From an uncultured Candidatus Bathyarchaeia archaeon (GTDB lineage: Archaea > Thermoproteota > Bathyarchaeia > Bathyarchaeales > DTEX01): 64,000 nucleotides of DNA. Shown here one piece after another: positions 1 through 64,000 of the stretch. The stretch is taken from assembly GCA_964584965.1 (NCBI GenBank), contig CAZPBM010000023.1, positions 713-64,712 on the forward strand. Reading direction: 5' to 3'. The notes below the pieces were generated by a model that was given only the letters and a program-made list of their open reading frames with translations, was not told the DNA's origin and ran no database searches. Numbering within the stretch: the stretch's first letter is position 1; the number at the start of each line of letters is the position of its first letter. Made by a program: the position numbers and the translations under genes.

Positions 1-403
1 TGTCCAAGTCGCCGACTGCTTGGTCGTGATATTTCTGAAAGCTGTTGTCAATAACGTGCCTGGTCCAAAGTTCCTCCGGTTCTGAAGAATTTTCAAACCA
101 GTATAGCTCGTGACCGTAAAAAGGTTGTCCAGCAACAATGTCTAATCTGCCATCTCCGTTAATGTCGATCACTGCACCGCCAGCTTCCAGGTTTGCCCTT
201 GCAACGTAGCGTTTCGTCCATTTTGGATACTCGTAAAGAACCAGATAGCCTTCTTCCGTTGGAGGATTAATGAAGTTTCCAATAACCACATCGTTAAAAC
301 CGTCTCCGTTGAAATCAGAAACCAAGCACAAAGAGTTCCCTGAAACAATCGTGTGCCTATCAATAAACCTGTGACGGAATATAGGCTTACAGACACTATT
401 CAA
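1..403 (-). CDS. FG-GAP/VCBS repeat protein, partial (3' end runs off the left edge of the window)
   Basis: My own minus-strand translation; the ORF is open-ended and so absent from the ORF track. It reads ...LVSDFNGDGFNDVVIGNF...GAVIDINGDGRLDIVAGQPFYGHELYWFEN...QAVGDLD. The repeated DxNxDGxxD loops are typical of FG-GAP repeats. There is no in-frame ATG or GTG; the only candidate start is TTG at 403, so the start is uncertain. Confidence 0.6.
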   Translation of the reverse strand, partial: MNSVCKPIFRHRFIDRHTIVSGNSLCLVSDFNGDGFNDVVIGNFINPPTEEGYLVLYEYPKWTKRYVARANLEAGGAVIDINGDGRLDIVAGQPFYGHELYWFENSSEPEELWTRHVIDNSFQKYHDQAVGDLD

Positions 404-502
404 GTTTGCTACACCAATATCATACAGTGTTTTGGCAAGTTTTAATTATTTTCGTTAACACTTATCTTTCGCAAAAGTCATGACATCCATGAGGAATCCA
501 TT

Positions 503-1846
503 TTGAAATACGAAGAACTCGAAGCACTTGTAAAAGAAGAAACCACGCAAAGAGAAGAAGAAGGCTGCGAAGCAACAGAAATTAAAGAAGAACTAAAAAA
601 AATCAAGAGGAAAAGCCCAAGAAAACTTGAGCACATCTTGAAAAGCTTGTCAATGCTTTCCGTGAAAGAAGATTTTCCATATCGTGAGCCTTCCACGCTT
701 GAGGAAATAAGAGCGGAGCGACCCAAAAAACATAAAACAATAGAGTTTAAACTTGATGAAGAGCATCTTTATGACAAAATTTTTGGAGGATGGCTGGGAC
801 GCTGCGCCGGCTGTCTGCTTGGCAAACCCGTTGAAGGCTTAACTAAAGAACAAATCGAAGAGTGGCTTAAGATCGCAGGCGCATACCCACTTAGTAATTA
901 TTTTCCACCTTTACGCGATGTTAAGGGTCTTCCAGACTGGTTGAAGAAACGTGCCTCTTGGACAGGCGTTCTTTTGGGGCACATTACCCATATGCCTCGC
1001 GACGACGACATCGATTATCCAATAATTAATCTTCACCTTCTAGAAACGAAGGGATTCAAGTTCACAACATTGGATGTTGGAAACAACTGGCTTGAAAACC
1101 TTCCATATTTTAAGGTTTACACCGCTGAAAGAGTAGCATACAGAAACCTAGTCAATGGGCTTGTTCCACCTGAAACGGCACAATACCTAAACCCTTATCG
1201 TGAATGGATAGGCGCCCAAATAAGGGCAGACATATTTGGCTACGTGACGCCTGGGATGCCTGAGCTTGGAGCTGAACTTGGCTACAGAGATGCAATCCTA
1301 TCACACGTGAAAAACGGCATCTATGGCGAAATGTTTGTTGCTGCAATGATCAGCGCCGCCTTTACGACCAGCAACATCGAGGAAATAGTTGATTATGGGC
1401 TTTCGGAAATTCCAGAAAAATCTAGGCTTTTCGAGGCAGTGAAAAACGTTATTGCTTGGAGCAAGAAATATGATGATTGGAGAGACACGTGGCAAAAAAT
1501 TTTCGACAGATACGGTCATTATCACGGAGTTCACACCATAAACAACGCCGCACTTGTTCTTTTAGGACTTTTATATGGAAAAGGCGACTACGAGAAAAGC
1601 ATCGCCATAAGCGTCATGGGAGGATGGGACACCGACTGCAACGGAGCAACAACTGGATCGATTCTCGGAGTTGTGCTTGGAGCAAAAAAGCTTCCAAAAA
1701 AATGGATTAACCCGCTGAACAACATGGTTGAAAGCTACGTGGTAGGCTACAACAACAGCAAAATTTCAGACCTGGCTCAAAGAACTTTTATCCTAGCTCA
1801 GCAAGCTCAAAAAGCAATTCTAGAAAGAAAAAACAAAGAGAAATGA
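503..1846 (+). CDS. ADP-ribosylglycohydrolase family protein with an E/K-rich N-terminal extension
   Basis: The N-terminal family motif is GGWLGRCAGCLLGKPVEG and the C-terminal metal-site motif is GGWDTDCNGATTGSILGV. The ORF opens at TTG; the first ATG is at 653, so the true start is uncertain. Confidence 0.8.
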   Translation: MKYEELEALVKEETTQREEEGCEATEIKEELKKIKRKSPRKLEHILKSLSMLSVKEDFPYREPSTLEEIRAERPKKHKTIEFKLDEEHLYDKIFGGWLGRCAGCLLGKPVEGLTKEQIEEWLKIAGAYPLSNYFPPLRDVKGLPDWLKKRASWTGVLLGHITHMPRDDDIDYPIINLHLLETKGFKFTTLDVGNNWLENLPYFKVYTAERVAYRNLVNGLVPPETAQYLNPYREWIGAQIRADIFGYVTPGMPELGAELGYRDAILSHVKNGIYGEMFVAAMISAAFTTSNIEEIVDYGLSEIPEKSRLFEAVKNVIAWSKKYDDWRDTWQKIFDRYGHYHGVHTINNAALVLLGLLYGKGDYEKSIAISVMGGWDTDCNGATTGSILGVVLGAKKLPKKWINPLNNMVESYVVGYNNSKISDLAQRTFILAQQAQKAILERKNKEK

Positions 1847-1866
1847 TGGACACAAATGAAGGGCCG

Positions 1867-2550
1867 TCATTGAATTAAGGTTCCTATTTTTTCACCCTTT
1901 AAAGCCGCCAAGAGGTTTTCAGGCTTTTTCCCATTGACAATTATCGTTTTTATACGGTTCTTTTTTAGTATGCGAATGGCTTCTGGATCAATTATTTGGT
2001 GGATTCCAGCCTTATGCTTGTCCTGCTCCATGAGTTGACTTAGATCATCAAAGCTTAGTCTATCAATCTTCTTAGCGTCTGAATATTTTTTCGGATCTTT
2101 TGTGTAAACGCCATCTTGATCAGAGACTTTCACGATAAGCTCGGCGCCCACGTGAGACGCAACCAACGCAGCAACAGTATCCGTAGTCATTCCAGGCTTT
2201 AAACCGCCCATCACAACAATACCCTTTTCATTCAAAACCTCTGAAACTGTTTCCAAAGACGTTGGAATTGTCTTCCATTCTAGACCTCCGAGCTTTAGCG
2301 CTAACAATTGTGCAAAAAGCCTAGAAACCGATATTGCAACCTCATCTTGTTCCTCCTCTTTTAAGCCAATTTCCTTCGCAAGTTGAATGTATTGACGCGC
2401 AGGAGCGCCTCCTCCAACGACCACCACCGCCTCATAACCCTCTGCCCTTAGATTACGGAAAACCTCGGCATATTTTTGTATCAACTGAGGGTTTGGAGGC
2501 GACGCAACCACTGAACCGCCAACTCTTAATACAATCCTCATGAACTGCAC
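1867..2550 (-). CDS. pyrH: Uridylate (UMP) kinase, archaeal type
   Basis: MRIVLRVGGSVV..., VVVVGGG, and GGLKPGMTTDTVAALVA are amino-acid-kinase fold motifs, and the ~225-aa length fits. The likely true start is MRIV at 2541. Confidence 0.9.
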   Translation of the reverse strand: MQFMRIVLRVGGSVVASPPNPQLIQKYAEVFRNLRAEGYEAVVVVGGGAPARQYIQLAKEIGLKEEEQDEVAISVSRLFAQLLALKLGGLEWKTIPTSLETVSEVLNEKGIVVMGGLKPGMTTDTVAALVASHVGAELIVKVSDQDGVYTKDPKKYSDAKKIDRLSFDDLSQLMEQDKHKAGIHQIIDPEAIRILKKNRIKTIIVNGKKPENLLAALKGEKIGTLIQ

Positions 2551-2693
2551 CGAACACTCATTTTAGGCAATTGAATATAAATATCATATTCTCTTTATGT
2601 GATTATTTTAGAACGTTTTCAAAGATATGCATAATTGCTAAATGCTGAAAAGCACCTTAAAGAAGCACAAGCGTAATAGAGCTGAAGTTAGCC

Positions 2694-3515
2694 ATGATTG
2701 AGATAGTTTTTCTCGGAACAGGAGGAGGACGATTCGCAACAATCACACAAAAGCTAAGAACCGGAGGCATCCGCATCCTCTCAGATGAATTGAACTTAAA
2801 CATCCACCTTGACCCTGGACCGGGCGCTTTAATTTATTCTTTAGAGGCTGGTTTGAACCCGAAAGAACTGAACGGCATAATCGTTTCTCACTCTCACATT
2901 GATCATATGAATGATGCTGCAGTTCTGATAGAGGCTATGACTGAGGGTGGCACCAAAAAACACGGCTTGCTGGCAGCGTCTCACAGTGTTCTTTACGGAA
3001 ACGAAATATGTGACAAGGCAATTTCAAATTATCACATTAAGCTTCCAGAAAAAGTCATTGAAGCCAAAGTGGGAAGCACATTTACCATTAACGATATAAA
3101 TGTCAAAGTATGTCGAGCTGTCCATTCTGACCCCGAAACCGTGGGATTCAAGTTTGAAACCCCAAAATTTGGAGCCCTTGCATACCTGCCTGACTCAGAA
3201 TATTATGAAGACCTCAACGAATTCTTGAACGGTTCCAGACTACTGATTCTTTCAGTTCTTAGACCTTCAGAAAAACCTTGGAAAGGCCACATGTCAACAG
3301 ATGATGCTGTCAAAATTATCAGTGAGGTTCATCCAGAAATGGCCGTTATTACCCACCTTGGGACTCTTATGATAATCAAGGGGCCAGACAGCGAAGCTTC
3401 TTTCATTCAAAAGTCAACTGGAGTAATGACGAGAGCCGCTAAGGACGGAATGCGCATAAATTTTGGTGAAAAAATCTTTTTGAAAACCTTAACAAATAAA
3501 AATGAGGATCAATGA
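2694..3515 (+). CDS. MBL-fold metallo-hydrolase
   Basis: HSHIDHMND matches the HxHxDH zinc motif, and FLGTGGG lies at the N-terminus. Length is 273 aa. Confidence 0.8.
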   Translation: MIEIVFLGTGGGRFATITQKLRTGGIRILSDELNLNIHLDPGPGALIYSLEAGLNPKELNGIIVSHSHIDHMNDAAVLIEAMTEGGTKKHGLLAASHSVLYGNEICDKAISNYHIKLPEKVIEAKVGSTFTINDINVKVCRAVHSDPETVGFKFETPKFGALAYLPDSEYYEDLNEFLNGSRLLILSVLRPSEKPWKGHMSTDDAVKIISEVHPEMAVITHLGTLMIIKGPDSEASFIQKSTGVMTRAAKDGMRINFGEKIFLKTLTNKNEDQ

Positions 3516-3540
3516 ACCCTCTCATCTTTTTATGTTATGT

Positions 3541-6012
3541 CTAAGTTACTTCTATGAACGCATCTTCTGACAGCTCGTCATATTTTTCGGTTTCTACAGG
3601 TTTACCAAAAGAAAGGTTTACGATTCCGTGCATGGCTTTAAGGTCGTCTTTTAATGGTTCAAGCTGAACCGGTGCAAATATTTGAGCCTCCAGCTTCTCG
3701 CTTAAAGCTAAACCTCGGTTTTTCTTGTACCGCCACACAGCGTTGTTGAACTCGACAAGTTTCGGAAGCAACTCTAAATAGCTACTTCTCCAGTTTGAGG
3801 TTTCTTTTGGAAAATCCTGAAGGTGTATACTTTGTTTTGAGTAGAGTTCAAGCCATAAAGCTTCAGTTATGAATGGACAGATGGGAGCTAACAATTTTAG
3901 AACGGTCTCTAAACATTTATGTAACGTAAACCAGGCGCCTCTTTGAAGTTCTAAGCTAAATTTTCCACCTCTGTTGTAGGCTCGAGACTTTACTGCTTCG
4001 AGATAATGGTCTGCAAACAAGTTCCACGTAAAAGTCCTAATTGCAGTAGCAACTGCGAAAACGTTCATCTCTTCATATCCTGCAATGCAATCGCGGATGA
4101 GTTCATTGAGTCTTCCCAAAATCATCAAGTCAAGTGGTGCAAGTTCATATTTTTCATGCGTTTGTGGAAATGAAGAAATGTATCTAGCTATGTTCCAAAG
4201 CTTTGTTAGAAACTTCGAGTTTCCTTGGATCCTTTCAAACGAGCATCTTATGTCGCCACGAGTTATGTTGCCTTCCAAACCGGACCAAATTCGGAAGGCT
4301 TCGGCTCCAAACCTGTTTATTGCTTCTTGAGGATCAATCCAAGTTTTAGGATTACTTTTACTTATTTTTCTACCCTCTTCGTCAACAACGTGCATGTGTA
4401 TCCAGACGTTTCGGAAGGGCGCCTTGCCAAAAAGCAAATGAGATTTCAACATAGTAAAATAAAGCCAGTTTCTAACAATTTCTTTCCCTTGTGGTCGAAG
4501 GCTGCACGGAAAGCTTTTTTCGAAAAATTCCCCGCCCCAGAGTAATCCGAGTATGTAGGCTTCAGACGTGGCTGAGTCAAACCAAGTGTCGAAAGTTCTA
4601 TCTTCACCGCGAAACTCAGTGGAGCTGCATTTTGGACACTTGTCTATTGGAGGTTTTTCTTTCCAAGGCTGATAATATCTTTCTGGCTTTGGAACATATA
4701 CATAGTCACAGTTTTTACAGTACCAAAGTGGGATTTCAGTTCCATAATATCTTCGTCTTGAGATAACCCAGTCTATGCCCACCGAGTTTATCCAGTCGAT
4801 GAGAATTTGTTTACTTTCAGGTGCAAAAAAGGTCATCTGATCAGTCATTTGCAAAAGAGCATCTTTAAATTCAACTTGCTTAAGGTAAATTTCCTTCATT
4901 GGCACAAACTCAATTGGATTTTTGGATCTCCAACAAATAGGTCTCCTCTGCACAAGTTTCTCAGTCTTCACATACAAACCTTGATTTTTTAAATCTTCGA
5001 TAATTCTTTTTCTAGCTTCTTTAACTGAAAGACAAGCGTATTTTCCCGCATTTTGGTTCATTTTTCCCTTGGAATCTATCGAATAGACAGGATCCAAGCT
5101 AAGTTCTCTTAGTATGCGAACGTCGCTGTAGTCACCGAAACTGCAGATCATAACGAGTCCTGAACCAAACTCAGGCTTCGCATATGAATGAGGCTGAATT
5201 TCTACCGAGTTTCCATAAATGGGTACGACTGCATGTTTTCCCTCAAGGTTGTTGTAACGTTCGTCTTCGGGGTTAAAAATTACGGTTCTACATGAACACA
5301 GGAGCTCAGGCCTAGTTGTCGCTATAACCAAATCTTGCCCAGTTTCTTGAAGCTTGAATTTTATGTAGTGCAGCTCTGTTTCTTCTTCCTCATATTCCAC
5401 CTCAGCGTCAGATATTGTTGTTCCGCAGACTGGGCAATAGTTCGTTGTCTTCTCGTCTTCGTAGACGAGTCCCTTGTTCCAAAACTCGATGAACGTCTTC
5501 TGAGTTAGTCTACGATATTCAGGATCATCAGTCTCATATCTTCCGCCCACTTGGTGTTCAAGGTCCCAAGAATTACAGCTTAGTCCTAGTCTTTTGAAAG
5601 TGTCAAGAGACCTGTCGCCGCTTTCTTGAAGTATGCGTCGGCATTTTTCTATAAATTCTTCTCTGGGAGTCTCATGCATAGAGATCTTGTAGTACTTTTC
5701 GGTTTGAACCTCAACTGGTAAGCCATTCTTGTCCAATCCCATAGGAAACAGAACATTAAATCCCGCCATCCTTTTGTATCGTGCGAAAACATCCATCCAA
5801 GTATACGTAAAAGCTTGACCGATATGAACCGGAGTATTCACGTATGGAGGCGGCGTGTCAATGCTGAAAACCGGCTTTTTACTCGTTTTGTCGAATCTAT
5901 ATATTCCCTCTTTTTGCCACTTCTGAAAAAGCACAAGTTCGATCTTTGGATCCCAAGTCTTCATGGTTAGACTGGGTTTGAAAGTTTGAGAACCTTCAGT
6001 TTCCATAGACAT
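3541..6012 (-). CDS. valS: Valine--tRNA ligase (archaeal type)
   Basis: FSIDTPPPYVNTPVHIGQAFTYTWMDVFARYKRMAGFNVLFPMGLDKNGLPVE matches the class I ValRS N-terminus. The KMSKS-type loop reads GRKISKS. Length is 823 aa. Confidence 0.9.
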   Translation of the reverse strand: MSMETEGSQTFKPSLTMKTWDPKIELVLFQKWQKEGIYRFDKTSKKPVFSIDTPPPYVNTPVHIGQAFTYTWMDVFARYKRMAGFNVLFPMGLDKNGLPVEVQTEKYYKISMHETPREEFIEKCRRILQESGDRSLDTFKRLGLSCNSWDLEHQVGGRYETDDPEYRRLTQKTFIEFWNKGLVYEDEKTTNYCPVCGTTISDAEVEYEEEETELHYIKFKLQETGQDLVIATTRPELLCSCRTVIFNPEDERYNNLEGKHAVVPIYGNSVEIQPHSYAKPEFGSGLVMICSFGDYSDVRILRELSLDPVYSIDSKGKMNQNAGKYACLSVKEARKRIIEDLKNQGLYVKTEKLVQRRPICWRSKNPIEFVPMKEIYLKQVEFKDALLQMTDQMTFFAPESKQILIDWINSVGIDWVISRRRYYGTEIPLWYCKNCDYVYVPKPERYYQPWKEKPPIDKCPKCSSTEFRGEDRTFDTWFDSATSEAYILGLLWGGEFFEKSFPCSLRPQGKEIVRNWLYFTMLKSHLLFGKAPFRNVWIHMHVVDEEGRKISKSNPKTWIDPQEAINRFGAEAFRIWSGLEGNITRGDIRCSFERIQGNSKFLTKLWNIARYISSFPQTHEKYELAPLDLMILGRLNELIRDCIAGYEEMNVFAVATAIRTFTWNLFADHYLEAVKSRAYNRGGKFSLELQRGAWFTLHKCLETVLKLLAPICPFITEALWLELYSKQSIHLQDFPKETSNWRSSYLELLPKLVEFNNAVWRYKKNRGLALSEKLEAQIFAPVQLEPLKDDLKAMHGIVNLSFGKPVETEKYDELSEDAFIEVT

Positions 6013-6360
6013 TCACCAATCTTTCACAAATTTCGTCAAAGAGGAAAGAAGATTCGAAAATATTTTTTAACAAAGGCCCTTTTCGGGCTAAAGTACTTGG
6101 TAATGGCGGTGCATTGGCGCCAATCGAACCACCTTTCCTCCAGCAAACAGTTATTTTCTAATGAACGGGTTGTTTCATATAAATATAATCGTTTCGGAAG
6201 TACATTTGTTTCTTTTTATCTGTTGAAAGTTATTAAAGACATAGAATCAGATAATGAAAAACACATATTACTATTATCATTCTTCATTGGAAAAGTTCAC
6301 CACCCTCTATATCTATTTTTTATGATTATCGGTTGTTTAGAAGTCCAAAATTCAGAGATT

Positions 6361-6915
6361 TTATTTTTTGGTTCTCTTTTGTTTTGTTGTGACAGAATTC
6401 TCAAGAAGCATATAATATGAGGCTTCGTCGTAGAAGGTTCCGTTTTTACGGATCCGTTTTCGCCTGATTTTTTCAAGTTTAAATCCAGCCTTCTCTGCGA
6501 CGTGTCTCATCGCATAGTTGTCAGCGCGGGTTTCAATCTCTAACCTAACTATGCCGCTCTTTTTGGCCAGCTTAAGTGCTGACTTCATAAGTCGTGTGGC
6601 GATTCCTTTTCCCCAAAAATCCGGGTGTACACTAATACCTATGGCCGCCACATGATCCATATATGTTCCGTACCGCCAAAGACCAAGAAAACCTGCAACT
6701 CTATCACCGTTTTTTGCAACCAAAATTTCGGCTTTTCGGTTCTTAGGCAAGTTTCGAAAGAACCGCCTGTAAGCTAAATATTCTCTTTCAACATTAGTTT
6801 CTACGCGTATAATGAGCCATTCTCGCACCTTTTCGTGGCATTCTATCTCAGCAATAGCTTTTACGTCTTTAACCTTTAGCTTTGTTTGTTTTGCGTTAAT
6901 AATTTCAGTTTTCAA
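6361..6915 (-). CDS. GNAT family N-acetyltransferase
   Basis: The acetyl-CoA binding region reads HPDFWGKGIATRLMKSALKLAKKSG. Length is 184 aa. Confidence 0.8.
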   Translation of the reverse strand: MKTEIINAKQTKLKVKDVKAIAEIECHEKVREWLIIRVETNVEREYLAYRRFFRNLPKNRKAEILVAKNGDRVAGFLGLWRYGTYMDHVAAIGISVHPDFWGKGIATRLMKSALKLAKKSGIVRLEIETRADNYAMRHVAEKAGFKLEKIRRKRIRKNGTFYDEASYYMLLENSVTTKQKRTKK

Positions 6916-7069
6916 GATGTCCCTCCAAAGGGATGAAACAAAAGACCAAGCCAGAATTATTTAAGCTTTATCTTCAGTGTTCTTCTGCTCATATAGCACG
7001 TAAAAAAATTAGTAGTTAAATATAAAAAACTAAATAATTGTCATCCTGTAAATTGAGAATGTAACCGCC

Positions 7070-8095
7070 ATGACCATAAAATATGACAAAAAACGAAGAA
7101 ACATAATAGTTGGGGTTCTTTTTAATACTCCTGTTGAGCCATTAAAGGGTGAGGAAATAGATTTTATTGCTGATGCAGAAGTTAAGGAAGTAGCAGAAGC
7201 TGTTCAGAAAGCCTTGGAAAAACTGGGTTTAGAATACCAAATGATACCTTTTGAGATGGACTTTGAAGTTTTGGTTAAGACACTAAAGCATCGTAAACCC
7301 AACGTAGTCATAAATCTTTGTGAAGGAGCTTATGGAGATAGCCATCAAGAAATGAACATTCCTGCAATTCTTGAAATACTCAGAATACCTTATACTGGCT
7401 CCTCCCCATTAACACTTGGGATATGTCAAAATAAAAGGCTTACAAAAGAGATATTAAGAGCAAACAGGTTACCAACACCTAAATTTACAATTCTGGAAAA
7501 CTTTAGCGACTGGAAGAAAGAAATAAGATTTCCCTTATTCGTCAAACCTTCAAAAGAAGACGCAAGTATCGGCATTTCAAGTAAAAGCTACGTAAGAAAC
7601 GAAGCTGAACTTAAGGCCCAAGTTGAATACATACATAATCGTTACAAGCAACCAGCATTAGTAGAAGAATACGTGGCTGGAAGAGAGCTTAACGTGTCAA
7701 TTCTAGGCAACGAGAATCCAATTGTTCTTCCAATCTCTGAAATAACGTTCGATTTTTCTGAAGAACCAAAAATAGTTGACTTTTCAGCTAAATGGCTAAA
7801 AGAAAGTGAACAATACAAGAAGACAAAACCAGTATGCCCAGCATTACTCCCGGCATCTGTAAAAAATAAAATAGAGGAAATCGCATTGCTCGCATACGAA
7901 AGTCTTTATTGCAGAGATTACGCACGAATTGACATACGCCTAAAAGGAAATCACCCACTGATTCTTGAAGCTAACCCTAACCCTGACATAGCACCCGATG
8001 CAGGGTTCGTTCGTTCGTTAAGGGTTGCTGGAATATCTTACGAACAGTTTATCGAAAAAATAATTCATTTTGCTCTACAAAGAGGATCCAGCTAA
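7070..8095 (+). CDS. ATP-grasp enzyme, D-alanine--D-alanine ligase-like (paralog A)
   Basis: The layout is Ddl-like: a pre-ATP-grasp N-domain (VVINLCEG...IPYTGS), FPLFVKPSKEDASIGIS, QPALVEEYVAGRELNVSILGNE, and ARIDIRL...ILEANPNPDI. Confidence 0.75.
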   Translation: MTIKYDKKRRNIIVGVLFNTPVEPLKGEEIDFIADAEVKEVAEAVQKALEKLGLEYQMIPFEMDFEVLVKTLKHRKPNVVINLCEGAYGDSHQEMNIPAILEILRIPYTGSSPLTLGICQNKRLTKEILRANRLPTPKFTILENFSDWKKEIRFPLFVKPSKEDASIGISSKSYVRNEAELKAQVEYIHNRYKQPALVEEYVAGRELNVSILGNENPIVLPISEITFDFSEEPKIVDFSAKWLKESEQYKKTKPVCPALLPASVKNKIEEIALLAYESLYCRDYARIDIRLKGNHPLILEANPNPDIAPDAGFVRSLRVAGISYEQFIEKIIHFALQRGSS

Positions 8096-8114
8096 AAAAG
8101 AAACTGAAAGTAAT

Positions 8115-9170
8115 TTACAGTAAACTAACCATTGAATGATTTTCGAATAAATGTTGAAGATTATATCTTTTCAAGGCTTGCCAAAGAATTGTACAAATTA
8201 GCTGGTCATAATCAATACCTGCTGCGGAAGCAGCTTCTGGAAGGCACGAATGAGCATCAGGATCAGGAATTAAGCCGGGCAATGGGTTAACTTCCAATAC
8301 TCGGGGCTTACCTGCTTTGTCAAGTCTTATGTCCATTCGGCAAAGATCTCGACAGTTAAGGACACGGAAAGCTTTAACTGCAATTTGTTTTATTTCTGTT
8401 TCAAGTTTAGCTGGAACATCAGCTGGGCAACAGAAGATGTCAAGTGGTTTCTTTGGTACATCCCAAATCCATTTTGCCTCATAAGAATAAATTGGGCTGG
8501 CTTCGCTTGGAAGTTTTTCAAGCAAAATTTCGACTATCGGAAGGACAAAAGGATTTCCGTTGCCGATTAAGCCAACAGTGAACTCTCTACCTGGAAGAAA
8601 TTCTTCCACAATTGCTGGTTGCTTGTAAGTGTTGATAACCCAGCTAATTTGGTCTCTTAGACTCTTTTCATCTTTTACTAGAGACTTAGTCCTAATTCCT
8701 TTGCTTGAGCCTTCAGCTAATGGTTTAACGATTAGAGGGAACTCGAACTTCCGTTTTCTTTCTTGGTTAGGTGACGAAAACACTTGAAAATTTGGTGAAG
8801 GAACACCGTTGGCTTTAAGGAATTGATGCGTTAAAGCCTTATCTAAGGCTATGGCTAAGGTGAGTGGTCCTGAACCAGTGTACGGTATTCCCAGCATTTC
8901 CAACATTGCGGGAATTTGAGATTCTCTGCTTTCGCCTCTTAACCCTTCAGCAATGTTGAAGACAATGTCCGGCTTCAGATTTTGAAATTTGTTGTATGCA
9001 TCTTCGTTTGCTTCTATTTTTAATACTTCGCATTTGCCTTTCCTCAAGGCTTCCGCTATGGCGTGAACTGTTGTTTCATCATCAAATTCAATGTAGAAAT
9101 CTTCAGGTTGCTCTGAATTCTGGTCCACTGGCTTCTTAATGTTATATGTTAATCCAACATGAAGTGTCAT
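8115..9170 (-). CDS. ATP-grasp enzyme, D-alanine--D-alanine ligase-like (paralog B)
   Basis: FPLIVKPLAEGSSKGI, QPAIVEEFLPGREFTVGLIGNG, and CRMDIRLDKAGKPRVLEVNPLPGL. It lies 9 nt downstream of, and co-directional with, the KamA-like gene. Confidence 0.75.
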   Translation of the reverse strand: MTLHVGLTYNIKKPVDQNSEQPEDFYIEFDDETTVHAIAEALRKGKCEVLKIEANEDAYNKFQNLKPDIVFNIAEGLRGESRESQIPAMLEMLGIPYTGSGPLTLAIALDKALTHQFLKANGVPSPNFQVFSSPNQERKRKFEFPLIVKPLAEGSSKGIRTKSLVKDEKSLRDQISWVINTYKQPAIVEEFLPGREFTVGLIGNGNPFVLPIVEILLEKLPSEASPIYSYEAKWIWDVPKKPLDIFCCPADVPAKLETEIKQIAVKAFRVLNCRDLCRMDIRLDKAGKPRVLEVNPLPGLIPDPDAHSCLPEAASAAGIDYDQLICTILWQALKRYNLQHLFENHSMVSLL

Positions 9171-9179
9171 TGTCTTTCA

Positions 9180-10274
9180 CTAGGGTACCTTTACAGGGAC
9201 CTCCATAGGTGATGTAACTGGTTTTTCCTTTGGAATTTGTGGGTAAGTGAACTGTTTTCCCTCATAATTTTTCATGATGACCTGATTTTCCTCGAGGCTT
9301 ATAAGGTATCTTGGGAGAATAGGTATCTTTCCTCCACCACCTGGTGCGTCTATAACATATCTTGGAACAGCGAAACCAGAAGTGTAACCTGTAAGGTCTT
9401 CAATTATTTTAAGTCCTGTTTCTACTCTTGTTCTGAAGTGATAGGTGCCTTTAACAAGATCCATTTGAAAGAGATAGTAGGGTTTGACTCTGATCTTCAG
9501 AAGCTTTTGAACAAGGCTTTTCATAGTTTCAGAGTTGTCGTTGATTCCTTTAAGAAGCACTGACTGGTTGCCAAGAGGGATTCCTGCATCAGCAAGCAGT
9601 CCGCATGCCCTAGAGCTTTCTTCAGTTATTTCCCTTGGGTGGTTAAAATGCACATTAACGTATAATGGGTGGAACTTCTTTAACATGTTGCACAATTTTG
9701 GCGTTATTCTTTCTGGTAATGTGCAGGGTACTCTCGTTCCAATTCTTAGAATTTCGACATGTGGAATTGCTCTTAGACTTTTCAGTAAGAACTCAATTGT
9801 ATTGTCGGGTAACAGTAGGGGGTCTCCTCCTGACAACAGGACGTCTCTAATAGCTGGGGTTCTCTGAACGTAGCTTATTTGTTCAAGCAAAACTTCCTTT
9901 GAAAGGTTAATCAGTGGTAAGCCAACCCTCCTTTTTCTGGTGCAAAATCTACAGTACATTGCGCAGCTGTTTGATACGCACATTAAAACTCGGTCAGGGT
10001 AGCGGTGAACTAAGCCAGTTGTGGGGCTGTCGCCTTCTTCATTCAACGGGTCTTCAGTGCCGTATGGATCTTGTAATTCAAGTGGGCTTGGAATACATTG
10101 TTTCCAGATTGGATCGTCGACTTCTTCTATTAGGTTAAAGTAGTATCTTGAAACTTTCATCGGGTACTTAGCGACAACGCTGTCCAAAGCTTTTGTGTCA
10201 ACAGAAAATTTTTCGAGGAGTTGATGAGGTTTAGTTATACATTCAGAAAGACTTTTTTTCCAACCTTCAACCAT
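9180..10274 (-). CDS. KamA family radical SAM protein (lysine 2,3-aminomutase-like)
   Basis: The radical SAM cluster motif is CAMYCRFCTRKRR. SGGDPLL, HFNHPREITEES, GNQSVLLKGIND and VIDAPGGGGK (PLP lysine) closely follow clostridial KamA. Confidence 0.85.
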   Translation of the reverse strand: MVEGWKKSLSECITKPHQLLEKFSVDTKALDSVVAKYPMKVSRYYFNLIEEVDDPIWKQCIPSPLELQDPYGTEDPLNEEGDSPTTGLVHRYPDRVLMCVSNSCAMYCRFCTRKRRVGLPLINLSKEVLLEQISYVQRTPAIRDVLLSGGDPLLLPDNTIEFLLKSLRAIPHVEILRIGTRVPCTLPERITPKLCNMLKKFHPLYVNVHFNHPREITEESSRACGLLADAGIPLGNQSVLLKGINDNSETMKSLVQKLLKIRVKPYYLFQMDLVKGTYHFRTRVETGLKIIEDLTGYTSGFAVPRYVIDAPGGGGKIPILPRYLISLEENQVIMKNYEGKQFTYPQIPKEKPVTSPMEVPVKVP

Positions 10275-10487
10275 TTTGTTGTAACACGCGCTGTGACACT
10301 TTCATGCCACGAAAAAAATATGCGATTCTGTACGTGCTTTTAAATCTTTCTATTATGTTTGTCTCAAATACAATAAAGATAGTTTTTTGGAAAAAACAAT
10401 AACATTTTGTGATTACGGATTGTGTTCACGATGTGTGCCTTATCCTTATATGTCAACACATGAAGTTTCTCATTAAGGTGAAAATTA

Positions 10488-11819
10488 ATGGACACTGTAA
10501 ACGTTCAGTCCGGATCAATGGAGGTTCTCGACAGAGTGGAAGGTGACCTTAACTTAGCTAATGGAGCGACGATTAGGGCAAAAGATTCCAAAAAAGTTCT
10601 GGTTACAGGAATTGTTCAGTATGATGGTGACTGCGTCTTTGAATGTAGTCTTTTTGCTAATTCAATAAGAGGAAGAAACGGAAATCTCACAATTCAAGGG
10701 GATTTAGAGGTTGAAAAAGCTATTAAAATACATGAAGGCAGTCTTAGGGTTGAAGGGAACCTAGAAACAGTAGATATTGAGGTTGATAAAAGCGTCGTAA
10801 TTGAGAGAAATCTTTCTGCTGAGATCGTTGAAGTTGGTGGAAAACTCTCAGTTGGGGGAAACACTAAAGCAAACGAAGTAGAAGTTGGTGGAACCTTTGA
10901 GACAAAGGGCGACATTGCAGCTCAAAAACTGGAGGTTGGCGGAACAGCGAAAATAGAAGGCTCCACAACCGTTTCAAAGATTGATGTTGGTGGCACGTTT
11001 TATGGAAAGGGAACAGTAAAAGCTGAAAAAATAGATGTTGGAGGCACGTACACATGTGAATCAAACATGGACATCGAAGAATTATGTGTTGGAGGAACAG
11101 CGAAGATCGTAGGAGGTAAAATAAAAGGAAGAGTTAACGTCGGTGGAAGCTTTGATTCCAGCAAACCATTAATTTTTGAAGTTATCGATGTTGGTGGAAA
11201 AGTTGAACTCCGAGGCGAAAGCGAAGGAAAAAAAGTTTCAGTGGGCGGAGCCCTACGTACTGAAGGTAACCTGAAGTTCGAGGATGTCGATGTTGGCGGA
11301 ACCGTGGAGATTCACGGAGACGCTGTAGGTGAAACGATTGATGTAGGCGGCAAACTTTCTGTTGAGAAAACCATAAAACTGTCTGGTAAATTAGCGGTTG
11401 GAGGAGTAGCTGAGGCTGGCAACGAGATTCTTGCTGAGTCGATTGGTGTTGGCGGTTTATTAAAGGCTCAAAAAGTTGAGGCAGCTTCTTCTGTTGACGT
11501 CGGCGGAAGAATAGAAACCGTTTATGGAACAAAAGCTGCGAAAGTTGAGATTGGAAGAAAAGGTAAAATCATTGGGGTTGTTGTAGCGAAAGAAGTGATT
11601 ATTGAGGAAAAAGCCGAAGTCGAAGACATATATGCCGAATATCTTACTATGGAAGAAGGGTCAACTGCAAAAAACGTGTATGCAAAGAAGATCCGCTTGG
11701 AAAGAGAATGTAAGATAACTGGAGAATTACGCTACACTGATGAGTTGAGAAAAGACCCGACCGTAACCTTATCCAAGGAATCAGTTAAAGTCACAGAACT
11801 TCCCCCTCCTCCAATTTAA
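10488..11819 (+). CDS. Bactofilin-like (polymer-forming cytoskeletal, beta-helical repeat) protein
   Basis: The protein is 443 aa. VGG recurs with a 17-residue period across aa 116-340 (pattern [DE]VGG[TK]...), as expected for stacked beta-helix turns of the bactofilin/DUF583 type. The C-terminus ends in the proline-rich ELPPPPI. GGTGA lies 8 nt upstream of the ATG. Confidence 0.65.
   Translation: MDTVNVQSGSMEVLDRVEGDLNLANGATIRAKDSKKVLVTGIVQYDGDCVFECSLFANSIRGRNGNLTIQGDLEVEKAIKIHEGSLRVEGNLETVDIEVDKSVVIERNLSAEIVEVGGKLSVGGNTKANEVEVGGTFETKGDIAAQKLEVGGTAKIEGSTTVSKIDVGGTFYGKGTVKAEKIDVGGTYTCESNMDIEELCVGGTAKIVGGKIKGRVNVGGSFDSSKPLIFEVIDVGGKVELRGESEGKKVSVGGALRTEGNLKFEDVDVGGTVEIHGDAVGETIDVGGKLSVEKTIKLSGKLAVGGVAEAGNEILAESIGVGGLLKAQKVEAASSVDVGGRIETVYGTKAAKVEIGRKGKIIGVVVAKEVIIEEKAEVEDIYAEYLTMEEGSTAKNVYAKKIRLERECKITGELRYTDELRKDPTVTLSKESVKVTELPPPPI
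10833..11507 (+). repeat. Intragenic 51-nt (17-codon) periodic repeat array, about 13-14 units
   Basis: The first residue of VGG falls at aa 116, 133, 150, 167, 184, 201, 218, 235, 252, 269, 286, 304, 321 and 338. The matching DNA shows recurring gttggtgg / gttggcgg / gttggagg strings. Confidence 0.8.
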
Positions 11820-12091
11820 GCTTCAAACTTTTTTGCTAAGACCCAGAAACTTGAGTACGCCTATGCTATATTAAGAGCCGGCATTTCGTCTAGCTGTGAC
11901 TGTTTTGAACGACGTAAACTCTTGCTTGAGATTGGGACAATTACTTTTGTATTAAAAATTGGCGGAGACAACCCGTCATTTCAGAAAAACAAGTCTTTCA
12001 ACAGTTTGGCTGTAAGAGATTATAAGCATGGTCGTTCATAACGTTTCTTGAAAAATAGCATTAGTTGTTCTAAAAAATATTAAAAAGGGAT

Positions 12092-12370
12092 TTGAAGATA
12101 GTTTCGTGGTGGCGCGAACTGGTTAGACGGACAAGATATGAGATTTACCTTGCTATTCTTGGGACGGTTAGAAGTAAAGGGGCTTGTCCAATTACGAGGT
12201 TGTCTTACGCTGCCCGTCTTCCTGTTGACAGAACCAAGAACGTGGTTGAGTTTTTGCTGTCTCGAGGACTTTTGAAAGAAGTAAACATTGGCGACAAAAA
12301 GCTTTATAGGATAACGAACAAGGGAGGAGAGTTCCTCGAAGCCCTACGGGTTGTCAGAAAATTCGTTTAA
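12092..12370 (+). CDS. Winged-helix DNA-binding protein (small archaeal wHTH regulator)
   Basis: The 92-aa protein reads RYEIYLAILGTVRSKGACPITRLSYAARLPVDRTKNVVEFLLSRGLLKEV...YRITNKGGEFLEAL, a typical wHTH layout. It starts at TTG. Confidence 0.6.
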   Translation: MKIVSWWRELVRRTRYEIYLAILGTVRSKGACPITRLSYAARLPVDRTKNVVEFLLSRGLLKEVNIGDKKLYRITNKGGEFLEALRVVRKFV

Positions 12371-12381
12371 CGTTTACTATG

Positions 12382-12798
12382 TTATGAGGCTTCTTCTTTC
12401 AGTTTTTCTTCGAGGCTTTTGACCTTTCCATGCTCTAAGACTGTTATCTTTGTTTGAAGGTGAACTCTGAGGCCTAGACGGCGGAAAAGCCCATAAAGAT
12501 CTCCACCAGAAATTTGGGTTTTAAGCTTTCCAGCTTTAATAAGATTTACGAGCGTGTTCTCTACGTGTTCAGCTGCTTGCGGGTACTGGGCCTTGGCTGC
12601 ATTAAGGACCTCCCAAGCTCTGTCCACAAAAAAGCGGTTTAAGATTTCTTGTTTGTTAACTGCTTGTTCCTCTTTAACCTCGGTCTCGGTTTTTCTTTCA
12701 AGCTGCCTTTTGAGTTCAAGCAGCTTTTTCCGCCTTAAGGATTCAAGTTCCCGATCAGACATAAATTTTAAGCCCGCCTTGTCCGTGCAGTGTAACAA
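12382..12798 (-). CDS. PDCD5/TFAR19-like DNA-binding protein
   Basis: LESLRRKKLLELKRQLE is followed by a charged linker and then a helical bundle (ILNRFFVDRAWEVLNAAKAQYPQAAEHVENTLVNLIKAGKL), as in archaeal PDCD5 homologs. The likely start is MSDRE at 12762. Confidence 0.55.
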   Translation of the reverse strand: MLHCTDKAGLKFMSDRELESLRRKKLLELKRQLERKTETEVKEEQAVNKQEILNRFFVDRAWEVLNAAKAQYPQAAEHVENTLVNLIKAGKLKTQISGGDLYGLFRRLGLRVHLQTKITVLEHGKVKSLEEKLKEEAS

Positions 12799-12916
12799 GA
12801 ATATTTGGTTGGTTCTGTTAAGTTTTTTGTTTTAGTACTTGAACGGCGCAGGTTGTCTTGCATCTCAATCTCGTTGAATTGCGAAAAAACTATCATACTG
12901 TTGGTGTTTGCTTCCT

Positions 12917-14191
12917 CTAAGATTGGTTCGTTAGCTTGTATCTCAGAATGGCTGCTATTCCGCCGAAGGATTTCCAAAGCATCTGTCCCTCCTCGGTTTC
13001 TGTGGAGATTACTTCAACGTTTGTGTTTGTCTGTTCAGCGAGTTCAGCCAGTTCATCCACTATATCTTTTCGTTCGCTTACTTGAAGCGTTGGAGTCTGA
13101 CATTTTGGGCATGGGACACCTGAGAAGGACTGCTCAAACTCAGCAACCTCTGTTGTCTTCATCGTTTTAAAGTAGGCGTGCCCGCATGAGGTGCATTCAA
13201 CCTTAACCCGCGTGGTGTTAAGGGCTTCTGAAAGAAGTAGCGTGTCAACTAGGTTTGCGTTCAAAGCTCTCCGGACTTCCTTTTCTCCGTAAGTTGCCAG
13301 TCCAGTATCATGCCCAATTTCGTAAAGGAATTTCTGGACAATCCTCTTTTCCTCAACGTATCTGACGTTTTTGATAATGTCGGGAGCTCTCTCAAGAATT
13401 TCGTCGATTCCCTGCTCACCTGTGTAAGCCGTGTCCACGATGGCGACGATTTTTTCCTTAAGCCTGTAGTCGATGTATCGACCCTTGTCAAAATCGTACT
13501 TTGTCGGTCCAGCACCCCCTAAGATGATGCCCTTAAGGTCCGGAATTAAGAGGAAATTCTCGTTTGCGTGCGTTCCCACACGTTTAAAAAATTCTTGAAC
13601 CTGCATTTCACGTAGTCTCTCGAACCTTCGGGCAGACTGTCCTCCTGCACGGTGCTTACCTGGAATTCCAGAGGTTATTTCTTCAATAATTTCCATCCTG
13701 GACCCTCGAAGGGCGGCAAAGGTAGCTGCGCTCGTGTCGATTAACAGGATTCCGTATGTTTCAGTTTCTTTCAGCAAATCCATAAGGTACTCAATATGAA
13801 ACTTGTTATCGCAACGGTAAAGGTAAATACCGATAGGCTCAGGCGGGATGACGACGTAGGGTCCTTCAATTCTTTCGCTTCCTAAGCCGTTTTGAGGAAT
13901 TGCGCCACAAAAAATGACCAACCCGTTTTCTGGAACGGTTCTGAAGAGCTTTAGACGCTGGATGACTTTGACAATTGCGTCTTGAACGTTCTTCCGAGTA
14001 GTATTTGACTTAATGTTTGAAGCTGTTCCCCACTCATCCTTAAGCATCTGGGCTACTTCGCTTATCTGGCGTCCAGGAGGAACATAAAGCGAAACAAGCT
14101 CCGTGCCCCTTCCCTCTTTGCGAGCCAGATAATCCAATGTCCTTTTTAAACGAAACCTTTCAAGCGATGTCCTCTTCTGGCTCATTACCAT
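12917..14191 (-). CDS. prf1: Peptide chain release factor aRF1
   Basis: The NIKS motif (TASNIKSNTTRKNV), the GGQ motif (HRAGGQSARRFERLR) and GTELVSLYVPP are all present. Length is 424 aa. Confidence 0.95.
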   Translation of the reverse strand: MVMSQKRTSLERFRLKRTLDYLARKEGRGTELVSLYVPPGRQISEVAQMLKDEWGTASNIKSNTTRKNVQDAIVKVIQRLKLFRTVPENGLVIFCGAIPQNGLGSERIEGPYVVIPPEPIGIYLYRCDNKFHIEYLMDLLKETETYGILLIDTSAATFAALRGSRMEIIEEITSGIPGKHRAGGQSARRFERLREMQVQEFFKRVGTHANENFLLIPDLKGIILGGAGPTKYDFDKGRYIDYRLKEKIVAIVDTAYTGEQGIDEILERAPDIIKNVRYVEEKRIVQKFLYEIGHDTGLATYGEKEVRRALNANLVDTLLLSEALNTTRVKVECTSCGHAYFKTMKTTEVAEFEQSFSGVPCPKCQTPTLQVSERKDIVDELAELAEQTNTNVEVISTETEEGQMLWKSFGGIAAILRYKLTNQS

Positions 14192-14312
14192 GAAACCCTC
14201 AACTTAAGATTCAACGTGAGTAATGCACGTTTCTAATCGGTCTTTAGATTACTTACCCTTGGCTAATTAAACATTTAGGCGTCATCTATGCGTTTCACTA
14301 AAAATCCTGTTT

Positions 14313-14570
14313 TTACGATGTTCTTTCAACTTCTCTTTCGACGCTTTTTAGGAGCTCAGGTTTTGTTAACATCAAAACTGCGAGAGAATGCGAGCATCTT
14401 CCTCTTTGGATGAATCCGGGACAGTTACAGTTTATTTCTCCGTTGATTTTTTGGGCAACCGTGTAGGTACCGTGTTCTCCAACCACGTTGTAGGCTCCTT
14501 CACCTATGTGTTCCACTTTCCTCTTTTGCAGAAGGTCGTAGGCTTTCTTAATCATCTTGTCTATCGGCAA
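14313..14570 (-). CDS. SWIM zinc-finger protein (stand-alone, 85 aa)
   Basis: CNCPGFIQRGRCSHSLAV matches the CxC-x(n)-CxH SWIM signature. Confidence 0.7.
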   Translation of the reverse strand: MPIDKMIKKAYDLLQKRKVEHIGEGAYNVVGEHGTYTVAQKINGEINCNCPGFIQRGRCSHSLAVLMLTKPELLKSVEREVERTS

Positions 14571-14663
14571 TCCCCTTCGCCGGCGTCAAAACTAAAATTC
14601 AATATTAATGCAATGTTATATAAAGTTGGCTGAACAGACTCTGGGTTCTTAATTTTAACGCGT

Positions 14664-15674
14664 CTATTTTTGGAGCCACTTTTTCTTGAGCTTGCATGCA
14701 ACCGTGTAAGCTGGGTCAAAAACGTTTCCAATATCGTATTCAATGCATTGTCCAAGCAAAATGTGCAAAGAACGATCTGTCAAGTCATAGTCTTCTTTAA
14801 GCCATCTTACCATCTCGGTTGTGGCAATCTGAAGAGCCTGGTCTAAAGGACAAGCGTTACCTACCGTTATCAAAAATTCTTGGGTCTCTGCACGTGGCCA
14901 GTTGATGGTTTTGTTCTTAATCACATTAACTGTAAATTGTACATCAAACGAAACTTCAATTCCAGTTCCGACAATTTCACCGTCCCCCTGAACCGCATGG
15001 CCGTCCCCAACAAAGAATAATGCGCCTCGAGTAAAAACTGGGAAATACACGGTTACTCCAGAGACGAAACCATTGTAATCCATGTTCCCTCCATATTGTC
15101 CAGAGGTAATAGACGAGATGGATTGGCCGTCTTCAGGAGCCACACCGATGCATCCAAGCAAGGGATTTAGGGGCAAAACGATTTGCCCAATCTTGGTTTC
15201 CGGGCTAAGCAAAGTGGCAGTCCCTTTTTCAAGGTCCAATCTCCACTCTGCAGTTACGCGTGGTTCCTTCTGCAGAAACTCAGAAATATAACGCGGCTCC
15301 AAAACATGAGGTGCAATAACAGTTGACGACCTTCCCAATTGTCTGTTTGGCCACAGACGGTTCAACTGAACTGCCAAAACATCTCCAAGTTCAGCTCCCT
15401 CAACGTAGAATGGTCCGGTTAACGGGTTTGGGCCAGAAGCGACCTGTTTGTCATTTAAGTCTCTTCCCGCATTATCCACTGTTTTAGTGATAACAGTGTC
15501 TTCATCCTCTATTCTCAGAACAGGCTCATAGGAACCAAACGCTTTGTAATATTTTTTAGGTTCAAACTCATACACGGTCATTATTTCACTTCTTTTTATT
15601 TTGCTCATTTTATTATCAGTTTTTTGCTTGAATGGTTTCAATCTATTGGTTTCATGTATATTTAACATTAGCAC
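14664..15674 (-). CDS. Acetamidase/formamidase family protein
   Basis: GNMDYNGFVSGVTVYFPVFTRGALFFVGDGHAVQGDGEIVGTGIE is the FmdA/AmdA family core. The start may be downstream, at MSKIK 15608 or MTVYEF 15581. Confidence 0.85.
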   Translation of the reverse strand: MLMLNIHETNRLKPFKQKTDNKMSKIKRSEIMTVYEFEPKKYYKAFGSYEPVLRIEDEDTVITKTVDNAGRDLNDKQVASGPNPLTGPFYVEGAELGDVLAVQLNRLWPNRQLGRSSTVIAPHVLEPRYISEFLQKEPRVTAEWRLDLEKGTATLLSPETKIGQIVLPLNPLLGCIGVAPEDGQSISSITSGQYGGNMDYNGFVSGVTVYFPVFTRGALFFVGDGHAVQGDGEIVGTGIEVSFDVQFTVNVIKNKTINWPRAETQEFLITVGNACPLDQALQIATTEMVRWLKEDYDLTDRSLHILLGQCIEYDIGNVFDPAYTVACKLKKKWLQK

Positions 15675-15782
15675 CCTTTTTTATCTAAAAGTGTTTCATT
15701 ATACGCAATTATTTTTATTATGATTTGTTGTTATCTAAGGGTTGATGAGAAAATTAGTTAAAAGGCACATGGTTCTTATATA

Positions 15783-17069
15783 TTGTTTGTGTGCGAGTCG
15801 GGAAAGTGGGACATGAAACATCTTATCGTCGGAATTGATCCTGGCGTAACCGTGGGTTTGGCCGTGCTCACGTTAAATGGTGAGTCTGTGCTGACTGAAA
15901 GCAGACGCAGCTGGAGCTTCTCTGACTTGATTAAGGCAATCTCAGAGTTAGGTGAAGCCACAATAGTCTCCAGCGACGTTTCCCCTGCTTCTGAGCTTCT
16001 AGAACGGATTTCGCATAAACTGAACGCTGTGCTCTTTGTCCCGTTGTCTTCAATGGCTGCCAACGAGAAACGACAAATAGCGAAGGAATATGCTCAAAAT
16101 TTCGAGTTCAAGATCAGAAATGTTCATGAGGCTGATGCTTTAGCAGCAGCAGTAAAGGCTTACAGACATTACCAAACAAGGTTAGAGCAGGTGGAAGAAA
16201 AATTGAAACGGTTAGGTCTTGATCCTCTCGTTGATGAAGTGAAAAACCTTGTAGTAAGGGGATACACTGTAAAAAGAGCGGTTCAGATGCTTCAAGACAC
16301 TAAACGCGTTAATTCTCCAAAAATTGTGAAGAAGGCGGTTCCAAGAGAAGAGCACTTAAAGGACATGATTGCCGAGCTTGAGGTGAGGTTGAGCTGGGAA
16401 CAACAAAAAGCCGAATCTCTCAGACTGGAAAACAGGGAACTTCGGATAAAGCTGAAAACCTTAGAGTCTGAAATTGCTTCCTTAAAAAATGCTATTGAAA
16501 AAGAGAGAAGTAGGCAGCAAATAGAGATTAGGCGTGAAAGAGAGTATGAAGTCTTGTCGGATGAGCTCCAAAAAGCCAAGGCTAGGCTGTCTGATCTTTA
16601 TGTGCAACTTGAAGATTACAAGCATCGTTTCGATGAGGTGCAAAGGCTTAGAGAGCAAGAATCACAAGGAAAAACAGTTCTTCTTAAGCCGATTGAAGCC
16701 TTTACAGAGAACGGGTTGCAAAAAGCCTTCTATCTTTACGGCATAAAAGCGGGCGACTCAGTTTTACTTCTCAACCCAAGCGGAGGGGGCGCCGTGACCG
16801 CTGAAAAATTGTCTAAGAGGGGCATTAGGGTAGTTGTCGCCCAAGGGTCAATGTCGCATCAAGCCCAAGAAGTCTTTACGCAGTACAGAGTTCCAGTAGT
16901 TTCTGCTGAACGTCTGAAAGTAGAATGGCTAGATGGGTTACCGTACGTTAATTCAGAAGCCCTTAGGAAGGTTGTGAAAGAGTCTAGCCAAACAGAGGTT
17001 GTAAAAGCATACGAGGAAATTAGAACTCTTTTAGAAAATCACCGAAAAGAGATTACTGGAAAAGATTAG
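15783..17069 (+). CDS. DUF460 domain protein (RNase-H-like N-domain plus long coiled coil)
   Basis: The N-terminus IVGIDPGVTVGLAVLTLNGE is typical of archaeal DUF460. The central part is a heptad-rich E/K/R/L segment (aa ~190-290). The likely start is MKHLIVG at 15813. Confidence 0.7.
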   Translation: MFVCESGKWDMKHLIVGIDPGVTVGLAVLTLNGESVLTESRRSWSFSDLIKAISELGEATIVSSDVSPASELLERISHKLNAVLFVPLSSMAANEKRQIAKEYAQNFEFKIRNVHEADALAAAVKAYRHYQTRLEQVEEKLKRLGLDPLVDEVKNLVVRGYTVKRAVQMLQDTKRVNSPKIVKKAVPREEHLKDMIAELEVRLSWEQQKAESLRLENRELRIKLKTLESEIASLKNAIEKERSRQQIEIRREREYEVLSDELQKAKARLSDLYVQLEDYKHRFDEVQRLREQESQGKTVLLKPIEAFTENGLQKAFYLYGIKAGDSVLLLNPSGGGAVTAEKLSKRGIRVVVAQGSMSHQAQEVFTQYRVPVVSAERLKVEWLDGLPYVNSEALRKVVKESSQTEVVKAYEEIRTLLENHRKEITGKD

Positions 17070-17078
17070 TTTGAATAC

Positions 17079-17714
17079 TTATCCATGTTTTTTAGAAGCG
17101 CAGTGGCTTTGGACGGGGCAGTTGAGGCACTTACGTTTTTTGCAGTATTCCAAGTTAAGCCTTACAAGGGCTGACTCGTGGGTTTCAATATCTTCTAACC
17201 CGATTTTTTGGGCTGTTTCTATTGCCATTTTTGATGGCTTTGGTTTTGCTTTTTCCCATTTTCCTCTAAGTTCTCTGAGAAAAATGTTGACGCAAACCGG
17301 TCCTACGCCTTTAAACTCCATAAGCTTTTTCTCAAGGTCAGATGGGCTGTTTGACTGTTGATGGAGTTTTTCAAGGTCTCCATACTTCTTTTTAAGGTCT
17401 TTCATGATTGCTAGCAAGTTTGAAGCTGTAGAAAAATCGTACCTTACATATCCTCCTGAATCCAGAACCTCAACTAAACGATCCCATCCAGCGTCCAAGA
17501 TGCTGTCAGGCGTGGTTAAGCCTGCATCTTCAAATTTGCGGAAGGTTTTATTCGCAATCTCAGCTGAGATTCTCTTGGCAAAAAGTATGGAAGCCAGAAA
17601 CCATTTGAACCTGTCTTCTGGCTTAGTCAAATTCAAACCTAATTCTTCAGCGTAACTTCTCAGTTTTCCAAGCTGGCTATTTACAGTTAGAAATTTTTCG
17701 CCCTCTTTTTTCAT
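17079..17714 (-). CDS. HhH-GPD superfamily base-excision repair protein (endonuclease III-like) with C-terminal 4-Cys cluster
   Basis: The helix-hairpin-helix reads FKGVGPVCVNIFLRELR. The C-terminal CKKRKCLNCPVQSHC (C-x4-C-x2-C-x5-C) resembles the EndoIII iron-sulfur cluster loop. Confidence 0.5.
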   Translation of the reverse strand: MKKEGEKFLTVNSQLGKLRSYAEELGLNLTKPEDRFKWFLASILFAKRISAEIANKTFRKFEDAGLTTPDSILDAGWDRLVEVLDSGGYVRYDFSTASNLLAIMKDLKKKYGDLEKLHQQSNSPSDLEKKLMEFKGVGPVCVNIFLRELRGKWEKAKPKPSKMAIETAQKIGLEDIETHESALVRLNLEYCKKRKCLNCPVQSHCASKKHG

Positions 17715-17894
17715 ACTAATTTTTCCTATAAATTATTTATATCTAGATTTAAAAATACATTCTTGATTATTTGCACGGTTCTATTTAAGTCTAGATTGAA
17801 AGTGTTTTTGATACTAGAATAATATTATAGGCTTTATAACCGTAAGGCCAATTATCTCCGCAAGAGAAGCTAAAATGAATTTAGGAATATGATG

Positions 17895-18938
17895 CTAGTT
17901 AATATTAAGAGATCGTTGGATTGCGAAAAAAACTATCTCTCTAATGAATTTTTTATAGCTTATTCCAGCAGCCTTAAGTGATCGGACGAATCCTGCGCCG
18001 ATTGATATATCAGGGTTTGCATTTACCTCTAAAATGTAGGGAGTGTTATTTCTTAAACGTATGTCGATTCGCGCGTAGTCTCTGCAGCCTAATAACCTAT
18101 AGGCTTTTAACGATATTCTCTTAACATTTCTTTCTAAAGAAGAAGAAAGTTTTGCAGGACAAACTGGTTTAGTATTCTGATATTCTTCACTTTTTTCTAG
18201 CCACTTTGCTGAATAATCTACAATTTTCGGTTCTTTCTTACATTCAAAAATTATCTCTGAGATCGGTAAAACTCTTGGTTTTTCGTTGCCTAGAATTGAC
18301 ACGTTAAGCTCCCGTCCGCCAATGTACTTCTCTACAAGAGCCGGCTGCTTGTACCGCCTATTTATGTAGTCTACCCGCGTCTTAAGTTGCCGATTGTTTT
18401 TAACGAAGCTTTCCTTCATAATGCCTAGGCTTGCATCCTCCCGCAAAGGTTTAACCATTAATGGAAACTCAATTTCATTTTTCCAATCCTTGTAACTTTC
18501 CAAGATTTGATATTCAGGAGTAGGAATTTCATTAGCTTTCAGAATATGCTTTGTCAAACCCTTGTTTTGGCACAATCCCAACGTTAAGGGCGGCGAACCA
18601 GTATACGGAATCTTTAGCAGTTCCAGCACTGCAGGCACGTTCATTTCGAACTTGCTGCGGCTAAAAAAGGCTTCGCAAAGGTTCACAACGGCATCTGGCC
18701 GAAACAGCTCCAGTGAGTTGATAAGAGTCTTGATGTCGTCTTTAACCGGAAGCAGGTGGCAAGACCAGCGAAGTTTCATAATAGCTTCTTGAACCGCCTT
18801 CACGTTGTCTTGAACCTTAGGCTCTGAAAAGTGGCTGTTATCTTCTTCAAAAACATCATTATAGATGACGTCGAAAAGAATTCCGACTCTGAAATCCCAA
18901 TTAGCAAGGCGTCTTCGACCGCGTTCAAACTTGAACAT
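17895..18938 (-). CDS. ATP-grasp enzyme, D-alanine--D-alanine ligase-like (paralog C, close to paralog A)
   Basis: Long identical runs are shared with the 7070-8095 product: GRELNVSILGNE, VLPISEI, EPKIVD.SAKWL, TKPVCPA, CRDYARIDIRL, AGFVRSL..AGISY. Confidence 0.75.
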   Translation of the reverse strand: MFKFERGRRRLANWDFRVGILFDVIYNDVFEEDNSHFSEPKVQDNVKAVQEAIMKLRWSCHLLPVKDDIKTLINSLELFRPDAVVNLCEAFFSRSKFEMNVPAVLELLKIPYTGSPPLTLGLCQNKGLTKHILKANEIPTPEYQILESYKDWKNEIEFPLMVKPLREDASLGIMKESFVKNNRQLKTRVDYINRRYKQPALVEKYIGGRELNVSILGNEKPRVLPISEIIFECKKEPKIVDYSAKWLEKSEEYQNTKPVCPAKLSSSLERNVKRISLKAYRLLGCRDYARIDIRLRNNTPYILEVNANPDISIGAGFVRSLKAAGISYKKFIREIVFFAIQRSLNIN

Positions 18939-19040
18939 TGTGCCTACACTAACAATAATAAACTCGGAACCATATAGAAGTTTTGAAAGAAAAATGGTTT
19001 TAATTCGATACGAAATACAAGCGCATCTGACATCTAAAGC

Positions 19041-20123
19041 ATGTCAACCTACGATGTTAGGTTTAAATTAATGGTTGTTATCCTAATACTTGGGAGAGTA
19101 AGAGTGCTTCGAAAGTGCTTCATTGCGATTATTATCACAATACTGGGTATATCGAATGCAATCGTGGCAAAGGCTGAATCCGTTTACGAGGAGTCTTTAA
19201 CGCTAAACATTGGTGTAACAAGGGATATGTATTGCATTGCCAATATAGTGTTCAAAGTTTCAAGCCTAAATGGTCCATTTAGCGTTATTGATTTTACAGG
19301 TGAGTTTAGCTTCGTTAACTTGTATGTCGAATGTAATCCGAGCATAGTTAAACTTGTCCTTGAAGGGCCTACAGTAATTTATACTTTTAATTACTCCACC
19401 ATGGTCAAAGTATGTTTGAATAGAACGAGGCTTACAGGCTTCGCTCAAGGAAAAATAAAAGCTGACGTATTAAAAAGAAAGTTTGAAAATTTATTTGATG
19501 TTTTTCTCTTTTACGAGGAAAACGCCAGCCAATTTTTGCTTACGGGAATTGTTGAGTATTATTACATAAGCGAGGTCCCTGTTGTAGATAAACTCTGGAA
19601 CGCCTTTCTAAAGCAAGAGTATCCTGGATTTAGTGAGCTATTTTCTGCAAATCTTAATATTAGAAACATGAACATACGGCTAAGACTTGACAAGATTGGC
19701 GACCAACACTTGTGGTTATACGAAATCAGCGGATTTGGAGGAAGATTATTTCCAATAAGTTTCAACAAGGAATATACGGTTAGCGTGAACGAAATACTCG
19801 GGCACGTGGGAGCTATCGGTTCTGCGCCTGGTGCTTTATCATCAAACATCGTCATTAGTCTTCATGTTGGAAAGGGAAATTATACATTTGTGCCTCTTGA
19901 AACCGCGCCTGAGATGACTAAGACGCTGGTTACGCCGGAACAAATTATATATCAAACTGATATAGCGGGCAGCAGCTGCAATGACATCAAAATAAGGTTT
20001 AAGATTATTGAGTCAGGTGATAATGCGACAACCGTGTATGTAGCAGCGATAATACTAGGCGCATTTTCCTGTATAACTGGAATTTTTTTATTAAGGAGAC
20101 GTAGACCTAAGTCTTACCGTTAA
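19041..20123 (+). CDS. Hypothetical secreted protein with C-terminal TM anchor
   Basis: The N-terminal hydrophobic signal is LRKCFIAIIITILGISNAIVAKA. The C-terminal helix plus basic tail is VYVAAIILGAFSCITGIFLLRRRRPKSYR. I recognised no family motif. Confidence 0.5.
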   Translation: MSTYDVRFKLMVVILILGRVRVLRKCFIAIIITILGISNAIVAKAESVYEESLTLNIGVTRDMYCIANIVFKVSSLNGPFSVIDFTGEFSFVNLYVECNPSIVKLVLEGPTVIYTFNYSTMVKVCLNRTRLTGFAQGKIKADVLKRKFENLFDVFLFYEENASQFLLTGIVEYYYISEVPVVDKLWNAFLKQEYPGFSELFSANLNIRNMNIRLRLDKIGDQHLWLYEISGFGGRLFPISFNKEYTVSVNEILGHVGAIGSAPGALSSNIVISLHVGKGNYTFVPLETAPEMTKTLVTPEQIIYQTDIAGSSCNDIKIRFKIIESGDNATTVYVAAIILGAFSCITGIFLLRRRRPKSYR

Positions 20124-20201
20124 AGGATTTAAGACCCCCGTCTTGGCGAAGGTGTTATATCCTTTTTGACTGCCATATAAAGGCAAAATGGAGGATTCAA
20201 C

Positions 20202-21287
20202 ATGCAAGTTTATAAAGTTGCAATTATCGGTTCGGGTGGTCGCGGCAAGTGTCACGCAAGAGCCTACGCGGCTAATCCTGAAGCTAAGCTTGTGGCTTGC
20301 GCAGACATAAAAAAAGAAAACGCTGAAGCCCTTTCTGCTGAGCAAGGTCTTCCAAAATCCAAGATTTATTTAGACCATAAAGAAATGCTTCGAAAAGAGA
20401 AGCCTGACATAGTCAGCGTCTGCACTTGGCCTGGGTCGCATGCGCAGATGGTAGTTGACAGTGTCGAAGCTGGGGTGAAGGCCATTTTTCTCGAGAAGCC
20501 TCTTGCTCCAACTTGGGCTGAGTCTAGGAGGCTTTATCAAGCATGCGTGGACGGCGGTGTTTTGCTTGCTGTTTGTCACCAACGAAGATTTGCGCCTCCT
20601 TTTGTTAAGGCCCATGAGCTTGCGAACAATGGCACAATGGGGCAGCTCCATAGGGTTGAGGGTTTTTGCCCAAACCTTTTTGATTGGGGCACGCACTGGT
20701 TTGACATGTTCAATTTCTACAACAACGACCAGCCCGCGGAGTGGGTTATGGGTCAGATAAGCTACGAGTGGGAAAAGCTGTACACTGTTTTCGGGGTTCC
20801 TGTCGAGACCAATGGGCTTTCTTACATAAAATGGAAGAATGGCGTATGCGGGCTTATGGTTACTGGTCGAAATACTGGGGGGAGGTGTGCGAACAGGCTT
20901 ATCGGAAGCAAGGGCATGATTGAGTTGGATGTTTTTTGGAACCACCAAATATGGGGAGAAAAAAAGGAGGGGCCGATTCTACGCGTCTTGACAGAGGACT
21001 CGAAAGGCTGGCTTACGCCAGAGCTTAGATACAGCTCTGGTGAGCTTTACCCGTATAAGAACAGTGAACAGATGGAAGATGTGCTGGCAGTTAAAGATCT
21101 AATTGAATGTCTGAAAACAGGGAGAGAACCAGTTTTGGCTGGAAGGAAGGCACTTCAGGCAACTGAGCTTATCTTCGCTACTTATGAGTCCAGCCGTAGA
21201 AGAGCGAGGATTTATCTTCCACTGGACATCGAAGACTCCCCATATATCTCAATGCTTGAATCAGGAGTTATTGGTCCAAAAAGCTAA
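20202..21287 (+). CDS. Gfo/Idh/MocA family oxidoreductase
   Basis: The N-terminal Rossmann motif is KVAIIGSGGRGKCHARAY, followed by the EKPLA motif. Length is 361 aa. Confidence 0.85.
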   Translation: MQVYKVAIIGSGGRGKCHARAYAANPEAKLVACADIKKENAEALSAEQGLPKSKIYLDHKEMLRKEKPDIVSVCTWPGSHAQMVVDSVEAGVKAIFLEKPLAPTWAESRRLYQACVDGGVLLAVCHQRRFAPPFVKAHELANNGTMGQLHRVEGFCPNLFDWGTHWFDMFNFYNNDQPAEWVMGQISYEWEKLYTVFGVPVETNGLSYIKWKNGVCGLMVTGRNTGGRCANRLIGSKGMIELDVFWNHQIWGEKKEGPILRVLTEDSKGWLTPELRYSSGELYPYKNSEQMEDVLAVKDLIECLKTGREPVLAGRKALQATELIFATYESSRRRARIYLPLDIEDSPYISMLESGVIGPKS

Positions 21288-21317
21288 AGGCTCGTAGGCG
21301 TTTTCCCTTTTTCTTTA

Positions 21318-22295
21318 TTAGTTCTTTTCGTACATTAGTCTTTCGCCGTGTGCAGCTTTTTGTGGAACTGGTTTTCTGCCTTGAATTATGCGTTTGTATG
21401 CTCTATTGTGTCTTTGAAAGTACTTGAAAACGGATTCGAAACAGAACTCTTTTTGGAGTTGCTCCGTGGTTAGGGTTTCGTCAGTTGGTTCAACGAGGAA
21501 CTGTCCTTCGTCTATGTGTGACCGTATCTCAACTCGACCTGGATGAGCGTCCATTATTTTATCTGGTATACTGTAGTTAAAGTCGTAGTGTGATACAACG
21601 TAGTCTAAATTGATGTCCCGGTAGATTACGGACATGTTTTTGTCTGTTTCAGCCAGGATTACGCCACATGGGTCGATGATTCTGGATTTTTCTGTGCAAA
21701 CAGATGACACGACATAATAGTGATGAAGGTAAGCGTAGACTTGAAGTGGAAAGCCGCCGTTATAGGCTGAAGGCCAAAACACCATTTTTACGCTGTTCTC
21801 GGAGAGCTGTCTCCAGGATTCGGGGAAATTGATGTCGAAGCATATCTGTATACCTATGCGTCCAAAGTCAAGGTCGAAGACAGATACTTCAGCTCCAGGG
21901 GTGACGCCTTTCTCGAAAACCGTGTAGTCACTTGAGCTTGTAACTGGGTGAACCTTGTCGTATATTCCTGCGACTTCTCCGTTTCTATCTATGATGATTG
22001 CTGAGTTCCAAATTTTTCCTTCTCTTAACGTAAAGATAGGGCATATTATGTAACAACCATACTTCTTAGCACGTTTGGCAACAACGTTGGTTGTAGGACC
22101 AGGAACTGTTTCAGCAAGTTCCTCTATTGGTTTGGTTATGGATGCTGCTGTGAATGTTTCTGGGAGGCAAACTATGTCTGGTTTTTGTTTAAGTGCAAGG
22201 TTCAGAAGTTTCATAACATATTCACGGTTCGCTTCAATTGAGCTGTGGAAGTTTCTGCCTTGACAGACTGTGGCTACACGTGTTTTTCTTCCCAA
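21318..22295 (-). CDS. Carbon-nitrogen hydrolase (nitrilase superfamily)
   Basis: PDIVCLPE (Glu), IGIQICFDINFPE (Cys) and VFWPSAY are nitrilase-superfamily signatures. Confidence 0.85.
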   Translation of the reverse strand: MGRKTRVATVCQGRNFHSSIEANREYVMKLLNLALKQKPDIVCLPETFTAASITKPIEELAETVPGPTTNVVAKRAKKYGCYIICPIFTLREGKIWNSAIIIDRNGEVAGIYDKVHPVTSSSDYTVFEKGVTPGAEVSVFDLDFGRIGIQICFDINFPESWRQLSENSVKMVFWPSAYNGGFPLQVYAYLHHYYVVSSVCTEKSRIIDPCGVILAETDKNMSVIYRDINLDYVVSHYDFNYSIPDKIMDAHPGRVEIRSHIDEGQFLVEPTDETLTTEQLQKEFCFESVFKYFQRHNRAYKRIIQGRKPVPQKAAHGERLMYEKN

Positions 22296-22441
22296 ACTCT
22301 GTCACCTTAGCATGGTAGATGTTGTTTTTTCGACTGAAAAGATTTGCTTTACTGAACAAATAGGATATGTTGTTTATGTTTGAGATTTAAATTTTAAATA
22401 AGTGTATTAGAAAATATACTGTACAGTAGGAGCATGAAAAT

Positions 22442-23923
22442 ATGCGTTTCATGAAATACTCCGAGAAAATTCTGATATGCTTTATTGCAACTTTGTTGAC
22501 GTTGAACTTGTCATTAGCTGTAAAAGTGCCTTTGTCTTCAGGAGAACCAGATTTTACCTATTATGGTGTCGTGCCAGCGAGAATTTACAGCTACAACCTT
22601 ACTGATTCGAGCAACCGCACTTCAGGTTGGAGGCTTGACACAGGCTCTGTAGGTGAAGCGTCTTTAGTTGTGATTGTCGCAGCTGAGGACGACACGCATG
22701 TAAGAGTTTACGATTTAACGCTTGGTAGGCTCACCGCAGAGTTTAACCTTGACAGCATGAAGAAGCAGTACGTGTTGTTTGCTAATGGAACAATGTTTAA
22801 GGTGGTTTCAAACAAGCATGTCTCTGTCATGTTGTTGAATTATCACAGTATACCTGAGCCTACTGCGCTTGAATTGACTTTGGCGTTTGGTTTTTACACG
22901 ACTACAGATGGCTTGTTCGTCGGGAAAGAGTTTGTCATCATGGGTTCTGGGCAGGGAATTGGCACGGACTACGTTATTCTTGCTTTGGAAAAGTCGAGTG
23001 TTACGGTAACTAGAGATGATGGTTCGAAGTTTTCCGTATCTCTTGACGCCAACTCTTTCAAATACATAACGTTAGCGCCTTATAGGGTTTATAGAATCAC
23101 ATCAACTGGCAACATTATGGTGCAGTCAGGCTACATTCAGGGAAGAGGTGGAGACTATGTTCCATGTTTCTCTATTCCATCTGCTCAAGGGGGCTTTGTT
23201 GGAACGTACTTCACGACCTTATCGTTGAAAAGCCAAGAGTGGGGGTGGGATCCAGAAAGAGACTATGGTTTTCGGATAACGGCTTTGGAAGACACAACCG
23301 TCAGGGTGTATGATCTAGAAACGAAGATGGAAGTTGCTAAGGTTACAGTAAAAGGCGGTAGCGGAACTAAGGTGCAGGTTGAGTCCAACGCAATTGCTGT
23401 GCAGAGTGACAAGCCAATAACGTTAGCTATGCTTCATAATGGCAGCATTACACAAAAAGCACGAAGCGGCGCAGCTCAGTTCGCTTCGTATGGTCACGGA
23501 GTACTGTTTATAGGTATTCAGCCTAATGTGGATACACCGATCCATCTGCCTACTGACGCTCAGATCGATGCCTATTTCTTTGCTGTTGAAGAAACCACGT
23601 TAGTTATAGACGAGGACACTTATACAATAAATGCGAACTCTCCTTTGCCTTACATTACGCCTGGGACTCACATTATTCGGGCTAACAAAAACGTTGTTTT
23701 ACAACTTAACTTCTGGCCTCTTGAGCCTGAGTATCAAGGGCTTGAGTATACTGGAGCCATTATTCCGTGCGTTGAGACGGTGGACGAGAATCCCAAGGTC
23801 ACATTTACTCCAATTGAGGGCGGTTTCCCAATAATGTACGTGGTCGTTGGCGTGGCAGTTGTTGCAGTAGCTGCAATTGTTGGGGTTTTTGCTGTAAAGA
23901 GGCGTGGTGGCAAACCTAGCTGA
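22442..23923 (+). CDS. Hypothetical secreted protein with C-terminal TM anchor
   Basis: The signal-like N-terminus is ILICFIATLLTLNLSLAVKV, followed by a long beta-rich ectodomain. The C-terminal helix plus basic tail is MYVVVGVAVVAVAAIVGVFAVKRRGGKPS. Confidence 0.5.
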   Translation: MRFMKYSEKILICFIATLLTLNLSLAVKVPLSSGEPDFTYYGVVPARIYSYNLTDSSNRTSGWRLDTGSVGEASLVVIVAAEDDTHVRVYDLTLGRLTAEFNLDSMKKQYVLFANGTMFKVVSNKHVSVMLLNYHSIPEPTALELTLAFGFYTTTDGLFVGKEFVIMGSGQGIGTDYVILALEKSSVTVTRDDGSKFSVSLDANSFKYITLAPYRVYRITSTGNIMVQSGYIQGRGGDYVPCFSIPSAQGGFVGTYFTTLSLKSQEWGWDPERDYGFRITALEDTTVRVYDLETKMEVAKVTVKGGSGTKVQVESNAIAVQSDKPITLAMLHNGSITQKARSGAAQFASYGHGVLFIGIQPNVDTPIHLPTDAQIDAYFFAVEETTLVIDEDTYTINANSPLPYITPGTHIIRANKNVVLQLNFWPLEPEYQGLEYTGAIIPCVETVDENPKVTFTPIEGGFPIMYVVVGVAVVAVAAIVGVFAVKRRGGKPS

Positions 23924-24253
23924 GCTGATGCAAGGCGTGTTTCCGTAAAAAGCGTAGATGCGGTTGACGTCACGCATCCACCTGTTCAAAGCCTCCTCAA
24001 CATTGGCTTCTGTGACTATTACTTCGCCGACGTGGAAGCCCTGCCGAAAATCTGGCCGAGTGTAAATCTTAATAGCTGTCAGAAGGGCACTAAGATGCCT
24101 TATTCGAGTCGGCGCAGGCTCAGACTGTTCACCAAGATCATCCTCAATCTGCTGGTCAGAAAAAGAGATAAGAGCCTCAACCTCGTCGTCGCCAAGCATA
24201 GCCTCCGTAACGCCTGTCAGGACCCCCACATCAGAAACAGAACAAAGACCCAA
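23699..24253 (-). CDS. Hypothetical protein (true extent uncertain)
   Basis: Only the first ~105 codons (24253 to ~23940) look protein-like. The last 225 nt run antisense through the TM anchor of the convergent gene and look non-biological. The ORF starts at TTG. Confidence 0.3.
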   Translation of the reverse strand: MGLCSVSDVGVLTGVTEAMLGDDEVEALISFSDQQIEDDLGEQSEPAPTRIRHLSALLTAIKIYTRPDFRQGFHVGEVIVTEANVEEALNRWMRDVNRIYAFYGNTPCISSARFATTPLYSKNPNNCSYCNNCHANDHVHYWETALNWSKCDLGILVHRLNARNNGSSILKPLILRLKRPEVKL

Positions 24254-24467
24254 TTCCGCTTCCCTTGGACCTTTCTTAGGCTTTTCTTTATTAAAGAAGA
24301 TAAATTTAAGCGATTTTGTGAAATTAATTAGAAAATTAGTTGTTAATTAACTTATTATGCATAATTCAGGTGTTGTGTCCCATTGTTTTTAGGAATTATG
24401 TTCGGGCATAAAGATTTTGTAAAGGCATAAAAGTCTATTTATGCATTTAATTATTGGTTGACGTTGT

Positions 24468-25703
24468 ATGGCTGAGTTAGCAGTTAATGGTGGTCCTGCA
24501 GAGGCTTCTGAGCTGAAAAACAAAATTCCAAGTTGGCCTAGAGCAAGCGCCAAGGCTAAGAAGGCTCTTTTTGAGACTTTAGAAAGTGGGAAATGGTGCC
24601 GCATCTACGCGGGCTCAAAAGCAGAACAGTTCGAAAAGGCGTTTGCTTCCTACCACAATGCAAAGCACGGTATAGCTGTTGCAAACGGCACAGTTTCGCT
24701 GGAGCTCGCTTTAAAAACGGGAAAAATCGGGTTCGGCGACGAGGTTCTTGTTCCAGCTGTGACTTTCATTGCTTCAGCTTCGGCTGTCACCGAGGTCGGT
24801 GCAGTTCCACGGTTCGTTGATGTTGACCCGGAAACTGCGGCTATGAGCCCAAAAGCCTTGAAAGATGCTATAACTGACAAAACAAAGGCGGTTTTAGTAG
24901 TCCACTATGCTGGCTACCCAGTTGATTTTGACGAGATTCTGCCTATTGTTAGGCGTAACGGCTTGTTTCTGGTTGAGGACTGTGCTCATGCACATGGAAC
25001 TGAATGGAAGGGACGCAAGGTCGGCGCAATTGGAGACATGGGCTCTTTCTCTTTTCAGGAGTCTAAGTCGCTGGCTTCAGGTGAAGGCGGCATCGTCCTC
25101 ACAGACATCGACATGCTTGCTGAAAGGGCGAGGCTTATACACAACATCGGCAGAGTAGTTGGCAGACCAGGCTACGAGCATTATATTCTCAGCTCAAACT
25201 ATCGGCTGTCGGAGCTCCAAGCTGCGTTATTGCTGGCAAAGATGGATGAGCTGCCGAAAGAGGTTGAACAAAAACATGTGAATGGCGAGTACCTTGCGAA
25301 GAAGCTTACAGAAATAGGCGGGGTTGAACCGTTGAGAAGAGATCCAAGGATCACGAAGCGTGGCTACTACTTCTTTGTCATACGCTACGACGCAACAGAG
25401 TTTAGCGGTCTCCCGAAAAAACGGTTTATCGAAGCCCTCAATGCCGAGGGAGTGCCAGCAAGCAGCGGATACGGAATGCCGCTCTACAAGCAGCCTGCAT
25501 TCAAAAAAGAAAACCTTGAAACCGTAATACCTAAAGGCGTTAAAGCTCCAGACTATGAAAGGCTCAGCCTGCCAGGCACAGAAAAATACATAGCCGAAGA
25601 AGTAACGTTGCCGCATCCTGTTCTGCTTTCAGGCAAAGAAAGCTTAGACCTCGTTGTAAACAGCATACAAAAAATAAAAGAAAACGTCAACGAACTGTTG
25701 TAG
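24468..25703 (+). CDS. DegT/DnrJ/EryC1/StrS family PLP-dependent aminotransferase
   Basis: FEKAFASYHNAKHGIAVANGTVSLELAL and DCAHAHG are present, along with SFQESKSLASGEGG (PLP lysine). Confidence 0.9.
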   Translation: MAELAVNGGPAEASELKNKIPSWPRASAKAKKALFETLESGKWCRIYAGSKAEQFEKAFASYHNAKHGIAVANGTVSLELALKTGKIGFGDEVLVPAVTFIASASAVTEVGAVPRFVDVDPETAAMSPKALKDAITDKTKAVLVVHYAGYPVDFDEILPIVRRNGLFLVEDCAHAHGTEWKGRKVGAIGDMGSFSFQESKSLASGEGGIVLTDIDMLAERARLIHNIGRVVGRPGYEHYILSSNYRLSELQAALLLAKMDELPKEVEQKHVNGEYLAKKLTEIGGVEPLRRDPRITKRGYYFFVIRYDATEFSGLPKKRFIEALNAEGVPASSGYGMPLYKQPAFKKENLETVIPKGVKAPDYERLSLPGTEKYIAEEVTLPHPVLLSGKESLDLVVNSIQKIKENVNELL

Positions 25704-25714
25704 CTGTCTCAAAC
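25701..25714. repeat. 14-nt perfect direct repeat, copy 1 (TAGCTGTCTCAAAC)
   Basis: Identical to 26078-26091. This copy begins with the DegT stop codon. Confidence 0.85.
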
Positions 25715-26077
25715 CATTATGGAGCTTTGCTGAACAATGAAAGACATAATCCCGTAATTCTTACTTTCCAACAGCAATTGCCGTGACCTTTTGGTATAGA
25801 AAAGGCTTGATATACTGATCCTCCAGACTTCGTGTAACGTTGTTGTACCATGTGTAATATTAATAAAATTAATTTTGATACCCCTTTTTGTTGGTGTCCA
25901 GTAAATCTGTATAACAATCATGCTGAAACTGCCACTCCGCCACCAACCATGATAAGCTCTTGTGTCAAGAGCATGAACGTTTCCTTCTGCATACGTGCAC
26001 ATTCAGTTTCCCGTACTGCTAATCTTGCTACGAGGAAGTCACAAAGAGAAAGCTGTTCAGAGACAAAGCCAGAATTT

Positions 26078-26091
26078 TAGCTGTCTCAAAC
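26078..26091. repeat. 14-nt perfect direct repeat, copy 2 (TAGCTGTCTCAAAC)
   Basis: Identical to 25701-25714, 377 nt downstream, inside a ~560-nt gap with no convincing gene. Confidence 0.85.
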
Positions 26092-26261
26092 GTGATGACA
26101 AAAACTACGGTGGCATGCTTAACAAAAAACACTAAGGTAAGTGGAGTTCAACTTCAAAAACGACAGCTGCGGATAACTGTTCAAAGAAGCCAACAAGGAA
26201 CTGTTGCTGGAAAACGCGCTCGCTGAACTGGAAACCCAAAAAATGTAAACAAAAAAGGGGC

Positions 26262-27275
26262 CTAGTAACCCATTTTTTCTATAGCGTCCGCCAAGCCTTT
26301 CATGTAGCCAAGTCCAAGAACTTTTCCGAGAACGTAGTATCCTGCTGATCCTCCACGGGCTTCTTCACCGATCAGTTTAGGCGCGTGGTCAGGCCTCATC
26401 GGCCCCATGAACCCAACCTCGTAGTAGGCTTTCATCGCCTCAAACATGTCCACTTGGCCGTCGGGGTCGTCATGGAAGATCTCTTGAAAGCCTCCCTTCG
26501 AATGTACAGTGCCCTTCACGTTCCTGAAATGCGCAAAGAAGATCTTTTTTTGCTTGCCAAAGTGCCTTATCGCAGCTGGGACGTCCACACCCATCTCGGC
26601 GAAGCATCCTTGGCAGAAGTTGATTCCGACGTTAGGGCTTGGAACAAGGTTCATCAGCTTGTCAAAGGCTTCCACGCTTCTGAGGATTCGCGGAAAACCC
26701 TGAATCGGCGAAATTGGAGGATCATCAGGATGGAAGGTCACGACGACGCCTGCTTGCTCAGCGGTGGGCAGAACGCCTTTCAGAAGGTACTTCATGTTTT
26801 TCCATATATCTTTCTCTTTGTACTTTCCGAACCTGACTGTGGGCGGAATGTCCTTTACAAGCTCGTAGTCGAACGCAGTTGAGGTTGCGCCTCCACGAGT
26901 AGGTTTGTCAGTCTCAGTTCTCCAAATCATGTTTGGCACAGGAGGCATGTGCTGAGGCTTAATGACCTTGATGCCCGCTGCGCCTAGGTTCTCTAGGGAC
27001 TTACAAAAGTTTTCGAGCTGCTCCTCCTTGCCTGGGAGGTTATAAACGATTTTTTCTATCCTCGGGCCGTCTTCGAAAACCTCAAGTCTAAGTCCAAAGT
27101 TTTCCACGTGCCTCTTTAACTGAACAAGGTCACCGTATTCCCAAACCTCGCCGCCCAAAGGCGTGGACGGGCCGTGTCCAATTACGTCTGTGCAGCCTAG
27201 CTGCTGCATCAACACGAGGTTTTCAGGCTTATAAACGTCGCTTGGCAAAATAACCGCAAACCGCATCCTAGCCAT
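26262..27275 (-). CDS. uxuA: Mannonate dehydratase
   Basis: VVTFHPDDPPISPIQGFPRILRS, IFFAHFRNVKG and HDDPDGQVDMFEAMKAYYEVGFMGPMRPDHAP follow the E. coli UxuA C-terminal half as I recall it (HPDDPP...LPRI, F.HLR, GDVDM, PMRPDH). Confidence 0.8.
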   Translation of the reverse strand: MARMRFAVILPSDVYKPENLVLMQQLGCTDVIGHGPSTPLGGEVWEYGDLVQLKRHVENFGLRLEVFEDGPRIEKIVYNLPGKEEQLENFCKSLENLGAAGIKVIKPQHMPPVPNMIWRTETDKPTRGGATSTAFDYELVKDIPPTVRFGKYKEKDIWKNMKYLLKGVLPTAEQAGVVVTFHPDDPPISPIQGFPRILRSVEAFDKLMNLVPSPNVGINFCQGCFAEMGVDVPAAIRHFGKQKKIFFAHFRNVKGTVHSKGGFQEIFHDDPDGQVDMFEAMKAYYEVGFMGPMRPDHAPKLIGEEARGGSAGYYVLGKVLGLGYMKGLADAIEKMGY

Positions 27276-27318
27276 AGGTCATCACATGGAAATTAAGAGC
27301 ATCTTCCAATATAAAAAA

Positions 27319-28437
27319 TCACAAGTATTTGCCGTATTTTCGGGCTTCATCCACCATTGTGCGGATGTTTTCAACTTTGCAGTTAGCATGAAGCGAGTTA
27401 CTTGACGTGAGGATGTAACCTCCGTTTTTGGCTGCAGCATCTATGCATCGGCGAACATCTTGACGCACCTCCTCCTCGGTTCCGAAAGGCAAAACAAAAC
27501 GGCAGTCAACATTACCTAGAATGCAGACTCGGCTTCCATATCTCTCTTTAACGTCACCCAAATCCATGGCTCCAGGCTCAACAGGGTGAATGCCGCGGAT
27601 TCCAACCTCAACCATGTCGTCTAGAATTGGGTAAATGTTTCCATCTGAATGCTTTAGAACAGGCACCCCCTTCTTTTCGGCTAAGGCGACGATTCTACGG
27701 ATGTTCGGGAGCTCAAATTCCCTAAATTGTTTCAGACTCATCAGCGGCGAATGGCAGTCCGCGTAGTCGTCTGTTATGAACGCCACCTCTGCGCCGGCTT
27801 CAATCATTAGCTTAACCATACCCTGGCAGGTTTCAGCGATTTTTTTCATGAATTTTTTGGTTGCCTCTGGTCTGCGGTGCATGTCTATAACGAGCTTGTC
27901 GATTCCTCCTCGAACTTGGAAAGCCATGTGCCACCCTGCGTGTCCTTGGCAGACGACAGCTGTGTCCTTGCCTTTCAAGGAGTTAACTGCCTTTTCAGCC
28001 ATCTCGTACATGCCTTCAGCCTCAGGGTCAGGTGGCACATAGTAATTCATGTCCTCCTCGGTTTCAACTGTTCCGTTAACCCACCATGTGGTTCTCGTAT
28101 CCTTTCTCATGTCAAGTATTCTGCCCCACTCGTCAATGAACCGTGTTCCTGATAGAATCTTAGGTTTGTAGTCTCTACTACAAAGCGCATAGTCGCTTAT
28201 GATGGGGACACCGTCAAATCCAAGCTTCAAACATGCCTTTCCAAGAGCGATTCTGCTTTCAACCGCAGCTGCCCAAGGGTTATCTCCTGAGCCGGCAACA
28301 AGGCTGAACGTGCTTAGGCTTTCACCCGTTATTGCCTCTATGATTGGAGAATCAAGACCGAGGTCAGTAATCGGAACCGTGTCAGGCTGCTTCAGGTCAA
28401 CAGCAGCGAAGAACCTTTCCCGATGCGACATACCCAT
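27319..28437 (-). CDS. Uroporphyrinogen decarboxylase (URO-D) family protein, MtaA/CmuA-like
   Basis: The N-terminus SHRERFFAAVDLKQPDTVPI and the 372-aa TIM-barrel-like layout are typical of URO-D-family proteins. The substrate cannot be inferred. Confidence 0.75.
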   Translation of the reverse strand: MGMSHRERFFAAVDLKQPDTVPITDLGLDSPIIEAITGESLSTFSLVAGSGDNPWAAAVESRIALGKACLKLGFDGVPIISDYALCSRDYKPKILSGTRFIDEWGRILDMRKDTRTTWWVNGTVETEEDMNYYVPPDPEAEGMYEMAEKAVNSLKGKDTAVVCQGHAGWHMAFQVRGGIDKLVIDMHRRPEATKKFMKKIAETCQGMVKLMIEAGAEVAFITDDYADCHSPLMSLKQFREFELPNIRRIVALAEKKGVPVLKHSDGNIYPILDDMVEVGIRGIHPVEPGAMDLGDVKERYGSRVCILGNVDCRFVLPFGTEEEVRQDVRRCIDAAAKNGGYILTSSNSLHANCKVENIRTMVDEARKYGKYL

Positions 28438-28591
28438 GTGCTCTGAACACCCGAATTGACATTATGTTAGAATATCACATAACCTTTTTTCTCTTCTTCA
28501 ATACTGAAAATGTTTTAGAACATAAAGCCCCTAAGAACCAGTAATTGTTTTTTCAATCTTGTTGAAGCTGTTAGATTTTTTTAAGGCAATC

Positions 28592-28617
28592 TTAAAGTAT
28601 GTTCAAATATACTTTAA
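28592..28617. promoter_or_regulatory. 9-bp perfect inverted repeat (TTAAAGTAT-N8-ATACTTTAA) just upstream of the vapB-like remnant; candidate TA operator
   Basis: The arms are 28592-28600 and 28609-28617. The repeat ends 2 nt before the GTG at 28619. It is AT-rich, so a chance occurrence is possible. Confidence 0.35.
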
Positions 28618-28618
28618 A

Positions 28619-28832
28619 GTGGTTTACTTGACAAAAAAATTACTATCAAGTTTACAGAAAATTGGTAAGCTTAAAGAGAGAGGACGAAAGCTTAAGTGAG
28701 CTATTTGAAAGACTGGCAAATGAAGTGAGCCCCCGCGAGACTCTTATAAATCTTAGAGGATGTGCGGAATTTAGAGATAAAGAGGAGATGCTTTCTTATA
28801 TAAGTGCTCTAAGGGCTGAACGTAGATTATGA
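28619..28832 (+). pseudogene. VapB-type (archaeal PF02697-like) antitoxin, frameshifted
   Basis: The family N-terminus KKITIKFTENW is in one frame and ends at a stop. The remainder, SLKREDESLSELFERLANEVSPRETLINLRGCAEFRDKEEMLSYISALRAERRL, is in another frame (28668-28832). An A7 run lies at 28633-28639. Confidence 0.5.
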
Positions 28833-29206
28833 TTGTGCTTGGTATGATGTGTTGATTGAAATTCTCGACAGAAAATCCTAAAAAGGAAGTTCGCAAAAAA
28901 ATTCTCGAAACTGGCGAAAAGATGGCTACAACTATCATAAACGTGCATGGTCTTTTATGTGGTCTGAAAAACTACGTAAAACCTGTAGACGAGGTTACGC
29001 GTTTACCAGCGCTGGATTGCACTAAGAAAGACGCTGTTTTAGCTGCAGAAATAGAGTTAAAAACTGAAGTAGAAGGCATTATGAAATGTGGAACTGGCGC
29101 AATGATAGCTGCCATAACAATTAATAATAAAGCAAGCTTATGCACCTTTGACCAGAAACACTTTCAGCCCATTAAGGCATTAAACCTCCTAAACCTGCAA
29201 TTATGA
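28829..29206 (+). pseudogene. PIN-domain VapC toxin, N-terminus disrupted by two compensating frameshifts
   Basis: An ATGA overlap joins it to the antitoxin stop. MIVL (frame of 28829), then YDVLIEILDRKS in another frame, then ENPKKEVRKKILE...GAMIAAITINNKASLCTFDQKHFQPIKALNL back in the first frame (track ORF 28856-29206). The first acidic PIN residue survives only in the shifted piece. Confidence 0.6.
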
Positions 29207-29269
29207 AGTGTAATAGTCAAAAAATACTTGTTGTAAAAAATGTTTACATCAAAAAATATCGCTGTTTCA

Positions 29270-29745
29270 CTAAATGAAGACTGGATTCTTTCTGGAAGCA
29301 AATTTTTCGTATTGTTTCGTGTATTTTTCGATTGTTTCTTTCAATTCCGCCTCGTTTCTTTCGCTGATAATGCACCCGTTTTGTGAAAGGCACTCAGCGA
29401 ACCGTTCAAGTTCATCTTTCAAGTAAACCCATACGCAGGCTCCGCGGGACGTTAACGAAAATCTTCCTTCGCCCAATTCTTTGATTTCCATTTTTCCATG
29501 TTGGCACTGGTATGGGTTTCCGAACCCTGAAAAAATTGTCCTTCGGGTCTTAAAAAACGCTTTAAAGGTAGCTTTGACTTTGTTTATAGTTCCTTCTCCC
29601 TTAACAACTATTTCAAAGGGATACTCGTATCTGCCTGCGCTGACACCAACATGGCTAACCGAAAGGACTCGACAGTGAACCCCTCTATGACCTGGTCTTC
29701 TTCTGGGAATTCCGTCCCTAAACGAAACGTTCGAGAAAACGGCAT
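29270..29745 (-). pseudogene. Hypothetical protein, apparently split by one frameshift
   Basis: ATG at 29745 opens a 45-codon ORF (MPFSRTFRLGTEFPEEDQVIEGFTVESFRLAMLVSAQADTSIPLK) that stops at 29608. The frame of the 73-aa track ORF (29270-29491) stays open 85 codons upstream to 29746 with no ATG, GTG or TTG. Confidence 0.4.
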
Positions 29746-29815
29746 ATTAAGTATTTAGCTCGGAGACGCTTAAAACGTTTCGCGATGTACTGGACCGTAA
29801 TCCCTTTTTGCAGTT

Positions 29816-30505
29816 TTACCTAGTGCTTCTTTTGGTTTGTTTTTTCTGTTTTAGGAGCCATTTGTAGAGGGCTGGGTTGTCGTACGTTACTGTCCAAGAA
29901 TCGTGCCCAAGGTCTGGATAGATTGTGATCTTCACGTTTCCACCAAGTTTCTTAAGCACGTCGTAAAGATCCTTAGAGTTCTCAACAGGCACAGCCTCGT
30001 CCTTCGCGCCGTGGAAAATCCAGATCGGCATGTCCTTTAGTCCTTTGATTTGCTCCGAGACGTCTTTGTCGTGAATCATGCCTCCGCAGATCGGCACCAC
30101 AGCGGCGAAGAGGTCAGGGTAAGCTGCAGCTAGGTGCCAAGCTCCGTATCCTCCCATGCTTAGCCCAGTTAGATAGACGCGGTTTTCGTCAATGTTGAAT
30201 CTTTGCACGGCGTCTACGACTAAGGCGTGAAGCTCATCCACCATCATATTCCACATCGAGTTTATGGGGCACTGCGGTGAAACAACGACAAACGGGAAGT
30301 CCTCCTTTTTCTCCACGATCTTTGGAATTCCGTGCTTTTTAACGAGCTCAAGGTTGTTTCCTCTTTCACCCATGCCATGCAAAAACAGAATCATCGGCCA
30401 CTTGGCATTTTGCTTCTTGCCGTAGTCTTTTGGCAAGTAAAGCAGATACCTCAAGGAAACCTTTTTCACAATTTCCTTTTCAAATAGATGCTCTGTCTGG
30501 CTCAT
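29816..30505 (-). CDS. Alpha/beta hydrolase (carboxylesterase/phospholipase-type)
   Basis: LFLHGMGERG, the nucleophile elbow LTGLSMGGYGAW, FHGAKDEAVP and the catalytic-His region LGHDSW are present. Confidence 0.8.
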   Translation of the reverse strand: MSQTEHLFEKEIVKKVSLRYLLYLPKDYGKKQNAKWPMILFLHGMGERGNNLELVKKHGIPKIVEKKEDFPFVVVSPQCPINSMWNMMVDELHALVVDAVQRFNIDENRVYLTGLSMGGYGAWHLAAAYPDLFAAVVPICGGMIHDKDVSEQIKGLKDMPIWIFHGAKDEAVPVENSKDLYDVLKKLGGNVKITIYPDLGHDSWTVTYDNPALYKWLLKQKKQTKRSTR

Positions 30506-30632
30506 TGGAAAATGCTCCTTTAATAGTCATCTACAATTCTCCGTATATATAAGCGTAGGAAAAGTGAACTTGAGTTTTCACCGCCATCTTTGTCAATGGA
30601 CATATTGTTCCAAGGGCATCAGTGAACCGTCT

Positions 30633-31442
30633 TTAGAGGTAGTGTAATCCATGTTCTTTGGCGGATTTTTCGAGGTACATGACTGTCAGCTTCGCAATTA
30701 CAGATAGTATTATTAGTTGTAGAAATAATCCCGCCCACTCGTACTCGACGGGCATGATCGATCGGGTCTGCATCACGTAGCACCTCATCAAGTCTATGCC
30801 GAAAGTTATAGGCAAGGTGTACCCAACCATCTGTAATGGCACTGGCAGAAGCTGGAAAGGCACGAACATTCCTGTCAGCAGCTGAAAAGCAAAGTTGAAG
30901 AAGCTAAAAATAGCTGTGGTCTGCCTGTACTTTAAGACTAAGCTCGCGAAAATAGCGCCTAACTGTGCCAGCGCAGCAACTGAAACCATTGTCGCCATTA
31001 AGCCTAGGAACAGTCCAAGCAACGTTACAGTTGTGTTTGTGAAATACAAAGCGACGCAGAACATAGGAATAAAGAATAACGTGGACTGCAGTGCCGAGGC
31101 AGCTATGTTGCTTGCAATGTACCAATACCTCGAAAATGGGCAGCTTAATGTGTAGTCAATCTGACCTGAGCTAAGTTCGCCTTGGAACATGCCTGCTGAA
31201 CCCCAAAGTGCGGTTCCCTGCCAGCTTTGGAAACTGATGCCTATGATAAAGAACGCCACATAGTTTGTTGAACCAATCATGTTGCCAAGTATGTTCGTGT
31301 CAAATGCCATGACAAAAATAAGGCTGCCAAACCCGAACAAGACGCTTGACAACAGATCAAACACGAAGTTCGCTTTGTAACGCGTCATCGTTAAAAGGTT
31401 CCGCCAAACCGACATATAAAACAACTTAACTGGATTAGGCAT
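30633..31442 (-). CDS. ABC-2 type transporter permease
   Basis: The 269-aa protein has about 6 predicted hydrophobic helices. Its start overlaps the upstream ATPase reading frame by 8 nt. Confidence 0.8.
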   Translation of the reverse strand: MPNPVKLFYMSVWRNLLTMTRYKANFVFDLLSSVLFGFGSLIFVMAFDTNILGNMIGSTNYVAFFIIGISFQSWQGTALWGSAGMFQGELSSGQIDYTLSCPFSRYWYIASNIAASALQSTLFFIPMFCVALYFTNTTVTLLGLFLGLMATMVSVAALAQLGAIFASLVLKYRQTTAIFSFFNFAFQLLTGMFVPFQLLPVPLQMVGYTLPITFGIDLMRCYVMQTRSIMPVEYEWAGLFLQLIILSVIAKLTVMYLEKSAKEHGLHYL

Positions 31443-32434
31443 TTGTCTTCACCTTTTCCTTGCCATTTTCCACAAAAAACGCAAACGCGTCCTCAAGAGA
31501 AGGCTCAACCATCCGAACTGGAACTTTCAATCCTGATTTTTTCAATACAGCCACAACGTCAGGCAATGTGTCGAAGGCGTCGTTGCAGTACAACCTCACA
31601 TTTGGATTATGAGAAATATTCTGCACGCCCTGAAAGGTTTGATTCCAGTTCTTGGCTGAGGTTGTCAACACCAATCTCAAGAGTTTCTTTCATGGCTACT
31701 TTTTTCTTGAACTCTGTCGGCGTTCCTGTGAACCTTAATTTTCCATTGTTAATAAGTGCCAGCTTGTAGCAGACTTCTTCGGCTTCAAGCATGTTATGAG
31801 TTGTAATGATAAGCGTCATACCATGTTCCTGCGTGTATTTCTTCACGTAAGTTCGAACGCGACGTGCAGTCATCGGGTCGAGGCTTTTCGAAGGCTCGTC
31901 GAGAAAACAAACCTGCGGATTGTGCAAGATGGCTCTCATTACTATGACAAGCTGTTTTTCACCTCCAGATAAAGCGATGAAGTGCCTATCTAAACGGTCC
32001 TTGAATCCGACGCCTTCAGCAATTTCTTTGATCCGCTCCTTCGAAATCTTGATCGGAATATCCCTTAACGCATGAGCGAAATACAACAAGTTCTCCCTGA
32101 CAGTAAGCCTCCAATAAGCAGATCTCTCGGAGTCTTGGCCTGCGTAGCCTATGATTTGCCGTACCTTGTTCTCTTGTTTGTCAACGTCGAAGCCGCCGAC
32201 CTCAGCGTAGCCACTTGTTGCCTTTAAAAGGGTGGTTAAGATTCTGACAAGGGTTGTTTTTCCCGCTCCGTTCGGTCCAAGCAACCCGAAAACCTCGCCC
32301 TCTTTAACTGTAAGACTCAAGTGGTCGAGAGATGTTACCTTGGTTTTACGACTGTTGTAAACCTTGACAAGGTCTTCGCAAAGGACGGGCGCTTTCAACA
32401 TATTACACCTTCTGATTCTCAACACTATTTTCAT
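31435..32434 (-). pseudogene. ABC transporter ATP-binding protein, interrupted by a frameshift near 31625-31645
   Basis: Walker A GPNGAGKTT, signature LSGGEKQ and Walker B FLDEPSKSLD lie in the 275-aa ORF (31607-32434). The usual C-terminal domain (...VQNISHNPNVRLY...VEPSLEDAFAFFV) is in a different frame, as the 81-aa ORF 31435-31680. The total span is 1000 nt, not a multiple of 3. Confidence 0.7.
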
Positions 32435-32473
32435 GTGATGTGAGTGGACACATGAGTTAATTCTTCTGTTGAA

Positions 32474-33461
32474 ATGTGGTCAATGAAGTGGTCACTGCAA
32501 GACATGGAAGACACGTGTCCAGACGCTTGGCTTATTCTGGCTGCAAATCCTGTTTTCGACGGGTGCACCCTTATGACTCGGCAAACCAAAATCAAGGTCA
32601 TTGTGTTGTGTCACGGTCACTACGGCATCTATGACATTGCAATGGTCTTGGGGCTAGATCGAAACAAGGTTACATTTCAGGCTCCTAGCCTAAATCATTG
32701 TATATGGCTGACTGACTTCCGTTACGAGGGCAAAGACGCTTACCCGTTAATCGACAAGTGGATAGAAACAAAAGCTGAGGACTACTGGAAGAATTGGGAG
32801 GGAAGCTGGGGGAGACGGCCAAATGTCAAGAGCCGCTGTAAGTTTGTATAAAATGTTTGGGTTGTTCCCAGTCGGAGATACTGTTCAACAAAATCCAACA
32901 ATCGCATAGTGACACTACGTTGATTTAGAAACCCAGAAAAGATGGTTCAACAAGTACGGAGGATGGCCAGCGAACTGGAGCAACTATTTAGAAGGCCTAA
33001 AGAAACACTTGGAAAGGTTAAACCGCATTTATAGAGATTCATCAATGCTTGTTTCAAGGGAGTTTCCACTTAAGTTAAGTGGAGAACAACACATACCAAT
33101 CATAAACGCGCTGGTCAACGACCAAGAAGGTAAGTTTCAAGTCAACATCCCGAATAGAGGTTGTGCGCTTGAAGGCATGCCAGACGATGTAGTGGTGGAG
33201 GTTCCAGGTATCGTAAGTGGCCGCGGCGTTCAAACAATCCATGTTGGCGCTTTGCCAAAGCATCTGACGGTTCACTTGTTAAGAACCATTGTAACTAGGA
33301 TGGAGCTTGGTCTTCAGGCATTTCTAACATGGGACAAGAGCGTCCTGCTGAATTTGGTCCTTTCAGACCATAGAACTCGAAGCTACGATCAGGCTCAAGC
33401 ATTAATCGAAGACATGCTGGCTTTACCTTTCAACGAAGACCTGAAAAAGAAGTTTAAGTAA
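32474..33461 (+). pseudogene. Glycoside hydrolase family 4 remnant (5'-truncated, multiple frame breaks)
   Basis: The pieces are CPDAWLILAANPVFDGCTLMTRQTKIKVIVLCHGH...SLNHCIWLTDFRYEGKDAYPLID (32474-32851), KMFGLFPVGDT in another frame (~32852-32910), and the C-terminal domain IINALVNDQEGKFQVNIPNRG...VVEVPGIV (33009-33461). The NAD-binding N-terminal ~150 aa are absent; only 39 nt separate it from the divergent ABC gene. Confidence 0.8.
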
Positions 33462-33491
33462 ACCTAGAAAGAGTCGCAAAAACGAACTAGC

Positions 33492-33770
33492 CTATCCTCC
33501 GTGGAATGCTGGTAACAAAACGACGAGGTCGCCGTCTTTAAGTGGAGTTTCCAGCCCTCTTAAGGCTTGTATGTTCCGTCCGTTGAGGAGAACCGTAAGC
33601 TCCGGCTCAGTTCGGTCGAACCGTGACAAGGCCTCTTTTTGCACAGCCTCCGTTTTCCTTCTAAGCAACGAAAGCAGGTCGCCTATTTTGGAGTCGAAAT
33701 CCAACTCGACAACCATTTCGTTTCCGAGGCTTGCCATTAGGCGACCGAAAGATCTGATCTTGATCTTCAC
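33492..33770 (-). CDS. MoaD/ThiS family ubiquitin-like sulfur-carrier protein
   Basis: The 92-aa protein ends in ...DGDLVVLLPAFHGG, with the diagnostic C-terminal Gly-Gly. Confidence 0.8.
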   Translation of the reverse strand: MKIKIRSFGRLMASLGNEMVVELDFDSKIGDLLSLLRRKTEAVQKEALSRFDRTEPELTVLLNGRNIQALRGLETPLKDGDLVVLLPAFHGG

Positions 33771-33847
33771 AGGGATTCGCCTTTTTACGATGGTTTATCC
33801 TAGGTAATTCAAAAGAATGCTTAAAAAAATAAAATGGGAAATGAGGT

Positions 33848-35698
33848 TTATTTCCTTATCTTTTCCAACGCTTTGTCTACGTCTTCGAGACCGAGTTTTT
33901 TGAGGATTTCAGACTTCGGTATGCCGTTTTCGTCCCAACCGATGGCTTTGTAGAACTGCTGCTTTTGTTCCTCAACAACCTTCTTGTCTGTCGTCTTGCC
34001 CTTGTACGGTCCACTTGGTAACGGTTCATACCATCTGGGCGGATTGTCATCGTGGACAGCTGGGTTCCAAACAATGTCAGGACCGCCAAGCAGAAGAGCT
34101 GCCCTTTGAATCTGCATGATGCGAGGTCCAAGAACGCGGTTCCATTCTTCTTGAGTTGTCTCCCAACCTGTGATTGCGCGGTAATAGTCCCACGTCAATT
34201 CCCAGTCTTGGACGAAGCTGCAGATTACAGCTGAATCCGAGAAGACGGAGCCCATGTCGCGGTAGGCGTCGTAAACGCCGCTTGTGTGGTCTCCGCACTG
34301 TGGCGAACAAGCATAGCCTATTGGATTGTAGTCTTCACCGCTTCGGGTTCCATGGGCACCAATTTCAACGCCTTTCACGTGCACAGCGTATTTTGTTGCG
34401 TCAACGCCCTTCATCTCCGAAATTTTTAAGGCTGCCCTGTAAGTTCCTTCCGCAAGCACATCTCCGATGCCTTCCCTCTTAACGATTTTTCTCGCCAGCT
34501 TCTCAAAGGCTTCAACATCTCCCCACTTCAACTCGAATCCAATGTCCCTCTTTGTCAATATGCCTCTTTGGTAAAGCTCAGCTGCAAAGGCAAAGGTGTT
34601 CGGTCCGTTTATGCCTGAAAAGCCCAAGTAATCAACAAGAGCAGACATGTAAATACACTTGTCAGGTTCGAAGATTCCAAGATTCGGTCCGCAATAAGCC
34701 TGCAGCTCATAGTCAGGATCATCCGTGAAAGCCCCCTTATACGGCCCGGCTTTCACTATGGCTAGCTTCATGCAGCTACCTGCGCAGTTGAAGTCACTCC
34801 AGCACCGTTTCACCCAGTGCCTGTAGTCAAATTTTGGTCCACCAAACCCTTTCTCGTCGTGCCACTCTTCCTGCCAGTTCCTAATAGGCTCCGAGCTACT
34901 TCTCGCAGCTGTTTCGTAGCCTCCGTATCCGGTTCCGTGAACAGTTGGCCACTCTCGTTCCCTGTTGCAAAGTCTTCGGTCAACCTCTCGCCAAAGAAGC
35001 CTTACGGCACTTGGGCTTGCCACGTCTGGCAGAGGTTTCCTTCCCTTAGCCACGATAGCTTTTAGGTTTTTCGAGCCCATGACAGCACCGTAGCCACCGT
35101 AACCTGCAGCGTGGCTTACCTTCTGAAGAACAGCAGCTGTTCTGACCCTGTTCTCACCTGCTGGTCCACAGTATATCATGCCCGGTTCTTTCCAAACGCC
35201 GATTTTCGGATGTCTCTTCGAAAGTTCCTCCCGAACTTCCTTGTTCAAGATCCTTATCGTTTCAGGAGACTCGGTGCCCCAAACCTTTTTTGCGTCCCTG
35301 ATCTCAGCCTTATCATCGGTCACAAGAATATACACTGGCTTTTCAGCCTTGCCTGAAACGATGACACCATCATATCCTGCGCATTTCAGTTCAGAGGGAA
35401 ACTCGCCACTGCACGTGGAGCCAATTATGCCGTTGCTTTGAGGCGACTTACCTGTTATACAAACCCTTGCTCCTGGATGAATGGCAGTCATGGGGCCTGT
35501 TAATGCGATGAAAAGGTTTTCAGGTCCAAGCGGGTCTACATTCTGCCATTTTTTGCCAAGTCTGTCCCAGAGGATTCTTGCTGCGAGTCCTCTTCCTCCA
35601 ACGTAGTTTTTGAGAACCTCTTCACTGATTGTGATGTCCTTTATCTTGTCGTTTGACAAGTCGATGTCTAGAATTTTTCCAGCATATCCTCTCGGCAT
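33848..35698 (-). CDS. Aldehyde:ferredoxin oxidoreductase family tungstoenzyme
   Basis: The N-terminus is GYAGKILDIDLSNDKIKD...YVGGRGLAARILW. The 616-aa length and conserved AOR-family blocks continue throughout. Confidence 0.9.
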   Translation of the reverse strand: MPRGYAGKILDIDLSNDKIKDITISEEVLKNYVGGRGLAARILWDRLGKKWQNVDPLGPENLFIALTGPMTAIHPGARVCITGKSPQSNGIIGSTCSGEFPSELKCAGYDGVIVSGKAEKPVYILVTDDKAEIRDAKKVWGTESPETIRILNKEVREELSKRHPKIGVWKEPGMIYCGPAGENRVRTAAVLQKVSHAAGYGGYGAVMGSKNLKAIVAKGRKPLPDVASPSAVRLLWREVDRRLCNREREWPTVHGTGYGGYETAARSSSEPIRNWQEEWHDEKGFGGPKFDYRHWVKRCWSDFNCAGSCMKLAIVKAGPYKGAFTDDPDYELQAYCGPNLGIFEPDKCIYMSALVDYLGFSGINGPNTFAFAAELYQRGILTKRDIGFELKWGDVEAFEKLARKIVKREGIGDVLAEGTYRAALKISEMKGVDATKYAVHVKGVEIGAHGTRSGEDYNPIGYACSPQCGDHTSGVYDAYRDMGSVFSDSAVICSFVQDWELTWDYYRAITGWETTQEEWNRVLGPRIMQIQRAALLLGGPDIVWNPAVHDDNPPRWYEPLPSGPYKGKTTDKKVVEEQKQQFYKAIGWDENGIPKSEILKKLGLEDVDKALEKIRK

Positions 35699-36241
35699 TT
35701 AGACCAGCTCCTTCGCTTTTTCCCCATAAATGTTTTCTGCAATATCCTTAGTTAGATCTTCAGGCTTCTGGGCGAAGAGTTTTCTGTTAAGGTTTCCTTC
35801 AGCCCACTGCCTTGGTTGTTTGAGGAGCCAAAGCGCGTCGAACCTTGCTTCTCGGCAGACTTTAACGCATTCAGGGTCTCCATCGCATAGGTCGCAAATC
35901 GTGGCCTTGTTGTCGCCGGGGTGCAGAAATGGAATGTTGCCTGGGCAGGCGTCTATGCATTTTCCGCAGCTTATACATTTTTCCCTGTCAACCTTGACTG
36001 CTAACGTGTCTTTGTCAACGGATAGTGCGTTCACTGGGCACGAAGCGACGCATGGGTAGTCGTGGCATTGGCTGCAAAGGTGGATGACTTCAGCTCCTGG
36101 AAAAAGCATGAAGATTCTTATTCTTGAGGCTTCTGGCCACATTTTTCCTTCGTGGTGCAGTGAACAGGCAAGCTCGCATCTTCGGCATCCGCTGCATCTT
36201 AGAAGGTCTCTAAAAATCCAAACAACCTGTTTTCTCATCAT
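35699..36241 (-). CDS. 4Fe-4S dicluster electron-transfer subunit associated with AOR
   Basis: Several Cys-rich motifs are present (CSGCRRCELAC, CSQCHDYPCVASCP, CISCGKCIDACP, CDLCDGDPECVKVC). Its stop directly abuts the AOR start. Confidence 0.85.
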   Translation of the reverse strand: MMRKQVVWIFRDLLRCSGCRRCELACSLHHEGKMWPEASRIRIFMLFPGAEVIHLCSQCHDYPCVASCPVNALSVDKDTLAVKVDREKCISCGKCIDACPGNIPFLHPGDNKATICDLCDGDPECVKVCREARFDALWLLKQPRQWAEGNLNRKLFAQKPEDLTKDIAENIYGEKAKELV

Positions 36242-36449
36242 ATAAATCGAACATGATACGTAGACGAGAGAAATAAGAATATCGCAAAAAACCTAAGGAA
36301 CTTTTGACTAATTTTACACTATCATCAAGGGTATTTATTTGATAGCGATTCTAATCACCTAGGATGCTAAATATGTTTGGAAGCAGTAACAGGGCTTTTA
36401 CTAAGTGTAAAGCCGTCGTTATTAATAGTTTTTATACCCTAATAGCTTA

Positions 36450-37862
36450 GTGGTGTATGGTGAACTGTGTTTGAGGGACTTGCTTGAGTTAATTGTTCAA
36501 AAAGGCTTGAAGGCTGGTGCAAGCTTCTGCGAGGCAAGGTTCTTCGAGGAAAGAGCCAAGTACATTTCCGTCGAAAACGGCGTGGCAAAGTCGATGTCGT
36601 CGGGAATTCTGCACGGTGTCGGCGTAAGAGTCATAGTTAACGGGAAATGGGGGTTCGCGTCGACGAATGTTTCAACAAAAATAAGTGTCGAAAGAGCTCT
36701 TTACGATGCGATTGGAGGAGCAAAATCCATTTCAGCCCAGAAAGGCGAGGAAGCCGAGATTGTAGACCAGAAACCCGTCGTCGACACTGTTGTTCACGAG
36801 GTGAAGTTGAACCCAGACGACGTAAGCGAGGAAGAAAAAGTCAAAAGGATGCTTGAAATCGAGAAAGCTTCTCGAACATACAGCGAAAAGGTGAAAGACA
36901 CCTTCGTAAGCTACCGTGAAGTTTTGTCAAAAATTATGGTTCACAACTCTTTCGGCACCCTAGTTGAGGAAACCACTCCTAGAATCATGGTTTACTGCAA
37001 CGTAATCTCGAAGGAAGGCACAAACATGCAAAGCGGTTTTGAATCAAAAGGAAACGTCGCAGGCTATGAGCTCGTGGAAACCATAGAGATCGAAAAATTT
37101 TCGTTGAAGGCAGCTGAAACAGCTGTGAAACTACTTGAGGCCAGTCCCCCTCCTAGAGGCACATTCACAGTGGTTGTTGACCCGGATGTTGGCGGACTTT
37201 TCGTCCACGAAGCTTTCGGGCACAACAGCGAAGGAGACCTAGTGTTTGGAGGTCAATCCATAATCGCGGATAAGATGGGTCAAAAGGTGGCAAGTGACCT
37301 TGTCACAATCTGGGATGACCCGACTATTCATAAAAATGGGCATTTTGTTTACGACCACGAGGGAACTAAGGCTGAGCCACACCTTATTGTTAATAAAGGA
37401 ATTCTAGTTGGGTACCTTCACTCTTTGGAGTCAGCTGCGAAGCTTGGCGGTAAGCCTCAGGGCAGCGCAAGAGCTCAAAACCATCACAGTTCACCCATAA
37501 TTCGGATGTCGAACACCTACTTCGCAGCTGGAGACATGAGCCTTGAAGAAGTTCTTGAGGACGTGAAAACAGGTGTCTTCTTGTCTGGCTCCCAGTATGG
37601 ATACGTGGAAACTCAAAAGGGCCAGTTCACATGCAAGGCTGAGCAAGGCTGGCTCATACGAAACGGCGAACTGAGTGAGCACCTCAGAGACGTAGCCATC
37701 AACGGGCTTACTTTGGACGCGCTTAAAAACGTCTCGGCGGTCTCTAATGAAGTAAGAATTGAGATGCCAGGCATGTGTGGAAAAAGTGGGCAAAGCATGT
37801 ACGTTGACGCAGGAGCGCCGTACATGAGGTTTGAAGGCATAGTTGTGGGAGGAAGAAGGTGA
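36450..37862 (+). CDS. tldD: TldD family metalloprotease
   Basis: The zinc motif HEAFGHNSEGD (HExxxH) is present. The protein is 470 aa and starts at GTG. Confidence 0.9.
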   Translation: MVYGELCLRDLLELIVQKGLKAGASFCEARFFEERAKYISVENGVAKSMSSGILHGVGVRVIVNGKWGFASTNVSTKISVERALYDAIGGAKSISAQKGEEAEIVDQKPVVDTVVHEVKLNPDDVSEEEKVKRMLEIEKASRTYSEKVKDTFVSYREVLSKIMVHNSFGTLVEETTPRIMVYCNVISKEGTNMQSGFESKGNVAGYELVETIEIEKFSLKAAETAVKLLEASPPPRGTFTVVVDPDVGGLFVHEAFGHNSEGDLVFGGQSIIADKMGQKVASDLVTIWDDPTIHKNGHFVYDHEGTKAEPHLIVNKGILVGYLHSLESAAKLGGKPQGSARAQNHHSSPIIRMSNTYFAAGDMSLEEVLEDVKTGVFLSGSQYGYVETQKGQFTCKAEQGWLIRNGELSEHLRDVAINGLTLDALKNVSAVSNEVRIEMPGMCGKSGQSMYVDAGAPYMRFEGIVVGGRR

Positions 37863-39211
37863 AAAATATGGAAGAAATCGATATACGGTCGCCAGTTGAA
37901 AAAGCGGCAAAAATGTTGTCTAAGATGAATCTTGATTTCTTCGATGTCTACGCTGCTTATTCTCGCTCGTTAAGCATCGAAGTTCTAGGTAAAGGAATCA
38001 AGGAAGCCGTGTCTCGAACCGACTTAGGACTGGGCGTAAGAGCCTACAAAAACAAGGGTCTTGGAGTCGCCTATTCTCAGAGCCTAAAGACTGAAGACAT
38101 CGAAACCACTGTCCGCAAAGCTGTAAGCTTCGCAACGGTTGCACAGCCAGACCCACACTTCAAGGGTATGCCAGGCCCTTCGAAGGCTCCTAAGGTTGAA
38201 GGACTCTGCGACCCCGAAGTTGCCTCTCTTTCATTAGATGATGCTGGAAAATTGGTTAAGAACATGATAGAAGCAGTGGAGAGCGTTAGAAAAGGTGCAA
38301 TGTATGCTGGAGGGTTAGGAGCTGGTCACATGAAAGGGTTTTTGGTAACTTCCACTGGGGTATCGGTTGAGGCTGAGAAGACATCGGTTTCTGCAGCCAT
38401 AGTTCCCACGTACAAGGAAGGTGACGACATTGGAAGTTCATCTGAGTACGACTATGCAATTTCTCTGAAGGAAATAGACTTCGAAAAAATCGGCAAACAA
38501 GCAGCGGAAAAAGCCATCGAACAGTTCGGTTCAGAACGAGTTGAAAGCGGAATCCTGCCAATTATTCTTACCCCAGAGTCTTCAAGTTCCCTTGTCTTCA
38601 GCCTACTAGGCGCCATTTCAGGAGAGTCCGTGGTTAAAGGTAGAACATATGCGTCAGGCTGCCTTGGAAAACAGATTGCACCACCATTCTTTTCAGTTGT
38701 GGATGACGGAACCATTCCAGGCGCGATTTCCAGCGGAGCCTTTGATGGCGAAGGCGTTCCGAGAAGACGGGTGGTGGCCATAGAAAAAGGCGTTGTTAAA
38801 ACATTTCTACATAACTATTACTCGGCGGGAATTTTAGGAGTTGAGCCAACCGGACACGCGGTTAGAGGCGGCTACGGGGGACACGTAGGGGCTGGGCCGA
38901 CCAACGTTCAGGTTGAGCCTGGAGACAGCACGCTTGACGAGATGGTTGCAGAAACTAAAACTGGAATCCTCGCTACAAACATGAGCTTCACGCCGAACAC
39001 TGTCTCAGGAGAGTTCTCAAGCACCATAGACGAAGGGTTCCTCATAAAAAACGGTGAGAAAAAGCATCCGGTTAAAAATCTGATGGTAGGCGGGCACATG
39101 CTGGAACTGTTTCGAGACATCGAACTTGTGTCAAAAGAGGGACGAACCATCGGGAAAGGCTACTTTTTCCCCAACATTAAGCTGAAACAAATAAAGCTGG
39201 CAGGCAAATAG
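37859..39211 (+). CDS. pmbA: PmbA/TldE family protein (TldD partner)
   Basis: It is a 450-aa TldD paralog lacking HExxxH. A 4-nt overlap (GTGA) joins it to tldD, and the C-terminal beta-rich region is conserved (GEFSSTIDEGFLIKNGE). Confidence 0.85.
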   Translation: MKNMEEIDIRSPVEKAAKMLSKMNLDFFDVYAAYSRSLSIEVLGKGIKEAVSRTDLGLGVRAYKNKGLGVAYSQSLKTEDIETTVRKAVSFATVAQPDPHFKGMPGPSKAPKVEGLCDPEVASLSLDDAGKLVKNMIEAVESVRKGAMYAGGLGAGHMKGFLVTSTGVSVEAEKTSVSAAIVPTYKEGDDIGSSSEYDYAISLKEIDFEKIGKQAAEKAIEQFGSERVESGILPIILTPESSSSLVFSLLGAISGESVVKGRTYASGCLGKQIAPPFFSVVDDGTIPGAISSGAFDGEGVPRRRVVAIEKGVVKTFLHNYYSAGILGVEPTGHAVRGGYGGHVGAGPTNVQVEPGDSTLDEMVAETKTGILATNMSFTPNTVSGEFSSTIDEGFLIKNGEKKHPVKNLMVGGHMLELFRDIELVSKEGRTIGKGYFFPNIKLKQIKLAGK

Positions 39212-39318
39212 AACAGGGATTAACAGATAATGGTTAGCCAAGATTAAAAGGAACCAAGAAGTTACAAACCATTGTTCTATTTTTTGAACACACTGTTCTG
39301 ATATATGGTAATATACCC

Positions 39319-40392
39319 ATGTTTAACCGAAATATGTATGAAAACGAAATGAACCTGAAACTAGCTGTAGGATTACTTGTCGCCATCATCATAAGCACAG
39401 TAGGCACAGCCTTAGCTCTGTCCGGCGTGGCGTCCAAGTCGAACTCGCCTATAGTTTGTCCTGATGCTGCCCACGATCTTTCAGGCCCTTACGTTTGGAC
39501 GCACGTCGGCACAAGAAGCGAAAACTTCAATTGGCGATGCTTAGTGTGCGGCTACACTTGGACTCATAGCTATCCGCAAGACGCTTACGAGGCTTGGCGG
39601 GACGCTTTTCTGGAACCCAGCTTTGTTCGAAATTATGTATTGTTGTACCTAAAGAATGTTCTTGAGCTGGAAGTCTCAGACCCCTTAAAGGTTATCTGGA
39701 CGGGTGGAAGAGAAACGCCCTTGGATCTGCTTGGTTACGAGACTTACGTTTACAGGGCTGATGGCACTATTGTGACAATCAGTTACCCGGTTGTTCTGCC
39801 AAAAGACACGGTCTACGCAATTAAGGTTGAAGCACACAGCGAAACAGTTTGGCAGGGAGCTCTTCACCAAAGAAGGTTTAACGAGTTGGCGACTGTAGAT
39901 ATCTCGCAGACAATAAATGACTATTACCACGGCTTAGGAATCTTCGAAAGAGGCATCCACGTAATCGCGACTGACCACGATCCAATGTCGCCTGTGGCCA
40001 AACTCTCGGGCATAGACTGGCAAGAGTTGAAGGCACATGAGACTACGAAAGCTTCAACCAACGACTTCATCAGCTTAATCATCTCACGTGGTGACTTCCC
40101 AACAGGTGGATACACGATAAAGGTTAAATCGTTTAGTTGGCTGGAGCCTTTCCCTTTGAGGCTTAGGTTCGAGGTCAACTTTACGAACCCAGGCGAAGGA
40201 GTACCTGTAACAGAGGCTTTCACTAACCCGTTGGTCTTCATACCTTTAGGAAGGCTTAGCCCCGGAGAATACGAGGTTCAAGTTCACATAGACACGTATA
40301 TTCTTACGTACGACGAGAACAGGAATCCGGTTTACACTTTGATTTTAACATTCAAAGAAGAGCTTTGGACGGCAGCCTTTATTGTTGAATAG
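39319..40392 (+). CDS. Membrane-anchored hypothetical protein with possible PrcB_C-like C-terminal domain
   Basis: The N-terminal TM is LAVGLLVAIIISTVGTALALSGVA. The C-terminal stretch LIISRGDFPTGGYTIKVKSF resembles the G-x-x-P-TGGY-x-I motif of PrcB C-terminal domains. This comparison is from memory and is weak. Confidence 0.4.
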   Translation: MFNRNMYENEMNLKLAVGLLVAIIISTVGTALALSGVASKSNSPIVCPDAAHDLSGPYVWTHVGTRSENFNWRCLVCGYTWTHSYPQDAYEAWRDAFLEPSFVRNYVLLYLKNVLELEVSDPLKVIWTGGRETPLDLLGYETYVYRADGTIVTISYPVVLPKDTVYAIKVEAHSETVWQGALHQRRFNELATVDISQTINDYYHGLGIFERGIHVIATDHDPMSPVAKLSGIDWQELKAHETTKASTNDFISLIISRGDFPTGGYTIKVKSFSWLEPFPLRLRFEVNFTNPGEGVPVTEAFTNPLVFIPLGRLSPGEYEVQVHIDTYILTYDENRNPVYTLILTFKEELWTAAFIVE

Positions 40393-40512
40393 GCACGAGT
40401 TCCTCTAGAGAAGTGCTGACAGATTCGAACAGCTAGTGCCAAAAAGCGTCTTTTCCCTTAATCCTAATAAAGATAAGGAGCATAGCAAAATAAGGTACTA
40501 AACAAAAAACGG

Positions 40513-41340
40513 ATGAATACAAATACTAATTATTTGTTATGCACTATATTATTTATGGGAGAGGCTAACAGAATGAAGGTAAAAAAAGTAACAGCGGAAG
40601 ACATTAGTTCAACGTTTTGTTGCGCCAAAGAGTTTCCACTAGGCACGGATTGGATTAAGTATCTGCCTGATGCAAGAGAGTGGCTAAAAGCAAACCTTGG
40701 AACATGCATTGAAGGCTATCATCTGCTAGACGGAGATAATGTTGTCGGCCTTGTTTATTGGGCTAGGTCAGAAAACGCTCTTGTGCCCTATATCGTTGAG
40801 CCTGGCGTTGCCTGCATCTACTGTACTGAGTTACTGAGCAGCTATAAGCATAAGGGACATGGCAGAATGATGATGAACTACGTGAAGAACGACCTTAAAC
40901 AACAGGGATTCAAGGGAATTTTTGTTCCTGCAACAAACTTTGAGGTTTATATGTTCTATAAAGACTTTGAAAAACAAGGGTTCAACATAATCAAAGAGCA
41001 CCCACCTATTAAGGTCATGTATTATCCTCTGAAAAAAGAAGACATAGAAGTAAGCATAGTGGAGCTTAACTATAAACCATCAACCGATAAGGTTGAGGTT
41101 ACGCTTTTCCGAAACTTCATGTGCCCAGTAAATGTTAGCATGTACCGCATGATAAAAGAAGTCGCTGAAAGCTTCGGAGACAAAGTAAAAATAGTCGAGC
41201 TTAATGCAACGTTAGAAACAGTTCGAAAATATGGGACAACCGACCCATTAATAAATGGGAAAATGAAATTTTGGGGACCAGCCTCAGAAAAAACCGTGAA
41301 AAACGCGATACAAGAAGAAGTCAATAAAATCAAGGTCTAA
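40513..41340 (+). CDS. GNAT-like acetyltransferase fused to a thioredoxin-fold-like C-terminal domain
   Basis: The GNAT-like core is VVGLVYWA...HKGHGRMMMNYVKNDLKQQGFKGIFV. The C-terminal ~80 aa (VEVTLFRNFMCPVNVSMYRMIKEVAESFGDKVKIVELN...INGKMKFWG) resemble small thioredoxin_3-type proteins but carry a single Cys. The likely start is MKVKK at 40573. Confidence 0.5.
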   Translation: MNTNTNYLLCTILFMGEANRMKVKKVTAEDISSTFCCAKEFPLGTDWIKYLPDAREWLKANLGTCIEGYHLLDGDNVVGLVYWARSENALVPYIVEPGVACIYCTELLSSYKHKGHGRMMMNYVKNDLKQQGFKGIFVPATNFEVYMFYKDFEKQGFNIIKEHPPIKVMYYPLKKEDIEVSIVELNYKPSTDKVEVTLFRNFMCPVNVSMYRMIKEVAESFGDKVKIVELNATLETVRKYGTTDPLINGKMKFWGPASEKTVKNAIQEEVNKIKV

Positions 41341-41408
41341 GAAATGAATAAGTTGGGATTTATAAAGAGCGAATCTTTTTTATCGTGGCTTCATTAGCAT
41401 AAAAGTTT

Positions 41409-42347
41409 CTAGAAAAGGTTAGTGAGGAAGTATGATACAGCTAAACTTAATAATGGAGCTAAAAGCCATCCTGCTGTAATGTTTCTTAAAAACCGGGTGT
41501 TTGTAAGCGATATTTCTTTGATTATGATTACACCTAGGACACTACCGACCAGTGCTTGGGTAATTGACACTGGAAGCCCAAACTGCGTAAACAAATGAAC
41601 TGTTAAAGCACTACTGAGTTGTGCTGTTAGAGCAGTTGAGGGACTTAAGCCTGTGATTCCTTTGCCAACTGACTCAGTGATTCCGCGGCTTAAAAAGTAG
41701 ATTCCTAGAGCTGTTGCTAAACCAAACATTATTGCTCCGGCACTCTCGTCTCCAATAAAAGGTTTGAAGATTCCATTAATAAGGCCAACGGTGTTTGCGC
41801 CTAGTCCGTATGCCACGTAAAACGAAAGAGCCATAGTTGTTTTGCTATGAACGTAGTTTGCCATAAGAATATTTTCAGTGACCCTTGTGACTCGTTTAAC
41901 AGTCTCATTAACCACTATTGCCAAAAAAGCTGCGAAAAAAGGCGTGATTATCCAAGATGCGAAAATTACTGTGGTGAACCCCCAATTTACGCCAATTCCT
42001 CTTCCTAATCCAATTCCGATGGCGGAACCGACGAGGCCTTCTGACAGAGGTAGGGGTAAGTGAAAAAGGGACGCAATAGTCATCACAATTAGTGTCGTAA
42101 TTATTAGAACTGAGATTGATTCAAAACTTAATTCGGCAAGAACACCTTCAGATAATACTTTAGATAGCTTAGTTCCCTCGAACACGGCTCCAAGAACGAC
42201 ACCTAACGACGCAAGAAAAATGGAAGATGAATAACTAAAGAACCCTGCGCCTACACCGGCTCCTAAGCATGCTGAAGCGTTGTTGGCACCTAGCACTACG
42301 CAAACGAGGAGACCTACTGAAATAAGGAGAATAACCTCAAACAGCAT
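41409..42347 (-). CDS. Inorganic phosphate transporter, PiT family
   Basis: GANNASACLGAGVGAG is a variant of the GANDxAN motif. The 312-aa polytopic protein is adjacent to its usual DUF47 partner. Confidence 0.85.
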   Translation of the reverse strand: MLFEVILLISVGLLVCVVLGANNASACLGAGVGAGFFSYSSSIFLASLGVVLGAVFEGTKLSKVLSEGVLAELSFESISVLIITTLIVMTIASLFHLPLPLSEGLVGSAIGIGLGRGIGVNWGFTTVIFASWIITPFFAAFLAIVVNETVKRVTRVTENILMANYVHSKTTMALSFYVAYGLGANTVGLINGIFKPFIGDESAGAIMFGLATALGIYFLSRGITESVGKGITGLSPSTALTAQLSSALTVHLFTQFGLPVSITQALVGSVLGVIIIKEISLTNTRFLRNITAGWLLAPLLSLAVSYFLTNLF

Positions 42348-43069
42348 TATGCTCTCGCCTTCGTTATGATTGCTATCAATGTCTCTGATGAATGTGCAGA
42401 AGCGTCTGCTATTTCGTCAAGGGTAAGTACGAATTCCTTTAGTTCCAAAAGCGTTAATATGTCAATCTCCGACTTTCGAGAAAACAATCTTTTCAGCAAG
42501 TTCCACTTTATGTCGTCAGCTTCCTCCTCGAGTTCCTTAACTTGAATAGACATGTTAATTGAATCTTCAGCGTTTTTCTCAAGCTCAGTAACAGCTTTTT
42601 TCAATGCTGTAACGGATTCTACGATTTTATCGAAGAAAATATTGAATTGCGTATCTGAATCTTCTCTCAACATTTTAGTAAACGTGTCCAGTTCGTTTCT
42701 ATCGAGGATTTGAGAACCATCCTTAGCAAAGTCAGCGATATTATCTATGCTTTCGAAGAGCTTAATGAAGTCCTCACGTAAGCCAGAAAACAAGGCTCCT
42801 TCACATATTGCGACTAACGATTTTAAATGAGATTCATCGGCAAATGCCTCATGCACCGAGATCATTTCTATTCTTGCTTTAATCACGCTTGGCAAACACG
42901 TTGTTGAATCGCTGGGTTTACTTGTAATTGAGGAGATTAGTGACTCAAGTTCATCTATTACTTTGAGTACCGCATCAAGGTGCTGAACGAGAAGTTGGTA
43001 GACCCGTTTTTCTTTTCGTCCAAACAAGTTAAAAGACGATTTTCGAGACAGCATTCTTTTTTTCACCAT
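42347..43069 (-). CDS. DUF47 (PhoU-like) phosphate-transport accessory protein
   Basis: The N-terminus FNLFGRKEKRVYQLLVQHLDAVLKVIDEL is typical of TIGR00153/DUF47. The protein is helical, 240 aa, and overlaps the PiT start. Confidence 0.8.
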   Translation of the reverse strand: MVKKRMLSRKSSFNLFGRKEKRVYQLLVQHLDAVLKVIDELESLISSITSKPSDSTTCLPSVIKARIEMISVHEAFADESHLKSLVAICEGALFSGLREDFIKLFESIDNIADFAKDGSQILDRNELDTFTKMLREDSDTQFNIFFDKIVESVTALKKAVTELEKNAEDSINMSIQVKELEEEADDIKWNLLKRLFSRKSEIDILTLLELKEFVLTLDEIADASAHSSETLIAIITKARA

Positions 43070-43077
43070 TTCTTACT

Positions 43078-44340
43078 TTAGATATTAGTTTGATGACTCT
43101 GAAAGTCGTAGAAACCATTTTTATCAAGATACATTATTAAATTCGGGCAGTTCATTGCTTTCCACTTTTTTAAGGCTTCATACGCGTGTACTATTACATT
43201 TATCAGACACCCATCTTTCGACGGATCAAGATCGCAAGATAAAGAAACAGTTTGTGCAGGCTCATCCATCTTGATTTCGTTTATTAGAAAACCAGCTGCA
43301 ATCGTAAGGCAAAAGTTTAGAGGAATTAAGCCCTGTTCCATGACGAATCTTGCAGTTCTTGTTAGACGTGCATCTGAACCTCCAATTTTCTCCATAGATG
43401 ATCTTATGCCCCTATCAATCTTGTCGCAAAAATAGCGATCGGTCATTCTAAAAAATATATCGTTAACATATGCCTCATACCCCTTCATAGAAAAGAATCT
43501 ACGATATTTTTTAACTAATGCCTCCCCAATCTCGCAAATCATCGCTCGGTTGAAGATTGTTTTTATGCCCTCATCTGCACCCGCCTCCCATATGTAATCG
43601 TATCCCTTAAGTTTACCTAGATAAGCCAGAGTTGCATGACCACCGTTATGCGCAAAGGTTTTTTTGTTTCGTTCAGCCTCGAATTGGTATGAACCTAGTA
43701 GTTGCACATTCTTAAGACGTATTTTGGGTTCAACAAGTGAATTCGCATCGATTAAGAGATCGCCTTCAGTTTCAACTTCGATCACGACGTCCACGCCGTC
43801 TGCGATTGGTTGAAGAACGCTTTCTTTGACCGATGTTTTCTTGCACATCTTGCTGATGACGGTATTGGAAAACCCCGTTTCTTCAGAGACTGTCCGAAGA
43901 TCTTTAGCAGACAAAGAGAAACCCTCAAGGTATCTTAAGACCCCATCTCTTAAAATAGCACTGGGATCATGCAGGTTTTCACAGCATATCACGTTAAGAG
44001 GTCTCCATTTTTTCAGCCGATAAACAAGCCCTTCTGCTAAGACTTCTGAAATGGCTGAAAGCGCGTTTCCTCCCGCTGCTGTAAAAACCGCATCCGTGTT
44101 CTTGATGGCTTTAAAAATTTTTTCGCGATCTGAGAATGGAATTCCGTTGACATTTTTTACTGTGACAACCTTTGGAGATGGGCCTGCAATGTTAAACTTG
44201 TAGTGTTTGTTTGTGCAAATCGCTGAAATTATTTGTGGGTCAACATCAACAAACGTGGTTTTGTAATTGCTTTGGCTGAGGATGCTGCCTAAAAACCCTA
44301 ATCCAATAGCACCAGCGCCGAAAACGATTGCCTGATTCAT
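43078..44340 (-). CDS. Mannitol dehydrogenase family protein (MtlD-like)
   Basis: The Rossmann motif is IVFGAGAIGLGFLG. LNVICCENL and FAHNGGHATLAYLGKLKGYDYIWEA mirror the layout of mannitol-1-phosphate 5-dehydrogenase. Confidence 0.75.
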   Translation of the reverse strand: MNQAIVFGAGAIGLGFLGSILSQSNYKTTFVDVDPQIISAICTNKHYKFNIAGPSPKVVTVKNVNGIPFSDREKIFKAIKNTDAVFTAAGGNALSAISEVLAEGLVYRLKKWRPLNVICCENLHDPSAILRDGVLRYLEGFSLSAKDLRTVSEETGFSNTVISKMCKKTSVKESVLQPIADGVDVVIEVETEGDLLIDANSLVEPKIRLKNVQLLGSYQFEAERNKKTFAHNGGHATLAYLGKLKGYDYIWEAGADEGIKTIFNRAMICEIGEALVKKYRRFFSMKGYEAYVNDIFFRMTDRYFCDKIDRGIRSSMEKIGGSDARLTRTARFVMEQGLIPLNFCLTIAAGFLINEIKMDEPAQTVSLSCDLDPSKDGCLINVIVHAYEALKKWKAMNCPNLIMYLDKNGFYDFQSHQTNI

Positions 44341-44344
44341 AGCC

Positions 44345-45499
44345 CTATTCTTCCATTCTTAGAATTGGCTTCAACCCATCTTCCTTGGCTGTGAAAAACT
44401 CCGTTGGTGAATCATCTAACGTCCAGATACGTTTGGAACATAATCCATCCAGCGCCAATTTGCTTGAACCTAACCAGCTGATTATTGTTTCCATCGAACG
44501 AGTTGAGCATCCGCTTGTCCCTATGGTTTTCGCTATCCTATAGTGGTGGTTATCCATGTTTGCATCGCTTACCTTTTCATGCGTTCCGCCAAAACATGCG
44601 CCAACAGCGTATCCCTCAGGCGAGTATAATTCCAGCATCAATTTTTGTGCATCAGGATCTGAACACGCAGCAACAACATCGTCCAACAGGTGTCCGTCAG
44701 TAAGCCTACTTACATCCTCAACTATTTCTGAATGAGTTTTGCCAGATATGTTGACTGCTATGAACTCTTTGTCCACCTTTTTCACGAGTTCCTCCTTTTC
44801 CGATGAGCGTACGAACACAAAGACTCTCTTAGCTCCTTCCAACTTTGCCAGACGTGCATAAATGAAGCTTACCGTTCCTGAGCCGATGACGCCTGTATAT
44901 CCGCCTGGAAGAATACCAGATCTAAAAACGTGCCGCCCCTCTTGATCTACCCCAACGGGGTGAGGAGTAGAAAAAATGGATTCGAGAGCACAGGCCGCAG
45001 GCTCCACCAATATTGCAGCTTCTTCAGAAAAACCTTCAGGTATTCGAAGCACAGAACTTGAGCGAATGAGAGGTTCTGGGATCTTCATGTATTGACTGTA
45101 TCCCCCGTCAATGTAGAAGCTCAGAATCGTAATCGGATCTTGGATAAGCATAAGGTGGTTGCAGTATCGAGCTATCCTAGACTGCACAGTAACTTTCTCG
45201 CCTATTTTAAAGGCCAAGTATTCATTTGTTAACCGTTCTCCTTCTTTGTACCCGATACCTTCATGTAGGTTTCTAACATTTGAACCAACCTCGACAATTT
45301 CGCCAACAATCTCATGCCCAAGTACAATAGGCGCGTGAGGATCAACTTTTGGATGTCCTTTCTTAAAAATCACTTGATCCGTGCCACATCTGCCGCAAGC
45401 TTTTATTTTTATTACTACGTCGTTTGATCCGCATTTGATCTCTTTTTTTTCTAATCTAACGTCGTATGGTGCATAGTAAACGAAGGCTTTGGACTTCAT
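44345..45499 (-). CDS. Zinc-dependent medium-chain alcohol/polyol dehydrogenase
   Basis: CGRCGTD, GHEIVGEIVEVG and the nucleotide loop VIGSGTVS are present. Confidence 0.85.
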   Translation of the reverse strand: MKSKAFVYYAPYDVRLEKKEIKCGSNDVVIKIKACGRCGTDQVIFKKGHPKVDPHAPIVLGHEIVGEIVEVGSNVRNLHEGIGYKEGERLTNEYLAFKIGEKVTVQSRIARYCNHLMLIQDPITILSFYIDGGYSQYMKIPEPLIRSSSVLRIPEGFSEEAAILVEPAACALESIFSTPHPVGVDQEGRHVFRSGILPGGYTGVIGSGTVSFIYARLAKLEGAKRVFVFVRSSEKEELVKKVDKEFIAVNISGKTHSEIVEDVSRLTDGHLLDDVVAACSDPDAQKLMLELYSPEGYAVGACFGGTHEKVSDANMDNHHYRIAKTIGTSGCSTRSMETIISWLGSSKLALDGLCSKRIWTLDDSPTEFFTAKEDGLKPILRMEE

Positions 45500-45771
45500 A
45501 ATTTTCTACCTTGCCTTTGTTTTTACTATTGTTTTGTGGTTACCTACTTTTTAATATAACGATGTTAATGTAAAAATATTAGGATATGGGATAAAACGCC
45601 CCCATAAAATACCGTAGTAGTGTCTTGTCATGGCCAAGCAACAGTCCTTAGAAGCAATAGCATTGCACAGATCCTTAATTCGGAGTAACAACATACAGAT
45701 AATCGCTGACAATGTAGATAATGTTAATTAAGCAGAGGGTCTCACATTTCCAAATTCACGGAGGCGTCTGA

Positions 45772-46767
45772 ATGAGCCTTGACGTAATAAGCTTAGGAGA
45801 ACTTTTAGTTGAGATTATGCGAAAAGATCTAGATGTACCACATGATGTTCCAGGAATATACCAAGGACCGTTTCCAAGCGGAGCACCCGCCATATTCATC
45901 GACGCAGCAGCAAACCTGGGTTTAAACTCAGGCTTTATAGGCGTTATAGGAGACGACGATTTTGGCAATCTATTGCTTAACCGCCTAAAAAACGATGGAG
46001 TAAACACGGAATACGTCCGAATTGCTAAAGGATACACGACTGGCACAGCTTTTGTCATGTATTATTCTTCTGGTCAAAGAAAATTCATTTTTCACTTAAG
46101 ACATTCTGCGGCAGGACAACTTTGTGCAGACGACATACGTGAAGAATTTGTTTCCAAAGCAAAGGTACTTCACATTATGGGATCCTCTTTAGCTATTAAT
46201 GAAAATGTCCGAGACGCATGCTACAAGGCTGTTAACTTAGCGGGAAATACAAATGTTGTGGTGAGTTTCGACCCAAACCTTAGACCTGAACTTTTGGACG
46301 CCGAGACAATTAAAAAAATGTGCGAACCTGTAGTGAAAGTTAGTCAAGTTGCGTTTCCAAGCAAAGACGAGATAATTGCATTAACAGGAATTGATAATCC
46401 AGTTGAGGCTGCACGAAAGCTTCAAACCTTAGGTCCCGACACAGTCGTCGTCAAGATGGGCTCCATAGGCGCTTTGGTTGTTACACACAAAAAGGTCTTT
46501 TTCGAACCAGCCTTTAACGTTAAAGAGGTTGACCCAACAGGAGCAGGCGACGTCTATGACGCAGCATTCATTTACGGAGTTCTAAAAAGCCTTCCGATAG
46601 AAAAAACAGCTGAGGTTGCCAGCGCAGCAGGTGCAATAAAAGTCACAAAATTCGGGCCTATGGGATGTCCCTCCTCAATCCGCGAGATAGAGAAATTTGT
46701 GAGATGCACGCATAAGAAACCTGTGCCAAACGAAATTTTAGATTTACTAAGCGCAAATATTAAGTAA
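45772..46767 (+). CDS. PfkB family carbohydrate kinase
   Basis: The protein has N-terminal GELLVE and the C-terminal catalytic motif DPTGAGDVYDAAFIYG. Confidence 0.85.
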   Translation: MSLDVISLGELLVEIMRKDLDVPHDVPGIYQGPFPSGAPAIFIDAAANLGLNSGFIGVIGDDDFGNLLLNRLKNDGVNTEYVRIAKGYTTGTAFVMYYSSGQRKFIFHLRHSAAGQLCADDIREEFVSKAKVLHIMGSSLAINENVRDACYKAVNLAGNTNVVVSFDPNLRPELLDAETIKKMCEPVVKVSQVAFPSKDEIIALTGIDNPVEAARKLQTLGPDTVVVKMGSIGALVVTHKKVFFEPAFNVKEVDPTGAGDVYDAAFIYGVLKSLPIEKTAEVASAAGAIKVTKFGPMGCPSSIREIEKFVRCTHKKPVPNEILDLLSANIK

Positions 46768-46874
46768 TCTCGCTCACATACATAAGAAAAATTTTGATAT
46801 GCACATGTTGTTCTCTCAGTTTTTGGATACCTAGCCTCTTTAAGAGTCTTTTAATTCTAGCCCTCCTATGTAAA

Positions 46875-48131
46875 TTAAAGATGTTTCCTTTCCTTGTTTA
46901 TTTTTTCTTGATACCCCGATTCAATGTATGCCTCAAATGGATCAGCAGGAAGCTCTTTTTCTAGCCGCGCCATTCGTATGATTGGTCTAACGTCAGTTAA
47001 GAACGCATCAAGCAGAGTTCTATTTGCCAAAATTATCTCATTATTACTTTGGTATTTTTTCAATCTTTCCTCATCAACACACAATGCTTTTGCATAGGAT
47101 ACCATAAGCGAATCAACAGAATGCAGAACAGCATGAATTCTGTTTTCCAAAGAAGAACATTGATCAATGACGTAAACCCAATTTTTTTCCGGATCAGGAT
47201 TGTCGATAACGTTTCCAGTGACTAGTTCATGAAAGATTCTGAAAACCTGAATGTTTGGCTCAACAGCGTGGTCATCGTCAGCAGCATATCTAACGTTAAA
47301 GTGGAATCCACCGCGAACATTGTTCTCTATAAGTCTTGCAACAATGTGTTCAATATTTGTTCCATGCGGATGGTGCCCAAGATCTATTATCACACCTGCC
47401 CTTTCACCCAAACTCTTTGCAAGAGTCCAAGCCACGGACACGTCTGAAATTACAGTATGGTATGTTCCCGGCTCAAAAAGTTTGTACTCAATCAACATTT
47501 TCACGTCTTCCGGCGTTCGGCCATAAATTTCCTTTAGCGAATCCTGCACGTTCCGCTCAGCCGTGCGTAGGTTAACCTGACCAGGATACATAGAGCCATC
47601 CGGAAGCCAAAGGGTCAAAATTTTCGTTGCGTACTTTTGCGCTATTTCAGCTGCAACAAGCGTGTGATCAATGAATCGTCTTCTTGTTTTTTCGTTGTAT
47701 GCTGAAAGGCTACCGTAGTGAGTGCCCTCTAAAAAGTAAGTGGGGCTAACGGTGCCTATGCCTAGACCTAGACTTTGCGCGTAATCTCTTACTTTTTTAA
47801 AAGAATCTGCTTTCATCTCGTTGAATGGTGCTTTGTCCGGGTCATCCCAACCTAGCTGAATGGCGACTTTAGGCGTGGCGCCCGTAAGTTTGTTCACCAT
47901 GGCTGCGTCATCAAACTTCTCAAAAACATTTCTAGCAGCACCAGGCGGTATGTACCCGCTGAATCTTCCGCCACCGAACACTCCGAATATCCAAGAGGGA
48001 ATTTCAACTGTGAATTTTGAGATTTTGTCTTTAACCTGTTCTATGTCTACTCCTTTTTCAGCAAGATCTTTTTCAAGTAGATCATACTTTTTTGTTTCGT
48101 CTATTTTAGTATATTTCGGCATTTTTTCCAC
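46875..48131 (-). CDS. L-rhamnose isomerase, Pseudomonas stutzeri type (broad-specificity sugar isomerase)
   Basis: GVDIEQVKDKISKFTVEIPSWIFGVFGGGRF, LTGATPKV and IIDLGHHPHGTNIEHIVARLIENNVRGGFHFNVRYAADDD run parallel to the P. stutzeri L-RhI sequence as I recall it. Confidence 0.75.
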   Translation of the reverse strand: MEKMPKYTKIDETKKYDLLEKDLAEKGVDIEQVKDKISKFTVEIPSWIFGVFGGGRFSGYIPPGAARNVFEKFDDAAMVNKLTGATPKVAIQLGWDDPDKAPFNEMKADSFKKVRDYAQSLGLGIGTVSPTYFLEGTHYGSLSAYNEKTRRRFIDHTLVAAEIAQKYATKILTLWLPDGSMYPGQVNLRTAERNVQDSLKEIYGRTPEDVKMLIEYKLFEPGTYHTVISDVSVAWTLAKSLGERAGVIIDLGHHPHGTNIEHIVARLIENNVRGGFHFNVRYAADDDHAVEPNIQVFRIFHELVTGNVIDNPDPEKNWVYVIDQCSSLENRIHAVLHSVDSLMVSYAKALCVDEERLKKYQSNNEIILANRTLLDAFLTDVRPIIRMARLEKELPADPFEAYIESGYQEKINKERKHL

Positions 48132-48294
48132 CTGTGATTAGGCTATAACAATGTTTTAGACCCAATTATTGACATTAAACTTATATTATTTTCCCAAAAT
48201 GACCACACATCTAAGTCGCATTTTATCCAAAAAAATTCGGCACCATATTCACTGGTTAATTCGCGATATCAATCATTTCCGGTGTTTTCAAGGG

Positions 48295-51200
48295 TTATGT
48301 TGGCATTTCACGTATGCTGACAAGTAGAGTTTTAATTTCAAAAGGCTGAAGCGTAAAACATAATGATTTCCCTTCAATTGCAACAAGCTTAAGTTTTCTT
48401 TCTAGCAGGTCGCTTTCATATGCTTCTTTAACGTTAAATCCGAAAGACAGTTCAACCTTTGCACCTGAGCCAGTTGCATCGTATAACCTTAAGACGTAAT
48501 CATTAGAATCTTCAGCTATCTTAAAGCATGAAAGAACCACATTTTCAGGTTTTACTTGAATGAAGCTGTACTCCTCAGGCGCTGACCTTTTTGACAGACG
48601 TTCTGTAACTACATATGCCCTAAGTGGATGATTTACCTCGTAACCTTTTCTGAAGGTTAAGGCTTCTTTCCAGCTATTTTGATGCGGATACACATAATAG
48701 TTAATCTTGTGAATTCTCTGGTCAGGCTTAGGATCAGGGCTATAGCTGGTCCTAACAAGCGTCATTCTGACAGTGTTACCTTTAACGTCAAAACCATACT
48801 TAGAGTCATTTAACAGGCTGACACCATATTTTTCGTCAGAAACGTCAATCCACCTGAGAGCAGGAACTTCTGTGCCGTCAGCAGGTCTTTCAATATACCC
48901 GAAGGGTATTTCAAAAGTCGCCTTTGAGTTGCCTAAGATAGGGGTGAAAGCCACCTTAACCATAGGCGCCTCTGTCTTATCATCTGCAACTTCTTTCCAA
49001 TCAATTATGACGCTAAAATCAATTCTTTGGGCGCCTTTACACAAAGAGATAAACTGAGTTATTTTTGAATCCTTAAATGCGCGAGTGACTTTTATAGTTG
49101 ACCGCAACGGTCCAGATTCAACTAGTTCAATTTTACAATTTCTTATGAGGTTTTCTGTGCGGCCAATTTCACCTATTATCCAAGCTGACATGTTATGAGG
49201 TAACTCGTATAGGACCTGAAGGAGATTGTTAAAGACCGGTCTTGTTATTGGCCTCGAATAATTGTATCTGCATTTTTTGAAGACAAAACGTTGCGCGACT
49301 TTATCATAAAGAGATTCAATTGTACCCGAGGCAGTGTCAATATCGACTCTGAAATACTCATTTTCAAGCGTGTTCTCGTTTAGAGCAATTGATGTCATTG
49401 CGGCTTTTTTCTCTCCCTCAACAAGATAGTAGGTTTTGTAACCTAAAGACGGAACATCAGCTAAAAAAAGTACTTCATCATCATTCACTTGCACAATGGA
49501 TTCTTCTGATTTTTCAGATGAAACAATAACTGGATTTTGTGGAATCAGTGGCTTTGGAACCTTAACTTTAACGATGCCGACGTGTCTCCATGGCAAAGAA
49601 TTGAAAACAATTATTGGAATTCCATGTTTAGAAAATCCTATTTTTTCAGCAAGCTTCCTAAACGAAGAATCAATAACCTCATTTGCCGTTTTTATTATGG
49701 TCTCAGCCAACTCAAAAGGATACTCGTAAGCCTGCGCTGTTCCACTTCCGCAAAGTATGTCGTGAAACTGATTCATTAAGGTACTTAACCAAGCGTTGCG
49801 AAGGATGTCTTTATCATAAATTCCAGATAGAGCTGAAAGTTTTTCTGCATCAACAAGAAGGTTTTCGCAAAGCCGGTTATAGAATTTGATGTCGCCGTGT
49901 GTTGTATAACAACCGTCAAATGCAAATTGAAGTTCGTCCCTGATGATAGGAATTTTCGGAAAATTCGGCTCCTTCTCCACTTGCTTAAAGAAGCTATGAG
50001 TTGAACTGAAAAAAATTTCGGGGAACACAGCCTTTTTTTGGAGTGCGTAGGCGGCTTCGATGTCTTCTACTGTGGCTCCTCCACCATGGTTGCCAACCCC
50101 GTAGACAAACATGCTTGTCTTTAAACCGTAACGTTTGTACAGATACAAAACGAGCTCCATGATGCCTCTTGGAGTAACGGCATTATTGTAGATGCTTGCA
50201 AAAGCTGTTACTCTGGATCCGTCAGGAGATTCCCACTGCGATATGACCTCTTTGGCGCATCTTGTAAGATAATAGGAGTCGCAACCAGCCTTTTTCAGTA
50301 TCTGAGGCATGGTCCAAATATGACCAAATGTGTCTGGTTCCCAGCACACGAAAGGTTCTTTACCAAATTTTTCCCTAATATACCTCTTGCCAAGTAAAAA
50401 TTGCCTAGCCAACGCCTCGTTCCCAGACATGTTCAAGTCGGATTCTACCCACATGGAGGCAGTTACGTCCCAACTACCCTTTTGTACGCGCTTCTTTATC
50501 GCTTCGAAGAGATCTGGAAATTTTTCTTCAACAATCGTGTATGTTAAAGCTTGGCTCTGAGAGAAATGGAAGTCAGGATACCTATCTAGTAATTTAATCA
50601 TGGTTTCGAAAGTGTTTTTTATGGTGTTTACTGTATCCGTCCAAGGCCAAAGCCAATTAATATCTATATGGGCGTGGGCTACTAGGTGAACCTTAAATTC
50701 TTTAGCCTTATTAGCGAGAGGAGAAAGCTTAGTTCTGGCTTTTTCAATTTCTTCAATTAATGCCGATGGGTTCTCTTGGAAAACTTTTAAATCGAATTCC
50801 GCAATTACCTTTTCCGTCAATGCCTTGTCTAGTATTTCTGCGAATCTGAGCTCCTGTATGAACGAGTCAATCTCAAACGCTACTTTTTCGATGTTGCTAT
50901 AAAAAACATTGAAGACTGGAACATCAACAGGTTCGTACTTCGGAAAAATGTGCACAGCCACGAGATGTTCGTTTTCAGGTTCAGTTCTTTCATCAAGAAC
51001 TATTCTTGGACCTCTAAGTTCAGTCCAATACGCCGGGCTTAAGATTTTCCTCGAGTTCACATAGACTTCAGTTTTATGCATTATAATGCCAGATTGCATT
51101 GTGACAGCTGAACCTGAAATTTCTATGCCTGAAATGTCTTTAGGAACCACTACCCTTGTTCTAAGCCAAAATTCGCCTTTTCTAGCATCAACAGTTACCG

Positions 51201-51378
51201 GCAAAGTAATCTGTTTCCAAGTGGCGTCGTCAAAATCAGGTTCGCTTGCATTATGAGCTTCACCTTGATGGAGCTTCCAAGAAATTTTCTCACGGTAACT
51301 TGTCAGCTCCTTTTGTTTTTCTATGAGATTACGCATAAGAAGCGAAGAGTTTTCAAAGTCGTAGTGCATGAAGAACAA
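48295..51378 (-). CDS. Glycoside hydrolase family 38 alpha-mannosidase (no signal peptide)
   Basis: HAHIDINWLWPW, EPDTFGH and NQFHDILCGSG are GH38 signatures. The 1027-aa protein has a hydrophilic N-terminus. Confidence 0.9.
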   Translation of the reverse strand: MFFMHYDFENSSLLMRNLIEKQKELTSYREKISWKLHQGEAHNASEPDFDDATWKQITLPVTVDARKGEFWLRTRVVVPKDISGIEISGSAVTMQSGIIMHKTEVYVNSRKILSPAYWTELRGPRIVLDERTEPENEHLVAVHIFPKYEPVDVPVFNVFYSNIEKVAFEIDSFIQELRFAEILDKALTEKVIAEFDLKVFQENPSALIEEIEKARTKLSPLANKAKEFKVHLVAHAHIDINWLWPWTDTVNTIKNTFETMIKLLDRYPDFHFSQSQALTYTIVEEKFPDLFEAIKKRVQKGSWDVTASMWVESDLNMSGNEALARQFLLGKRYIREKFGKEPFVCWEPDTFGHIWTMPQILKKAGCDSYYLTRCAKEVISQWESPDGSRVTAFASIYNNAVTPRGIMELVLYLYKRYGLKTSMFVYGVGNHGGGATVEDIEAAYALQKKAVFPEIFFSSTHSFFKQVEKEPNFPKIPIIRDELQFAFDGCYTTHGDIKFYNRLCENLLVDAEKLSALSGIYDKDILRNAWLSTLMNQFHDILCGSGTAQAYEYPFELAETIIKTANEVIDSSFRKLAEKIGFSKHGIPIIVFNSLPWRHVGIVKVKVPKPLIPQNPVIVSSEKSEESIVQVNDDEVLFLADVPSLGYKTYYLVEGEKKAAMTSIALNENTLENEYFRVDIDTASGTIESLYDKVAQRFVFKKCRYNYSRPITRPVFNNLLQVLYELPHNMSAWIIGEIGRTENLIRNCKIELVESGPLRSTIKVTRAFKDSKITQFISLCKGAQRIDFSVIIDWKEVADDKTEAPMVKVAFTPILGNSKATFEIPFGYIERPADGTEVPALRWIDVSDEKYGVSLLNDSKYGFDVKGNTVRMTLVRTSYSPDPKPDQRIHKINYYVYPHQNSWKEALTFRKGYEVNHPLRAYVVTERLSKRSAPEEYSFIQVKPENVVLSCFKIAEDSNDYVLRLYDATGSGAKVELSFGFNVKEAYESDLLERKLKLVAIEGKSLCFTLQPFEIKTLLVSIREMPT

Positions 51379-51410
51379 GAGAATAGGGGGACATAATAAA
51401 ATTTACGTAT

Positions 51411-51439
51411 TGCTAATGCTTTTCAGTTTTTCATTAGCA
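51411..51439. promoter_or_regulatory. 8-bp inverted repeat (TGCTAATG-N13-CATTAGCA) in the GH38 / NPP divergent promoter region
   Basis: The arms are 51411-51418 and 51432-51439, ~33 nt upstream of the GH38 start codon. Confidence 0.25.
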
Positions 51440-51467
51440 TAAGCATAAATAAAGAATCAAAGCCCGT

Positions 51468-53588
51468 TTGCATATTTGCACTTGTTGTGTTAATAGGACT
51501 TTACATTCAGAAGTAGCTAAGACATTTATATCTGAACTTATTCTTTCAACTGCCATGAAGGCTAAGAAACTTATACTGCTTGGATTCGATGGGGCGATGC
51601 CTGAACACTTCGAAAAGTTTTTGGATGAAGGAGTGATGCCTAATATTTCCAAGTTAATTAAAAATGGCGTTTACTCCAGAGCTCTTCCTGTACCCCCAGT
51701 GGATTCGCCTACAAATTGGGTGACAATAGTTACTGGAACATGGCCTGGTACTCACTGCATAACAAGTTTCACTACTCATCTTCCAGGCGACCCTTTAGAC
51801 GTTGGAAGGTCAACAGTAGGTTTAGATTCAACAACTCTGTGCAAGGCTGAATTTTTTTGGGACGCTGCTGAAAAGTCTGGGAAAAAATGTTTAGTTATGA
51901 ATTATTTGTGTTCGTGGCCACCGACCTTTAAGAATGGGATTTTAGTCGGCGGGCCGTCACCATCTGGTTATGCACTTGGGTGGAATAAAGGAATAGCTGT
52001 CAATTTCATTTCAGAAGCGCCGAAATCAAAAGAGACACGTGACATATTTGAATTCCAAATTAAATTAAAAAAAGCAGAAGGATGGAAAAGCCTTCCAAAA
52101 ACATCTTCTGTGCCTTTGGAGGCAGATGTTCCTGGAAACTTTTCTACACCGAAGTTATCATCAGACGAGTGGCAACAAGAATGGCAAAAAATGTTTAAGG
52201 CAAAGATGCAAGAAGGAGAAGAGAGCGTCCCTATTTGGGATCCAACATATCACTTGTTGATTGTTGATTCAATAAATGAAGGATACAACTTAGTTCTCTT
52301 TTGCCGAGAGAAAGACGCTTCTAACCCATTAGCAGTTTTGAAACAAAACGAGTGGAGCGATTGGATTTACGATAAGATTTTTGACGGAGAACAAAAAGTC
52401 GAAGTAGGGTTCAAGCTTAGGCTTAACGAGATTTCATCTCGGGGTGACAAAATTGAACTGTTCAGAACCATCTTATACAAGGTCGAAGGATGGACATATC
52501 CACAAGAATTAGCAAAGGAAATCACAGAAAACGTGGGAGTGTATGCTGGCGGTTTTGAAGCGTATACTGGTTATAAACATCCTCTTCGTTTGGAAAGACC
52601 AAAGCTAATTGACATATATTTTGAATGCGCATGGTATCAGATGAACTATTTCGTTAACGTTGCCCGTTTCCTAAAAGATCGATATGACTGGGACATTCTG
52701 GTCACCTCACTTCATCTGCAGGACGAAATAGGGCATCAGCTTGGTTTTGACGGAATTGACCCAGCAGCTCCAAATTATAGGCCTGAGAAAGAACAGGATT
52801 ATTGGAACATAATAAGAAGAATGTACGTGCTTATGGACGAACAAGTTGGAAAAATGGTTAACCAATTCGGTGATAAGGACACATTAATTGCAGTAATATC
52901 TGACCATGGAGCTTTGCCAATAAGAAAGGCGATCTCAATAAATGGTTTGTTACAAGTAGCTGGTTTGCTGACGGTGAAATTTGACGAAAAAACGGGGATT
53001 CCAAACATCGATTGGTCAAAAACAAAAGCATACAACCGTCCAGGGTTCCCTATGGAATACATATGGATCAACGTGAAAGGAAGGGACCCCCAAGGAATCG
53101 TAAATCCGGGAAAAGAATATGACGACGTAGTTGACCATGTCATAAGCCTACTTTACGGGCTGAAGGATCCTGAAACAGGAAGGTGCCCAATAGCCTTAGC
53201 GCTGTCAAAAGAAAACGCAAAATTGTTGGGTCATAAAGGGGAAAGAGCTTCCGACATCTTGTATTTCTTTAAACCCGGCTATACTGGGGATCCAGGTCCA
53301 GTCCCGTTACCTAGCGAAATAAAATTTACTGAACATGAGTTTGAAATGATGTTGTCCTCGCGGCCTAGTGGAGGAAACCACTCTGGATTTCTACCCACAG
53401 CAAGGTTTGGCGGATGTTCAAATAACGGCGTCTTTGTCGTTTCTGGTCCGGGTGTCAAAAAGGGATATATTAGGATAGAGCCAATGATGCTTGTAGATGT
53501 TGCTCCAACACTTGCGCACTTACTTGAAATTTCTGTTCCCGCTCAAGCTGAAGGGCATGTTCTCTATGATATTTTAAGCCATCAATGA
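51468..53588 (+). CDS. Alkaline phosphatase superfamily protein (nucleotide pyrophosphatase/phosphodiesterase-like)
   Basis: KKLILLGFDGAMPEHFEKFLDEGVMPNISKLIKNGVY and VISDHGA are present. The likely true start is MKAKK at 51555. Confidence 0.75.
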   Translation: MHICTCCVNRTLHSEVAKTFISELILSTAMKAKKLILLGFDGAMPEHFEKFLDEGVMPNISKLIKNGVYSRALPVPPVDSPTNWVTIVTGTWPGTHCITSFTTHLPGDPLDVGRSTVGLDSTTLCKAEFFWDAAEKSGKKCLVMNYLCSWPPTFKNGILVGGPSPSGYALGWNKGIAVNFISEAPKSKETRDIFEFQIKLKKAEGWKSLPKTSSVPLEADVPGNFSTPKLSSDEWQQEWQKMFKAKMQEGEESVPIWDPTYHLLIVDSINEGYNLVLFCREKDASNPLAVLKQNEWSDWIYDKIFDGEQKVEVGFKLRLNEISSRGDKIELFRTILYKVEGWTYPQELAKEITENVGVYAGGFEAYTGYKHPLRLERPKLIDIYFECAWYQMNYFVNVARFLKDRYDWDILVTSLHLQDEIGHQLGFDGIDPAAPNYRPEKEQDYWNIIRRMYVLMDEQVGKMVNQFGDKDTLIAVISDHGALPIRKAISINGLLQVAGLLTVKFDEKTGIPNIDWSKTKAYNRPGFPMEYIWINVKGRDPQGIVNPGKEYDDVVDHVISLLYGLKDPETGRCPIALALSKENAKLLGHKGERASDILYFFKPGYTGDPGPVPLPSEIKFTEHEFEMMLSSRPSGGNHSGFLPTARFGGCSNNGVFVVSGPGVKKGYIRIEPMMLVDVAPTLAHLLEISVPAQAEGHVLYDILSHQ
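51470..51479 (+). promoter_or_regulatory. GCATATTTGC motif, copy 1 (candidate operator)
   Basis: The same 10-mer occurs in reverse complement at 55040-55049, in the MFS promoter region. Confidence 0.2.
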
Positions 53589-53759
53589 TAGACTATTTTT
53601 TGGCTTCCTGGCTTCCCTTTTGAAAAAATTTTGTTAAAAAATTGGCGTTGCACCATATAATTTAAAAGATACGTGAGAAATACCGGTTTGTGTTGGGTAA
53701 AAAACACGTGGTTAATATCCGTCAATCTGTGCAATGAAGACCCAAAATTTTGGTTTCCT

Positions 53760-55019
53760 CTATCCAGAACGATCCAATGTATCTGGTATTCTTACTAAAA
53801 CAGGTATTACGCCAAGTAATTCTATAATTATTGGGAGGAGAATGACTAGTTCCATCTGCCCGATTTGCCACAGAAAACCACCTAACATGAATGCTGGAAT
53901 AGTTACAAGCGTGTTAAATATGCCAGTAAATCCAAACCATCTTCCTCTTTTTTCCGTTGGAACTAGTTCCCAATACATTGTTGTGAATGGAATCCAACAG
54001 ATGCTATTCAGTCCCTGCATCATTCCCACTGCTCCCATAATTCCAACTAGAATTAGGCTTTCCGGTGTTGGAGCAAAAAGTAACAAGAAGGTGCCCGCGT
54101 ACGTGATGGGACGAAGTAAGTAGAATGCTTTTTTTCTGCCAATTTTGTCAGCCATTCTTCCTACTGGAATCTGCAAAAGTGTTGACATTATTATTCCCGT
54201 AGTGCTTACGATTCCTAAGATATACGCATCCGCCTTAACGACATTTACCATCCATAGTGGAACATAGGATACTGACACGCTTGAGGCAAAATAAAAGAGG
54301 CTCATTGCAATTGTCCATTCTTTCAGCCATTTTTCGCCTTTAAAAAGATCCTTAAATCCTTCAATGAAGTTTCCACGCTCCAATGTGGACTCTATGTTTA
54401 CGAACTTCCTATGCCGATTTTCCATTACGAAAAAGATAAAAAATATTATGAAAAGCGTGAAAATCGTCTGGATAATATATAAAGGGCGGATTCCTTCTGT
54501 GGTTATTCCGCCATATGCTACCACTATTGCAGCTGCTATCACAGGTGCAATAATGCTTGGTATCGACCATACGGTCCGCGCGAAGCTCATCGCTTGAGCT
54601 CTTTTTTCTGGCTTCGCTTCTTCTATTAAGACAAGGTCGGGAAGGGAATAAAGCATTCTGAAACTAATCTGGGAAAAGATCATTGCTGGTATAAGCATTA
54701 ACCAATTAGAGGCGCTGCTGTAGATTCCTGAAACAATGGCGGAAAGAACTAGACCTAAAATTATTGCTGTTTTGACGCCAAACCTGTCTATAAACAAACC
54801 CATTGGAGCGGAGAATATGCAATATGCTATTCCACCTATACTATTTAGTGAACCTAGTTGAAGAGCATCCGCCCCCAAAGCAGTAATGTATAGCTGAGAA
54901 AATTGGGAAGGCAAACTACTTGCCCAGTTGTAGATTCCGATTGCGGCAATCATAATTTTGGATCGTTTATCGAAAATTTTCAGAAAATTGAACACTGTTC
55001 GTTTAATGTCAGCTTTCAT
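53760..55019 (-). CDS. MFS transporter
   Basis: The 419-aa protein has ~12 hydrophobic segments and MFS-like loop motifs (GLFIDRFGVK, GRMADKIGRKK). Confidence 0.85.
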   Translation of the reverse strand: MKADIKRTVFNFLKIFDKRSKIMIAAIGIYNWASSLPSQFSQLYITALGADALQLGSLNSIGGIAYCIFSAPMGLFIDRFGVKTAIILGLVLSAIVSGIYSSASNWLMLIPAMIFSQISFRMLYSLPDLVLIEEAKPEKRAQAMSFARTVWSIPSIIAPVIAAAIVVAYGGITTEGIRPLYIIQTIFTLFIIFFIFFVMENRHRKFVNIESTLERGNFIEGFKDLFKGEKWLKEWTIAMSLFYFASSVSVSYVPLWMVNVVKADAYILGIVSTTGIIMSTLLQIPVGRMADKIGRKKAFYLLRPITYAGTFLLLFAPTPESLILVGIMGAVGMMQGLNSICWIPFTTMYWELVPTEKRGRWFGFTGIFNTLVTIPAFMLGGFLWQIGQMELVILLPIIIELLGVIPVLVRIPDTLDRSG

Positions 55020-55039
55020 TCAAATCACTTTAAATATTG

Positions 55040-55062
55040 GCAAATATGCGATTTTTGCATAT
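55040..55062. promoter_or_regulatory. GCAAATATGC (reverse complement of GCATATTTGC) overlapping ATATGC-N7-GCATAT inverted repeat; candidate operator upstream of the MFS gene
   Basis: The 10-mer is at 55040-55049 and the IR arms at 55044-55049 and 55057-55062, 21-43 nt upstream of the MFS start codon. Confidence 0.25.
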
Positions 55063-55486
55063 CATGACATTGTTTAACACTGTTATATCTATAAATAAGC
55101 TTTTTGCAACAAGACCCATTTTTTCAAGCATCAGAAACTGCTTGCATTTTAAACAGTAATATCTAAGACCAACGAGTTCTGGAAGGAAGATGCACAAGAA
55201 AAGAAAGCCAACAAAAGTGTCGTGGACAAGTTCACTAAGTTCGCTTTAATGCTCAATGAAATTGCTGATGTGTAGATCGATAAAAAAGGGCTAAGACATT
55301 AGTATGCGGATAACTTTTCGGATGAAAACGAAGAATCTGAGCGTTTCAATTTCATTATATCTTTGCTCATACAGCTGTTTGTGAGATGGATCAAAGTATT
55401 GTGTCAAATTTGATTAATAGAAAAATTTTAAATACTTTAACAATGTTATATGTCGAATGTCACATAAAAAATGTAAGTGAACTAAA

Positions 55487-57535
55487 ATGGCTGAAACAAA
55501 AAATGAGTTAAATCCAGTTACTTTGAAAGCAATACTCACAGCAATTCTGATGTTCGCAATCTTTCTTCCACTGTCACAGATTCTTGCTTTGTACAACACT
55601 AAACCATCCACATACTATGGATTTCCATTAACATTCTTTTGGCTAACTCTGCTGTTCTATGCCTTAGGTAAAGTAAGCAGTAAATTGAGGCTCACTGCGT
55701 CAGAGTACGTCTTCGTGTTTGTGGTAGTGAACATCCTTGCCGGAGCACGAGGAATGAGCATGTGGGCTCAATCAGAAAACATGCTAAAAATATCTGATCA
55801 GATGTTCACCATAGTACCATCTGGACTATTCTGGAATCCATCTCTATACGACCAATTGGTACCAGAAATCTTCTTTCCCACTGCTCAACGATCCGAAATT
55901 GCAGGTATGATTATGATGGGGATTAGACCTGGTCAAGTGTTTCCATGGTCGGCCCTTGCGACACCATTAACTATTTTCTCAGCTTTCACTTTCTTCCTAA
56001 TGGCTATTTCCGCGTTCATATCTTTCGCTATACTAAGCCCAATCTGGACTGATGTAGAAAAACTGCCGTTCCCAATTCACGCCCTTCCAGCTATCGAATT
56101 CACGAGAGATTGCCTCGAAAGAGGCAAAGCATTCAACTTCAAAGAAGGAGATAGAAAAGTTTTTTGGATATGCTTTGCACTGGGTGCTTTAGCGTCCATA
56201 GCTCCTTTAATTGTTGAGCTTTATCCCACAATTCCTTTGCTGGGCGCCATTAACTTCGGCGAAATACGTGTACCCATACTTGCTTCAGTATCAGCGGTTC
56301 TACCTGGATGGATAGGATATGGATATTGGATATTTCCGCAGTTCTTCATTGGACTAGTTGTTTCAAACGTAGCATTGATATCAGCTGTCGTGGCTTATCT
56401 TATACATTGCGTCTACAACGTGATTGCTGTACAAGCAGGGTGGTATGTGTACTACACACCTGGAAAAGAGGTTACAGGCGGATACTGGGACTTACCTTCA
56501 GGACAGGCTCCTTTACCGCTCAGATACATAGTCATGCCAGGCGGTTTCATTGGCGTCGGTATTGTGATGCTTTGGATATGTAGGCACAGAGTCATAAAGG
56601 TCGTCAACGCGTTGATTGGAAAAGAGAATCCAATTGAGTCAGGATTATCATTACGGCTAGTAAGCTACGTAGGTATCATCAGCATAGTACTATGTCTAGC
56701 GTTATTCGTTGCAATCGGAGTACCCATATTAATAGGTCTAATGTGGCTAATAATGTGGATCTGTTTCAACATAGCAGCAGCCAGAGCAGCCGCAGTATAT
56801 GGTGGAGCAGGAGGATACCTTAACACCAGCGATTGGAAAATAATGTATGCCTCTGGTGCTGGTTTAGGTTATTGGCCAGCTTCACCGCCAGGAAATCAAA
56901 CATGGTACATTACACGGGCTATTACCTATGGTGCTTCTGGTCCCACATCAAGAAGCGGTGGAATGTTTGACATTGTATCGCTGACCGCATTGGCGCACAT
57001 CCATAAGTCTTTCAACTTGAACCTAAAACATGTGTTCATAGCGGTCTTGGTAACAGCTGGAATTGCGACTCCATTGATATATCTCTCTGGCTACTGGTTT
57101 GCGGTGCACAGCGGTGGGCTTCTAAGTGTAAATTCTATGCCATACTACGATTGGATGTTGCCCTACCAAGGAGTAAGTTTCGCTTCATTCACTGCAGGCG
57201 GAGACTTTAACTTAGAGACAATATGGTTCGTCGCAGGAATAGGCTTAGCTATAGGCATATACGCGTTGAAAATGATCGTTCCCATACTTCCGATTGACCC
57301 AACAATTCTCACCGTCTTACTGTGGAATCCTGAGTATTACTGGATGATGGCAATCGCATCACTCGCAGTAAAATACGTAACAATAAGAATCGTTGGACAA
57401 ACGACATACATGAGATACGCCAAGGCGGTAGTCGTAGGCGCTATGGCTGGATTCGGAGCCGTTTTCACGATAATGGCTCTTAGTCACTTAGGGTTAGTGG
57501 CAATACCAAAATTCCAGAGTCAATTTACGCCATAA
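55487..57535 (+). CDS. Large polytopic membrane protein of unknown function (possibly distant OPT-like)
   Basis: The 682-aa protein is almost entirely hydrophobic helices. It contains the motif WTDVEKLPFPIHALP and is a paralog of the ORF starting at 62183. Confidence 0.6.
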   Translation: MAETKNELNPVTLKAILTAILMFAIFLPLSQILALYNTKPSTYYGFPLTFFWLTLLFYALGKVSSKLRLTASEYVFVFVVVNILAGARGMSMWAQSENMLKISDQMFTIVPSGLFWNPSLYDQLVPEIFFPTAQRSEIAGMIMMGIRPGQVFPWSALATPLTIFSAFTFFLMAISAFISFAILSPIWTDVEKLPFPIHALPAIEFTRDCLERGKAFNFKEGDRKVFWICFALGALASIAPLIVELYPTIPLLGAINFGEIRVPILASVSAVLPGWIGYGYWIFPQFFIGLVVSNVALISAVVAYLIHCVYNVIAVQAGWYVYYTPGKEVTGGYWDLPSGQAPLPLRYIVMPGGFIGVGIVMLWICRHRVIKVVNALIGKENPIESGLSLRLVSYVGIISIVLCLALFVAIGVPILIGLMWLIMWICFNIAAARAAAVYGGAGGYLNTSDWKIMYASGAGLGYWPASPPGNQTWYITRAITYGASGPTSRSGGMFDIVSLTALAHIHKSFNLNLKHVFIAVLVTAGIATPLIYLSGYWFAVHSGGLLSVNSMPYYDWMLPYQGVSFASFTAGGDFNLETIWFVAGIGLAIGIYALKMIVPILPIDPTILTVLLWNPEYYWMMAIASLAVKYVTIRIVGQTTYMRYAKAVVVGAMAGFGAVFTIMALSHLGLVAIPKFQSQFTP

Positions 57536-57609
57536 CCCAATCCCCATTTTTATAAGTTCACATCGGTTTTTCCATAAAGAATTCAAGTCTCGGAGCATGT
57601 TAGCTTCCT

Positions 57610-60600
57610 ATGAAAAGAAAATCGTGTGAAATTAGTACATTGCGTAGGTCTCTGAAAGCGCTGATTCTGGGATTACTATTTTTAACTATTAGTATTAACA
57701 TATCTCCGATTTTTTGCACAGCCAACGAAGACTCAATTTATCAGTCAAATAATCTAAGCCGAAACATTAGCGACTCGAATTTAGACTTTTTTCTTAATAA
57801 AGACTTATACAATAATGTTCTTGAAAGAATAACGGTTTTTGCAAACTGTGGCTCCAGAGTTACTGGGTACGCTGGAAATTACATAGCAGCCCAGTATATA
57901 ATCGATGAATTTTCTAAACTAGGACTTAATGTAACAATTCAGAAATTTAATGTAACAGTGCCCATAGACTTCGGTTCAAATGTAACAGTTATTTCTCCAA
58001 TAGAAAGGGTTCTTAAAGGATACGCTGTCTGGCCGAACGGGATACAAACTTCTCCTGTTGACAGCTTAGAAGGCACATTAATATATGTAAAAGGCACCTC
58101 TCCGGAGGATTTTGACCAAAAAACGGTAAAAGACTCCATTGTACTGATGGAATTCAACTCAGATTCAAATTGGCTTTATGGCGCAGACTTAGGAGCCAAG
58201 GCCTTTATATTCATTGAGCCGTCTGACTCTTCAATTAGCGAAAGCATGAAAAAATTTGTTGAAGCCCCAATTTTTTTCCCCAGACTTTTGGTGAAATCAG
58301 AAGATGGAGAGATGCTGAAAAGATTAGTCCTCGATGACCAGTCTGAAGTCAGAGTGAAAATCAGTCTCAGAATGGAATGGAGAACAGTTGAAACCCAGAA
58401 TATTATTGCAATGATTAATGGTACGGGGAATCCTGAAGACGTCATAGTTCTTGCGTCGCATTATGATTCATGGTCTGTGGTTCCAGCCATCTCATGTAAC
58501 GCTCATGACGCAACTGGTGTATCGTGGCTTATTGAGTTAGCTAGATATTTTTCGATTAACCGTCCAGTTCGATCTGTCATGTTTGTAGCTCTCTCTGCAC
58601 ATTGGCAAGCTTTAGCTGGTGAAAGGGAGTTTATCGACGATTTCTACTTCAGTAACCAAGTTCAAACAGGGGCAATTAAACCTTGGATTTTTGTAGGCTT
58701 AGGGCCATTCTCAAGCGATTCCTCGAAAATACAATTACTTTACACAAGCTTTTATGCTGGAGTTGGCTCAACTTCGACTAATGTTCCAAACAGGTTTTCT
58801 TGGCTGTTAAGACGTATTACTCAAACTTACCTCTTTGATCCTGCTTTAAGGTCTGTTTCTCAGAACCTTATTAGTGTTGATTTTGATCCTTCGCTTCTCG
58901 TTGAGGAGCGGTTGTCTACGACTTCAATGTGGTGGGGAACCATCCAGCAGCCAATAATGCTCGAAAGCGAAATACCTCTCTCAACAGGCGCCATAGCATT
59001 CAATATTCTAAGTTCACCTGTAGTTACATATCATAAATTCATAGGTACAACCGTAAATGACCTTAATTTAATAAACATGGAGAACCTAAAGCCACAGTTC
59101 CTCTTATCGGGTTTCATTATTTCATCTATACTCAATGATAATGAATGGTCCATCGTTTGGAACGATGTGAAACCCTCAAGAAGCAGATATGAGGGAAGCA
59201 GCTTAATACCATCTCAAAATGCAGGATACATCACATTGGAAGGTAAGATACTGTCCTTTAACAATAGCAAGGGTTGGTACGAAGCCTTTCCCAACGCACT
59301 TGTCCAAGTGCAAGGAACGTCCATCAATAATCCGCTGGCAAAAATAATCACGTTCGCAGACACTGATGGAAATTTCATAGTTAAAGGAATAACGCCATAC
59401 ACTCTGACTTATCAGAAAAGCGCGTGGAAAATTACAGCTTGGGGAATAGATCAAAAAAGTGGCAACATATTGTATGCGCCAGACCTCGGCATCCAAGGTA
59501 GCGGCGTCTTTTCGAATATTGTATATCCACTGTCAAGTCCTACAAAAGTTTCCGTAGTTGTGGCAGAACTCAGAGCAATAACAGTTTTTGACTTGCTGGA
59601 TCCTAGATACTTTAGACAACTAGTTATTTTGGATCCAAGGTTTAATACAATTGTAGCCGGGGAGATGTTTGTCTCAACAAACGGATTTCTTATTCCCCTA
59701 GAATTTGAATCCAAAAGCAATTTCCTCACATATGGATCTTATTATGATCTTTGGGAAACAGTAGGCGTAGTTTTTGTTCCCCCATTCTCGAAAAGCACGT
59801 TTCTTTTTAAGATAGGTGGATCAGGAAGTTCATCTCTAAGTTGGTCTATTTTCATTTCTAATTCAACAGACAATGCACCTGAGGGCCAAGGAATATCTGT
59901 ATCCAACAGTTCTATCGTGATTCCATTCTCAATCTATTGTATGGCATCTGACATCTATAGAGCCACGCAATCAAGGTATGAGCAAATAATGGCTTACAAT
60001 GTTCGAAGCCTAAGCGTAGAGCATGCGCTTAGTGAAGCTCAAAAAAATTTAGCCTTGGTTGAAGAATTATACACAAATAAAAGCTTCAGCGAAGCCTATG
60101 GTCGTGCAGCTTTAGCTTATGCCTATGTTGCCAGAGCCTACAATGAAGTTATGGCCATTATAAACGAGTCAGGCACAAGCATAACTACGCTCTTCATATT
60201 AGCTATAATTGTTTCTTTTGCGTTGGAACGTGTTGTGGTTCAAGCTGAAAAAGGCCTTGTTCGAATATGCTACATGGCGGGATTTGCAGTTTTATCAATC
60301 ATTGCAATGAGCCTCATCCACCCAGCCTACACCGTTATGAGTAATGCAGTCATTGCGAATATCGGGTCAATATTGTTGATAATGTTTGTTATTAGTTTAG
60401 TAATACTGTTCATAGAAGCAGAAAAAATGTCTAAAGCTCTTTCTGTAAAGTTCCTCGGTAAACACAGCATCGAAAAGGCTCGATTAGGAGTAGTTGCATT
60501 AGCCTCTTCAGTATCAACAAACTTTATGAGACGATATAAATTAAGGTCATCCCTCACATTCTTGACAGTTTTTATCGTAAGTGCCTCAATAACGTCTGTA

Positions 60601-62190
60601 GTTTGTATGGCGCCGTACGTTGGAGTAAAAATTTCTTCAAAACCAGTTGGTGCTGCACAGTTAATGTACAAATCCCAAATATTCATGCAAACGAGCCACG
60701 GATTGCCTCCTGATATTTCGTCATCTGAGACAATTACGATTTTGAGACAAATTTTGAAGGATAGCTACAAAGTATTGCCTAGGGTTGTGTATTTTCCCCA
60801 AACTTATTATGGAAACGGAGTTTATCAGGAAGTATCCTCTGAGAACAAATCAATATATGTGAGGTGTATTCTTGGGGTATCATCAAATGAAGGGGTGTTA
60901 CAGGAGGTTCTCACGTCTGGATGGTTCTTCACAGAATTCGCTAAGTGGTCATGCATATTATCCACACAGCAAGCTAGAGCATTAAATGCCACTATAGGCG
61001 ACGTTGTTCGAACAGGCGGTTACGAACTGACTATAGTAGGAATTTATGATGAACTTCTGCTTAGCCAATTTAGTGAGCCAAACGGTCTTGCCTTCGGTAT
61101 TCCAGATCCATCTTACAACTCTCAACTTGCAAAAGACATGGTTAGACCTATAGATCCAGGTGTTCCAATTCCGAATTTGCCATGGGATCTCGTCTTAATA
61201 GTTCCAGAAGAATTTGCAATAAGTCTAGGAGGTGCTGTTCACTCAATAGTTATTCTGCCGTTATCACCAGAAACAAGTGAGAGTGTGATTCAGGCTACCT
61301 CATCTGAAATGGCTTTTGTTTTAGACCAGAACATCGCAGTCGCCTTTGGCGATTCTGTTTCGTCCGTTTCTAGATTACTTTTGTACATTGTTTTCGGTCT
61401 TGAATCTCTAGTGGTTCTTGTGGTTATTGCTACATTAAACATTATGGTCACCATTTTGTCGACAATTCGCGAAAGAACAAAGGAAATTCATGTGTTCGCT
61501 GTGACTGGGCTAACGCCTCTTGGTTCCATGTCTATCTTCATTCTTGAATCTGTAATCTATGCTATTATTGGGAGTTTCTTAGGATATTTTGCAGGATTTG
61601 GACTTAATGCTGTGTTCAGAGGAGCTGGATTGCTGCCAAAGGAGATACCTTTTAATCACATTTCTTCAACGACAATGCTCACGATCGTCGTTATTGTTTC
61701 AGCTAGTTTTATAATGTCATTGTGGCCATCTTTTTCAGCAAGCAAGTCCGTCACGCCATCCCTCTTAAGGAAATGGGAGTTCACCACCAAACCTCATCAC
61801 GATGAGTGGCAAATACCCATACCATCCAGAGCTTCTTCCAAAAACGAAGCAGTCGGCATTCTTAGGTTTCTAAAGGAATATTTTGACGGAGCAGGTGCAG
61901 AAGGACACATGTTTATAATAAATAAAACAAATGAGGTATCTGTTGAGGATGCAACATTAACCCTTACAATTAGGCAAGCTCCTTACGAACTCTTTATCAT
62001 GTCAGATGTAAAGATTCAATTCGTACAAGACACTGAAGGTTACTCGACACTTGTCTATTTGAAGAAAACATCTGGTGATAGAAAAGCGTGGATTGTTTCC
62101 AGCTACTATTTTGTTGATTCCTTGAGAAAACAACTATTGTTGTGGCGAAGCCTTGCCGTTGAGGATCGAAGGAGGTTCATAGATGGCTAA
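57610..62190 (+). CDS. Giant fusion: signal/anchor, M28-PA peptidase-like ectodomain, beta-sandwich domains, TM bundle, MacB/FtsX-type permease module, cytoplasmic tail
   Basis: M28 blocks are RVTGYAGNYIAAQYIIDEF, NIIAMINGTGNPEDVIVLASHYDSW and AHDATGVSWLIELARYF. A CarboxypepD_reg-like stretch reads FADTDGNFIVKGI. MacB-type TM1 is MRRYKLRSSLTFLTVFIVSASITSVV. The FtsX signature is ILSTIRERTKEIHVFAVTGLTP...ESVIYAIIGSFLGYFAGFGL. Confidence 0.7.
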   Translation: MKRKSCEISTLRRSLKALILGLLFLTISINISPIFCTANEDSIYQSNNLSRNISDSNLDFFLNKDLYNNVLERITVFANCGSRVTGYAGNYIAAQYIIDEFSKLGLNVTIQKFNVTVPIDFGSNVTVISPIERVLKGYAVWPNGIQTSPVDSLEGTLIYVKGTSPEDFDQKTVKDSIVLMEFNSDSNWLYGADLGAKAFIFIEPSDSSISESMKKFVEAPIFFPRLLVKSEDGEMLKRLVLDDQSEVRVKISLRMEWRTVETQNIIAMINGTGNPEDVIVLASHYDSWSVVPAISCNAHDATGVSWLIELARYFSINRPVRSVMFVALSAHWQALAGEREFIDDFYFSNQVQTGAIKPWIFVGLGPFSSDSSKIQLLYTSFYAGVGSTSTNVPNRFSWLLRRITQTYLFDPALRSVSQNLISVDFDPSLLVEERLSTTSMWWGTIQQPIMLESEIPLSTGAIAFNILSSPVVTYHKFIGTTVNDLNLINMENLKPQFLLSGFIISSILNDNEWSIVWNDVKPSRSRYEGSSLIPSQNAGYITLEGKILSFNNSKGWYEAFPNALVQVQGTSINNPLAKIITFADTDGNFIVKGITPYTLTYQKSAWKITAWGIDQKSGNILYAPDLGIQGSGVFSNIVYPLSSPTKVSVVVAELRAITVFDLLDPRYFRQLVILDPRFNTIVAGEMFVSTNGFLIPLEFESKSNFLTYGSYYDLWETVGVVFVPPFSKSTFLFKIGGSGSSSLSWSIFISNSTDNAPEGQGISVSNSSIVIPFSIYCMASDIYRATQSRYEQIMAYNVRSLSVEHALSEAQKNLALVEELYTNKSFSEAYGRAALAYAYVARAYNEVMAIINESGTSITTLFILAIIVSFALERVVVQAEKGLVRICYMAGFAVLSIIAMSLIHPAYTVMSNAVIANIGSILLIMFVISLVILFIEAEKMSKALSVKFLGKHSIEKARLGVVALASSVSTNFMRRYKLRSSLTFLTVFIVSASITSVVCMAPYVGVKISSKPVGAAQLMYKSQIFMQTSHGLPPDISSSETITILRQILKDSYKVLPRVVYFPQTYYGNGVYQEVSSENKSIYVRCILGVSSNEGVLQEVLTSGWFFTEFAKWSCILSTQQARALNATIGDVVRTGGYELTIVGIYDELLLSQFSEPNGLAFGIPDPSYNSQLAKDMVRPIDPGVPIPNLPWDLVLIVPEEFAISLGGAVHSIVILPLSPETSESVIQATSSEMAFVLDQNIAVAFGDSVSSVSRLLLYIVFGLESLVVLVVIATLNIMVTILSTIRERTKEIHVFAVTGLTPLGSMSIFILESVIYAIIGSFLGYFAGFGLNAVFRGAGLLPKEIPFNHISSTTMLTIVVIVSASFIMSLWPSFSASKSVTPSLLRKWEFTTKPHHDEWQIPIPSRASSKNEAVGILRFLKEYFDGAGAEGHMFIINKTNEVSVEDATLTLTIRQAPYELFIMSDVKIQFVQDTEGYSTLVYLKKTSGDRKAWIVSSYYFVDSLRKQLLLWRSLAVEDRRRFIDG

Positions 62191-64000
62191 TAACAACCAA
62201 GAAGACATTTCATCATATAAGTCTGGGTTAACATGGAGGAGTTTCCTAGCTTTAGTTACAGCTATATTAATTTTCATGCCCGCGTCCATTTATTTAAATC
62301 TGACAACAGGCGCCGGCACTATAGGAGTAGCAGCATCCTTCGTTATCGCCATTATTTTCAGCGAAATAACAAGGTATTTTGGTCATCCTCTCACTAAACA
62401 GGAATTATTCATAATGTTTTCCATAATTTCTTCAGTGTCAGGGCTTATTGGACCTGCGTATGGTCTTATTTTCAGAGTTTACTATACTACGCATCCCGTG
62501 TTTTCGCATGTAACTCTTTATGGTAAACCCCTAACTAGTTTGATACCCTCATGGTTTGTACCGAAAGACCCAGCTGTCCTTCAAACGCGGAGCTTTCTGA
62601 GTGCTACATGGACGCAGCCAATCACTCTAGTAATTACAATGATAATCCTTTCGCTTATCCAATCGGTTTCTCTTGCGCTCTTCTGTTCTCATCTTTTTGT
62701 TGATGTTGAAAAACTAGAATTTCCATTCGCGAAAATCCAGAGCAGTTTGATTATGGTTCTTTCTGAAGAAAATGAAGAAAACATGAGAATGTTCATTTTC
62801 ACTGTGTTGATTGGACTTGTATTTGGGTTGGTTATTTATGCGCCTCAACTTATTGGTGCGCCTCTAGTTCCTCTCCCATTTATAGATCTTACTTCGTTTA
62901 CCCAAGACATTGTTCCAGGTGCAATTTTTGGAATATCAACCGACATTTTAACATACGCGATGGGAATGGTTATACCTCTGAACTTATCTGTGTGTTTACT
63001 TGTTTCATCCATCATTGTATTCATAGTTGCTAACAATATGTTTTTAGTAACATTTCCAAATGTGTTTCCAGAATGGGTTAGCGAGTACTTTCCAGGGATG
63101 GGCATAGCCCGCATACAATACAGGTCTACCCTGCGAATATGGCTTCCATTCCAGTTTGGAATGAGCATGGCTATGGCCCTATTTTACGTTTTTCTATTGA
63201 GGAAAGAAGTTTGGCAATCATTCAAACTTTTAGGAAAAATAAGAAGTAGAACTCCAGGTCATCTTTCGCTTCCCATAACCCTGCTGATTTTTCTTTTGTC
63301 ATCATTGGCTTCAGCTGGGATTTTCCTCTTTTATGTTCCCGAATATCCGCCAGAAATAGCTATTCTCTTATCCACAGGTTACAGTTTTCTCATGGCATTA
63401 ATCTCGTCGAGGGCTTTAGGAGTAGGCGGCATGAGCCCATCTTTCCCCTATCCTTGGCGTATGATAACCACCTTTACAAATTATACAGGTTTGGTTGGTT
63501 GGGATTTTCAGCCAGCAATTGAAACAGGCGGATCTTCAGGTATAGTCCAGTCAATTAAGATAGCTCACTTGACTGAAACGAAACCCATGGACTACATAAA
63601 AATGTTCGTGTTGGGCAACATCATAGCTCTTCTATTGAGCATAGTATTCTATGAATTCTTTTGGAGAATGACGCCTATTCCATCCACAGCTTATCCTTAC
63701 ACGATGATGTATTGGCCTCAAAATATGTTGGAGCTTCTAATGTATGCCACAAGACAAATACAGATTCCTCCCGAAAGAATAGGAATCGGTATGGGCATCT
63801 CAATAATATTATTAATACTAGAATTTGGTTTGCATAAAATTAGCGTCCCTTTCTCAGCTATAGGGTTTCTGCTTGGCGCCTTTCAGATTCCACCAGCCGC
63901 AACAGCCATATTTGTAGGTTCGTTGTTCAGCAATATCATATTATCTAGAATCATACCGCAATGGAGAGAGCACAAGTACATGGCGATGGCGGGCATTATG
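62183..64000 (+). CDS. Large polytopic membrane protein, paralog of 55487-57535, partial (runs off the right edge)
   Basis: My own translation shows 606 codons open to the window end; the ORF is absent from the track because it is open-ended. It reads MANNNQEDISSYKSGLTWRSFLALVTAILIF...FVDVEKLEFPFAKIQ.... Its ATG overlaps the upstream stop by 8 nt (ATGGCTAA). Confidence 0.6.
   Translation, partial: MANNNQEDISSYKSGLTWRSFLALVTAILIFMPASIYLNLTTGAGTIGVAASFVIAIIFSEITRYFGHPLTKQELFIMFSIISSVSGLIGPAYGLIFRVYYTTHPVFSHVTLYGKPLTSLIPSWFVPKDPAVLQTRSFLSATWTQPITLVITMIILSLIQSVSLALFCSHLFVDVEKLEFPFAKIQSSLIMVLSEENEENMRMFIFTVLIGLVFGLVIYAPQLIGAPLVPLPFIDLTSFTQDIVPGAIFGISTDILTYAMGMVIPLNLSVCLLVSSIIVFIVANNMFLVTFPNVFPEWVSEYFPGMGIARIQYRSTLRIWLPFQFGMSMAMALFYVFLLRKEVWQSFKLLGKIRSRTPGHLSLPITLLIFLLSSLASAGIFLFYVPEYPPEIAILLSTGYSFLMALISSRALGVGGMSPSFPYPWRMITTFTNYTGLVGWDFQPAIETGGSSGIVQSIKIAHLTETKPMDYIKMFVLGNIIALLLSIVFYEFFWRMTPIPSTAYPYTMMYWPQNMLELLMYATRQIQIPPERIGIGMGISIILLILEFGLHKISVPFSAIGFLLGAFQIPPAATAIFVGSLFSNIILSRIIPQWREHKYMAMAGIM

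Follow-up and report, generated by a model that had tools for sequence, protein, structure and literature searches.

A recurrent cassette of a KamA-type aminomutase, two Ddl-like ATP-grasp ligases and a GNAT probably makes a small beta-lysine-containing compound in Bathyarchaeia and bacteria

Background

In sediments, Bathyarchaeia rank with the most abundant uncultured archaea, and almost nothing is known of their small-molecule physiology. A 64,000-nucleotide stretch of DNA from an uncultured Candidatus Bathyarchaeia archaeon (GCA_964584965.1, CAZPBM010000023.1:713-64712), analysed as a whole and called the window below, carries at positions 6361-10274 a gene for a lysine 2,3-aminomutase-like (KamA-type) enzyme together with genes for two ATP-grasp ligases resembling D-alanine-D-alanine ligase (Ddl) and for a GNAT N-acetyltransferase. 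What would such a set of enzymes make, and do the four genes belong together at all? No function has been assigned to this cassette in curated families, solved structures or the accessible literature.

Organisation of the locus

The open reading frames lie exactly as the first-pass annotation had described them, and Pfam and NCBIfam confirm the domain assignments of all four genes. The KamA-type gene (9180-10274, minus strand, 364 aa) lies 9 nt upstream of the gene for ligase A (8115-9170, minus strand, 351 aa, Pfam Dala_Dala_lig_C), the ORF coordinates placing the spacer at 9171-9179 on the same strand, and the two are probably co-transcribed. The gene for ligase B, a paralog of A (7070-8095, plus strand, 341 aa), converges on this pair, with 19 nt between the stop codons of A and B. 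Divergent from B, across a 154-bp AT-rich intergenic region presumed to hold the promoters (6916-7069, no strand assigned), is the GNAT gene (6361-6915, minus strand, 184 aa, TTG start), whose RimI/RimJ-like product is of the Acetyltransf_1/_3 type.

A lysine-type aminomutase

The KamA-type protein matches the Pfam families Radical_SAM and LAM_C, and aligns with the lysine 2,3-aminomutase of Clostridium subterminale (PDB 2A5H) at an E value of 5e-120. It passes the NCBIfam KamA subfamily model TIGR00238 (290 bits, cut-off 199). Its best equivalog is AblA (TIGR03820), at 475 bits with a cut-off of 525, and the KamA proteins of bacterial cassettes reach 470-480 bits with the same model; for the window and bacterial proteins alike, the subfamily model is the only one passed. 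The window enzyme is a short form, ending at 364 aa without the C-terminal zinc-site region. In the clostridial enzyme the zinc site consists of C268 plus C375/C377/C380; position 268 is N in the window protein and D, N or S across the family.

The protein contains the stretches CAMYCRFCTRK, QMDL and VIDAPGGGGK, the last two of which had been proposed to supply a pair of lysine-binding aspartates. Alignment to 2A5H bears this out, the D of QMD being D293, the D of VIDAPGGGGK D330 and its K K337. These two aspartates reportedly bind the epsilon-ammonium group of lysine and are replaced in glutamate 2,3-aminomutase, as Lepore (2005) and Ruzicka and Frey (2007) are said to have found. Aspartate occupies both positions in 56/56 cassette KamA proteins, so that the lysine rather than glutamate signature holds in every one of them. 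The same 56 proteins all keep the PLP lysine K337 of the GGGGK loop and the carboxylate-binding R134, as well as the cysteines C125/C129/C132 of the CxxxCxxC radical-SAM motif, which the window protein also has. Because the radical-SAM, PLP and lysine-epsilon-ammonium-binding residues are fully conserved, we infer that the KamA-type enzyme would turn L-lysine into beta-lysine. Two other identities were considered for it and rejected, namely glutamate 2,3-aminomutase (441 bits with a cut-off of 650, both aspartates being kept) and EpmB (260 bits, cut-off 369).

Two Ddl-like ligases with altered substrate sites

Ligases A and B are 39% identical to each other and 28-32% identical to Ddl/Van enzymes, and both fall below every NCBIfam Ddl/Van cut-off (211 bits for A and 165 for B, the cut-off being 243; ligases of bacterial cassettes reach 178 and 151). 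The best PDB match of A is Ddl (E value 1e-30), and Ddl structures are also the top Foldseek matches of its AF2 model (pLDDT 88), at 20-28% identity; the structural comparison covers A, and the likeness of B to Ddl comes from its sequence. Both proteins have N- and C-terminal domains of Ddl type, and the ATP/Mg catalytic residues K97, K144, E187, K215, R255, D257, E270 and N272 are kept in both.

The substrate site is another matter. At positions 63, 68, 150, 210, 216, 276, 281 and 282, A and B differ from Ddl and from each other. With H63, S150, Y216, S281 and L282 of E. coli DdlB as the reference for the D-Ala site, both paralogs have E for H63 and W for Y216; A further has C for L282 and an invariant R at position 68, and B has the signature A150, V210, D276, A281 and G282. 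The two ligases form separate clades, each monophyletic across archaea and bacteria, the B clade including the bacterial B genes. Judged by these residues, A and B are Ddl-like enzymes with intact ATP/Mg residues and divergently altered substrate pockets. Their sub-threshold Ddl/Van scores, altered D-Ala sites and clades of their own also place them outside any family of established unrelated function.

Conservation and distribution of the cassette

All sufficiently long loci from Bathyarchaeia and Nezhaarchaeales carry the four-gene set, in two arrangements and with unrelated flanks, and the tight pairing of KamA followed by A is found in all Bathyarchaeia loci. Metagenome loci of bacterial type have the order A, B, GNAT, KamA, with A at 43-56% identity; stop and start codons overlap in two of them (L028 and L044, from ORF coordinates), and the gaps are short in a third (L098). 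Adjacency of KamA and an ATP-grasp gene extends to distant bacterial-type loci named Kryptonia, Ignavibacteriales, Bacteroidota and Desulfuromonadaceae. Among the 37 loci with enough flanking sequence, B is present in 34/37, KamA in 32/37, the GNAT in 31/37 and all four genes in 27/37. Conservation of the gene pair across genomes, left as a question by the first-pass annotation, is thus evident in Bathyarchaeia, Nezhaarchaeales and bacterial-type loci. The cassette is not specific to archaea, as bacterial-type loci carry it as well.

Gene fusions reinforce this linkage. In other genomes A is found fused to KamA, in either order (KamA-A in P0251, A-KamA in P0336), to the GNAT (P0371 and P0382) and to B, and about 40/150 of the 50%-identity representatives are double ATP-grasp proteins. 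The linkage recurs in some 90 independent loci in addition to the fusion proteins, far beyond what chance would produce. Variants exist with one ligase (L025, L034) or three (L046, L071), which fits stepwise ligation, and A, B and the GNAT occur without a nearby KamA in three loci (L060, L062, L069), a point against the route proposed below.

The GNAT genuinely belongs to the cassette but can be exchanged, at least three types occurring. In Bathyarchaeia and Nezhaarchaeales it accompanies the other genes in two alternative positions; bacterial loci have a GNAT of another subfamily in its stead, and a third type is found in the fusions. Identity between the types is 27% and 20%, and they are not orthologous across lineages. 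Since the GNAT is absent altogether from four loci (L074, L077, L081 and L093) besides being non-orthologous, acetylation may be accessory.

Proposed product

The cassette probably makes a small beta-lysine-containing compound that is so far undescribed, to judge from its genes and their conserved residues. We lean somewhat towards a route in which beta-lysine formation, two ATP-dependent amide ligations and N-acetylation would yield a small cytoplasmic metabolite. The KamA-type enzyme would first convert L-lysine to beta-lysine; ligase A would spend ATP on turning a carboxylate into its activated acyl phosphate and then form an amide bond involving beta-lysine; ligase B, whose pocket differs from that of A but is just as well conserved, would form a second amide bond between a different pair of substrates; and the GNAT would place an acetyl group on a free amine of beta-lysine, an intermediate or the product. 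The result might be a small N-acetylated di- or tripeptide, or an isopeptide, that contains beta-lysine, is built from common precursors and stays in the cytoplasm. Here the gene set, its conservation, the fusions and the residues are observed; the sequence of the steps, the co-substrates, the site of acetylation and the role in the cell are what we infer.

The neighbourhood agrees with such a route. Nothing conserved turned up in a scan of 98 immediate neighbours, whether a transporter, a precursor peptide, a target gene or any other, and this lack fits a pathway running on common metabolites. An earlier suggestion of a beta-lysyl di- or oligopeptide or a modified solute is favoured by the gene linkage and the lysine signature; its chemical product and osmolyte role are putative. 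The product could serve as a compatible solute or a polyamine-like cation, an osmolyte-like role being one option.

Two known systems follow a comparable logic. In pyrrolysine biosynthesis, the radical-SAM lysine mutase PylB produces a non-proteinogenic diamino acid, which the Ddl-like ATP-grasp ligase PylC joins by an amide bond. The cassette shares this succession of mutase and ligase, and a possible route would be a PylC-like coupling of beta-lysine to another amino acid through the latter's amino group, with the second ligation after it. Its mutase is of the KamA/PLP family rather than the PylB type, however, there is no PylD, and two ligases and a GNAT are present. Nor is PylC, put forward earlier as the ligase precedent, a close relative of A or B: no PylC chain is present among the PDB matches listed for A and B, or among the best 60 of 106 for the family profile.

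The second system is the Ngg/AsnO pathway to N-acetylglutaminylglutamine amide. Ngg is a fusion of a GNAT and an ATP-grasp enzyme that joins free amino acids into a small N-acetylated peptide, and in mammals NAT8L and RIMKLA/B, again a GNAT plus an ATP-grasp ligase, make NAAG. The linkage of GNAT and ATP-grasp genes and the A-GNAT fusions resemble this arrangement. By description the ligases differ, those of the cassette being Ddl-like rather than RimK-like or cyanophycin-synthetase-like; in addition, a dedicated mutase would supply a beta-amino acid, and the neighbour scan found no amidotransferase linked to the cassette. N-acetylglutaminylglutamine amide is itself an N-acetylated dipeptide osmolyte (PMC1224877), and ablA/ablB offers a further precedent.

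Alternative explanations

The best surviving alternative, to which we give only a small chance, is post-translational modification, in which the ligases would couple a protein carboxylate or lysine to beta-lysine or a beta-lysyl peptide and the GNAT would acetylate that protein, in the way that RimK, TTL or EpmA/EpmB modify ribosomal proteins or EF-P/aIF5A. RimI/RimJ-like GNATs often act on proteins, and RimI is the best NCBIfam match of the window GNAT (50 bits, below cut-off) and of the GNATs of bacterial loci (also below cut-off). Ligase A has weak Pfam matches to RimK and TTL, and the neighbourhood contains no exporter. Between Bathyarchaeia lineages, the conservation of KamA and A is also close to that of aRF1 and ValRS, which is out of the ordinary for a stress-solute pathway and could suit a housekeeping modification too. 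A precedent for a truncated KamA feeding protein modification exists in EpmB, a short homolog without the C-terminal domain that supplies beta-lysine to an ATP-dependent ligase for EF-P (PMC2821294). The cassette KamA is short in the same way, but it falls below the EpmB cut-off, and its partner is an ATP-grasp enzyme rather than a LysRS paralog. Moreover, the known members of the Ddl-like clade to which the ligases belong use small substrates, and no target is linked to the cassette: there is no EF-P gene in about 97 loci or in the window, and no other neighbour recurs.

Beta-lysine peptides are typical of antibiotics, and the cassette might encode a cationic peptide of this kind with the GNAT conferring self-resistance, as happens in streptothricin producers. 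Weak matches to the NCBIfam streptothricin acetyltransferase model (E value 1.7e-4) and to MccE point this way, as do a NusG paralog upstream of the operon in a Kryptonia-like genome (L098) and the MFS transporters adjoining 4/98 loci. Such a cluster is nevertheless quite unlikely, as divergence in Bathyarchaeia tracks that of aRF1 and ValRS, the surroundings are housekeeping genes such as RecG, ThyX and panB, and the cassette has four genes only, with no regular exporter and no PADLOC match. It is also very widespread, with 1493 50%-identity representatives at E < 1e-30.

Slightly less probable again is a cell-envelope building block, in which the ligases would supply a wall polymer or polysaccharide with a beta-lysine-containing peptide, as its stem or side chain. 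The Ddl fold of the ligases, seen in the model of A, is in keeping with this, and the same Kryptonia-like locus has a Wzz/GNVR chain-length regulator upstream, as well as its NusG paralog. Archaea and bacteria of several phyla have unrelated envelopes, however, and the cassette is common to both; no Mur-type ligase, glycosyltransferase or flippase recurs among the neighbours. Although the ligases share their fold and ATP/Mg residues with Ddl/Van enzymes, their D-Ala-site residues are changed and their genes sit with KamA and not with mur genes; the window host is archaeal, and archaea are not known to make murein.

Very improbable, finally, is either a KamA serving lysine fermentation, as the families shared among the 98 immediate neighbours scanned include neither a beta-lysine mutase nor another enzyme of lysine fermentation, or a plain route to N-epsilon-acetyl-beta-lysine, the ablA/ablB product of methanogens (PMC1224877), with the ligases merely adjacent: this archaeal precedent likewise encodes a KamA-family aminomutase with a GNAT, and AblA is the best-scoring curated model, but fusions of ligase with KamA and GNAT and tightly packed four-gene operons make the two ligases integral to the cassette, whose aminomutase falls short of the AblA cut-off and has no C-terminal zinc-site region. 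The acetyltransferase half of that precedent, drawn on by the first-pass annotation, fails as well, for the 14 NCBIfam families that match the window GNAT at E <= 0.001 include no AblB model, and other GNAT types replace this protein elsewhere.

Implications

Returning to a small beta-lysine-derived metabolite, conservation at the rate of aRF1 and ValRS, sharing with Kryptonia, Ignavibacteriales, Desulfuromonadaceae and many bacteria from soils and sediments, and the fusions would together suggest a widespread compound. We tentatively propose, at slightly less than even confidence, a new metabolite class, a beta-lysine (iso)peptide that is usually N-acetylated, is made by two dedicated Ddl-like ligases and is a core cytoplasmic constituent of Bathyarchaeia and many uncultured bacteria. 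If so, the A and B clades would represent two new functional subfamilies or specificities in the Ddl branch of ATP-grasp enzymes, and a function would be at hand for the short lysine 2,3-aminomutase lacking the zinc site and for the structural-genomics GNAT 2R7H. The cassette is small enough for heterologous expression, which makes its product and purpose directly testable.

In one bacterial-type locus (L028), a Na+/H+ exchanger and an MscS channel are encoded downstream of the cassette, and it is at this single locus that an osmolyte role is hinted at.

Organization and conservation of the cassette

The window carries a cassette of four genes in exactly the arrangement proposed by the first-pass annotation, as the ORF listing and translation confirm. 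A KamA-like aminomutase gene (9180-10274, minus strand, 364 aa; Pfam Radical_SAM and LAM_C) is followed after 9 nt by ligase A (8115-9170, minus strand, 351 aa), the first of two paralogous Ddl-like ATP-grasp genes with a Dala_Dala_lig_C domain. The second, ligase B (7070-8095, plus strand, 341 aa), converges on A with stop codons 19 nt apart, and an AT-rich stretch of 154 bp separates it from a divergent GNAT acetyltransferase gene (6361-6915, minus strand, 184 aa, TTG start; Acetyltransf_1/_3). Genes for ValRS, an archaeal UMP kinase, aRF1 and a bactofilin-like protein flank the cassette (Pfam and NCBIfam), and scanning the window for tRNAs and Rfam families gave no match. The nearest named relatives are Bathyarchaeia/Bathyarchaeota, with MAG contig JAGTQS010000043 at 92-97% amino-acid identity, which makes the host a member of the Bathyarchaeia.

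The cassette is real, widespread and compact. A scan of genome contigs with the single A protein as query returned 14 close Bathyarchaeia loci, and an A-family alignment searched against metagenomes brought in more distant relatives (80 further loci). The order KamA>A> <B is found in every sufficiently long locus among the 14 (arrowheads give the direction of transcription), with the GNAT gene either divergent from B, as in the window, or immediately upstream of KamA. Nezhaarchaeales contigs have the order GNAT>KamA>A> <B with unrelated flanks, and A>B>GNAT>KamA prevails in the distant metagenome loci, those with A at 43-56% identity. Stop and start codons overlap in the cassettes of L044 and of the Desulfuromonadaceae locus L028 (8001-9068, 9046-10068, 10061-10531 and 10528-11643), and the genes are closely spaced in that of L098, a locus on a Kryptonia-like contig. 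Of the loci that extend 3 kb or more upstream and 4 kb or more downstream of A, 37 in all, 34 contain B, 32 KamA, 31 a GNAT and 27 the complete set of four. Fusions join KamA to A in both orders (P0251, KamA-A, 702 aa; P0336, A-KamA, 695 aa) and A to a GNAT domain (P0371 and P0382). The gene adjacency on which the first-pass annotation had staked its reading is thus decisively conserved, across loci, operons and fusions.

At E < 1e-30, 1493 relatives were retrieved among 1.84 billion representatives clustered at 50% identity, and about 40 of the top 150 representatives are double ATP-grasp proteins. Named archaeal relatives belong to Bathyarchaeia, Nezhaarchaeales and Nitrososphaerales; others come from Candidatus Kryptobacter/Kryptonium/Chrysopegis, Ignavibacteriales, Bacteroidota, Desulfuromonadaceae and Myxococcota. 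The cassette is thus not restricted to archaea.

The number of ligases varies, with one-ligase (L025, L034) and three-ligase variants, the latter comprising L046 (8001-12004, KamA and three ligases) and L071 (5812-9017, three tandem ATP-grasp genes without KamA). L039 (5842-8830) is rearranged, carrying B, an A fragment, KamA and A. Two metagenome bins hold two cassette copies each (L011 and L013 in isolate JZ-2_2_bin_4.3.1; L007 and L008 in SRP098346_co1_298), which are either genuine duplicates or the product of mixed-strain bins.

The aminomutase

The window KamA aligns with the lysine 2,3-aminomutase of Clostridium subterminale (2A5H, whose numbering we use) at E 5e-120. In this alignment the aspartates of the QMDL and VIDAPGGGGK stretches, which the first-pass annotation took for the two lysine-site residues, do fall on D293 and D330, the lysine of the second stretch is the PLP lysine K337, and the CxxxCxxC cysteines and R134 are kept. 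All of these residues are invariant in 56/56 cassette-linked KamA homologs. We take D293 and D330 to bind the lysine epsilon-ammonium and to be substituted in glutamate 2,3-aminomutase; this role was reportedly described by Lepore et al. (2005) and Ruzicka & Frey (2007). The window protein falls below the NCBIfam cut-offs for AblA (475 bits, cut-off 525), glutamate 2,3-aminomutase (441, cut-off 650), arginine 2,3-aminomutase (348, cut-off 600) and EpmB (260, cut-off 369), clearing the KamA subfamily model only, as do the bacterial cassette KamAs. It is a short form that stops short of the C-terminal zinc cysteines seen in the clostridial enzyme, and the zinc-site position C268 is N in the window protein and D, N or S across the family. 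It is best seen as a KamA-family enzyme of the lysine type that lies beyond the curated equivalogs, and the predicted product is beta-lysine.

Among its homologs, P0150 (563 aa, 60% identity to the window KamA) has an extra 4Fe-4S-type domain, PF13353. In two high-GC loci KamA appears as two adjoining tblastn segments (L075, 9193-10364; L076, 10543-11638), a split that could reflect a frameshift, a pseudogene or an assembly error.

The two ligases

A and B share 39% identity, and each has only about 28-32% with E. coli DdlB. Both score under every NCBIfam Ddl/Van cut-off, their strong PDB sequence matches are all Ddl or VanA, and the profile of the A/B family finds Ddl in the PDB at E 1e-55, PylC not being among the PDB matches listed. 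Modelled with AlphaFold at a pLDDT of 88, A finds its structural matches in Ddl, at 20-28% identity. Several results therefore place A and B near Ddl yet outside it, and they are apparently two Ddl-like subfamilies that are uncharacterised.

The pockets were compared by aligning 90 A-type and 73 B-type sequences with E. coli DdlB, whose numbering is used here. Residues for ATP/Mg and the transition state (K97, K144, E187, K215, R255, D257, E270 and N272) are kept in both types, so both ligases should be active. H63 is replaced by E and Y216 by W in both; A-type proteins keep S150, G276 and S281, with C at 282 and an invariant R at 68, and B-type proteins have A150, D276, A281, G282 and V210. 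A neighbour-joining tree with DdlB as root recovers each type as monophyletic, with archaeal and bacterial members in each. By these comparisons A and B are two old orthologous groups with distinct conserved pockets, which argues for two different ligation steps and not redundancy. With E63 in both types and D276 in B, the pockets gain acidic residues that would fit substrates with an extra ammonium group, such as beta-lysine.

The acetyltransferase

The GNAT of bacterial cassettes belongs to another subfamily, with a YDLYWIAV motif and 27% identity to its window counterpart; P0371, in which a GNAT domain is joined to A, has a third type (20% identity). Because the types differ and four loci have no GNAT, we regard the acetyltransferase as a regular but replaceable part. 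The bacterial type has an ortholog of solved structure, 2R7H (E 1.5e-31, with the YDLYWIAV motif), a structural-genomics entry with no function attached, deposited as "putative D-alanine N-acetyltransferase". Its source is presumably a Desulfovibrio strain, and we suspect that its name was taken from a neighbouring gene annotated as Ddl.

Proposed pathway and role

Whether taken from archaea or bacteria, none of the four proteins clears a curated NCBIfam equivalog, no family-member structure besides 2R7H is among the PDB matches listed, and the accessible full-text literature yielded no paper on the combination of an aminomutase with ATP-grasp ligases. On these grounds we rate the cassette as a variant of an amino-acid-derived small-molecule pathway (mutase, ATP-grasp ligases and GNAT). 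Its logic has precedents in PylB/PylC, where a radical-SAM lysine mutase is followed by a Ddl-like ligase, and in Ngg, which combines a GNAT with an ATP-grasp enzyme. Further precedents are ablA/ablB and the N-acetylated dipeptide osmolyte NAGGN (PMC1224877).

In the scheme that we propose, KamA would convert lysine to beta-lysine; A, its direct neighbour and fusion partner, would form a first ATP-dependent amide bond involving beta-lysine; B would form a second bond between a different pair of substrates; and the GNAT would cap an amino group. The output, built from common metabolites, would be a small cytoplasmic peptide of beta-lysine (a di- or tripeptide, or an isopeptide) bearing an N-acetyl group. 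That the cassette makes such a molecule by these four steps seems to us somewhat probable, and a compatible-solute role for the product is attractive. Between Bathyarchaeia lineages, however, the divergence of KamA and A does not outpace that of aRF1 and ValRS (L006: aRF1 83%, ValRS 82%, KamA 84%, A 80%, B 72%, GNAT 81%; L009: aRF1 76%, KamA 78%, A 73%, B 65%, GNAT 67%, ValRS giving no comparable match), which suggests a constitutive, core function.

No fifth conserved partner (transporter, target protein, precursor peptide or amidotransferase) emerged when all locus ORFs were clustered and 98 de-replicated immediate neighbours were assigned to Pfam families; the commonest neighbour families were RecG (7), MFS transporters (4), ThyX (3) and HDAC-type deacetylases (2). 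Within-cassette spacers in the window, L028 and L044 are too short for a precursor-peptide ORF, and anti-phage defence models had no match. Modification of a protein by the cassette is unlikely, and a search for a linked EF-P gene found none. Antibiotic synthesis, with the GNAT conferring self-resistance, appears improbable, and so does an envelope building block. An ordinary AblAB pathway, or breakdown of lysine, with the ligases as bystanders, is very improbable, the AblB model of NCBIfam matching neither the window GNAT nor that of bacterial cassettes.

Individual neighbours

In L028 a 585-aa HDAC-type deacetylase gene (5932-7689, minus strand) lies divergent and upstream of the cassette; downstream, 13014-15853 (plus strand) encodes an MscS channel as well as a Na+/H+ exchanger that carries TrkA_C. 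Directly before the operon of L098, on a 2.5-Mb contig, are a NusG/KOW paralog and a Wzz/GNVR chain-length/tyrosine-kinase protein (4852-7758), an arrangement that hints at specialised antitermination control. These neighbours are single-locus observations without generality. In the window, the bactofilin-like gene (10488-11819, plus strand, 443 aa; Pfam Bactofilin, E 4e-12) is divergent from KamA, a position retained only in the closest lineage (L004, L006, L007 and L009), for which reason we place it outside the cassette; its product, in an archaeon, has many repeated 'VGG' beta-helix turns. Near the window start, 503-1846 (plus strand) encodes a 447-aa protein of the ADP-ribosylglycohydrolase family (Pfam E 5e-52).

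Follow-up and report, generated by a model that had tools for sequence, protein, structure and literature searches.

The window analysed here is a stretch of 64,000 nucleotides from an uncultured Bathyarchaeia archaeon. On its forward strand, positions 10488–11819 (stop codon included) form an open reading frame with an ATG start, which encodes a protein of 443 aa, as the first-pass annotation of this DNA had described. The product is predicted to be a beta-helical rod of the bactofilin superfamily, and the gene is referred to in the following as the rod gene. Putative expression signals precede it on the same strand (10444–10481). By reading of the sequence, these are a TATA-like, A/T-rich CCTTATATG at 10444–10452 and a Shine-Dalgarno-like AGGTGA at 10476–10481, with a spacing of 6 nt to the ATG. 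It should be noted that a scan for sigma-70 promoters and terminators gave nothing above shuffle controls, but such a scan is designed for bacteria and is not applicable to archaea. A T6 tract at 11829–11834 (+ strand), 10 nt past the rod stop codon, is a candidate archaeal oligo-T terminator.

A second gene of interest, overlooked by the first-pass annotation, lies downstream on the same strand at 12092–12370, and encodes a basic winged-helix protein of 92 aa (net charge +12) of the HTH_45/Sso10a-like type. The two genes are separated by 272 nt, in which the list of open reading frames contains none of 40 aa or more; a search of the whole window against Rfam returned no match, and the gap therefore holds no known RNA. 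In view of the length of this gap and of the T6 tract, the two genes may be transcribed separately in this genome. The other neighbours in the window are housekeeping genes, coding for aRF1, a class I tRNA synthetase and a PDCD5-like protein.

The central part of the rod (aa 113–355; 10824–11552, + strand) consists of 14 regular windings, all of 17 residues but for one of 18, recognizable from the positions of the VGG motif and from the sequence logo of the family. VGG occurs at aa 116, 122, 133, 150, 167, 184, 201, 208, 218, 235, 252, 269, 286, 304, 321 and 338. Fourteen of these occurrences are in register with a spacing of 17 residues, the sole 18-residue step being that from 286 to 304, while those at 122 and 208, not listed previously, are extra copies within a turn. 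The 17-residue period claimed at first reading is thus real and well above chance: over aa 113–345, self-identity of the protein peaks at lags 17 (29%) and 34 (32%), against about 15% at the next-best lags.

The same annotation had described a 51-nt periodic DNA repeat at 10833–11507, an interval that runs exactly from the first V to the last G of the VGG series. Self-identity of the DNA at lag 51 is 43.9%, compared with 31.0 ± 1.8% (maximum 36.5%) in 1000 codon shuffles, so that the periodicity holds; it is, however, weak and codon-level. Tandem Repeats Finder, run on positions 10000–12500 with a minimum score of 30, reported no repeat, which argues against a recent tandem duplication of the DNA. 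The signal is equally strong at lags 102 and 153, a pattern that hints at a 34-aa super-unit of two windings.

A logo built from 955 units of the family gave the winding consensus x-[IVL]-[DE]-V-G-G-[ST]-[VLFA]-x-[VI]-x-G-x-[LAV]-x-[GFA]-x, in which G5 and G6 are present in 100% of the units, V4 in 91% and an acidic residue at position 3 in 76%. Hydrophobic residues occupy positions 2, 4, 8, 10, 14 and 16, and glycine positions 5, 6 and 12. This alternation of inward-pointing hydrophobic residues with glycine turns corresponds to three short strands per 17 residues, and the acidic residues form an Asp/Glu ladder adjoining the GG turn.

The regions on both sides of the VGG part had been described as non-repeat, and this had to be revised: in the AlphaFold2 (AF2) model, strands extend from residue 2 to about residue 422, and both flanks partially match the Pfam bactofilin family PF04519. 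The N-terminal part (aa 1–112; 10488–10823, + strand) comprises about six degenerate windings of 17–23 residues without VGG, whose strand pairs begin at about residues 2, 19, 36, 54, 73 and 96 according to DSSP on the AF2 model; in the family alignment, it carries the conserved motifs VEGDL (aa 17–21) and GDCxFEC. On the other side, aa 356–422 (11553–11753, + strand) appear to form about four windings with a period of 16 residues, the lag at which the autocorrelation of both hydropathy and identity is maximal. These C-terminal windings are the best-conserved part of the family outside the VGG region, with the motifs IGRxGxVxGP, VEDVYA, ARNVY and GEVxYT.

The chain ends in a tail (aa 423–443; 11754–11816, + strand) that is predicted to be ordered (pLDDT 96 and 87 for its last blocks) and carries the motif K-V-x-x-L-P-x-P-P-[ILVF]-COOH, in the present protein KVTELPPPPI. 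The proline-rich ending ELPPPPI pointed out at first reading is conserved in the family. Of the 113 full-length homologues, 61 have LPxxP[ILVFM] at the extreme C-terminus and 85 have KxxxL[P/S], and K434 and P439 are conserved in at least 90% of the homologues. A role of the LPxPP tail as a MIM2-like ligand for Vps4/MIT was considered, but no evidence for it was found and it was not adopted.

Assignment to the bactofilin superfamily is supported by the sequence match and by the predicted structure. The rod scores 46.7 bits against PF04519 (curated cut-off 27.9, E 3.8e-12), with three stretches individually at E<=0.01. Residues 61–171 alone reach 35.7 bits and cover profile positions 6–97 of 98, the middle third of the rod scores 26.4 bits, the N-terminal fragment 17.6 bits (positions 8–94) and the C-terminal fragment 23.9 bits (positions 14–83). 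The full-length AF2 model is all-beta (pLDDT 97.5, pTM 0.88); DSSP found no helix in it, no segment falls below a pLDDT of 50, and the termini are at 91 and 87. A model of a seven-winding fragment is likewise all-beta (pLDDT 97.3), with strands of 8 and 4 residues in every 17. Two of the checks that the first-pass annotation had proposed, structure prediction of a beta-helix with about 17 residues per turn and a profile search with PF04519, thus came out in favour of a bactofilin-like beta-helix, its 17-residue period being that of one bactofilin winding. The estimate of 13–14 turns agrees with the 14 in-register VGG motifs, but falls short for the protein as a whole; because the flanks are windings too, the rod is predicted to have about 24. 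On the model, these windings of about 17 residues follow one another without interruption over about 11 nm (at 0.47 nm per winding), so that the chain resembles about four canonical bactofilin domains joined end to end.

Kinship with the bactofilins of solved structure appears remote. Among PDB chains, the top Foldseek probability for the seven-winding fragment was that of Caulobacter crescentus BacA (2n3d; probability 0.75, TM 0.45/0.52, rmsd 7.4 Å), with a non-significant E of 0.25, while TM values to 6rib and 6ria were 0.21–0.38. BacA was also a weak phmmer match, aligned in register across about 80 residues. With the full-length model, Foldseek gave no significant match in the PDB (the top entries were RsaA, with an E of 0.37, and then generic beta-helices). 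The family profile missed the bactofilins 2n3d and 6ria at E<=1 among PDB sequences, where its matches were limited to a phage tail fibre and the LbH domain of eIF2B-epsilon.

Some of the weak Foldseek matches (LpxA, GlmU and FwdC-type beta-helices and a Ca2+-dependent antifreeze beta-helix) could suggest that the protein is enzymatic or binds a ligand or an ion, for instance as an LbH acyltransferase-like protein or as a Ca2+-binding solenoid using the D-V-G-G turns. The acidic ladder beside the GG turn would fit the latter, and JGI labels some homologues as 'predicted acyltransferase (DUF342 family)'. Precomputed matches to PF03961 (DUF342, FapA) exist for some rod homologues, but the rod itself has no match to this family at E<=1, nor to hexapeptide-repeat or acyltransferase Pfam families at the same threshold. 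Moreover, its period is 17 residues and not 6 or 18 with an LbH signature, it carries no catalytic domain, and the fold matches in question all have E>0.1 and TM <0.3. We therefore regard this explanation as very improbable.

As to its localization, the rod contains neither a signal peptide nor a membrane segment (the maximum Kyte-Doolittle mean over 19 residues is 1.01) and is, judging from this, most likely cytoplasmic; it is also acidic, with a net charge of -16 (family median -15). The first-pass annotation had named an adhesin-like protein with a missed signal peptide as the finding that would speak against its proposal, and in the absence of such a peptide or of a membrane segment this objection does not apply. 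Many long beta-helices are in fact secreted or surface fibres (adhesins, S-layer-associated or tail-fibre-like proteins), and several weak similarities point in that direction: the family profile picks up two tail fibres, the phage protein 9cuy_g (E 1.4e-6) and PHROG 4549 (E 1e-4), the fold matches in BFVD are long viral fibre proteins, and similar repeats occur in giant proteins of 2000–4500 aa. The TM values to viral fibres are, however, low (0.13–0.48) and reflect the generic shape of a solenoid. In addition, the rod has no anchor, phage genes are missing from a neighbourhood of housekeeping genes, and its conserved partner is predicted to be a cytoplasmic DNA-binding protein, all of which makes a surface fibre hardly credible. 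Three other assignments were rejected: a phage protein (PHROGs gave the weak tail-fibre match only), the NCBIfam 'choice-of-anchor A' family (20 bits, below the cut-off of 29) and a defence system, for which PADLOC returned 0 matches to the rod. For the winged-helix protein, PADLOC reported a weak similarity to LmuC/CARF-type winged-helix domains (E 2e-4 or weaker).

The rod belongs to a small, uncharacterized archaeal family. A search at E<=1e-5 retrieved 179 homologues, mostly of 388–441 aa with length modes near 389, 407 and 440 aa; the closest, from a Bathyarchaeota metagenome-assembled genome, is 84% identical. The number of representative clusters is 180 at E<=1e-30, 944 at 1e-10 and 4019 at 1e-3, and members are found in Bathyarchaeia, Nitrososphaerota and Asgard archaea. 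A comparison of repeat number among orthologues, which had been suggested at first reading, showed in the alignment that lengths shift by whole windings of 17 or 34 residues; relative to the homologues of about 407 aa, for instance, the VGG part differs by indels of 34 and 17 aa. A circular test on homologue lengths gave R = 0.28 for periods 15–18, with no preference for 17. Database entries for homologues already bear the label 'polymer-forming cytoskeletal protein / CcmA'. It should be noted, however, that the giant repetitive proteins accumulate PF04519 score as well, and that the Pfam match alone is therefore no proof of a cytoskeletal role.

The winged-helix protein encoded downstream scores 53 bits against PF14947 (HTH_45; cut-off 25.5), and by sequence its nearest solved structure is Sso10a (1r7j), at E 0.0024. 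Like Sso10a (1r7j, 4hw0), it is small, strongly basic and matched by HTH_45; the sequence similarity between the two is weak, and orthologues of the partner may carry KaiC-like ATPase or cyclase domains. With a profile of the partner, its orthologues score between E 1e-21 and 1e-41, and the 64-kb window contains only one such match. Among the 72 loci with enough flanking sequence, a winged-helix gene is adjacent to and co-oriented with the rod gene in 71. It lies downstream in 39 of these (median gap 13 nt, with some overlaps of 3–6 nt) and upstream in 32, the gene order being inverted while adjacency and strand are retained. In some orthologues the partner is fused at its C-terminal side to a KaiC-like ATPase or a class III cyclase, and in one cluster (P0111) rod and HTH_45 are found in a single protein. 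This last fusion, joined at a shared 'DIYA' and taken from a source that gives no contig information, may have arisen by deletion or be an artefact of assembly.

No other neighbour is comparably constant, each of the remaining families being present in at most 15 of 77 loci. This also applies to the KamA operon, from which the rod gene had been described as divergent: the KamA/ATP-grasp genes show no conserved association with the rod and were discarded as functional context. Given the near-constant adjacency, a joint function of the two proteins is probable, although the arrangement could also reflect only the control of rod-gene transcription by the winged-helix protein.

In canonical bactofilins, windings of about 17 aa are stacked into a domain of six windings and about 3 nm (10.1101/617639). 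The members compared here, all in PF04519, were C. crescentus BacA (2n3d), Thermus thermophilus TtBac (6ria/6rib) and Helicobacter pylori CcmA. They share with the rod the winding of about 17 residues, the glycine turns, the purely hydrophobic core and a proline-containing C-terminal tail. The rod is much longer, as had been proposed at first reading, with about 24 windings in one chain, and it lacks the canonical architecture of a single domain of about six windings with disordered proline-rich tails, its own tail being short and ordered. Bactofilins are targeted to the membrane by a motif of their disordered N-terminal tail, in which a basic residue comes after a hydrophobic doublet (10.1101/617639). 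This motif is also absent: the rod begins with MDTVNVQSGS, which is not conserved and is predicted to enter a strand at aa 2–6.

These differences bear on the possibility that the rod is a classical bactofilin, assembling end to end into membrane-associated filaments with a role in cell shape or in placing other machinery, with the winged-helix protein merely as the regulator of the operon. Membership in PF04519, the beta-helical model and the database labels of the homologues are in line with this, as are the strong tendency of beta-stacking ends to polymerize (10.1101/617639) and the control of cell shape by halofilins, the archaeal relatives of bactofilins (PMC11459167). Yet the first strand begins at residue 2, behind a polar and poorly conserved N-terminus and without a membrane-targeting tail, and the termini are predicted to be ordered. 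Furthermore, neither the fusions (to KaiC-like ATPase, cyclase or the rod itself) nor an adjacency that persists through inversions of gene order across phyla would be expected of a simple autoregulator. On balance, we consider a classical cytoskeletal function doubtful, though quite conceivable.

Other relatives differ from the rod in architecture. The halofilins of Haloferax volcanii are also archaeal members of the superfamily built of beta-helical windings; HalA has two six-winding subdomains joined head to head through an alpha-helical hairpin, and HalB a signal peptide, five transmembrane helices and an extracellular domain of five windings (PMC11459167). Neither the hairpin nor the membrane helices have a counterpart in the rod, and halofilins occur mainly in Euryarchaeota, as opposed to Thermoproteota and Asgard archaea. 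Myxococcus xanthus BacNOP-PadC-ParB and the Metallosphaera SegB with a beta-helix insert, both discussed in PMC12284271, are beta-helical scaffolds coupled to DNA-binding proteins in chromosome organization. The former uses a ParB-like adaptor and SegB is an RHH protein, whereas the rod locus has a winged-helix protein; a ParA/SegA ATPase is not conserved beside the rod among 77 loci, and the SegB helix, described there with 14-residue repeats, is a different solenoid.

The closest functional analogy is offered by Bacillus subtilis, where the operon of BacE and BacF also codes for the HTH protein BacR, which they bind and whose DNA binding they lower (PMC13649987); BacE, BacF and BacR are also known as YhbE, YhbF and YhbD. 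The BacE/BacF cluster comprises long bactofilin-like proteins of 13 windings, archaeal members included (PMC11459167), and the published description of the cluster sets it apart from the rod with its approximately 24. BacR belongs to DUF4004, while the partner of the rod is of the HTH_45 (PF14947)/Sso10a-like type; the two arrangements are analogous rather than homologous.

The rod would most likely act in the cytoplasm as a scaffold, binding or sequestering its DNA-binding partner. We lean towards the view that an acidic, bactofilin-type rod and the winged-helix protein constitute one functional unit, in which the rod serves as the scaffold. This is suggested by their linkage in 71 of 72 loci, the flips in gene order, the P0111 fusion, the complementary charges (family median of the rod -15, partner +12 over 92 aa) and the BacR precedent. 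The site of contact with the partner might be the strongly conserved C-terminal windings together with the KxxxLPxPP[ILVF] tail; the acidic ladder along the rod is the other candidate. The rod could then keep the partner off the DNA, as a switch comparable to BacE/BacF acting on BacR, or it could tether the DNA-bound partner to a larger assembly.

A more specific proposal, which we put forward tentatively and consider rather unlikely, is that of a two-component module in which the acidic rod is a DNA-like decoy, or polymeric sink, that titrates a chromatin-type or regulatory winged-helix protein. The Asp/Glu ladder, with one step per 0.47 nm, would mimic DNA, the winged-helix protein would be moved on and off the chromosome, and docking would be the task of the conserved C-terminal KxxxLPxPP[ILVF] peptide. 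Through variants of the partner, such a switch might be coupled to KaiC-like ATPases or to the synthesis of cyclic nucleotides. If true, such a module would be previously undescribed, widespread in Bathyarchaeia and present also in Nitrososphaerota and Asgard archaea.

Bactofilins are among the few cytoskeletal families common to bacteria and archaea, and to our knowledge their experimental study in archaea has been limited to the halofilins of haloarchaea. Precedent for long bactofilin-like proteins exists in the 13-winding BacE/BacF cluster (PMC11459167). The present analysis indicates that Thermoproteota and Asgard archaea retain a distinct version, predicted to be a rod formed by one chain, about four times as long as a canonical bactofilin and adjusted in length by whole windings. 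Its near-constant linkage to a winged-helix gene provides a testable handle on the function of the rod. If the rod does not polymerize, it would represent the use of the bactofilin fold as a spacer of fixed length and not as a filament. The coupling of an HTH protein to a bactofilin scaffold, so far described only for BacR and BacE/BacF of B. subtilis, may be a broader and older principle.

The rod gene (10488..11819, + strand, ATG start) encodes a bactofilin-like protein of 443 aa in which the motif VGG occurs at aa 116, 122, 133, 150, 167, 184, 201, 208, 218, 235, 252, 269, 286, 304, 321 and 338. Fourteen of these motifs share a single register with a spacing of 17 residues and one 18-residue step (286 to 304), which bears out the 17-residue period described in the first-pass annotation; those at 122 and 208 are out of register, inside a turn. 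The periodicity is far above chance: within aa 113-345, 29% of residues are identical at lag 17 and 32% at lag 34, with next-best lags at ~15%; for the DNA, self-identity at lag 51 is 43.9%, whereas 1000 codon shuffles gave 31.0 +/- 1.8% and never exceeded 36.5%. The 51-nt DNA repeat proposed earlier is real, though weak, as a period, but Tandem Repeats Finder detected no repeat in the gene, even with score 30. The gene lacks a DNA tandem repeat of the ordinary kind; its units are ancient and have diverged, and it is at the protein level that the period is maintained. Lags of 102 and 153 nt match lag 51 in strength, which suggests a 34-aa super-unit of two windings (turns of the beta-helix).

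Three ORFs rich in 'PPTS' repeats lie antisense within the rod gene (10694-10915, 10864-11064 and 11182-11532, all on the - strand). Their 'PPTS' arises when the GTNGGNGG repeats are read in reverse complement, and an equivalent antisense ORF family is present inside the rod gene at 77/77 related loci; they were therefore rejected as genes and considered frame artefacts.

The bactofilin assignment made from the first reading was borne out by the Pfam profile PF04519 (Bactofilin), which the rod matched with 46.7 bits (curated cut-off 27.9). Because giant repetitive proteins can sum such a score from many weak stretches, segments of the rod were scanned separately. Residues 61-171 alone gave 35.7 bits over profile positions 6-97 of 98, while the N-terminal 115 aa gave 17.6 bits (positions 8-94), the VGG block (aa 113-345) 26.4 bits (positions 36-91) and the C-terminal 104 aa 23.9 bits (positions 14-83). 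These separate scores point to a genuine, full-length domain match, and to bactofilin-like windings along the whole chain. Summed Pfam scores need care in this family: P0251, one of the giant proteins of 2000-4500 aa in which 10-19 stretches match the rod profile (the others being P0207, P0232, P0244, P0250, P0254 and P0257), reaches 123.8 bits on PF04519 with no stretch significant by itself. Windings of this type thus also make up very large solenoid proteins.

AlphaFold2 (54-sequence alignment) predicted the rod with a pLDDT of 97.5 and a pTM of 0.88, with strands from residue 2 to about 422 and no helix or low-confidence segment. In the model of a 7-winding fragment (pLDDT 97.3), each 17 residues form one 8-residue and one 4-residue strand, in agreement with the beta-helix of ~17 residues per turn that had been anticipated. 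In the repeat consensus derived from 955 family units, x-[IVL]-[DE]-V-G-G-[ST]-[VLFA]-x-[VI]-x-G-x-[LAV]-x-[GFA]-x, the inward-facing hydrophobic residues are at positions 2, 4, 8, 10, 14 and 16, a pattern that implies three short strands per turn, i.e. the geometry of bactofilins (right-handed and triangular, with 6 windings of ~17 residues over ~3 nm and a stacking repeat of 4.7 A; bioRxiv 10.1101/617639). Based on DSSP strand pairs and sequence periods, the chain is estimated to begin with about 6 degenerate windings (aa 2-112), to continue with 14 regular ones (aa 113-355) and to close with about 4 of 16-residue period (aa 356-422), so that the flanks, earlier taken for non-repeat regions, would belong to the same solenoid. 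The predicted rod would comprise an estimated total of roughly 24 windings and measure about 11 nm.

Foldseek, which performs poorly on solenoids, returned no significant match of the full model in the PDB; the highest-probability match of the 7-winding fragment was BacA (2n3d; probability 0.75, TM 0.45/0.52), but with an E of 0.25. Residues 68-149 were weakly aligned in register with BacA by phmmer (E 0.12), the family profile did not reach the solved bactofilins at E<=1, and BFVD gave matches of low TM-score to long beta-helices from viral fibres. Sequence profile and predicted fold place the rod in the bactofilin superfamily. It is unlikely that the rod is an enzyme, or an LbH- or ion-binding solenoid, considering that no corresponding profile matches it, that its period is 17 and that no catalytic domain is attached.

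At E<=1e-5, 179 homologues were found, mostly in Bathyarchaeia, with some in Nitrososphaerota and others in Thor-, Hermod- and Promethearchaeota; the closest reaches 53% identity within the protein database and 84% in a GTDB Bathyarchaeota MAG (L008). An exhaustive profile search retrieved 180 representative clusters at E<=1e-30, 944 at 1e-10 and 4019 at 1e-3; the family is thus small and distinct, without merging into the bulk of canonical bactofilins. Members are already labelled 'polymer-forming cytoskeletal protein' or 'CcmA (bactofilin family)' in their sources. Lengths group near 389, 407 (mode) and 438-441 aa, and in an alignment of close relatives the rod has an insertion of 34 aa (two windings), and P0002 one of 17 aa, compared with the ~407-aa forms; length therefore appears to evolve by whole windings. 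Outside the VGG block, conservation is highest in the C-terminal ~100 aa (IGRxGxVxGP, VEDVYA, ARNVY, GEVxYT), and the extreme C-terminus reads LPxxP[ILVFM] in 61 and KxxxL[P/S] in 85 of 113 full-length members. The contig L044 (DASPWZ010000049.1, 'Candidatus Dormiibacterota bacterium') bears the same archaeal module as the Bathyarchaeia MAG L045 (DASPWY010000101.1), from the same study, with identical partner E-value (2.2e-31) and spacing, and is probably archaeal and wrongly binned; the same may apply to P0063, which bears the label 'Candidatus Angelobacter sp.'.

The genes upstream of the rod gene include a divergent KamA-like radical-SAM lysine 2,3-aminomutase (9180-10274, -), two D-Ala-D-Ala-ligase-type ATP-grasp genes (8115-9170, -, and 7070-8095, +) and a GNAT acetyltransferase (6361-6915, -). 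The product of this cluster (6361-10274, both strands) may be a peptide or a compatible solute derived from beta-lysine. The KamA neighbourhood pointed out in the first-pass annotation is not a feature of the family, as KamA-like and ATP-grasp genes are not conserved beside the rod among the 77 loci.

When all ORFs from the 77 loci were clustered, a single neighbour family recurred, a small winged-helix (wHTH) protein, every other family being present in at most 15 loci. In the window this partner (12092-12370, +) has 92 aa and a net charge of +12, and matches Pfam HTH_45 at 53 bits; its closest relative of solved structure is Sso10a (E 0.0024), with AspA weaker. With an HMM made from five partners, an orthologue (E 1e-21 to 1e-41) that shares the strand of the rod gene was detected in 71/72 loci with enough flanking DNA, directly downstream in 39 (median 13 nt past the rod stop, with some overlaps of 3-6 nt) and directly upstream in 32; the HMM gave no second match over the 64-kb window, even at E<=10. 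The linkage is near-obligate and co-oriented, and persists through phylum-level divergence, inversion of gene order and domain fusions.

The pair is looser than usual in the window, with a 272-nt gap (11820-12091) that contains no ORF of >=40 aa and no Rfam match; a T6 tract lies 10 nt past the rod stop codon. In L009, whose rod is 66% identical, a 229-aa ORF (5368-6057, +) lies between the two genes, and similarly long gaps in L010 and L014 (64% and 69% identical) leave room for an extra gene by spacing alone. In L005, a 249-aa ORF (4029-4778, +) with a sub-threshold DUF6036 nucleotidyltransferase match separates an upstream wHTH from the rod, and the same spacing is found in the Thorarchaeota loci L063 and L067. 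Downstream, the genes for a PDCD5-like dsDNA_bind protein (12382-12798, -; syntenic in L009), release factor aRF1 (12917-14191, -) and a DUF460 protein (15783-17069, +) confirm an archaeal chromosomal context.

The rod is acidic (net charge -16) and predicted to be cytoplasmic, as neither a signal peptide nor a membrane segment was found in it (maximum 19-residue hydropathy 1.01), which answers the earlier concern that an adhesin-like secreted protein had been overlooked. A surface fibre, adhesin or tail fibre is unlikely in view of this lack of an export signal, the housekeeping-gene context and the cytoplasmic nature of the wHTH partner. A reading as a defence system found no support.

Nine partners are longer proteins, with a C-terminal extension that is a KaiC-like ATPase in Bathyarchaeia (L023, L025, L027, L042, L043, L047, L001) and a class III adenylate/guanylate cyclase in Nitrososphaerales (L006, L076); L023, L001 and L006 were assigned by Pfam scan, the others by ORF length and visible sequence similarity. 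Some wHTH-KaiC partners show a weak BatD/DUF11-like match ahead of the ATPase domain. These extensions suggest different signalling outputs for the module. One genome, MAG CAYGVX01 (ERP119294_co3_385), carries two paralogous modules, a short wHTH upstream of the rod in one and a rod followed by a wHTH-KaiC fusion in the other (L028 and L042).

We consider the rod's bactofilin-type identity, together with its partnership with the wHTH protein, highly probable. The two proteins would act together, the rod being a scaffold that binds the wHTH protein and either takes it off DNA or anchors the DNA-bound protein to a larger structure; candidate contact sites are either the C-terminal windings and tail, which are conserved, or the rod's Asp/Glu ladder. 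Such a specific mechanism of binding or sequestration is proposed tentatively. In P0111 (433 aa; a cluster of 5 member sequences without contig information), rod windings run to 'VEDIYAE' and are followed directly by HTH_45 in place of the last windings and tail, the junction being a 'DIYA' string common to both genes. P0111 is a single case and may have arisen either by a deletion-fusion in nature or as an artefact of assembly; its lack of precisely this part would be in line with a recruiting role of the C-terminus. A classical membrane-bound, cell-shaping filament, with the wHTH protein merely its regulator, is plausible, although less likely: canonical bactofilins combine one domain of 6 windings, flanked by disordered tails, with a membrane-targeting motif at the N-terminus, whereas the rod lacks both that targeting tail and disordered proline-rich tails, and autoregulation alone hardly explains the partner's fusions.

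The nearest documented precedent for the rod-wHTH pair is found in B. subtilis, where BacE and BacF, long bactofilin-like proteins of a '13 windings' cluster that includes archaeal proteins (PMC11459167), are encoded together with BacR, an HTH protein that they bind and whose DNA binding they lower (PMC13649987). A more distant resemblance is to the BacNOP-PadC-ParB scaffold and to the beta-helix insert of Metallosphaera SegB (PMC12284271); the rod is neither HalA-like nor HalB-like. The unusual length claimed for the rod holds against the 6 windings of canonical bactofilins, but with 13-winding proteins on record and the family already annotated, it is the extreme of a known trend and not a new kind. 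Full-text literature searches (bactofilin with archaea, winged helix and the relevant lineages) retrieved no description of the rod family or of the rod-wHTH pairing. The value of the finding lies in a conserved two-gene module that reaches Asgard and TACK lineages, and that therefore makes a concrete biochemical test possible.

Follow-up and report, generated by a model that had tools for sequence, protein, structure and literature searches.

A conserved archaeal and bacterial gene trio pairs a giant FtsX/MacB-type permease carrying a degenerate M28-like ectodomain with two OPT-like membrane proteins

Three adjoining genes at the 3′ end of the window, the 64,000-nt stretch of contig CAZPBM010000023.1 from an uncultured Candidatus Bathyarchaeia archaeon that was analysed here, appear to encode the membrane core of a multi-subunit machine that is conserved and as yet uncharacterised; no literature on such a three-gene system was found. 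The central gene, g2, encodes a 1526-aa giant permease in which a PA/M28-like ectodomain is joined to a type VII ABC (FtsX/MacB-type) module, and it is flanked by g1 and g3, which encode polytopic membrane proteins related to OPT transporters. An earlier note on this DNA had proposed either capture, processing and import of peptides or proteins, or remodelling of the envelope. Between these the evidence leans to capture and import, and our leading reading, to which we give a probability of roughly 40%, is the ATP-assisted capture and import of peptide or glycopeptide nutrients.

All features described here lie on the (+) strand. The coordinates of the three co-directional genes agree with the ORF listing: g1 occupies 55487..57535 (682 aa), g2 57610..62190 and g3 62183..64000. 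The g3 reading frame is open to the window end over 606 codons with no stop, and its full length of 631 aa is seen in two assemblies that run past that point, L001 (JGI) and L002 (Logan). The earlier note had allowed for the cluster to continue beyond the window; g3 is followed there, on the same strand, by a phosphodiesterase/sulfatase-like gene (348 aa) and then a GH38 alpha-mannosidase (891 aa); the ABC ATPase sought in the L001/L002 extension is not encoded after g3. An identical g2 is present in these two independent assemblies, and the 1526-aa frame represents a conserved full-length family rather than an assembly chimera. The 8 nt common to g2 and g3 read ATGGCTAA: they hold the ATG of g3 at 62183-62185 and the TAA that ends g2 at 62188-62190. 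A GGAGG Shine-Dalgarno-like element is located within g2 at 62171..62175, 7 nt 5′ of the g3 start. The overlap is real, and an overlap or gap of at most 15 nt from g2 to g3 is observed in 36 of 48 loci. As the genes overlap or abut, g1 and g3 are probably made in step with g2.

The g1 protein has at least 10 hydrophobic segments by hydropathy and matches Pfam DUF6785 (E 2e-19). The part of g3 inside the window matches Pfam OPT from one end to the other at E 6e-8, which clears the gathering score, and full-length g3 does so at E 3.7e-9, a weak match of 32-36 bits that bears out the earlier suggestion of an OPT likeness for g3. Although g1 and g3 give no significant match to each other by BLASTP, the profiles of their families can be aligned along the whole length (hhalign 99.9%, E 2e-35, 582 columns), which confirms the suspected paralogy and identifies the two, at the level of profiles, as true distant paralogues within the OPT transporter superfamily. 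The EKLxFP motif reported at equivalent positions is present in both, and its copies, EKLPFP in g1 (56057..56074, aa 191-196) and EKLEFP in g3 (62708..62725, aa 176-181), fall opposite each other in this alignment. No other stretch in the entire flanking-protein family is as well conserved as E-(K/R)-L-P-F-P, with E retained in 66, L in 64, F in 65 and P in 71 of 72 proteins. The likeness to OPT oligopeptide transporters (PF03169, TCDB 2.A.67) consists of the full-length model match of g3 and the profile-level homology of g1 to g3, whereas the scores are low, g1 belongs to the separate Pfam families DUF6785/DUF6784, and the classical eukaryotic OPT motifs NPG and KIPPR are absent. Neither flanking protein belongs to a characterised family with an unrelated role; to our knowledge, the g1/g3 branch has no characterised member and no OPT protein operates together with an ABC system.

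The g2 protein begins with a hydropathy segment after a basic N-terminus, a signal peptide or membrane anchor (aa 13-38; 57646..57723), followed by a PA plus M28 aminopeptidase fold (aa ~57-509; 57778..59136). The rest of the ectodomain comprises beta-sandwich domains (aa ~525-772; 59182..59925; all-beta in the AF2 model, residues 488-735) with no match in Pfam or PDB sequence searches, and a long helical stalk into the membrane (aa ~774-849; 59929..60156; AF2 helices at model residues 737-757, 764-785 and 789-832). Residues 264-342 match Pfam Peptidase_M28 (E 1e-9), and PDB profile matches include the bacterial PA-aminopeptidase 2ek8 (E 5e-26), nicalin (E 4e-9) and the transferrin receptor, TfR (E 1e-7). 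With the AF2 model of the ectodomain (pLDDT 91.8), Foldseek retrieves 2ek8 at E 3e-23, plus PaAP, BSAP, TfR and GCPII. The active site is degenerate, its positions in the HMM alignment to 2ek8 being H284, D300, H331-W332 (replacing Glu-Glu), P366 and E454. Family-wide, the catalytic Glu position holds His in 63 of 72 sequences and never Glu, the neighbouring zinc-ligand Glu position is aromatic (Trp in 56/72), and the last His position holds Glu in 64/72; of five canonical zinc ligands, two are lost throughout the family and a third in the g2 of this window. Because the catalytic Glu is never present and a zinc ligand is aromatic, the head probably serves for binding and not as an enzyme, most likely as a module that binds free N-termini of peptides or ligands like them. 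The earlier suggestion of capture and processing by this domain therefore divides: capture is plausible, and processing is doubtful since the catalytic Glu and two of five zinc ligands are missing family-wide. Catalysis of some kind at the remodelled metal site (H284, D/E300, H331, E454) is still conceivable. TfR and nicalin, both among the matches of the head, are catalytically inactive M28 relatives that likewise keep the M28/PA fold for binding or scaffolding; g2 is nearer in sequence to bacterial PA-aminopeptidases than to either, and the parallel implies no specific relationship.

Three extra TM helices (aa 850-941; 60157..60432; invariant E873 and H904-P905) precede the FtsX/MacB-type module (aa ~958-1384; 60481..61761), which consists of an amphipathic helix, TM1, a periplasmic core domain and TM2-4. 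Residues 1267-1378 match Pfam FtsX (E 2e-10), with MacB_PCD under its gathering score (E 1e-4), and PDB profile matches include LolC, LolE, MacB and YtrF. A second AF2 model has a pLDDT of 89.5, and Foldseek returns MacB 5lil and LolCDE at E 3e-11, as well as HrtB and YtrF. Pfam, PDB profiles, AF2 and Foldseek thus agree with the earlier description of g2 as an extracellular M28/PA fold plus a MacB/LolCE-type permease, and g2 would be the large subunit of a type VII (MacB/LolCE/FtsX-type) ABC system. In such systems cytoplasmic ATP hydrolysis moves an extracytoplasmic domain and no transmembrane channel is opened. The coupling-loop motif ER..EI...GL.P is conserved, and the invariance of R1289, G1300, L1301 and P1303 in the TM2-TM3 loop still leads us to expect an ATPase partner. 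The family-specific cytoplasmic alpha/beta domain at the C-terminus (aa 1385-1526; 61762..62187; beta-alpha-beta4-alpha2 in AF2) gives weak local Foldseek matches to Bet v1/START/PYL folds. It has 599 matches among 1.84 billion representatives, the best 150 of which are nearly all C-termini of ~1500-aa proteins or their fragments.

The g2 family includes ~96 full-length homologues and is present in at least 227 GTDB species genomes from more than 10 phyla of archaea and bacteria. An OPT-superfamily gene occurs in 67 of 76 informative g2 loci, and the trio, with two such genes beside g2, is retained in 29 of 30 archaeal loci. As the same three families adjoin in dozens of genomes of both domains, the adjacency seen in this locus is more than chance. 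The genes could be mere neighbours, an orphan FtsX-type protein next to two independent OPT-like transporters with no functional coupling, as ~9 g2 loci with adequate flanks have no OPT-like gene and the complex of g2 with OPT-like proteins is a predicted one. However, adjacency in both domains and over 10 phyla, its recovery from g2 and from distant g3 homologues alike, and the frequent start/stop codon overlaps make this very improbable. The module is found in S-layer archaea, Armatimonadota, Latescibacterota, Omnitrophota and Dependentiae and is independent of cell-wall type, and some genomes carry several copies, e.g., four loci in MAG AUK141. One bacterial g2 homologue (P0095) has a LysM wall-binding domain.

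Neighbours of the trio loci are variable and catabolic, including a sugar island, phosphodiesterases and two GH38 genes in this window, GH31, SBP_bac_5 and a fucosidase at others, and M16 and M28 peptidases at bacterial loci, where a canonical M28 peptidase adjoins one operon. No two-component system or other signalling gene, hydrolase partner, precursor peptide or modifying enzyme recurs in the loci, and a radical SAM gene is present in one locus only. The multi-copy loci and variable catabolic neighbours suggest nutrient uptake. The archaeal neighbours are mostly sugar-related, not peptide-related, which counts against peptide import; Tardisphaera miroshnichenkoae, which carries the full system, is described as a polysaccharide fermenter, with yeast-extract growth reported only for a sister species. 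An envelope-remodelling controller of the FtsEX type would instead use the ATP-driven motion of the g2 ectodomain, an EnvC-like pseudo-enzyme, to activate a separate surface hydrolase or reshape surface-layer proteins, with the OPT-like proteins recycling fragments. FtsEX-EnvC, FtsEX-PcsB and FtsEX-CwlO operate in this way through a hydrolase-like partner that is degenerate or regulatory, the Foldseek matches include 8tzk, and the degenerate M28 site, the LysM domain and the adjoining M28 peptidase would fit. We consider such a role unlikely, as the hosts have unrelated envelopes, copy numbers that reach four or more in a genome are unusual for a housekeeping envelope machine, and the hydrolase partner is not recurrent.

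Related loci also encode a ~205-aa FtsX protein without an ectodomain and a LolD-like ATPase, and in many of them a PqqD-like peptide-binding protein is encoded too, along with a new Cys/His protein (c3). The order g2, OPT-like, c3, PqqD, short FtsX, LolD-like ATPase is found in Armatimonadota, Tardisphaera and one Heimdallarchaeon, and again in three loci reached via distant g3 homologues. The short FtsX and ATPase form a stand-alone pair in one Bathyarchaeia genome and accompany other large FtsX proteins in a second Bathyarchaeota locus. None of the four genes is found for this trio in the 64-kb window or 8 kb beyond it (L001), and the genes for its engine are presumed to lie elsewhere in the genome. 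The extra genes also admit an opposite direction, in which the PqqD-like protein and c3 bind a ribosomal peptide, the MacB-type ABC expels it, and the OPT-like proteins serve as conduit. MacB-type exporters expel bacteriocins or darobactin, and, as far as is known, characterised type VII ABC systems all work outward or at the membrane's outer face. The PqqD family matches include lasso-peptide and PQQ chaperones, and the ATPase fits the LolD model only slightly better than those of the darobactin exporter DarD and lactococcin-972-type bacteriocin exporters. Export and maturation nonetheless seem doubtful, given the lack of a recurring precursor peptide or modifying enzyme, the single radical SAM locus, the absence of PqqD and c3 near most archaeal trios including this one, OPT proteins being importers as known, and multi-copy loci with catabolic surroundings unlike biosynthetic clusters.

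For nutrient capture and import, a peptide theme is suggested by the M28/PA fold outside, OPT in the membrane and PqqD inside. The g2 protein would form a heterodimer with the short FtsX, served by LolD-like ATPase(s). In many bacteria, and in some archaea, the genes for short FtsX and ATPase lie beside the module; in Bathyarchaeia they can sit apart from it. Outside the cell, the ATP-driven head would bind peptide-like or glycopeptide-like nutrients and hand them, within a physical complex, to the OPT-like proteins for passage across the membrane, with the PqqD-like binder and c3 of the extended operons acting on the cytoplasmic side. Two points count against import: we know of no characterised type VII ABC system that imports anything, and of none that works with a secondary-transporter fold.

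Among known systems, LolCDE is the best sequence and structure match of g2, sharing the FtsX fold, in which a periplasmic core domain separates TM1 from TM2 in a set of four TM helices, and its two unlike FtsX subunits with LolD-type ATPases offer the closest model for g2, short FtsX and ATPase(s). In contrast to LolCDE, g2 has an extra ~820-aa PA/M28 ectodomain, three more TM helices and a cytoplasmic C-terminal domain, its presumed partner FtsX entirely lacks an ectodomain, OPT-like proteins share its operon, and its module occurs in archaea, where no Lol pathway is known. MacB of MacAB-TolC shares the mechanotransmission fold and ATPase subfamily, whereas here the ATPase is unfused, the ectodomain much larger, and the loci lack a membrane-fusion protein or outer-membrane duct. 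FtsEX with EnvC, PcsB or CwlO likewise ties a type VII ABC to an inactive or regulatory hydrolase-like extracellular module; in g2, however, permease and pseudo-enzyme form one polypeptide, the latter with an M28/PA fold in place of LytM, CHAP or NlpC, and the trio has no link to division genes and occurs in wall-less archaea.

The PADLOC candidates 'CARF_m8--CARF_LolE_TM' and 'CARF_m8--CARF_Beta-galactosidase_LolE_TM' correspond to g2 in its chassis, from the stalk through the 3 TM helices and the FtsX module to the C-terminal domain. The chassis model matches g2 at E 3e-48 and ~1000-aa relatives in some of the same loci at E 1e-72 to 1e-145, but all of these stop at ~685 of 810 model positions, so that the presumed CARF part is missing, and g2 carries an M28/PA rather than a beta-galactosidase-like head. 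The match of the g2 chassis to PADLOC models derived from CARF-linked relatives, the structural match to BceAB (8g4c) and the JGI label 'ABC-type antimicrobial peptide transport system permease' on several homologues could point to BceAB-type sensing or resistance, in which the ectodomain recognises an external antimicrobial or signal peptide and the ABC protects a target or signals. This is distinctly unlikely: the label is a generic COG-derived name, signalling genes do not recur, the last ~125 model positions, a putative sensor domain, are absent from g2, and the OPT-like partners are left unexplained. For nutrient capture and import, the nearest analogy is to the SusC/SusD polysaccharide utilisation loci, a surface capture-and-import pair with many copies per genome and variable catabolic enzymes alongside; the proteins and energy coupling are wholly unlike, and it is the genomic logic that appears alike.

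The last 8.5 kb of the window hold three co-directional genes on the plus strand, as the earlier note had described. In the ORF list, g1 (55487-57535) encodes a 682-aa membrane protein of the DUF6785 type and g2 (57610-62190) a 1526-aa giant, and g3, for an OPT-like membrane protein, is an open frame (frame 1) of 606 codons that runs from 62183 to the window end with no stop. The ATG of g3 at 62183 lies 8 nt within g2, in agreement with that note, and reading of the sequence gives the junction as ATGGCTAA, with a GGAGG 7 nt 5' of this ATG. Five public contigs carry a protein identical to g2, and two of these were retrieved: L001 (24.7 kb, from JGI sample 3300010284) and L002 (from Logan SRR5216256). 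On both, full-length g3 has 631 aa, and the window thus ends within the gene as had been supposed. The note had also raised an assembly chimera as a possible origin of the 1526-aa ORF, which is ruled out by the identical protein on the independent JGI and Logan contigs and by about 96 full-length homologues. The G+C content is even across the trio region (0.39-0.42), and no tRNA or Rfam RNA was found within the window. Sequence reading alone also places A/T-rich TATA-like boxes about 55 nt upstream of g1 (TTTTAAATA, 55426-55434) and in the 74-nt g1-g2 spacer (TTTTTATAAG, ~57546-57556), and these could be archaeal promoters.

The fusion of an M28-like domain to an FtsX/MacB-type permease, first proposed for g2 from its sequence, is borne out by Pfam, PDB profiles, AlphaFold models and Foldseek. 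Pfam identifies Peptidase_M28 at aa 264-342 (model positions 1-77 of 193) and FtsX at aa 1267-1378 (E 2e-10), with MacB_PCD at aa 983-1148 below its gathering score (E 1e-4). A profile of 23 homologues compared with the PDB matches PA-domain aminopeptidases over aa ~43-330 (2ek8, E 5e-26; BSAP) and LolC, LolE, MacB, YtrF and LolF in the C-terminal part. The AlphaFold models, both built on 72-sequence alignments, reach a pLDDT of 91.8 and a pTM of 0.90 for aa 38-870 and a pLDDT of 89.5 for aa 851-1526. In Foldseek, some 470-600 columns of the N-terminal half align with whole PA+M28 aminopeptidases, with transferrin receptor and with GCPII, and the M28 fold with inserted PA domain matches 2ek8 (E 3e-23), PaAP, BSAP and 3iib over about 470-500 columns; beyond this region the model contains all-beta domains and then three long helices. 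A special tie to eukaryotic nicalin/NOMO was considered and rejected, as bacterial PA-aminopeptidases are far closer in sequence.

The M28 site of g2 departs from that of active enzymes. Its key positions were set by HMM alignment to 2ek8 rather than by structural superposition and named with the help of M28 motifs, and column counts were made in 72 homologues. The first His ligand corresponds to H284 (His in 54/72 family members, Tyr in 16/72) and the bridging Asp to D300 (Glu in 47/72 and Asp in 22/72, hence one or the other in 69/72). The Glu-Glu pair that supplies the general base and a zinc ligand is replaced by H331-W332: at the position of the catalytic Glu the family has His in 63/72 sequences and Glu in none of the 72, and at that of the ligand Glu it has Trp in 56/72. 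The second Asp ligand aligns with P366, where 47/72 homologues have Asp, and the last His ligand with E454, which is Glu in 64/72. The g2 domain therefore lacks the Glu-Glu pair and the full set of five zinc ligands (His, Asp, Glu, Asp, His) of an active M28 peptidase, and from the column counts the canonical co-catalytic site is kept nowhere in the g2 family. We read the domain, from its aligned residues, as a pseudo-peptidase with a binding role, in parallel to transferrin receptor or nicalin, with a remodelled single-metal site in the head being conceivable.

The C-terminal half has the fold of a type VII ABC permease, with a four-TM FtsX unit and an extracytoplasmic core between TM1 and TM2, and its Foldseek matches are MacB, LolCDE, HrtBA, YtrEF and YbbAP (E 3e-11 to 1e-6), with MacB (5lil) and LolCDE as the best (E 3e-11). 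By hydropathy, g2 has 1+3+4 membrane segments. The predicted order is an N-terminal signal or anchor, an ectodomain of ~820 aa, three extra TM helices and a cytoplasmic linker, which would be followed by FtsX TM1, the periplasmic core domain, TM2-4 and a 142-aa cytoplasmic domain. The TM2-TM3 loop, which from published MacB and LolCDE structures we take to be the ATPase coupling helix, has R1289, G1300, L1301 and P1303 invariant and E1288 nearly so among 23 diverse homologues, consistent with an ATPase partner having been kept. The C-terminal domain has a predicted beta-alpha-beta4-alpha2 topology that is not Rossmann-like, and gives only weak local Foldseek matches to Bet v1/START/PYL proteins (E 0.01-0.03). 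A search of 1.84 billion representative proteins returned 599 matches to it, and nearly all of the best 150 of these end proteins of ~1500 aa or fragments of such proteins; the domain is therefore family-specific, and the family is large.

The membrane-proximal part of g2 also occurs beneath other heads. The PADLOC candidate-defence model 'CARF_m8--CARF_LolE_TM' matches g2 at aa 805-1517 (window 60022-62160) with E 2.9e-48 over model positions 26-684 of 810, and the '...Beta-galactosidase_LolE_TM' model matches as well. Relatives of ~1000 aa that have no M28 head (L017 1027-3924; L030 9194-12256; L048 659-3766) match the PADLOC models far more strongly, at E 1e-72 to 1e-145, so that the stalk, the three TM helices, the FtsX module and the C-terminal domain constitute a chassis for different heads. 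In every protein examined the match ends near model position 685 of 810, ~125 positions early, and the C-terminal domain of g2 alone has no PADLOC match. An additional domain, which g2 lacks, is evidently present in the founding PADLOC members, and g2 and its relatives probably have no CARF part, as judged from these alignments. A reading as anti-phage defence or CARF protein seems unlikely, since g2 lacks the last ~125 model positions and its C-terminal domain is not Rossmann-like and finds Bet v1/START rather than CARF proteins in Foldseek. No defence genes were noticed near the trio.

The flanking proteins g1 and g3 are, on profile comparison, distant paralogues within the OPT superfamily. 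A resemblance to OPT transporters, proposed in the earlier note from the EKLxFP motifs quoted there, which are present in both proteins, is confirmed for g3 by a full-length match to OPT (PF03169) above the gathering score (32.2-36.2 bits, cut-off 25.8, model positions 2-615 of 623). The g1 protein matches Pfam DUF6785, not OPT, and among 72 flanking proteins scanned 25 have DUF6785 (21 of them with DUF6784 too) and 19 have OPT. Pairwise BLASTP between g1 and g3 is not significant; the paralogy suggested for the two proteins emerges at profile level, where hhalign of 17 g1-like against 57 g3-like proteins from the fetched loci aligns them end to end over 582 columns (probability 99.9%, E 2e-35, 16% identity) with the EKLxFP motifs superposed. 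The stretch E-(K/R)-L-P-F-P is the best conserved among the flanking proteins. No sequence homologue of the flanking proteins, g3 included, was detectable in the PDB, and we know of no characterised close relative of g3-type OPT-like proteins.

The association of these families is widespread. There are 96 g2 homologues in the protein database, mostly of 1430-1600 aa, and GTDB genomes, taken at one per species, hold 227 confirmed loci; 80 of these loci were retrieved for analysis. The archaeal hosts are Bathyarchaeia, Thermoprotei/Thermofilaceae, Brockarchaeota, Thaumarchaeota, one Heimdallarchaeon and the cultured Tardisphaera, and the bacterial hosts are many Armatimonadota along with Latescibacterota, Omnitrophota, Ratteibacteria, Dependentiae and one Firmicutes MAG. 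By our own ORF calling, phmmer and blastp clustering, an OPT-superfamily gene is present at 67/82 loci, and six of the other 15 are too short to tell. Two such genes occur, in several orders, at 29/30 archaeal loci with both flanks, and bacterial loci usually have one, directly downstream of g2. The distance from g2 stop to g3 start is negative at 16/48 loci and at most 15 nt at 36/48. A reverse search found three g3 homologues (25-26% identity), each directly after a g2-type giant of 1654-1714 aa, two of these giants having M28 and FtsX Pfam matches and one FtsX only. The families are thus adjacent across archaea and bacteria in both search directions, a synteny on which the earlier note had made its proposal depend, and it is very improbable that the genes are mere neighbours with no shared function. 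The closest genome match to g2, at 67% identity, is in a Bathyarchaeota MAG of the MFD series; in that locus (L003 9980-16312) g2 is broken into two ORFs, as is g3, probably by assembly frameshift errors rather than as real pseudogenes. Multiple copies are common, with at least six MAGs carrying two to four loci among the 80 fetched.

Many of the related loci also encode an engine. A LolD/MacB-type ATPase adjoins g2 homologues in about 14 fetched loci (with LolD as its best match, E 1e-69), and in extended operons of Armatimonadota, both Tardisphaera genomes (L022, L023) and the Heimdallarchaeon (L065) four further genes stand after or before the module. L022, the Tardisphaera miroshnichenkoae locus CP117708.1:152,901-177,190, contains every part. 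These encode a short FtsX of ~205 aa (E 6e-18), which has four TM helices but almost no ectodomain, a PqqD-family protein of ~140 aa (E 1e-12 to 1e-14), the Cys/His protein c3 and the ATPase, of which archaea have two. The three loci from the distant g3 homologues have the short FtsX and ATPase too. The c3 protein (L034 16499-17473; L023 16075-17175; 17 loci in all, alignment A7) is a cytoplasmic protein of about 320 aa, with no TM segment and with two repeats that each end in a conserved W-x-C ... (D/C)-H motif. It has no match in Pfam, NCBIfam, PADLOC or PDB sequences and no enzyme fold recognisable by sequence, and it appears to be a new family; kinship with the g2 C-terminal domain was rejected (hhalign probability 0.1%). 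A small Cys-rich protein, x20 (129-158 aa, C-x-C ... C-P-x2-C), adjoins the short FtsX in archaeal extended operons only (L023 18361-18834; L065 2186-2572; L022) and has no family match.

The PqqD-like gene, found in at least 11 related loci and adjoining c3 in nearly all loci that have both, brings in RiPP-like peptide export as an alternative role for the module. No modifying-enzyme family recurs among the neighbours, no PqqD-like gene for RiPP-type recognition is present in the window, and such export seems unlikely. A weak PqqD-like match at 47860-48138 (E 0.002) was dismissed, having no Pfam support and lying antisense inside a RhaA-like gene.

The engine was not seen in the window. No cognate LolD/MacB-type ATPase is encoded there or in the 8 kb downstream on L001, where the earlier note had proposed to look for one. 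The sole ABC ATPase of the window, at 31607-32434, was rejected as a partner of g2, being unrelated and paired with an ABC-2 permease (30633-31442) in an exporter pair on the minus strand; an alpha/beta-hydrolase of S9/esterase-like type (29816-30505, minus strand) adjoins this pair, the whole spanning 29816-32434. At 3/28 archaeal and 11/25 bacterial loci a short FtsX is encoded no more than about 6.5 kb from g2, and a search with the short FtsX retrieved 653 relatives. In one Bathyarchaeia genome (L083 10001-11428) the short FtsX and ATPase stand alone among housekeeping genes, and in a second (L084 7086-14080) they lie between two ~950-aa FtsX proteins with other ectodomains, which have CarboxypepD_reg-like heads. 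We infer that the short FtsX and ATPase would be a generic engine pairing with several large-ectodomain FtsX proteins, and that the engine for g2 in this genome would be encoded outside the window.

The gene content around the trio places it in a sugar (mannoside) catabolic neighbourhood in this genome. A sugar-catabolic island directly 5' of the trio (41409-55019) comprises, in order, an MFS transporter (-), a 706-aa type I phosphodiesterase (+), a 1027-aa GH38 alpha-mannosidase (-), a RhaA-like isomerase, a PfkB kinase, a Zn-dependent alcohol dehydrogenase, a mannitol-dehydrogenase-family enzyme and a PHO4/PhoU_div phosphate transporter. On L001 and L002, g3 is followed after a 79-nt gap by a 348-aa phosphodiesterase/sulfatase-like gene and an 891-aa GH38 alpha-mannosidase, both on the same strand, and then by a convergent CbiZ gene. 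A 357-aa protein with a PrcB_C domain (E 2e-7) is encoded at 39319-40392. Elsewhere the neighbours of archaeal modules are heterogeneous, the 98 proteins scanned including four URO-D matches, three each for sulfatase and phosphodiesterase families and two for TrmB sugar regulators; examples are GH31, SBP_bac_5, xylose-isomerase-like and GFO/IDH/MocA enzymes and an alpha-L-fucosidase. The URO-D (uroporphyrinogen decarboxylase/MtaA-like) gene is the most recurrent non-core neighbour, at 12 loci (e.g., L009 14306-15769; L035 17278-18360); one copy (L001 22623-23705) is 6.4 kb downstream of g3, and beyond this family no further conserved neighbour was found in archaeal loci. Among bacterial neighbours are aminotransferases, peptidases and TPR proteins, the peptidase and TPR genes being seen in loci such as L063 (9741-11252), L034 (5179-7826), L051 and L069. 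A small TPR protein immediately precedes the module in five bacterial loci, three Armatimonadota loci have a pair of M16 (insulinase-like) peptidases 5' of g2, and a canonical full-length M28 peptidase (E 3e-37) is found 3' of the Armatimonas operon.

What is conserved is a module in which the large subunit of a type VII ABC system, with its PA/M28 head degenerate, goes together with one or two OPT-superfamily proteins; in many genomes the operon also encodes c3, a PqqD-like protein, a minimal FtsX and a LolD-like ATPase. The best reading, to which we give a probability of roughly 0.4, is that the module would capture peptide-like or glycopeptide nutrients and import them with the help of ATP. 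The g1-, g2- and g3-type proteins and the engine parts would form one machine, in which g2 and the short FtsX may form a heterodimer like that of LolC and LolE, the head of g2 would bind substrate and the OPT-like proteins would be the conduit. Import is preferred because three peptide-handling folds are found outside, within and inside the membrane, because the module is multi-copy with variable catabolic neighbours, and because it is independent of envelope type and enriched in scavenging heterotrophs. FtsEX-like control of a surface hydrolase is judged improbable, to the same degree as RiPP-like export, and BceAB-like sensing or resistance less probable again. Against import, we know of no type VII ABC importer. 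The lack of an engine in the window also counts against it, as do an archaeal context that is sugar-rich rather than peptide-rich and the description of Tardisphaera miroshnichenkoae as a polysaccharide fermenter. A more specific and more tentative proposal is a hybrid transporter, in which an ATP-driven type VII ABC mechanotransmission dimer of the giant pseudo-aminopeptidase subunit and the minimal ectodomain-less FtsX would be physically coupled to the OPT proteins and force large peptides or glycopeptides into a conduit of secondary-transporter type, with the head as extracellular receptor. If true, the MacB fold would for the first time be seen to serve import, and a SusCD-like, substrate-diversified form of nutrient capture would be common to Thermoproteota, Asgard archaea and several bacterial phyla.

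Full-text literature searches returned nothing relevant on these families or their combination, in keeping with the earlier note's view that no characterised system is built this way. The Tardisphaera paper makes no mention of the system, and the databases give the proteins only generic labels ('M28 family peptidase', 'FtsX-like permease family protein', 'hypothetical protein'). The complete operon in the cultured Tardisphaera species makes the system experimentally reachable, and context is gained for DUF6785, DUF6784, a new cytoplasmic domain and the new Cys/His family c3. Bathyarchaeia, Thermoproteota, Armatimonadota, Latescibacterota and Omnitrophota play a major part in breaking down the detrital organic matter of sediments and hot springs, and polymer uptake by such organisms is poorly understood. 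The parts come from known superfamilies, and we rate the whole as a type VII ABC system with unprecedented partners. The ABC-OPT pairing is kept in the genomes of at least 227 species from both prokaryotic domains, often in several copies per genome; if obligate, it would add a new way to energise uptake, or to use the MacB fold, and proof of coupling and of inward direction would make it a new transporter class. To our knowledge, every type VII ABC system described so far acts outward or extracts from the membrane, and every OPT transporter described is a proton symporter that works by itself.
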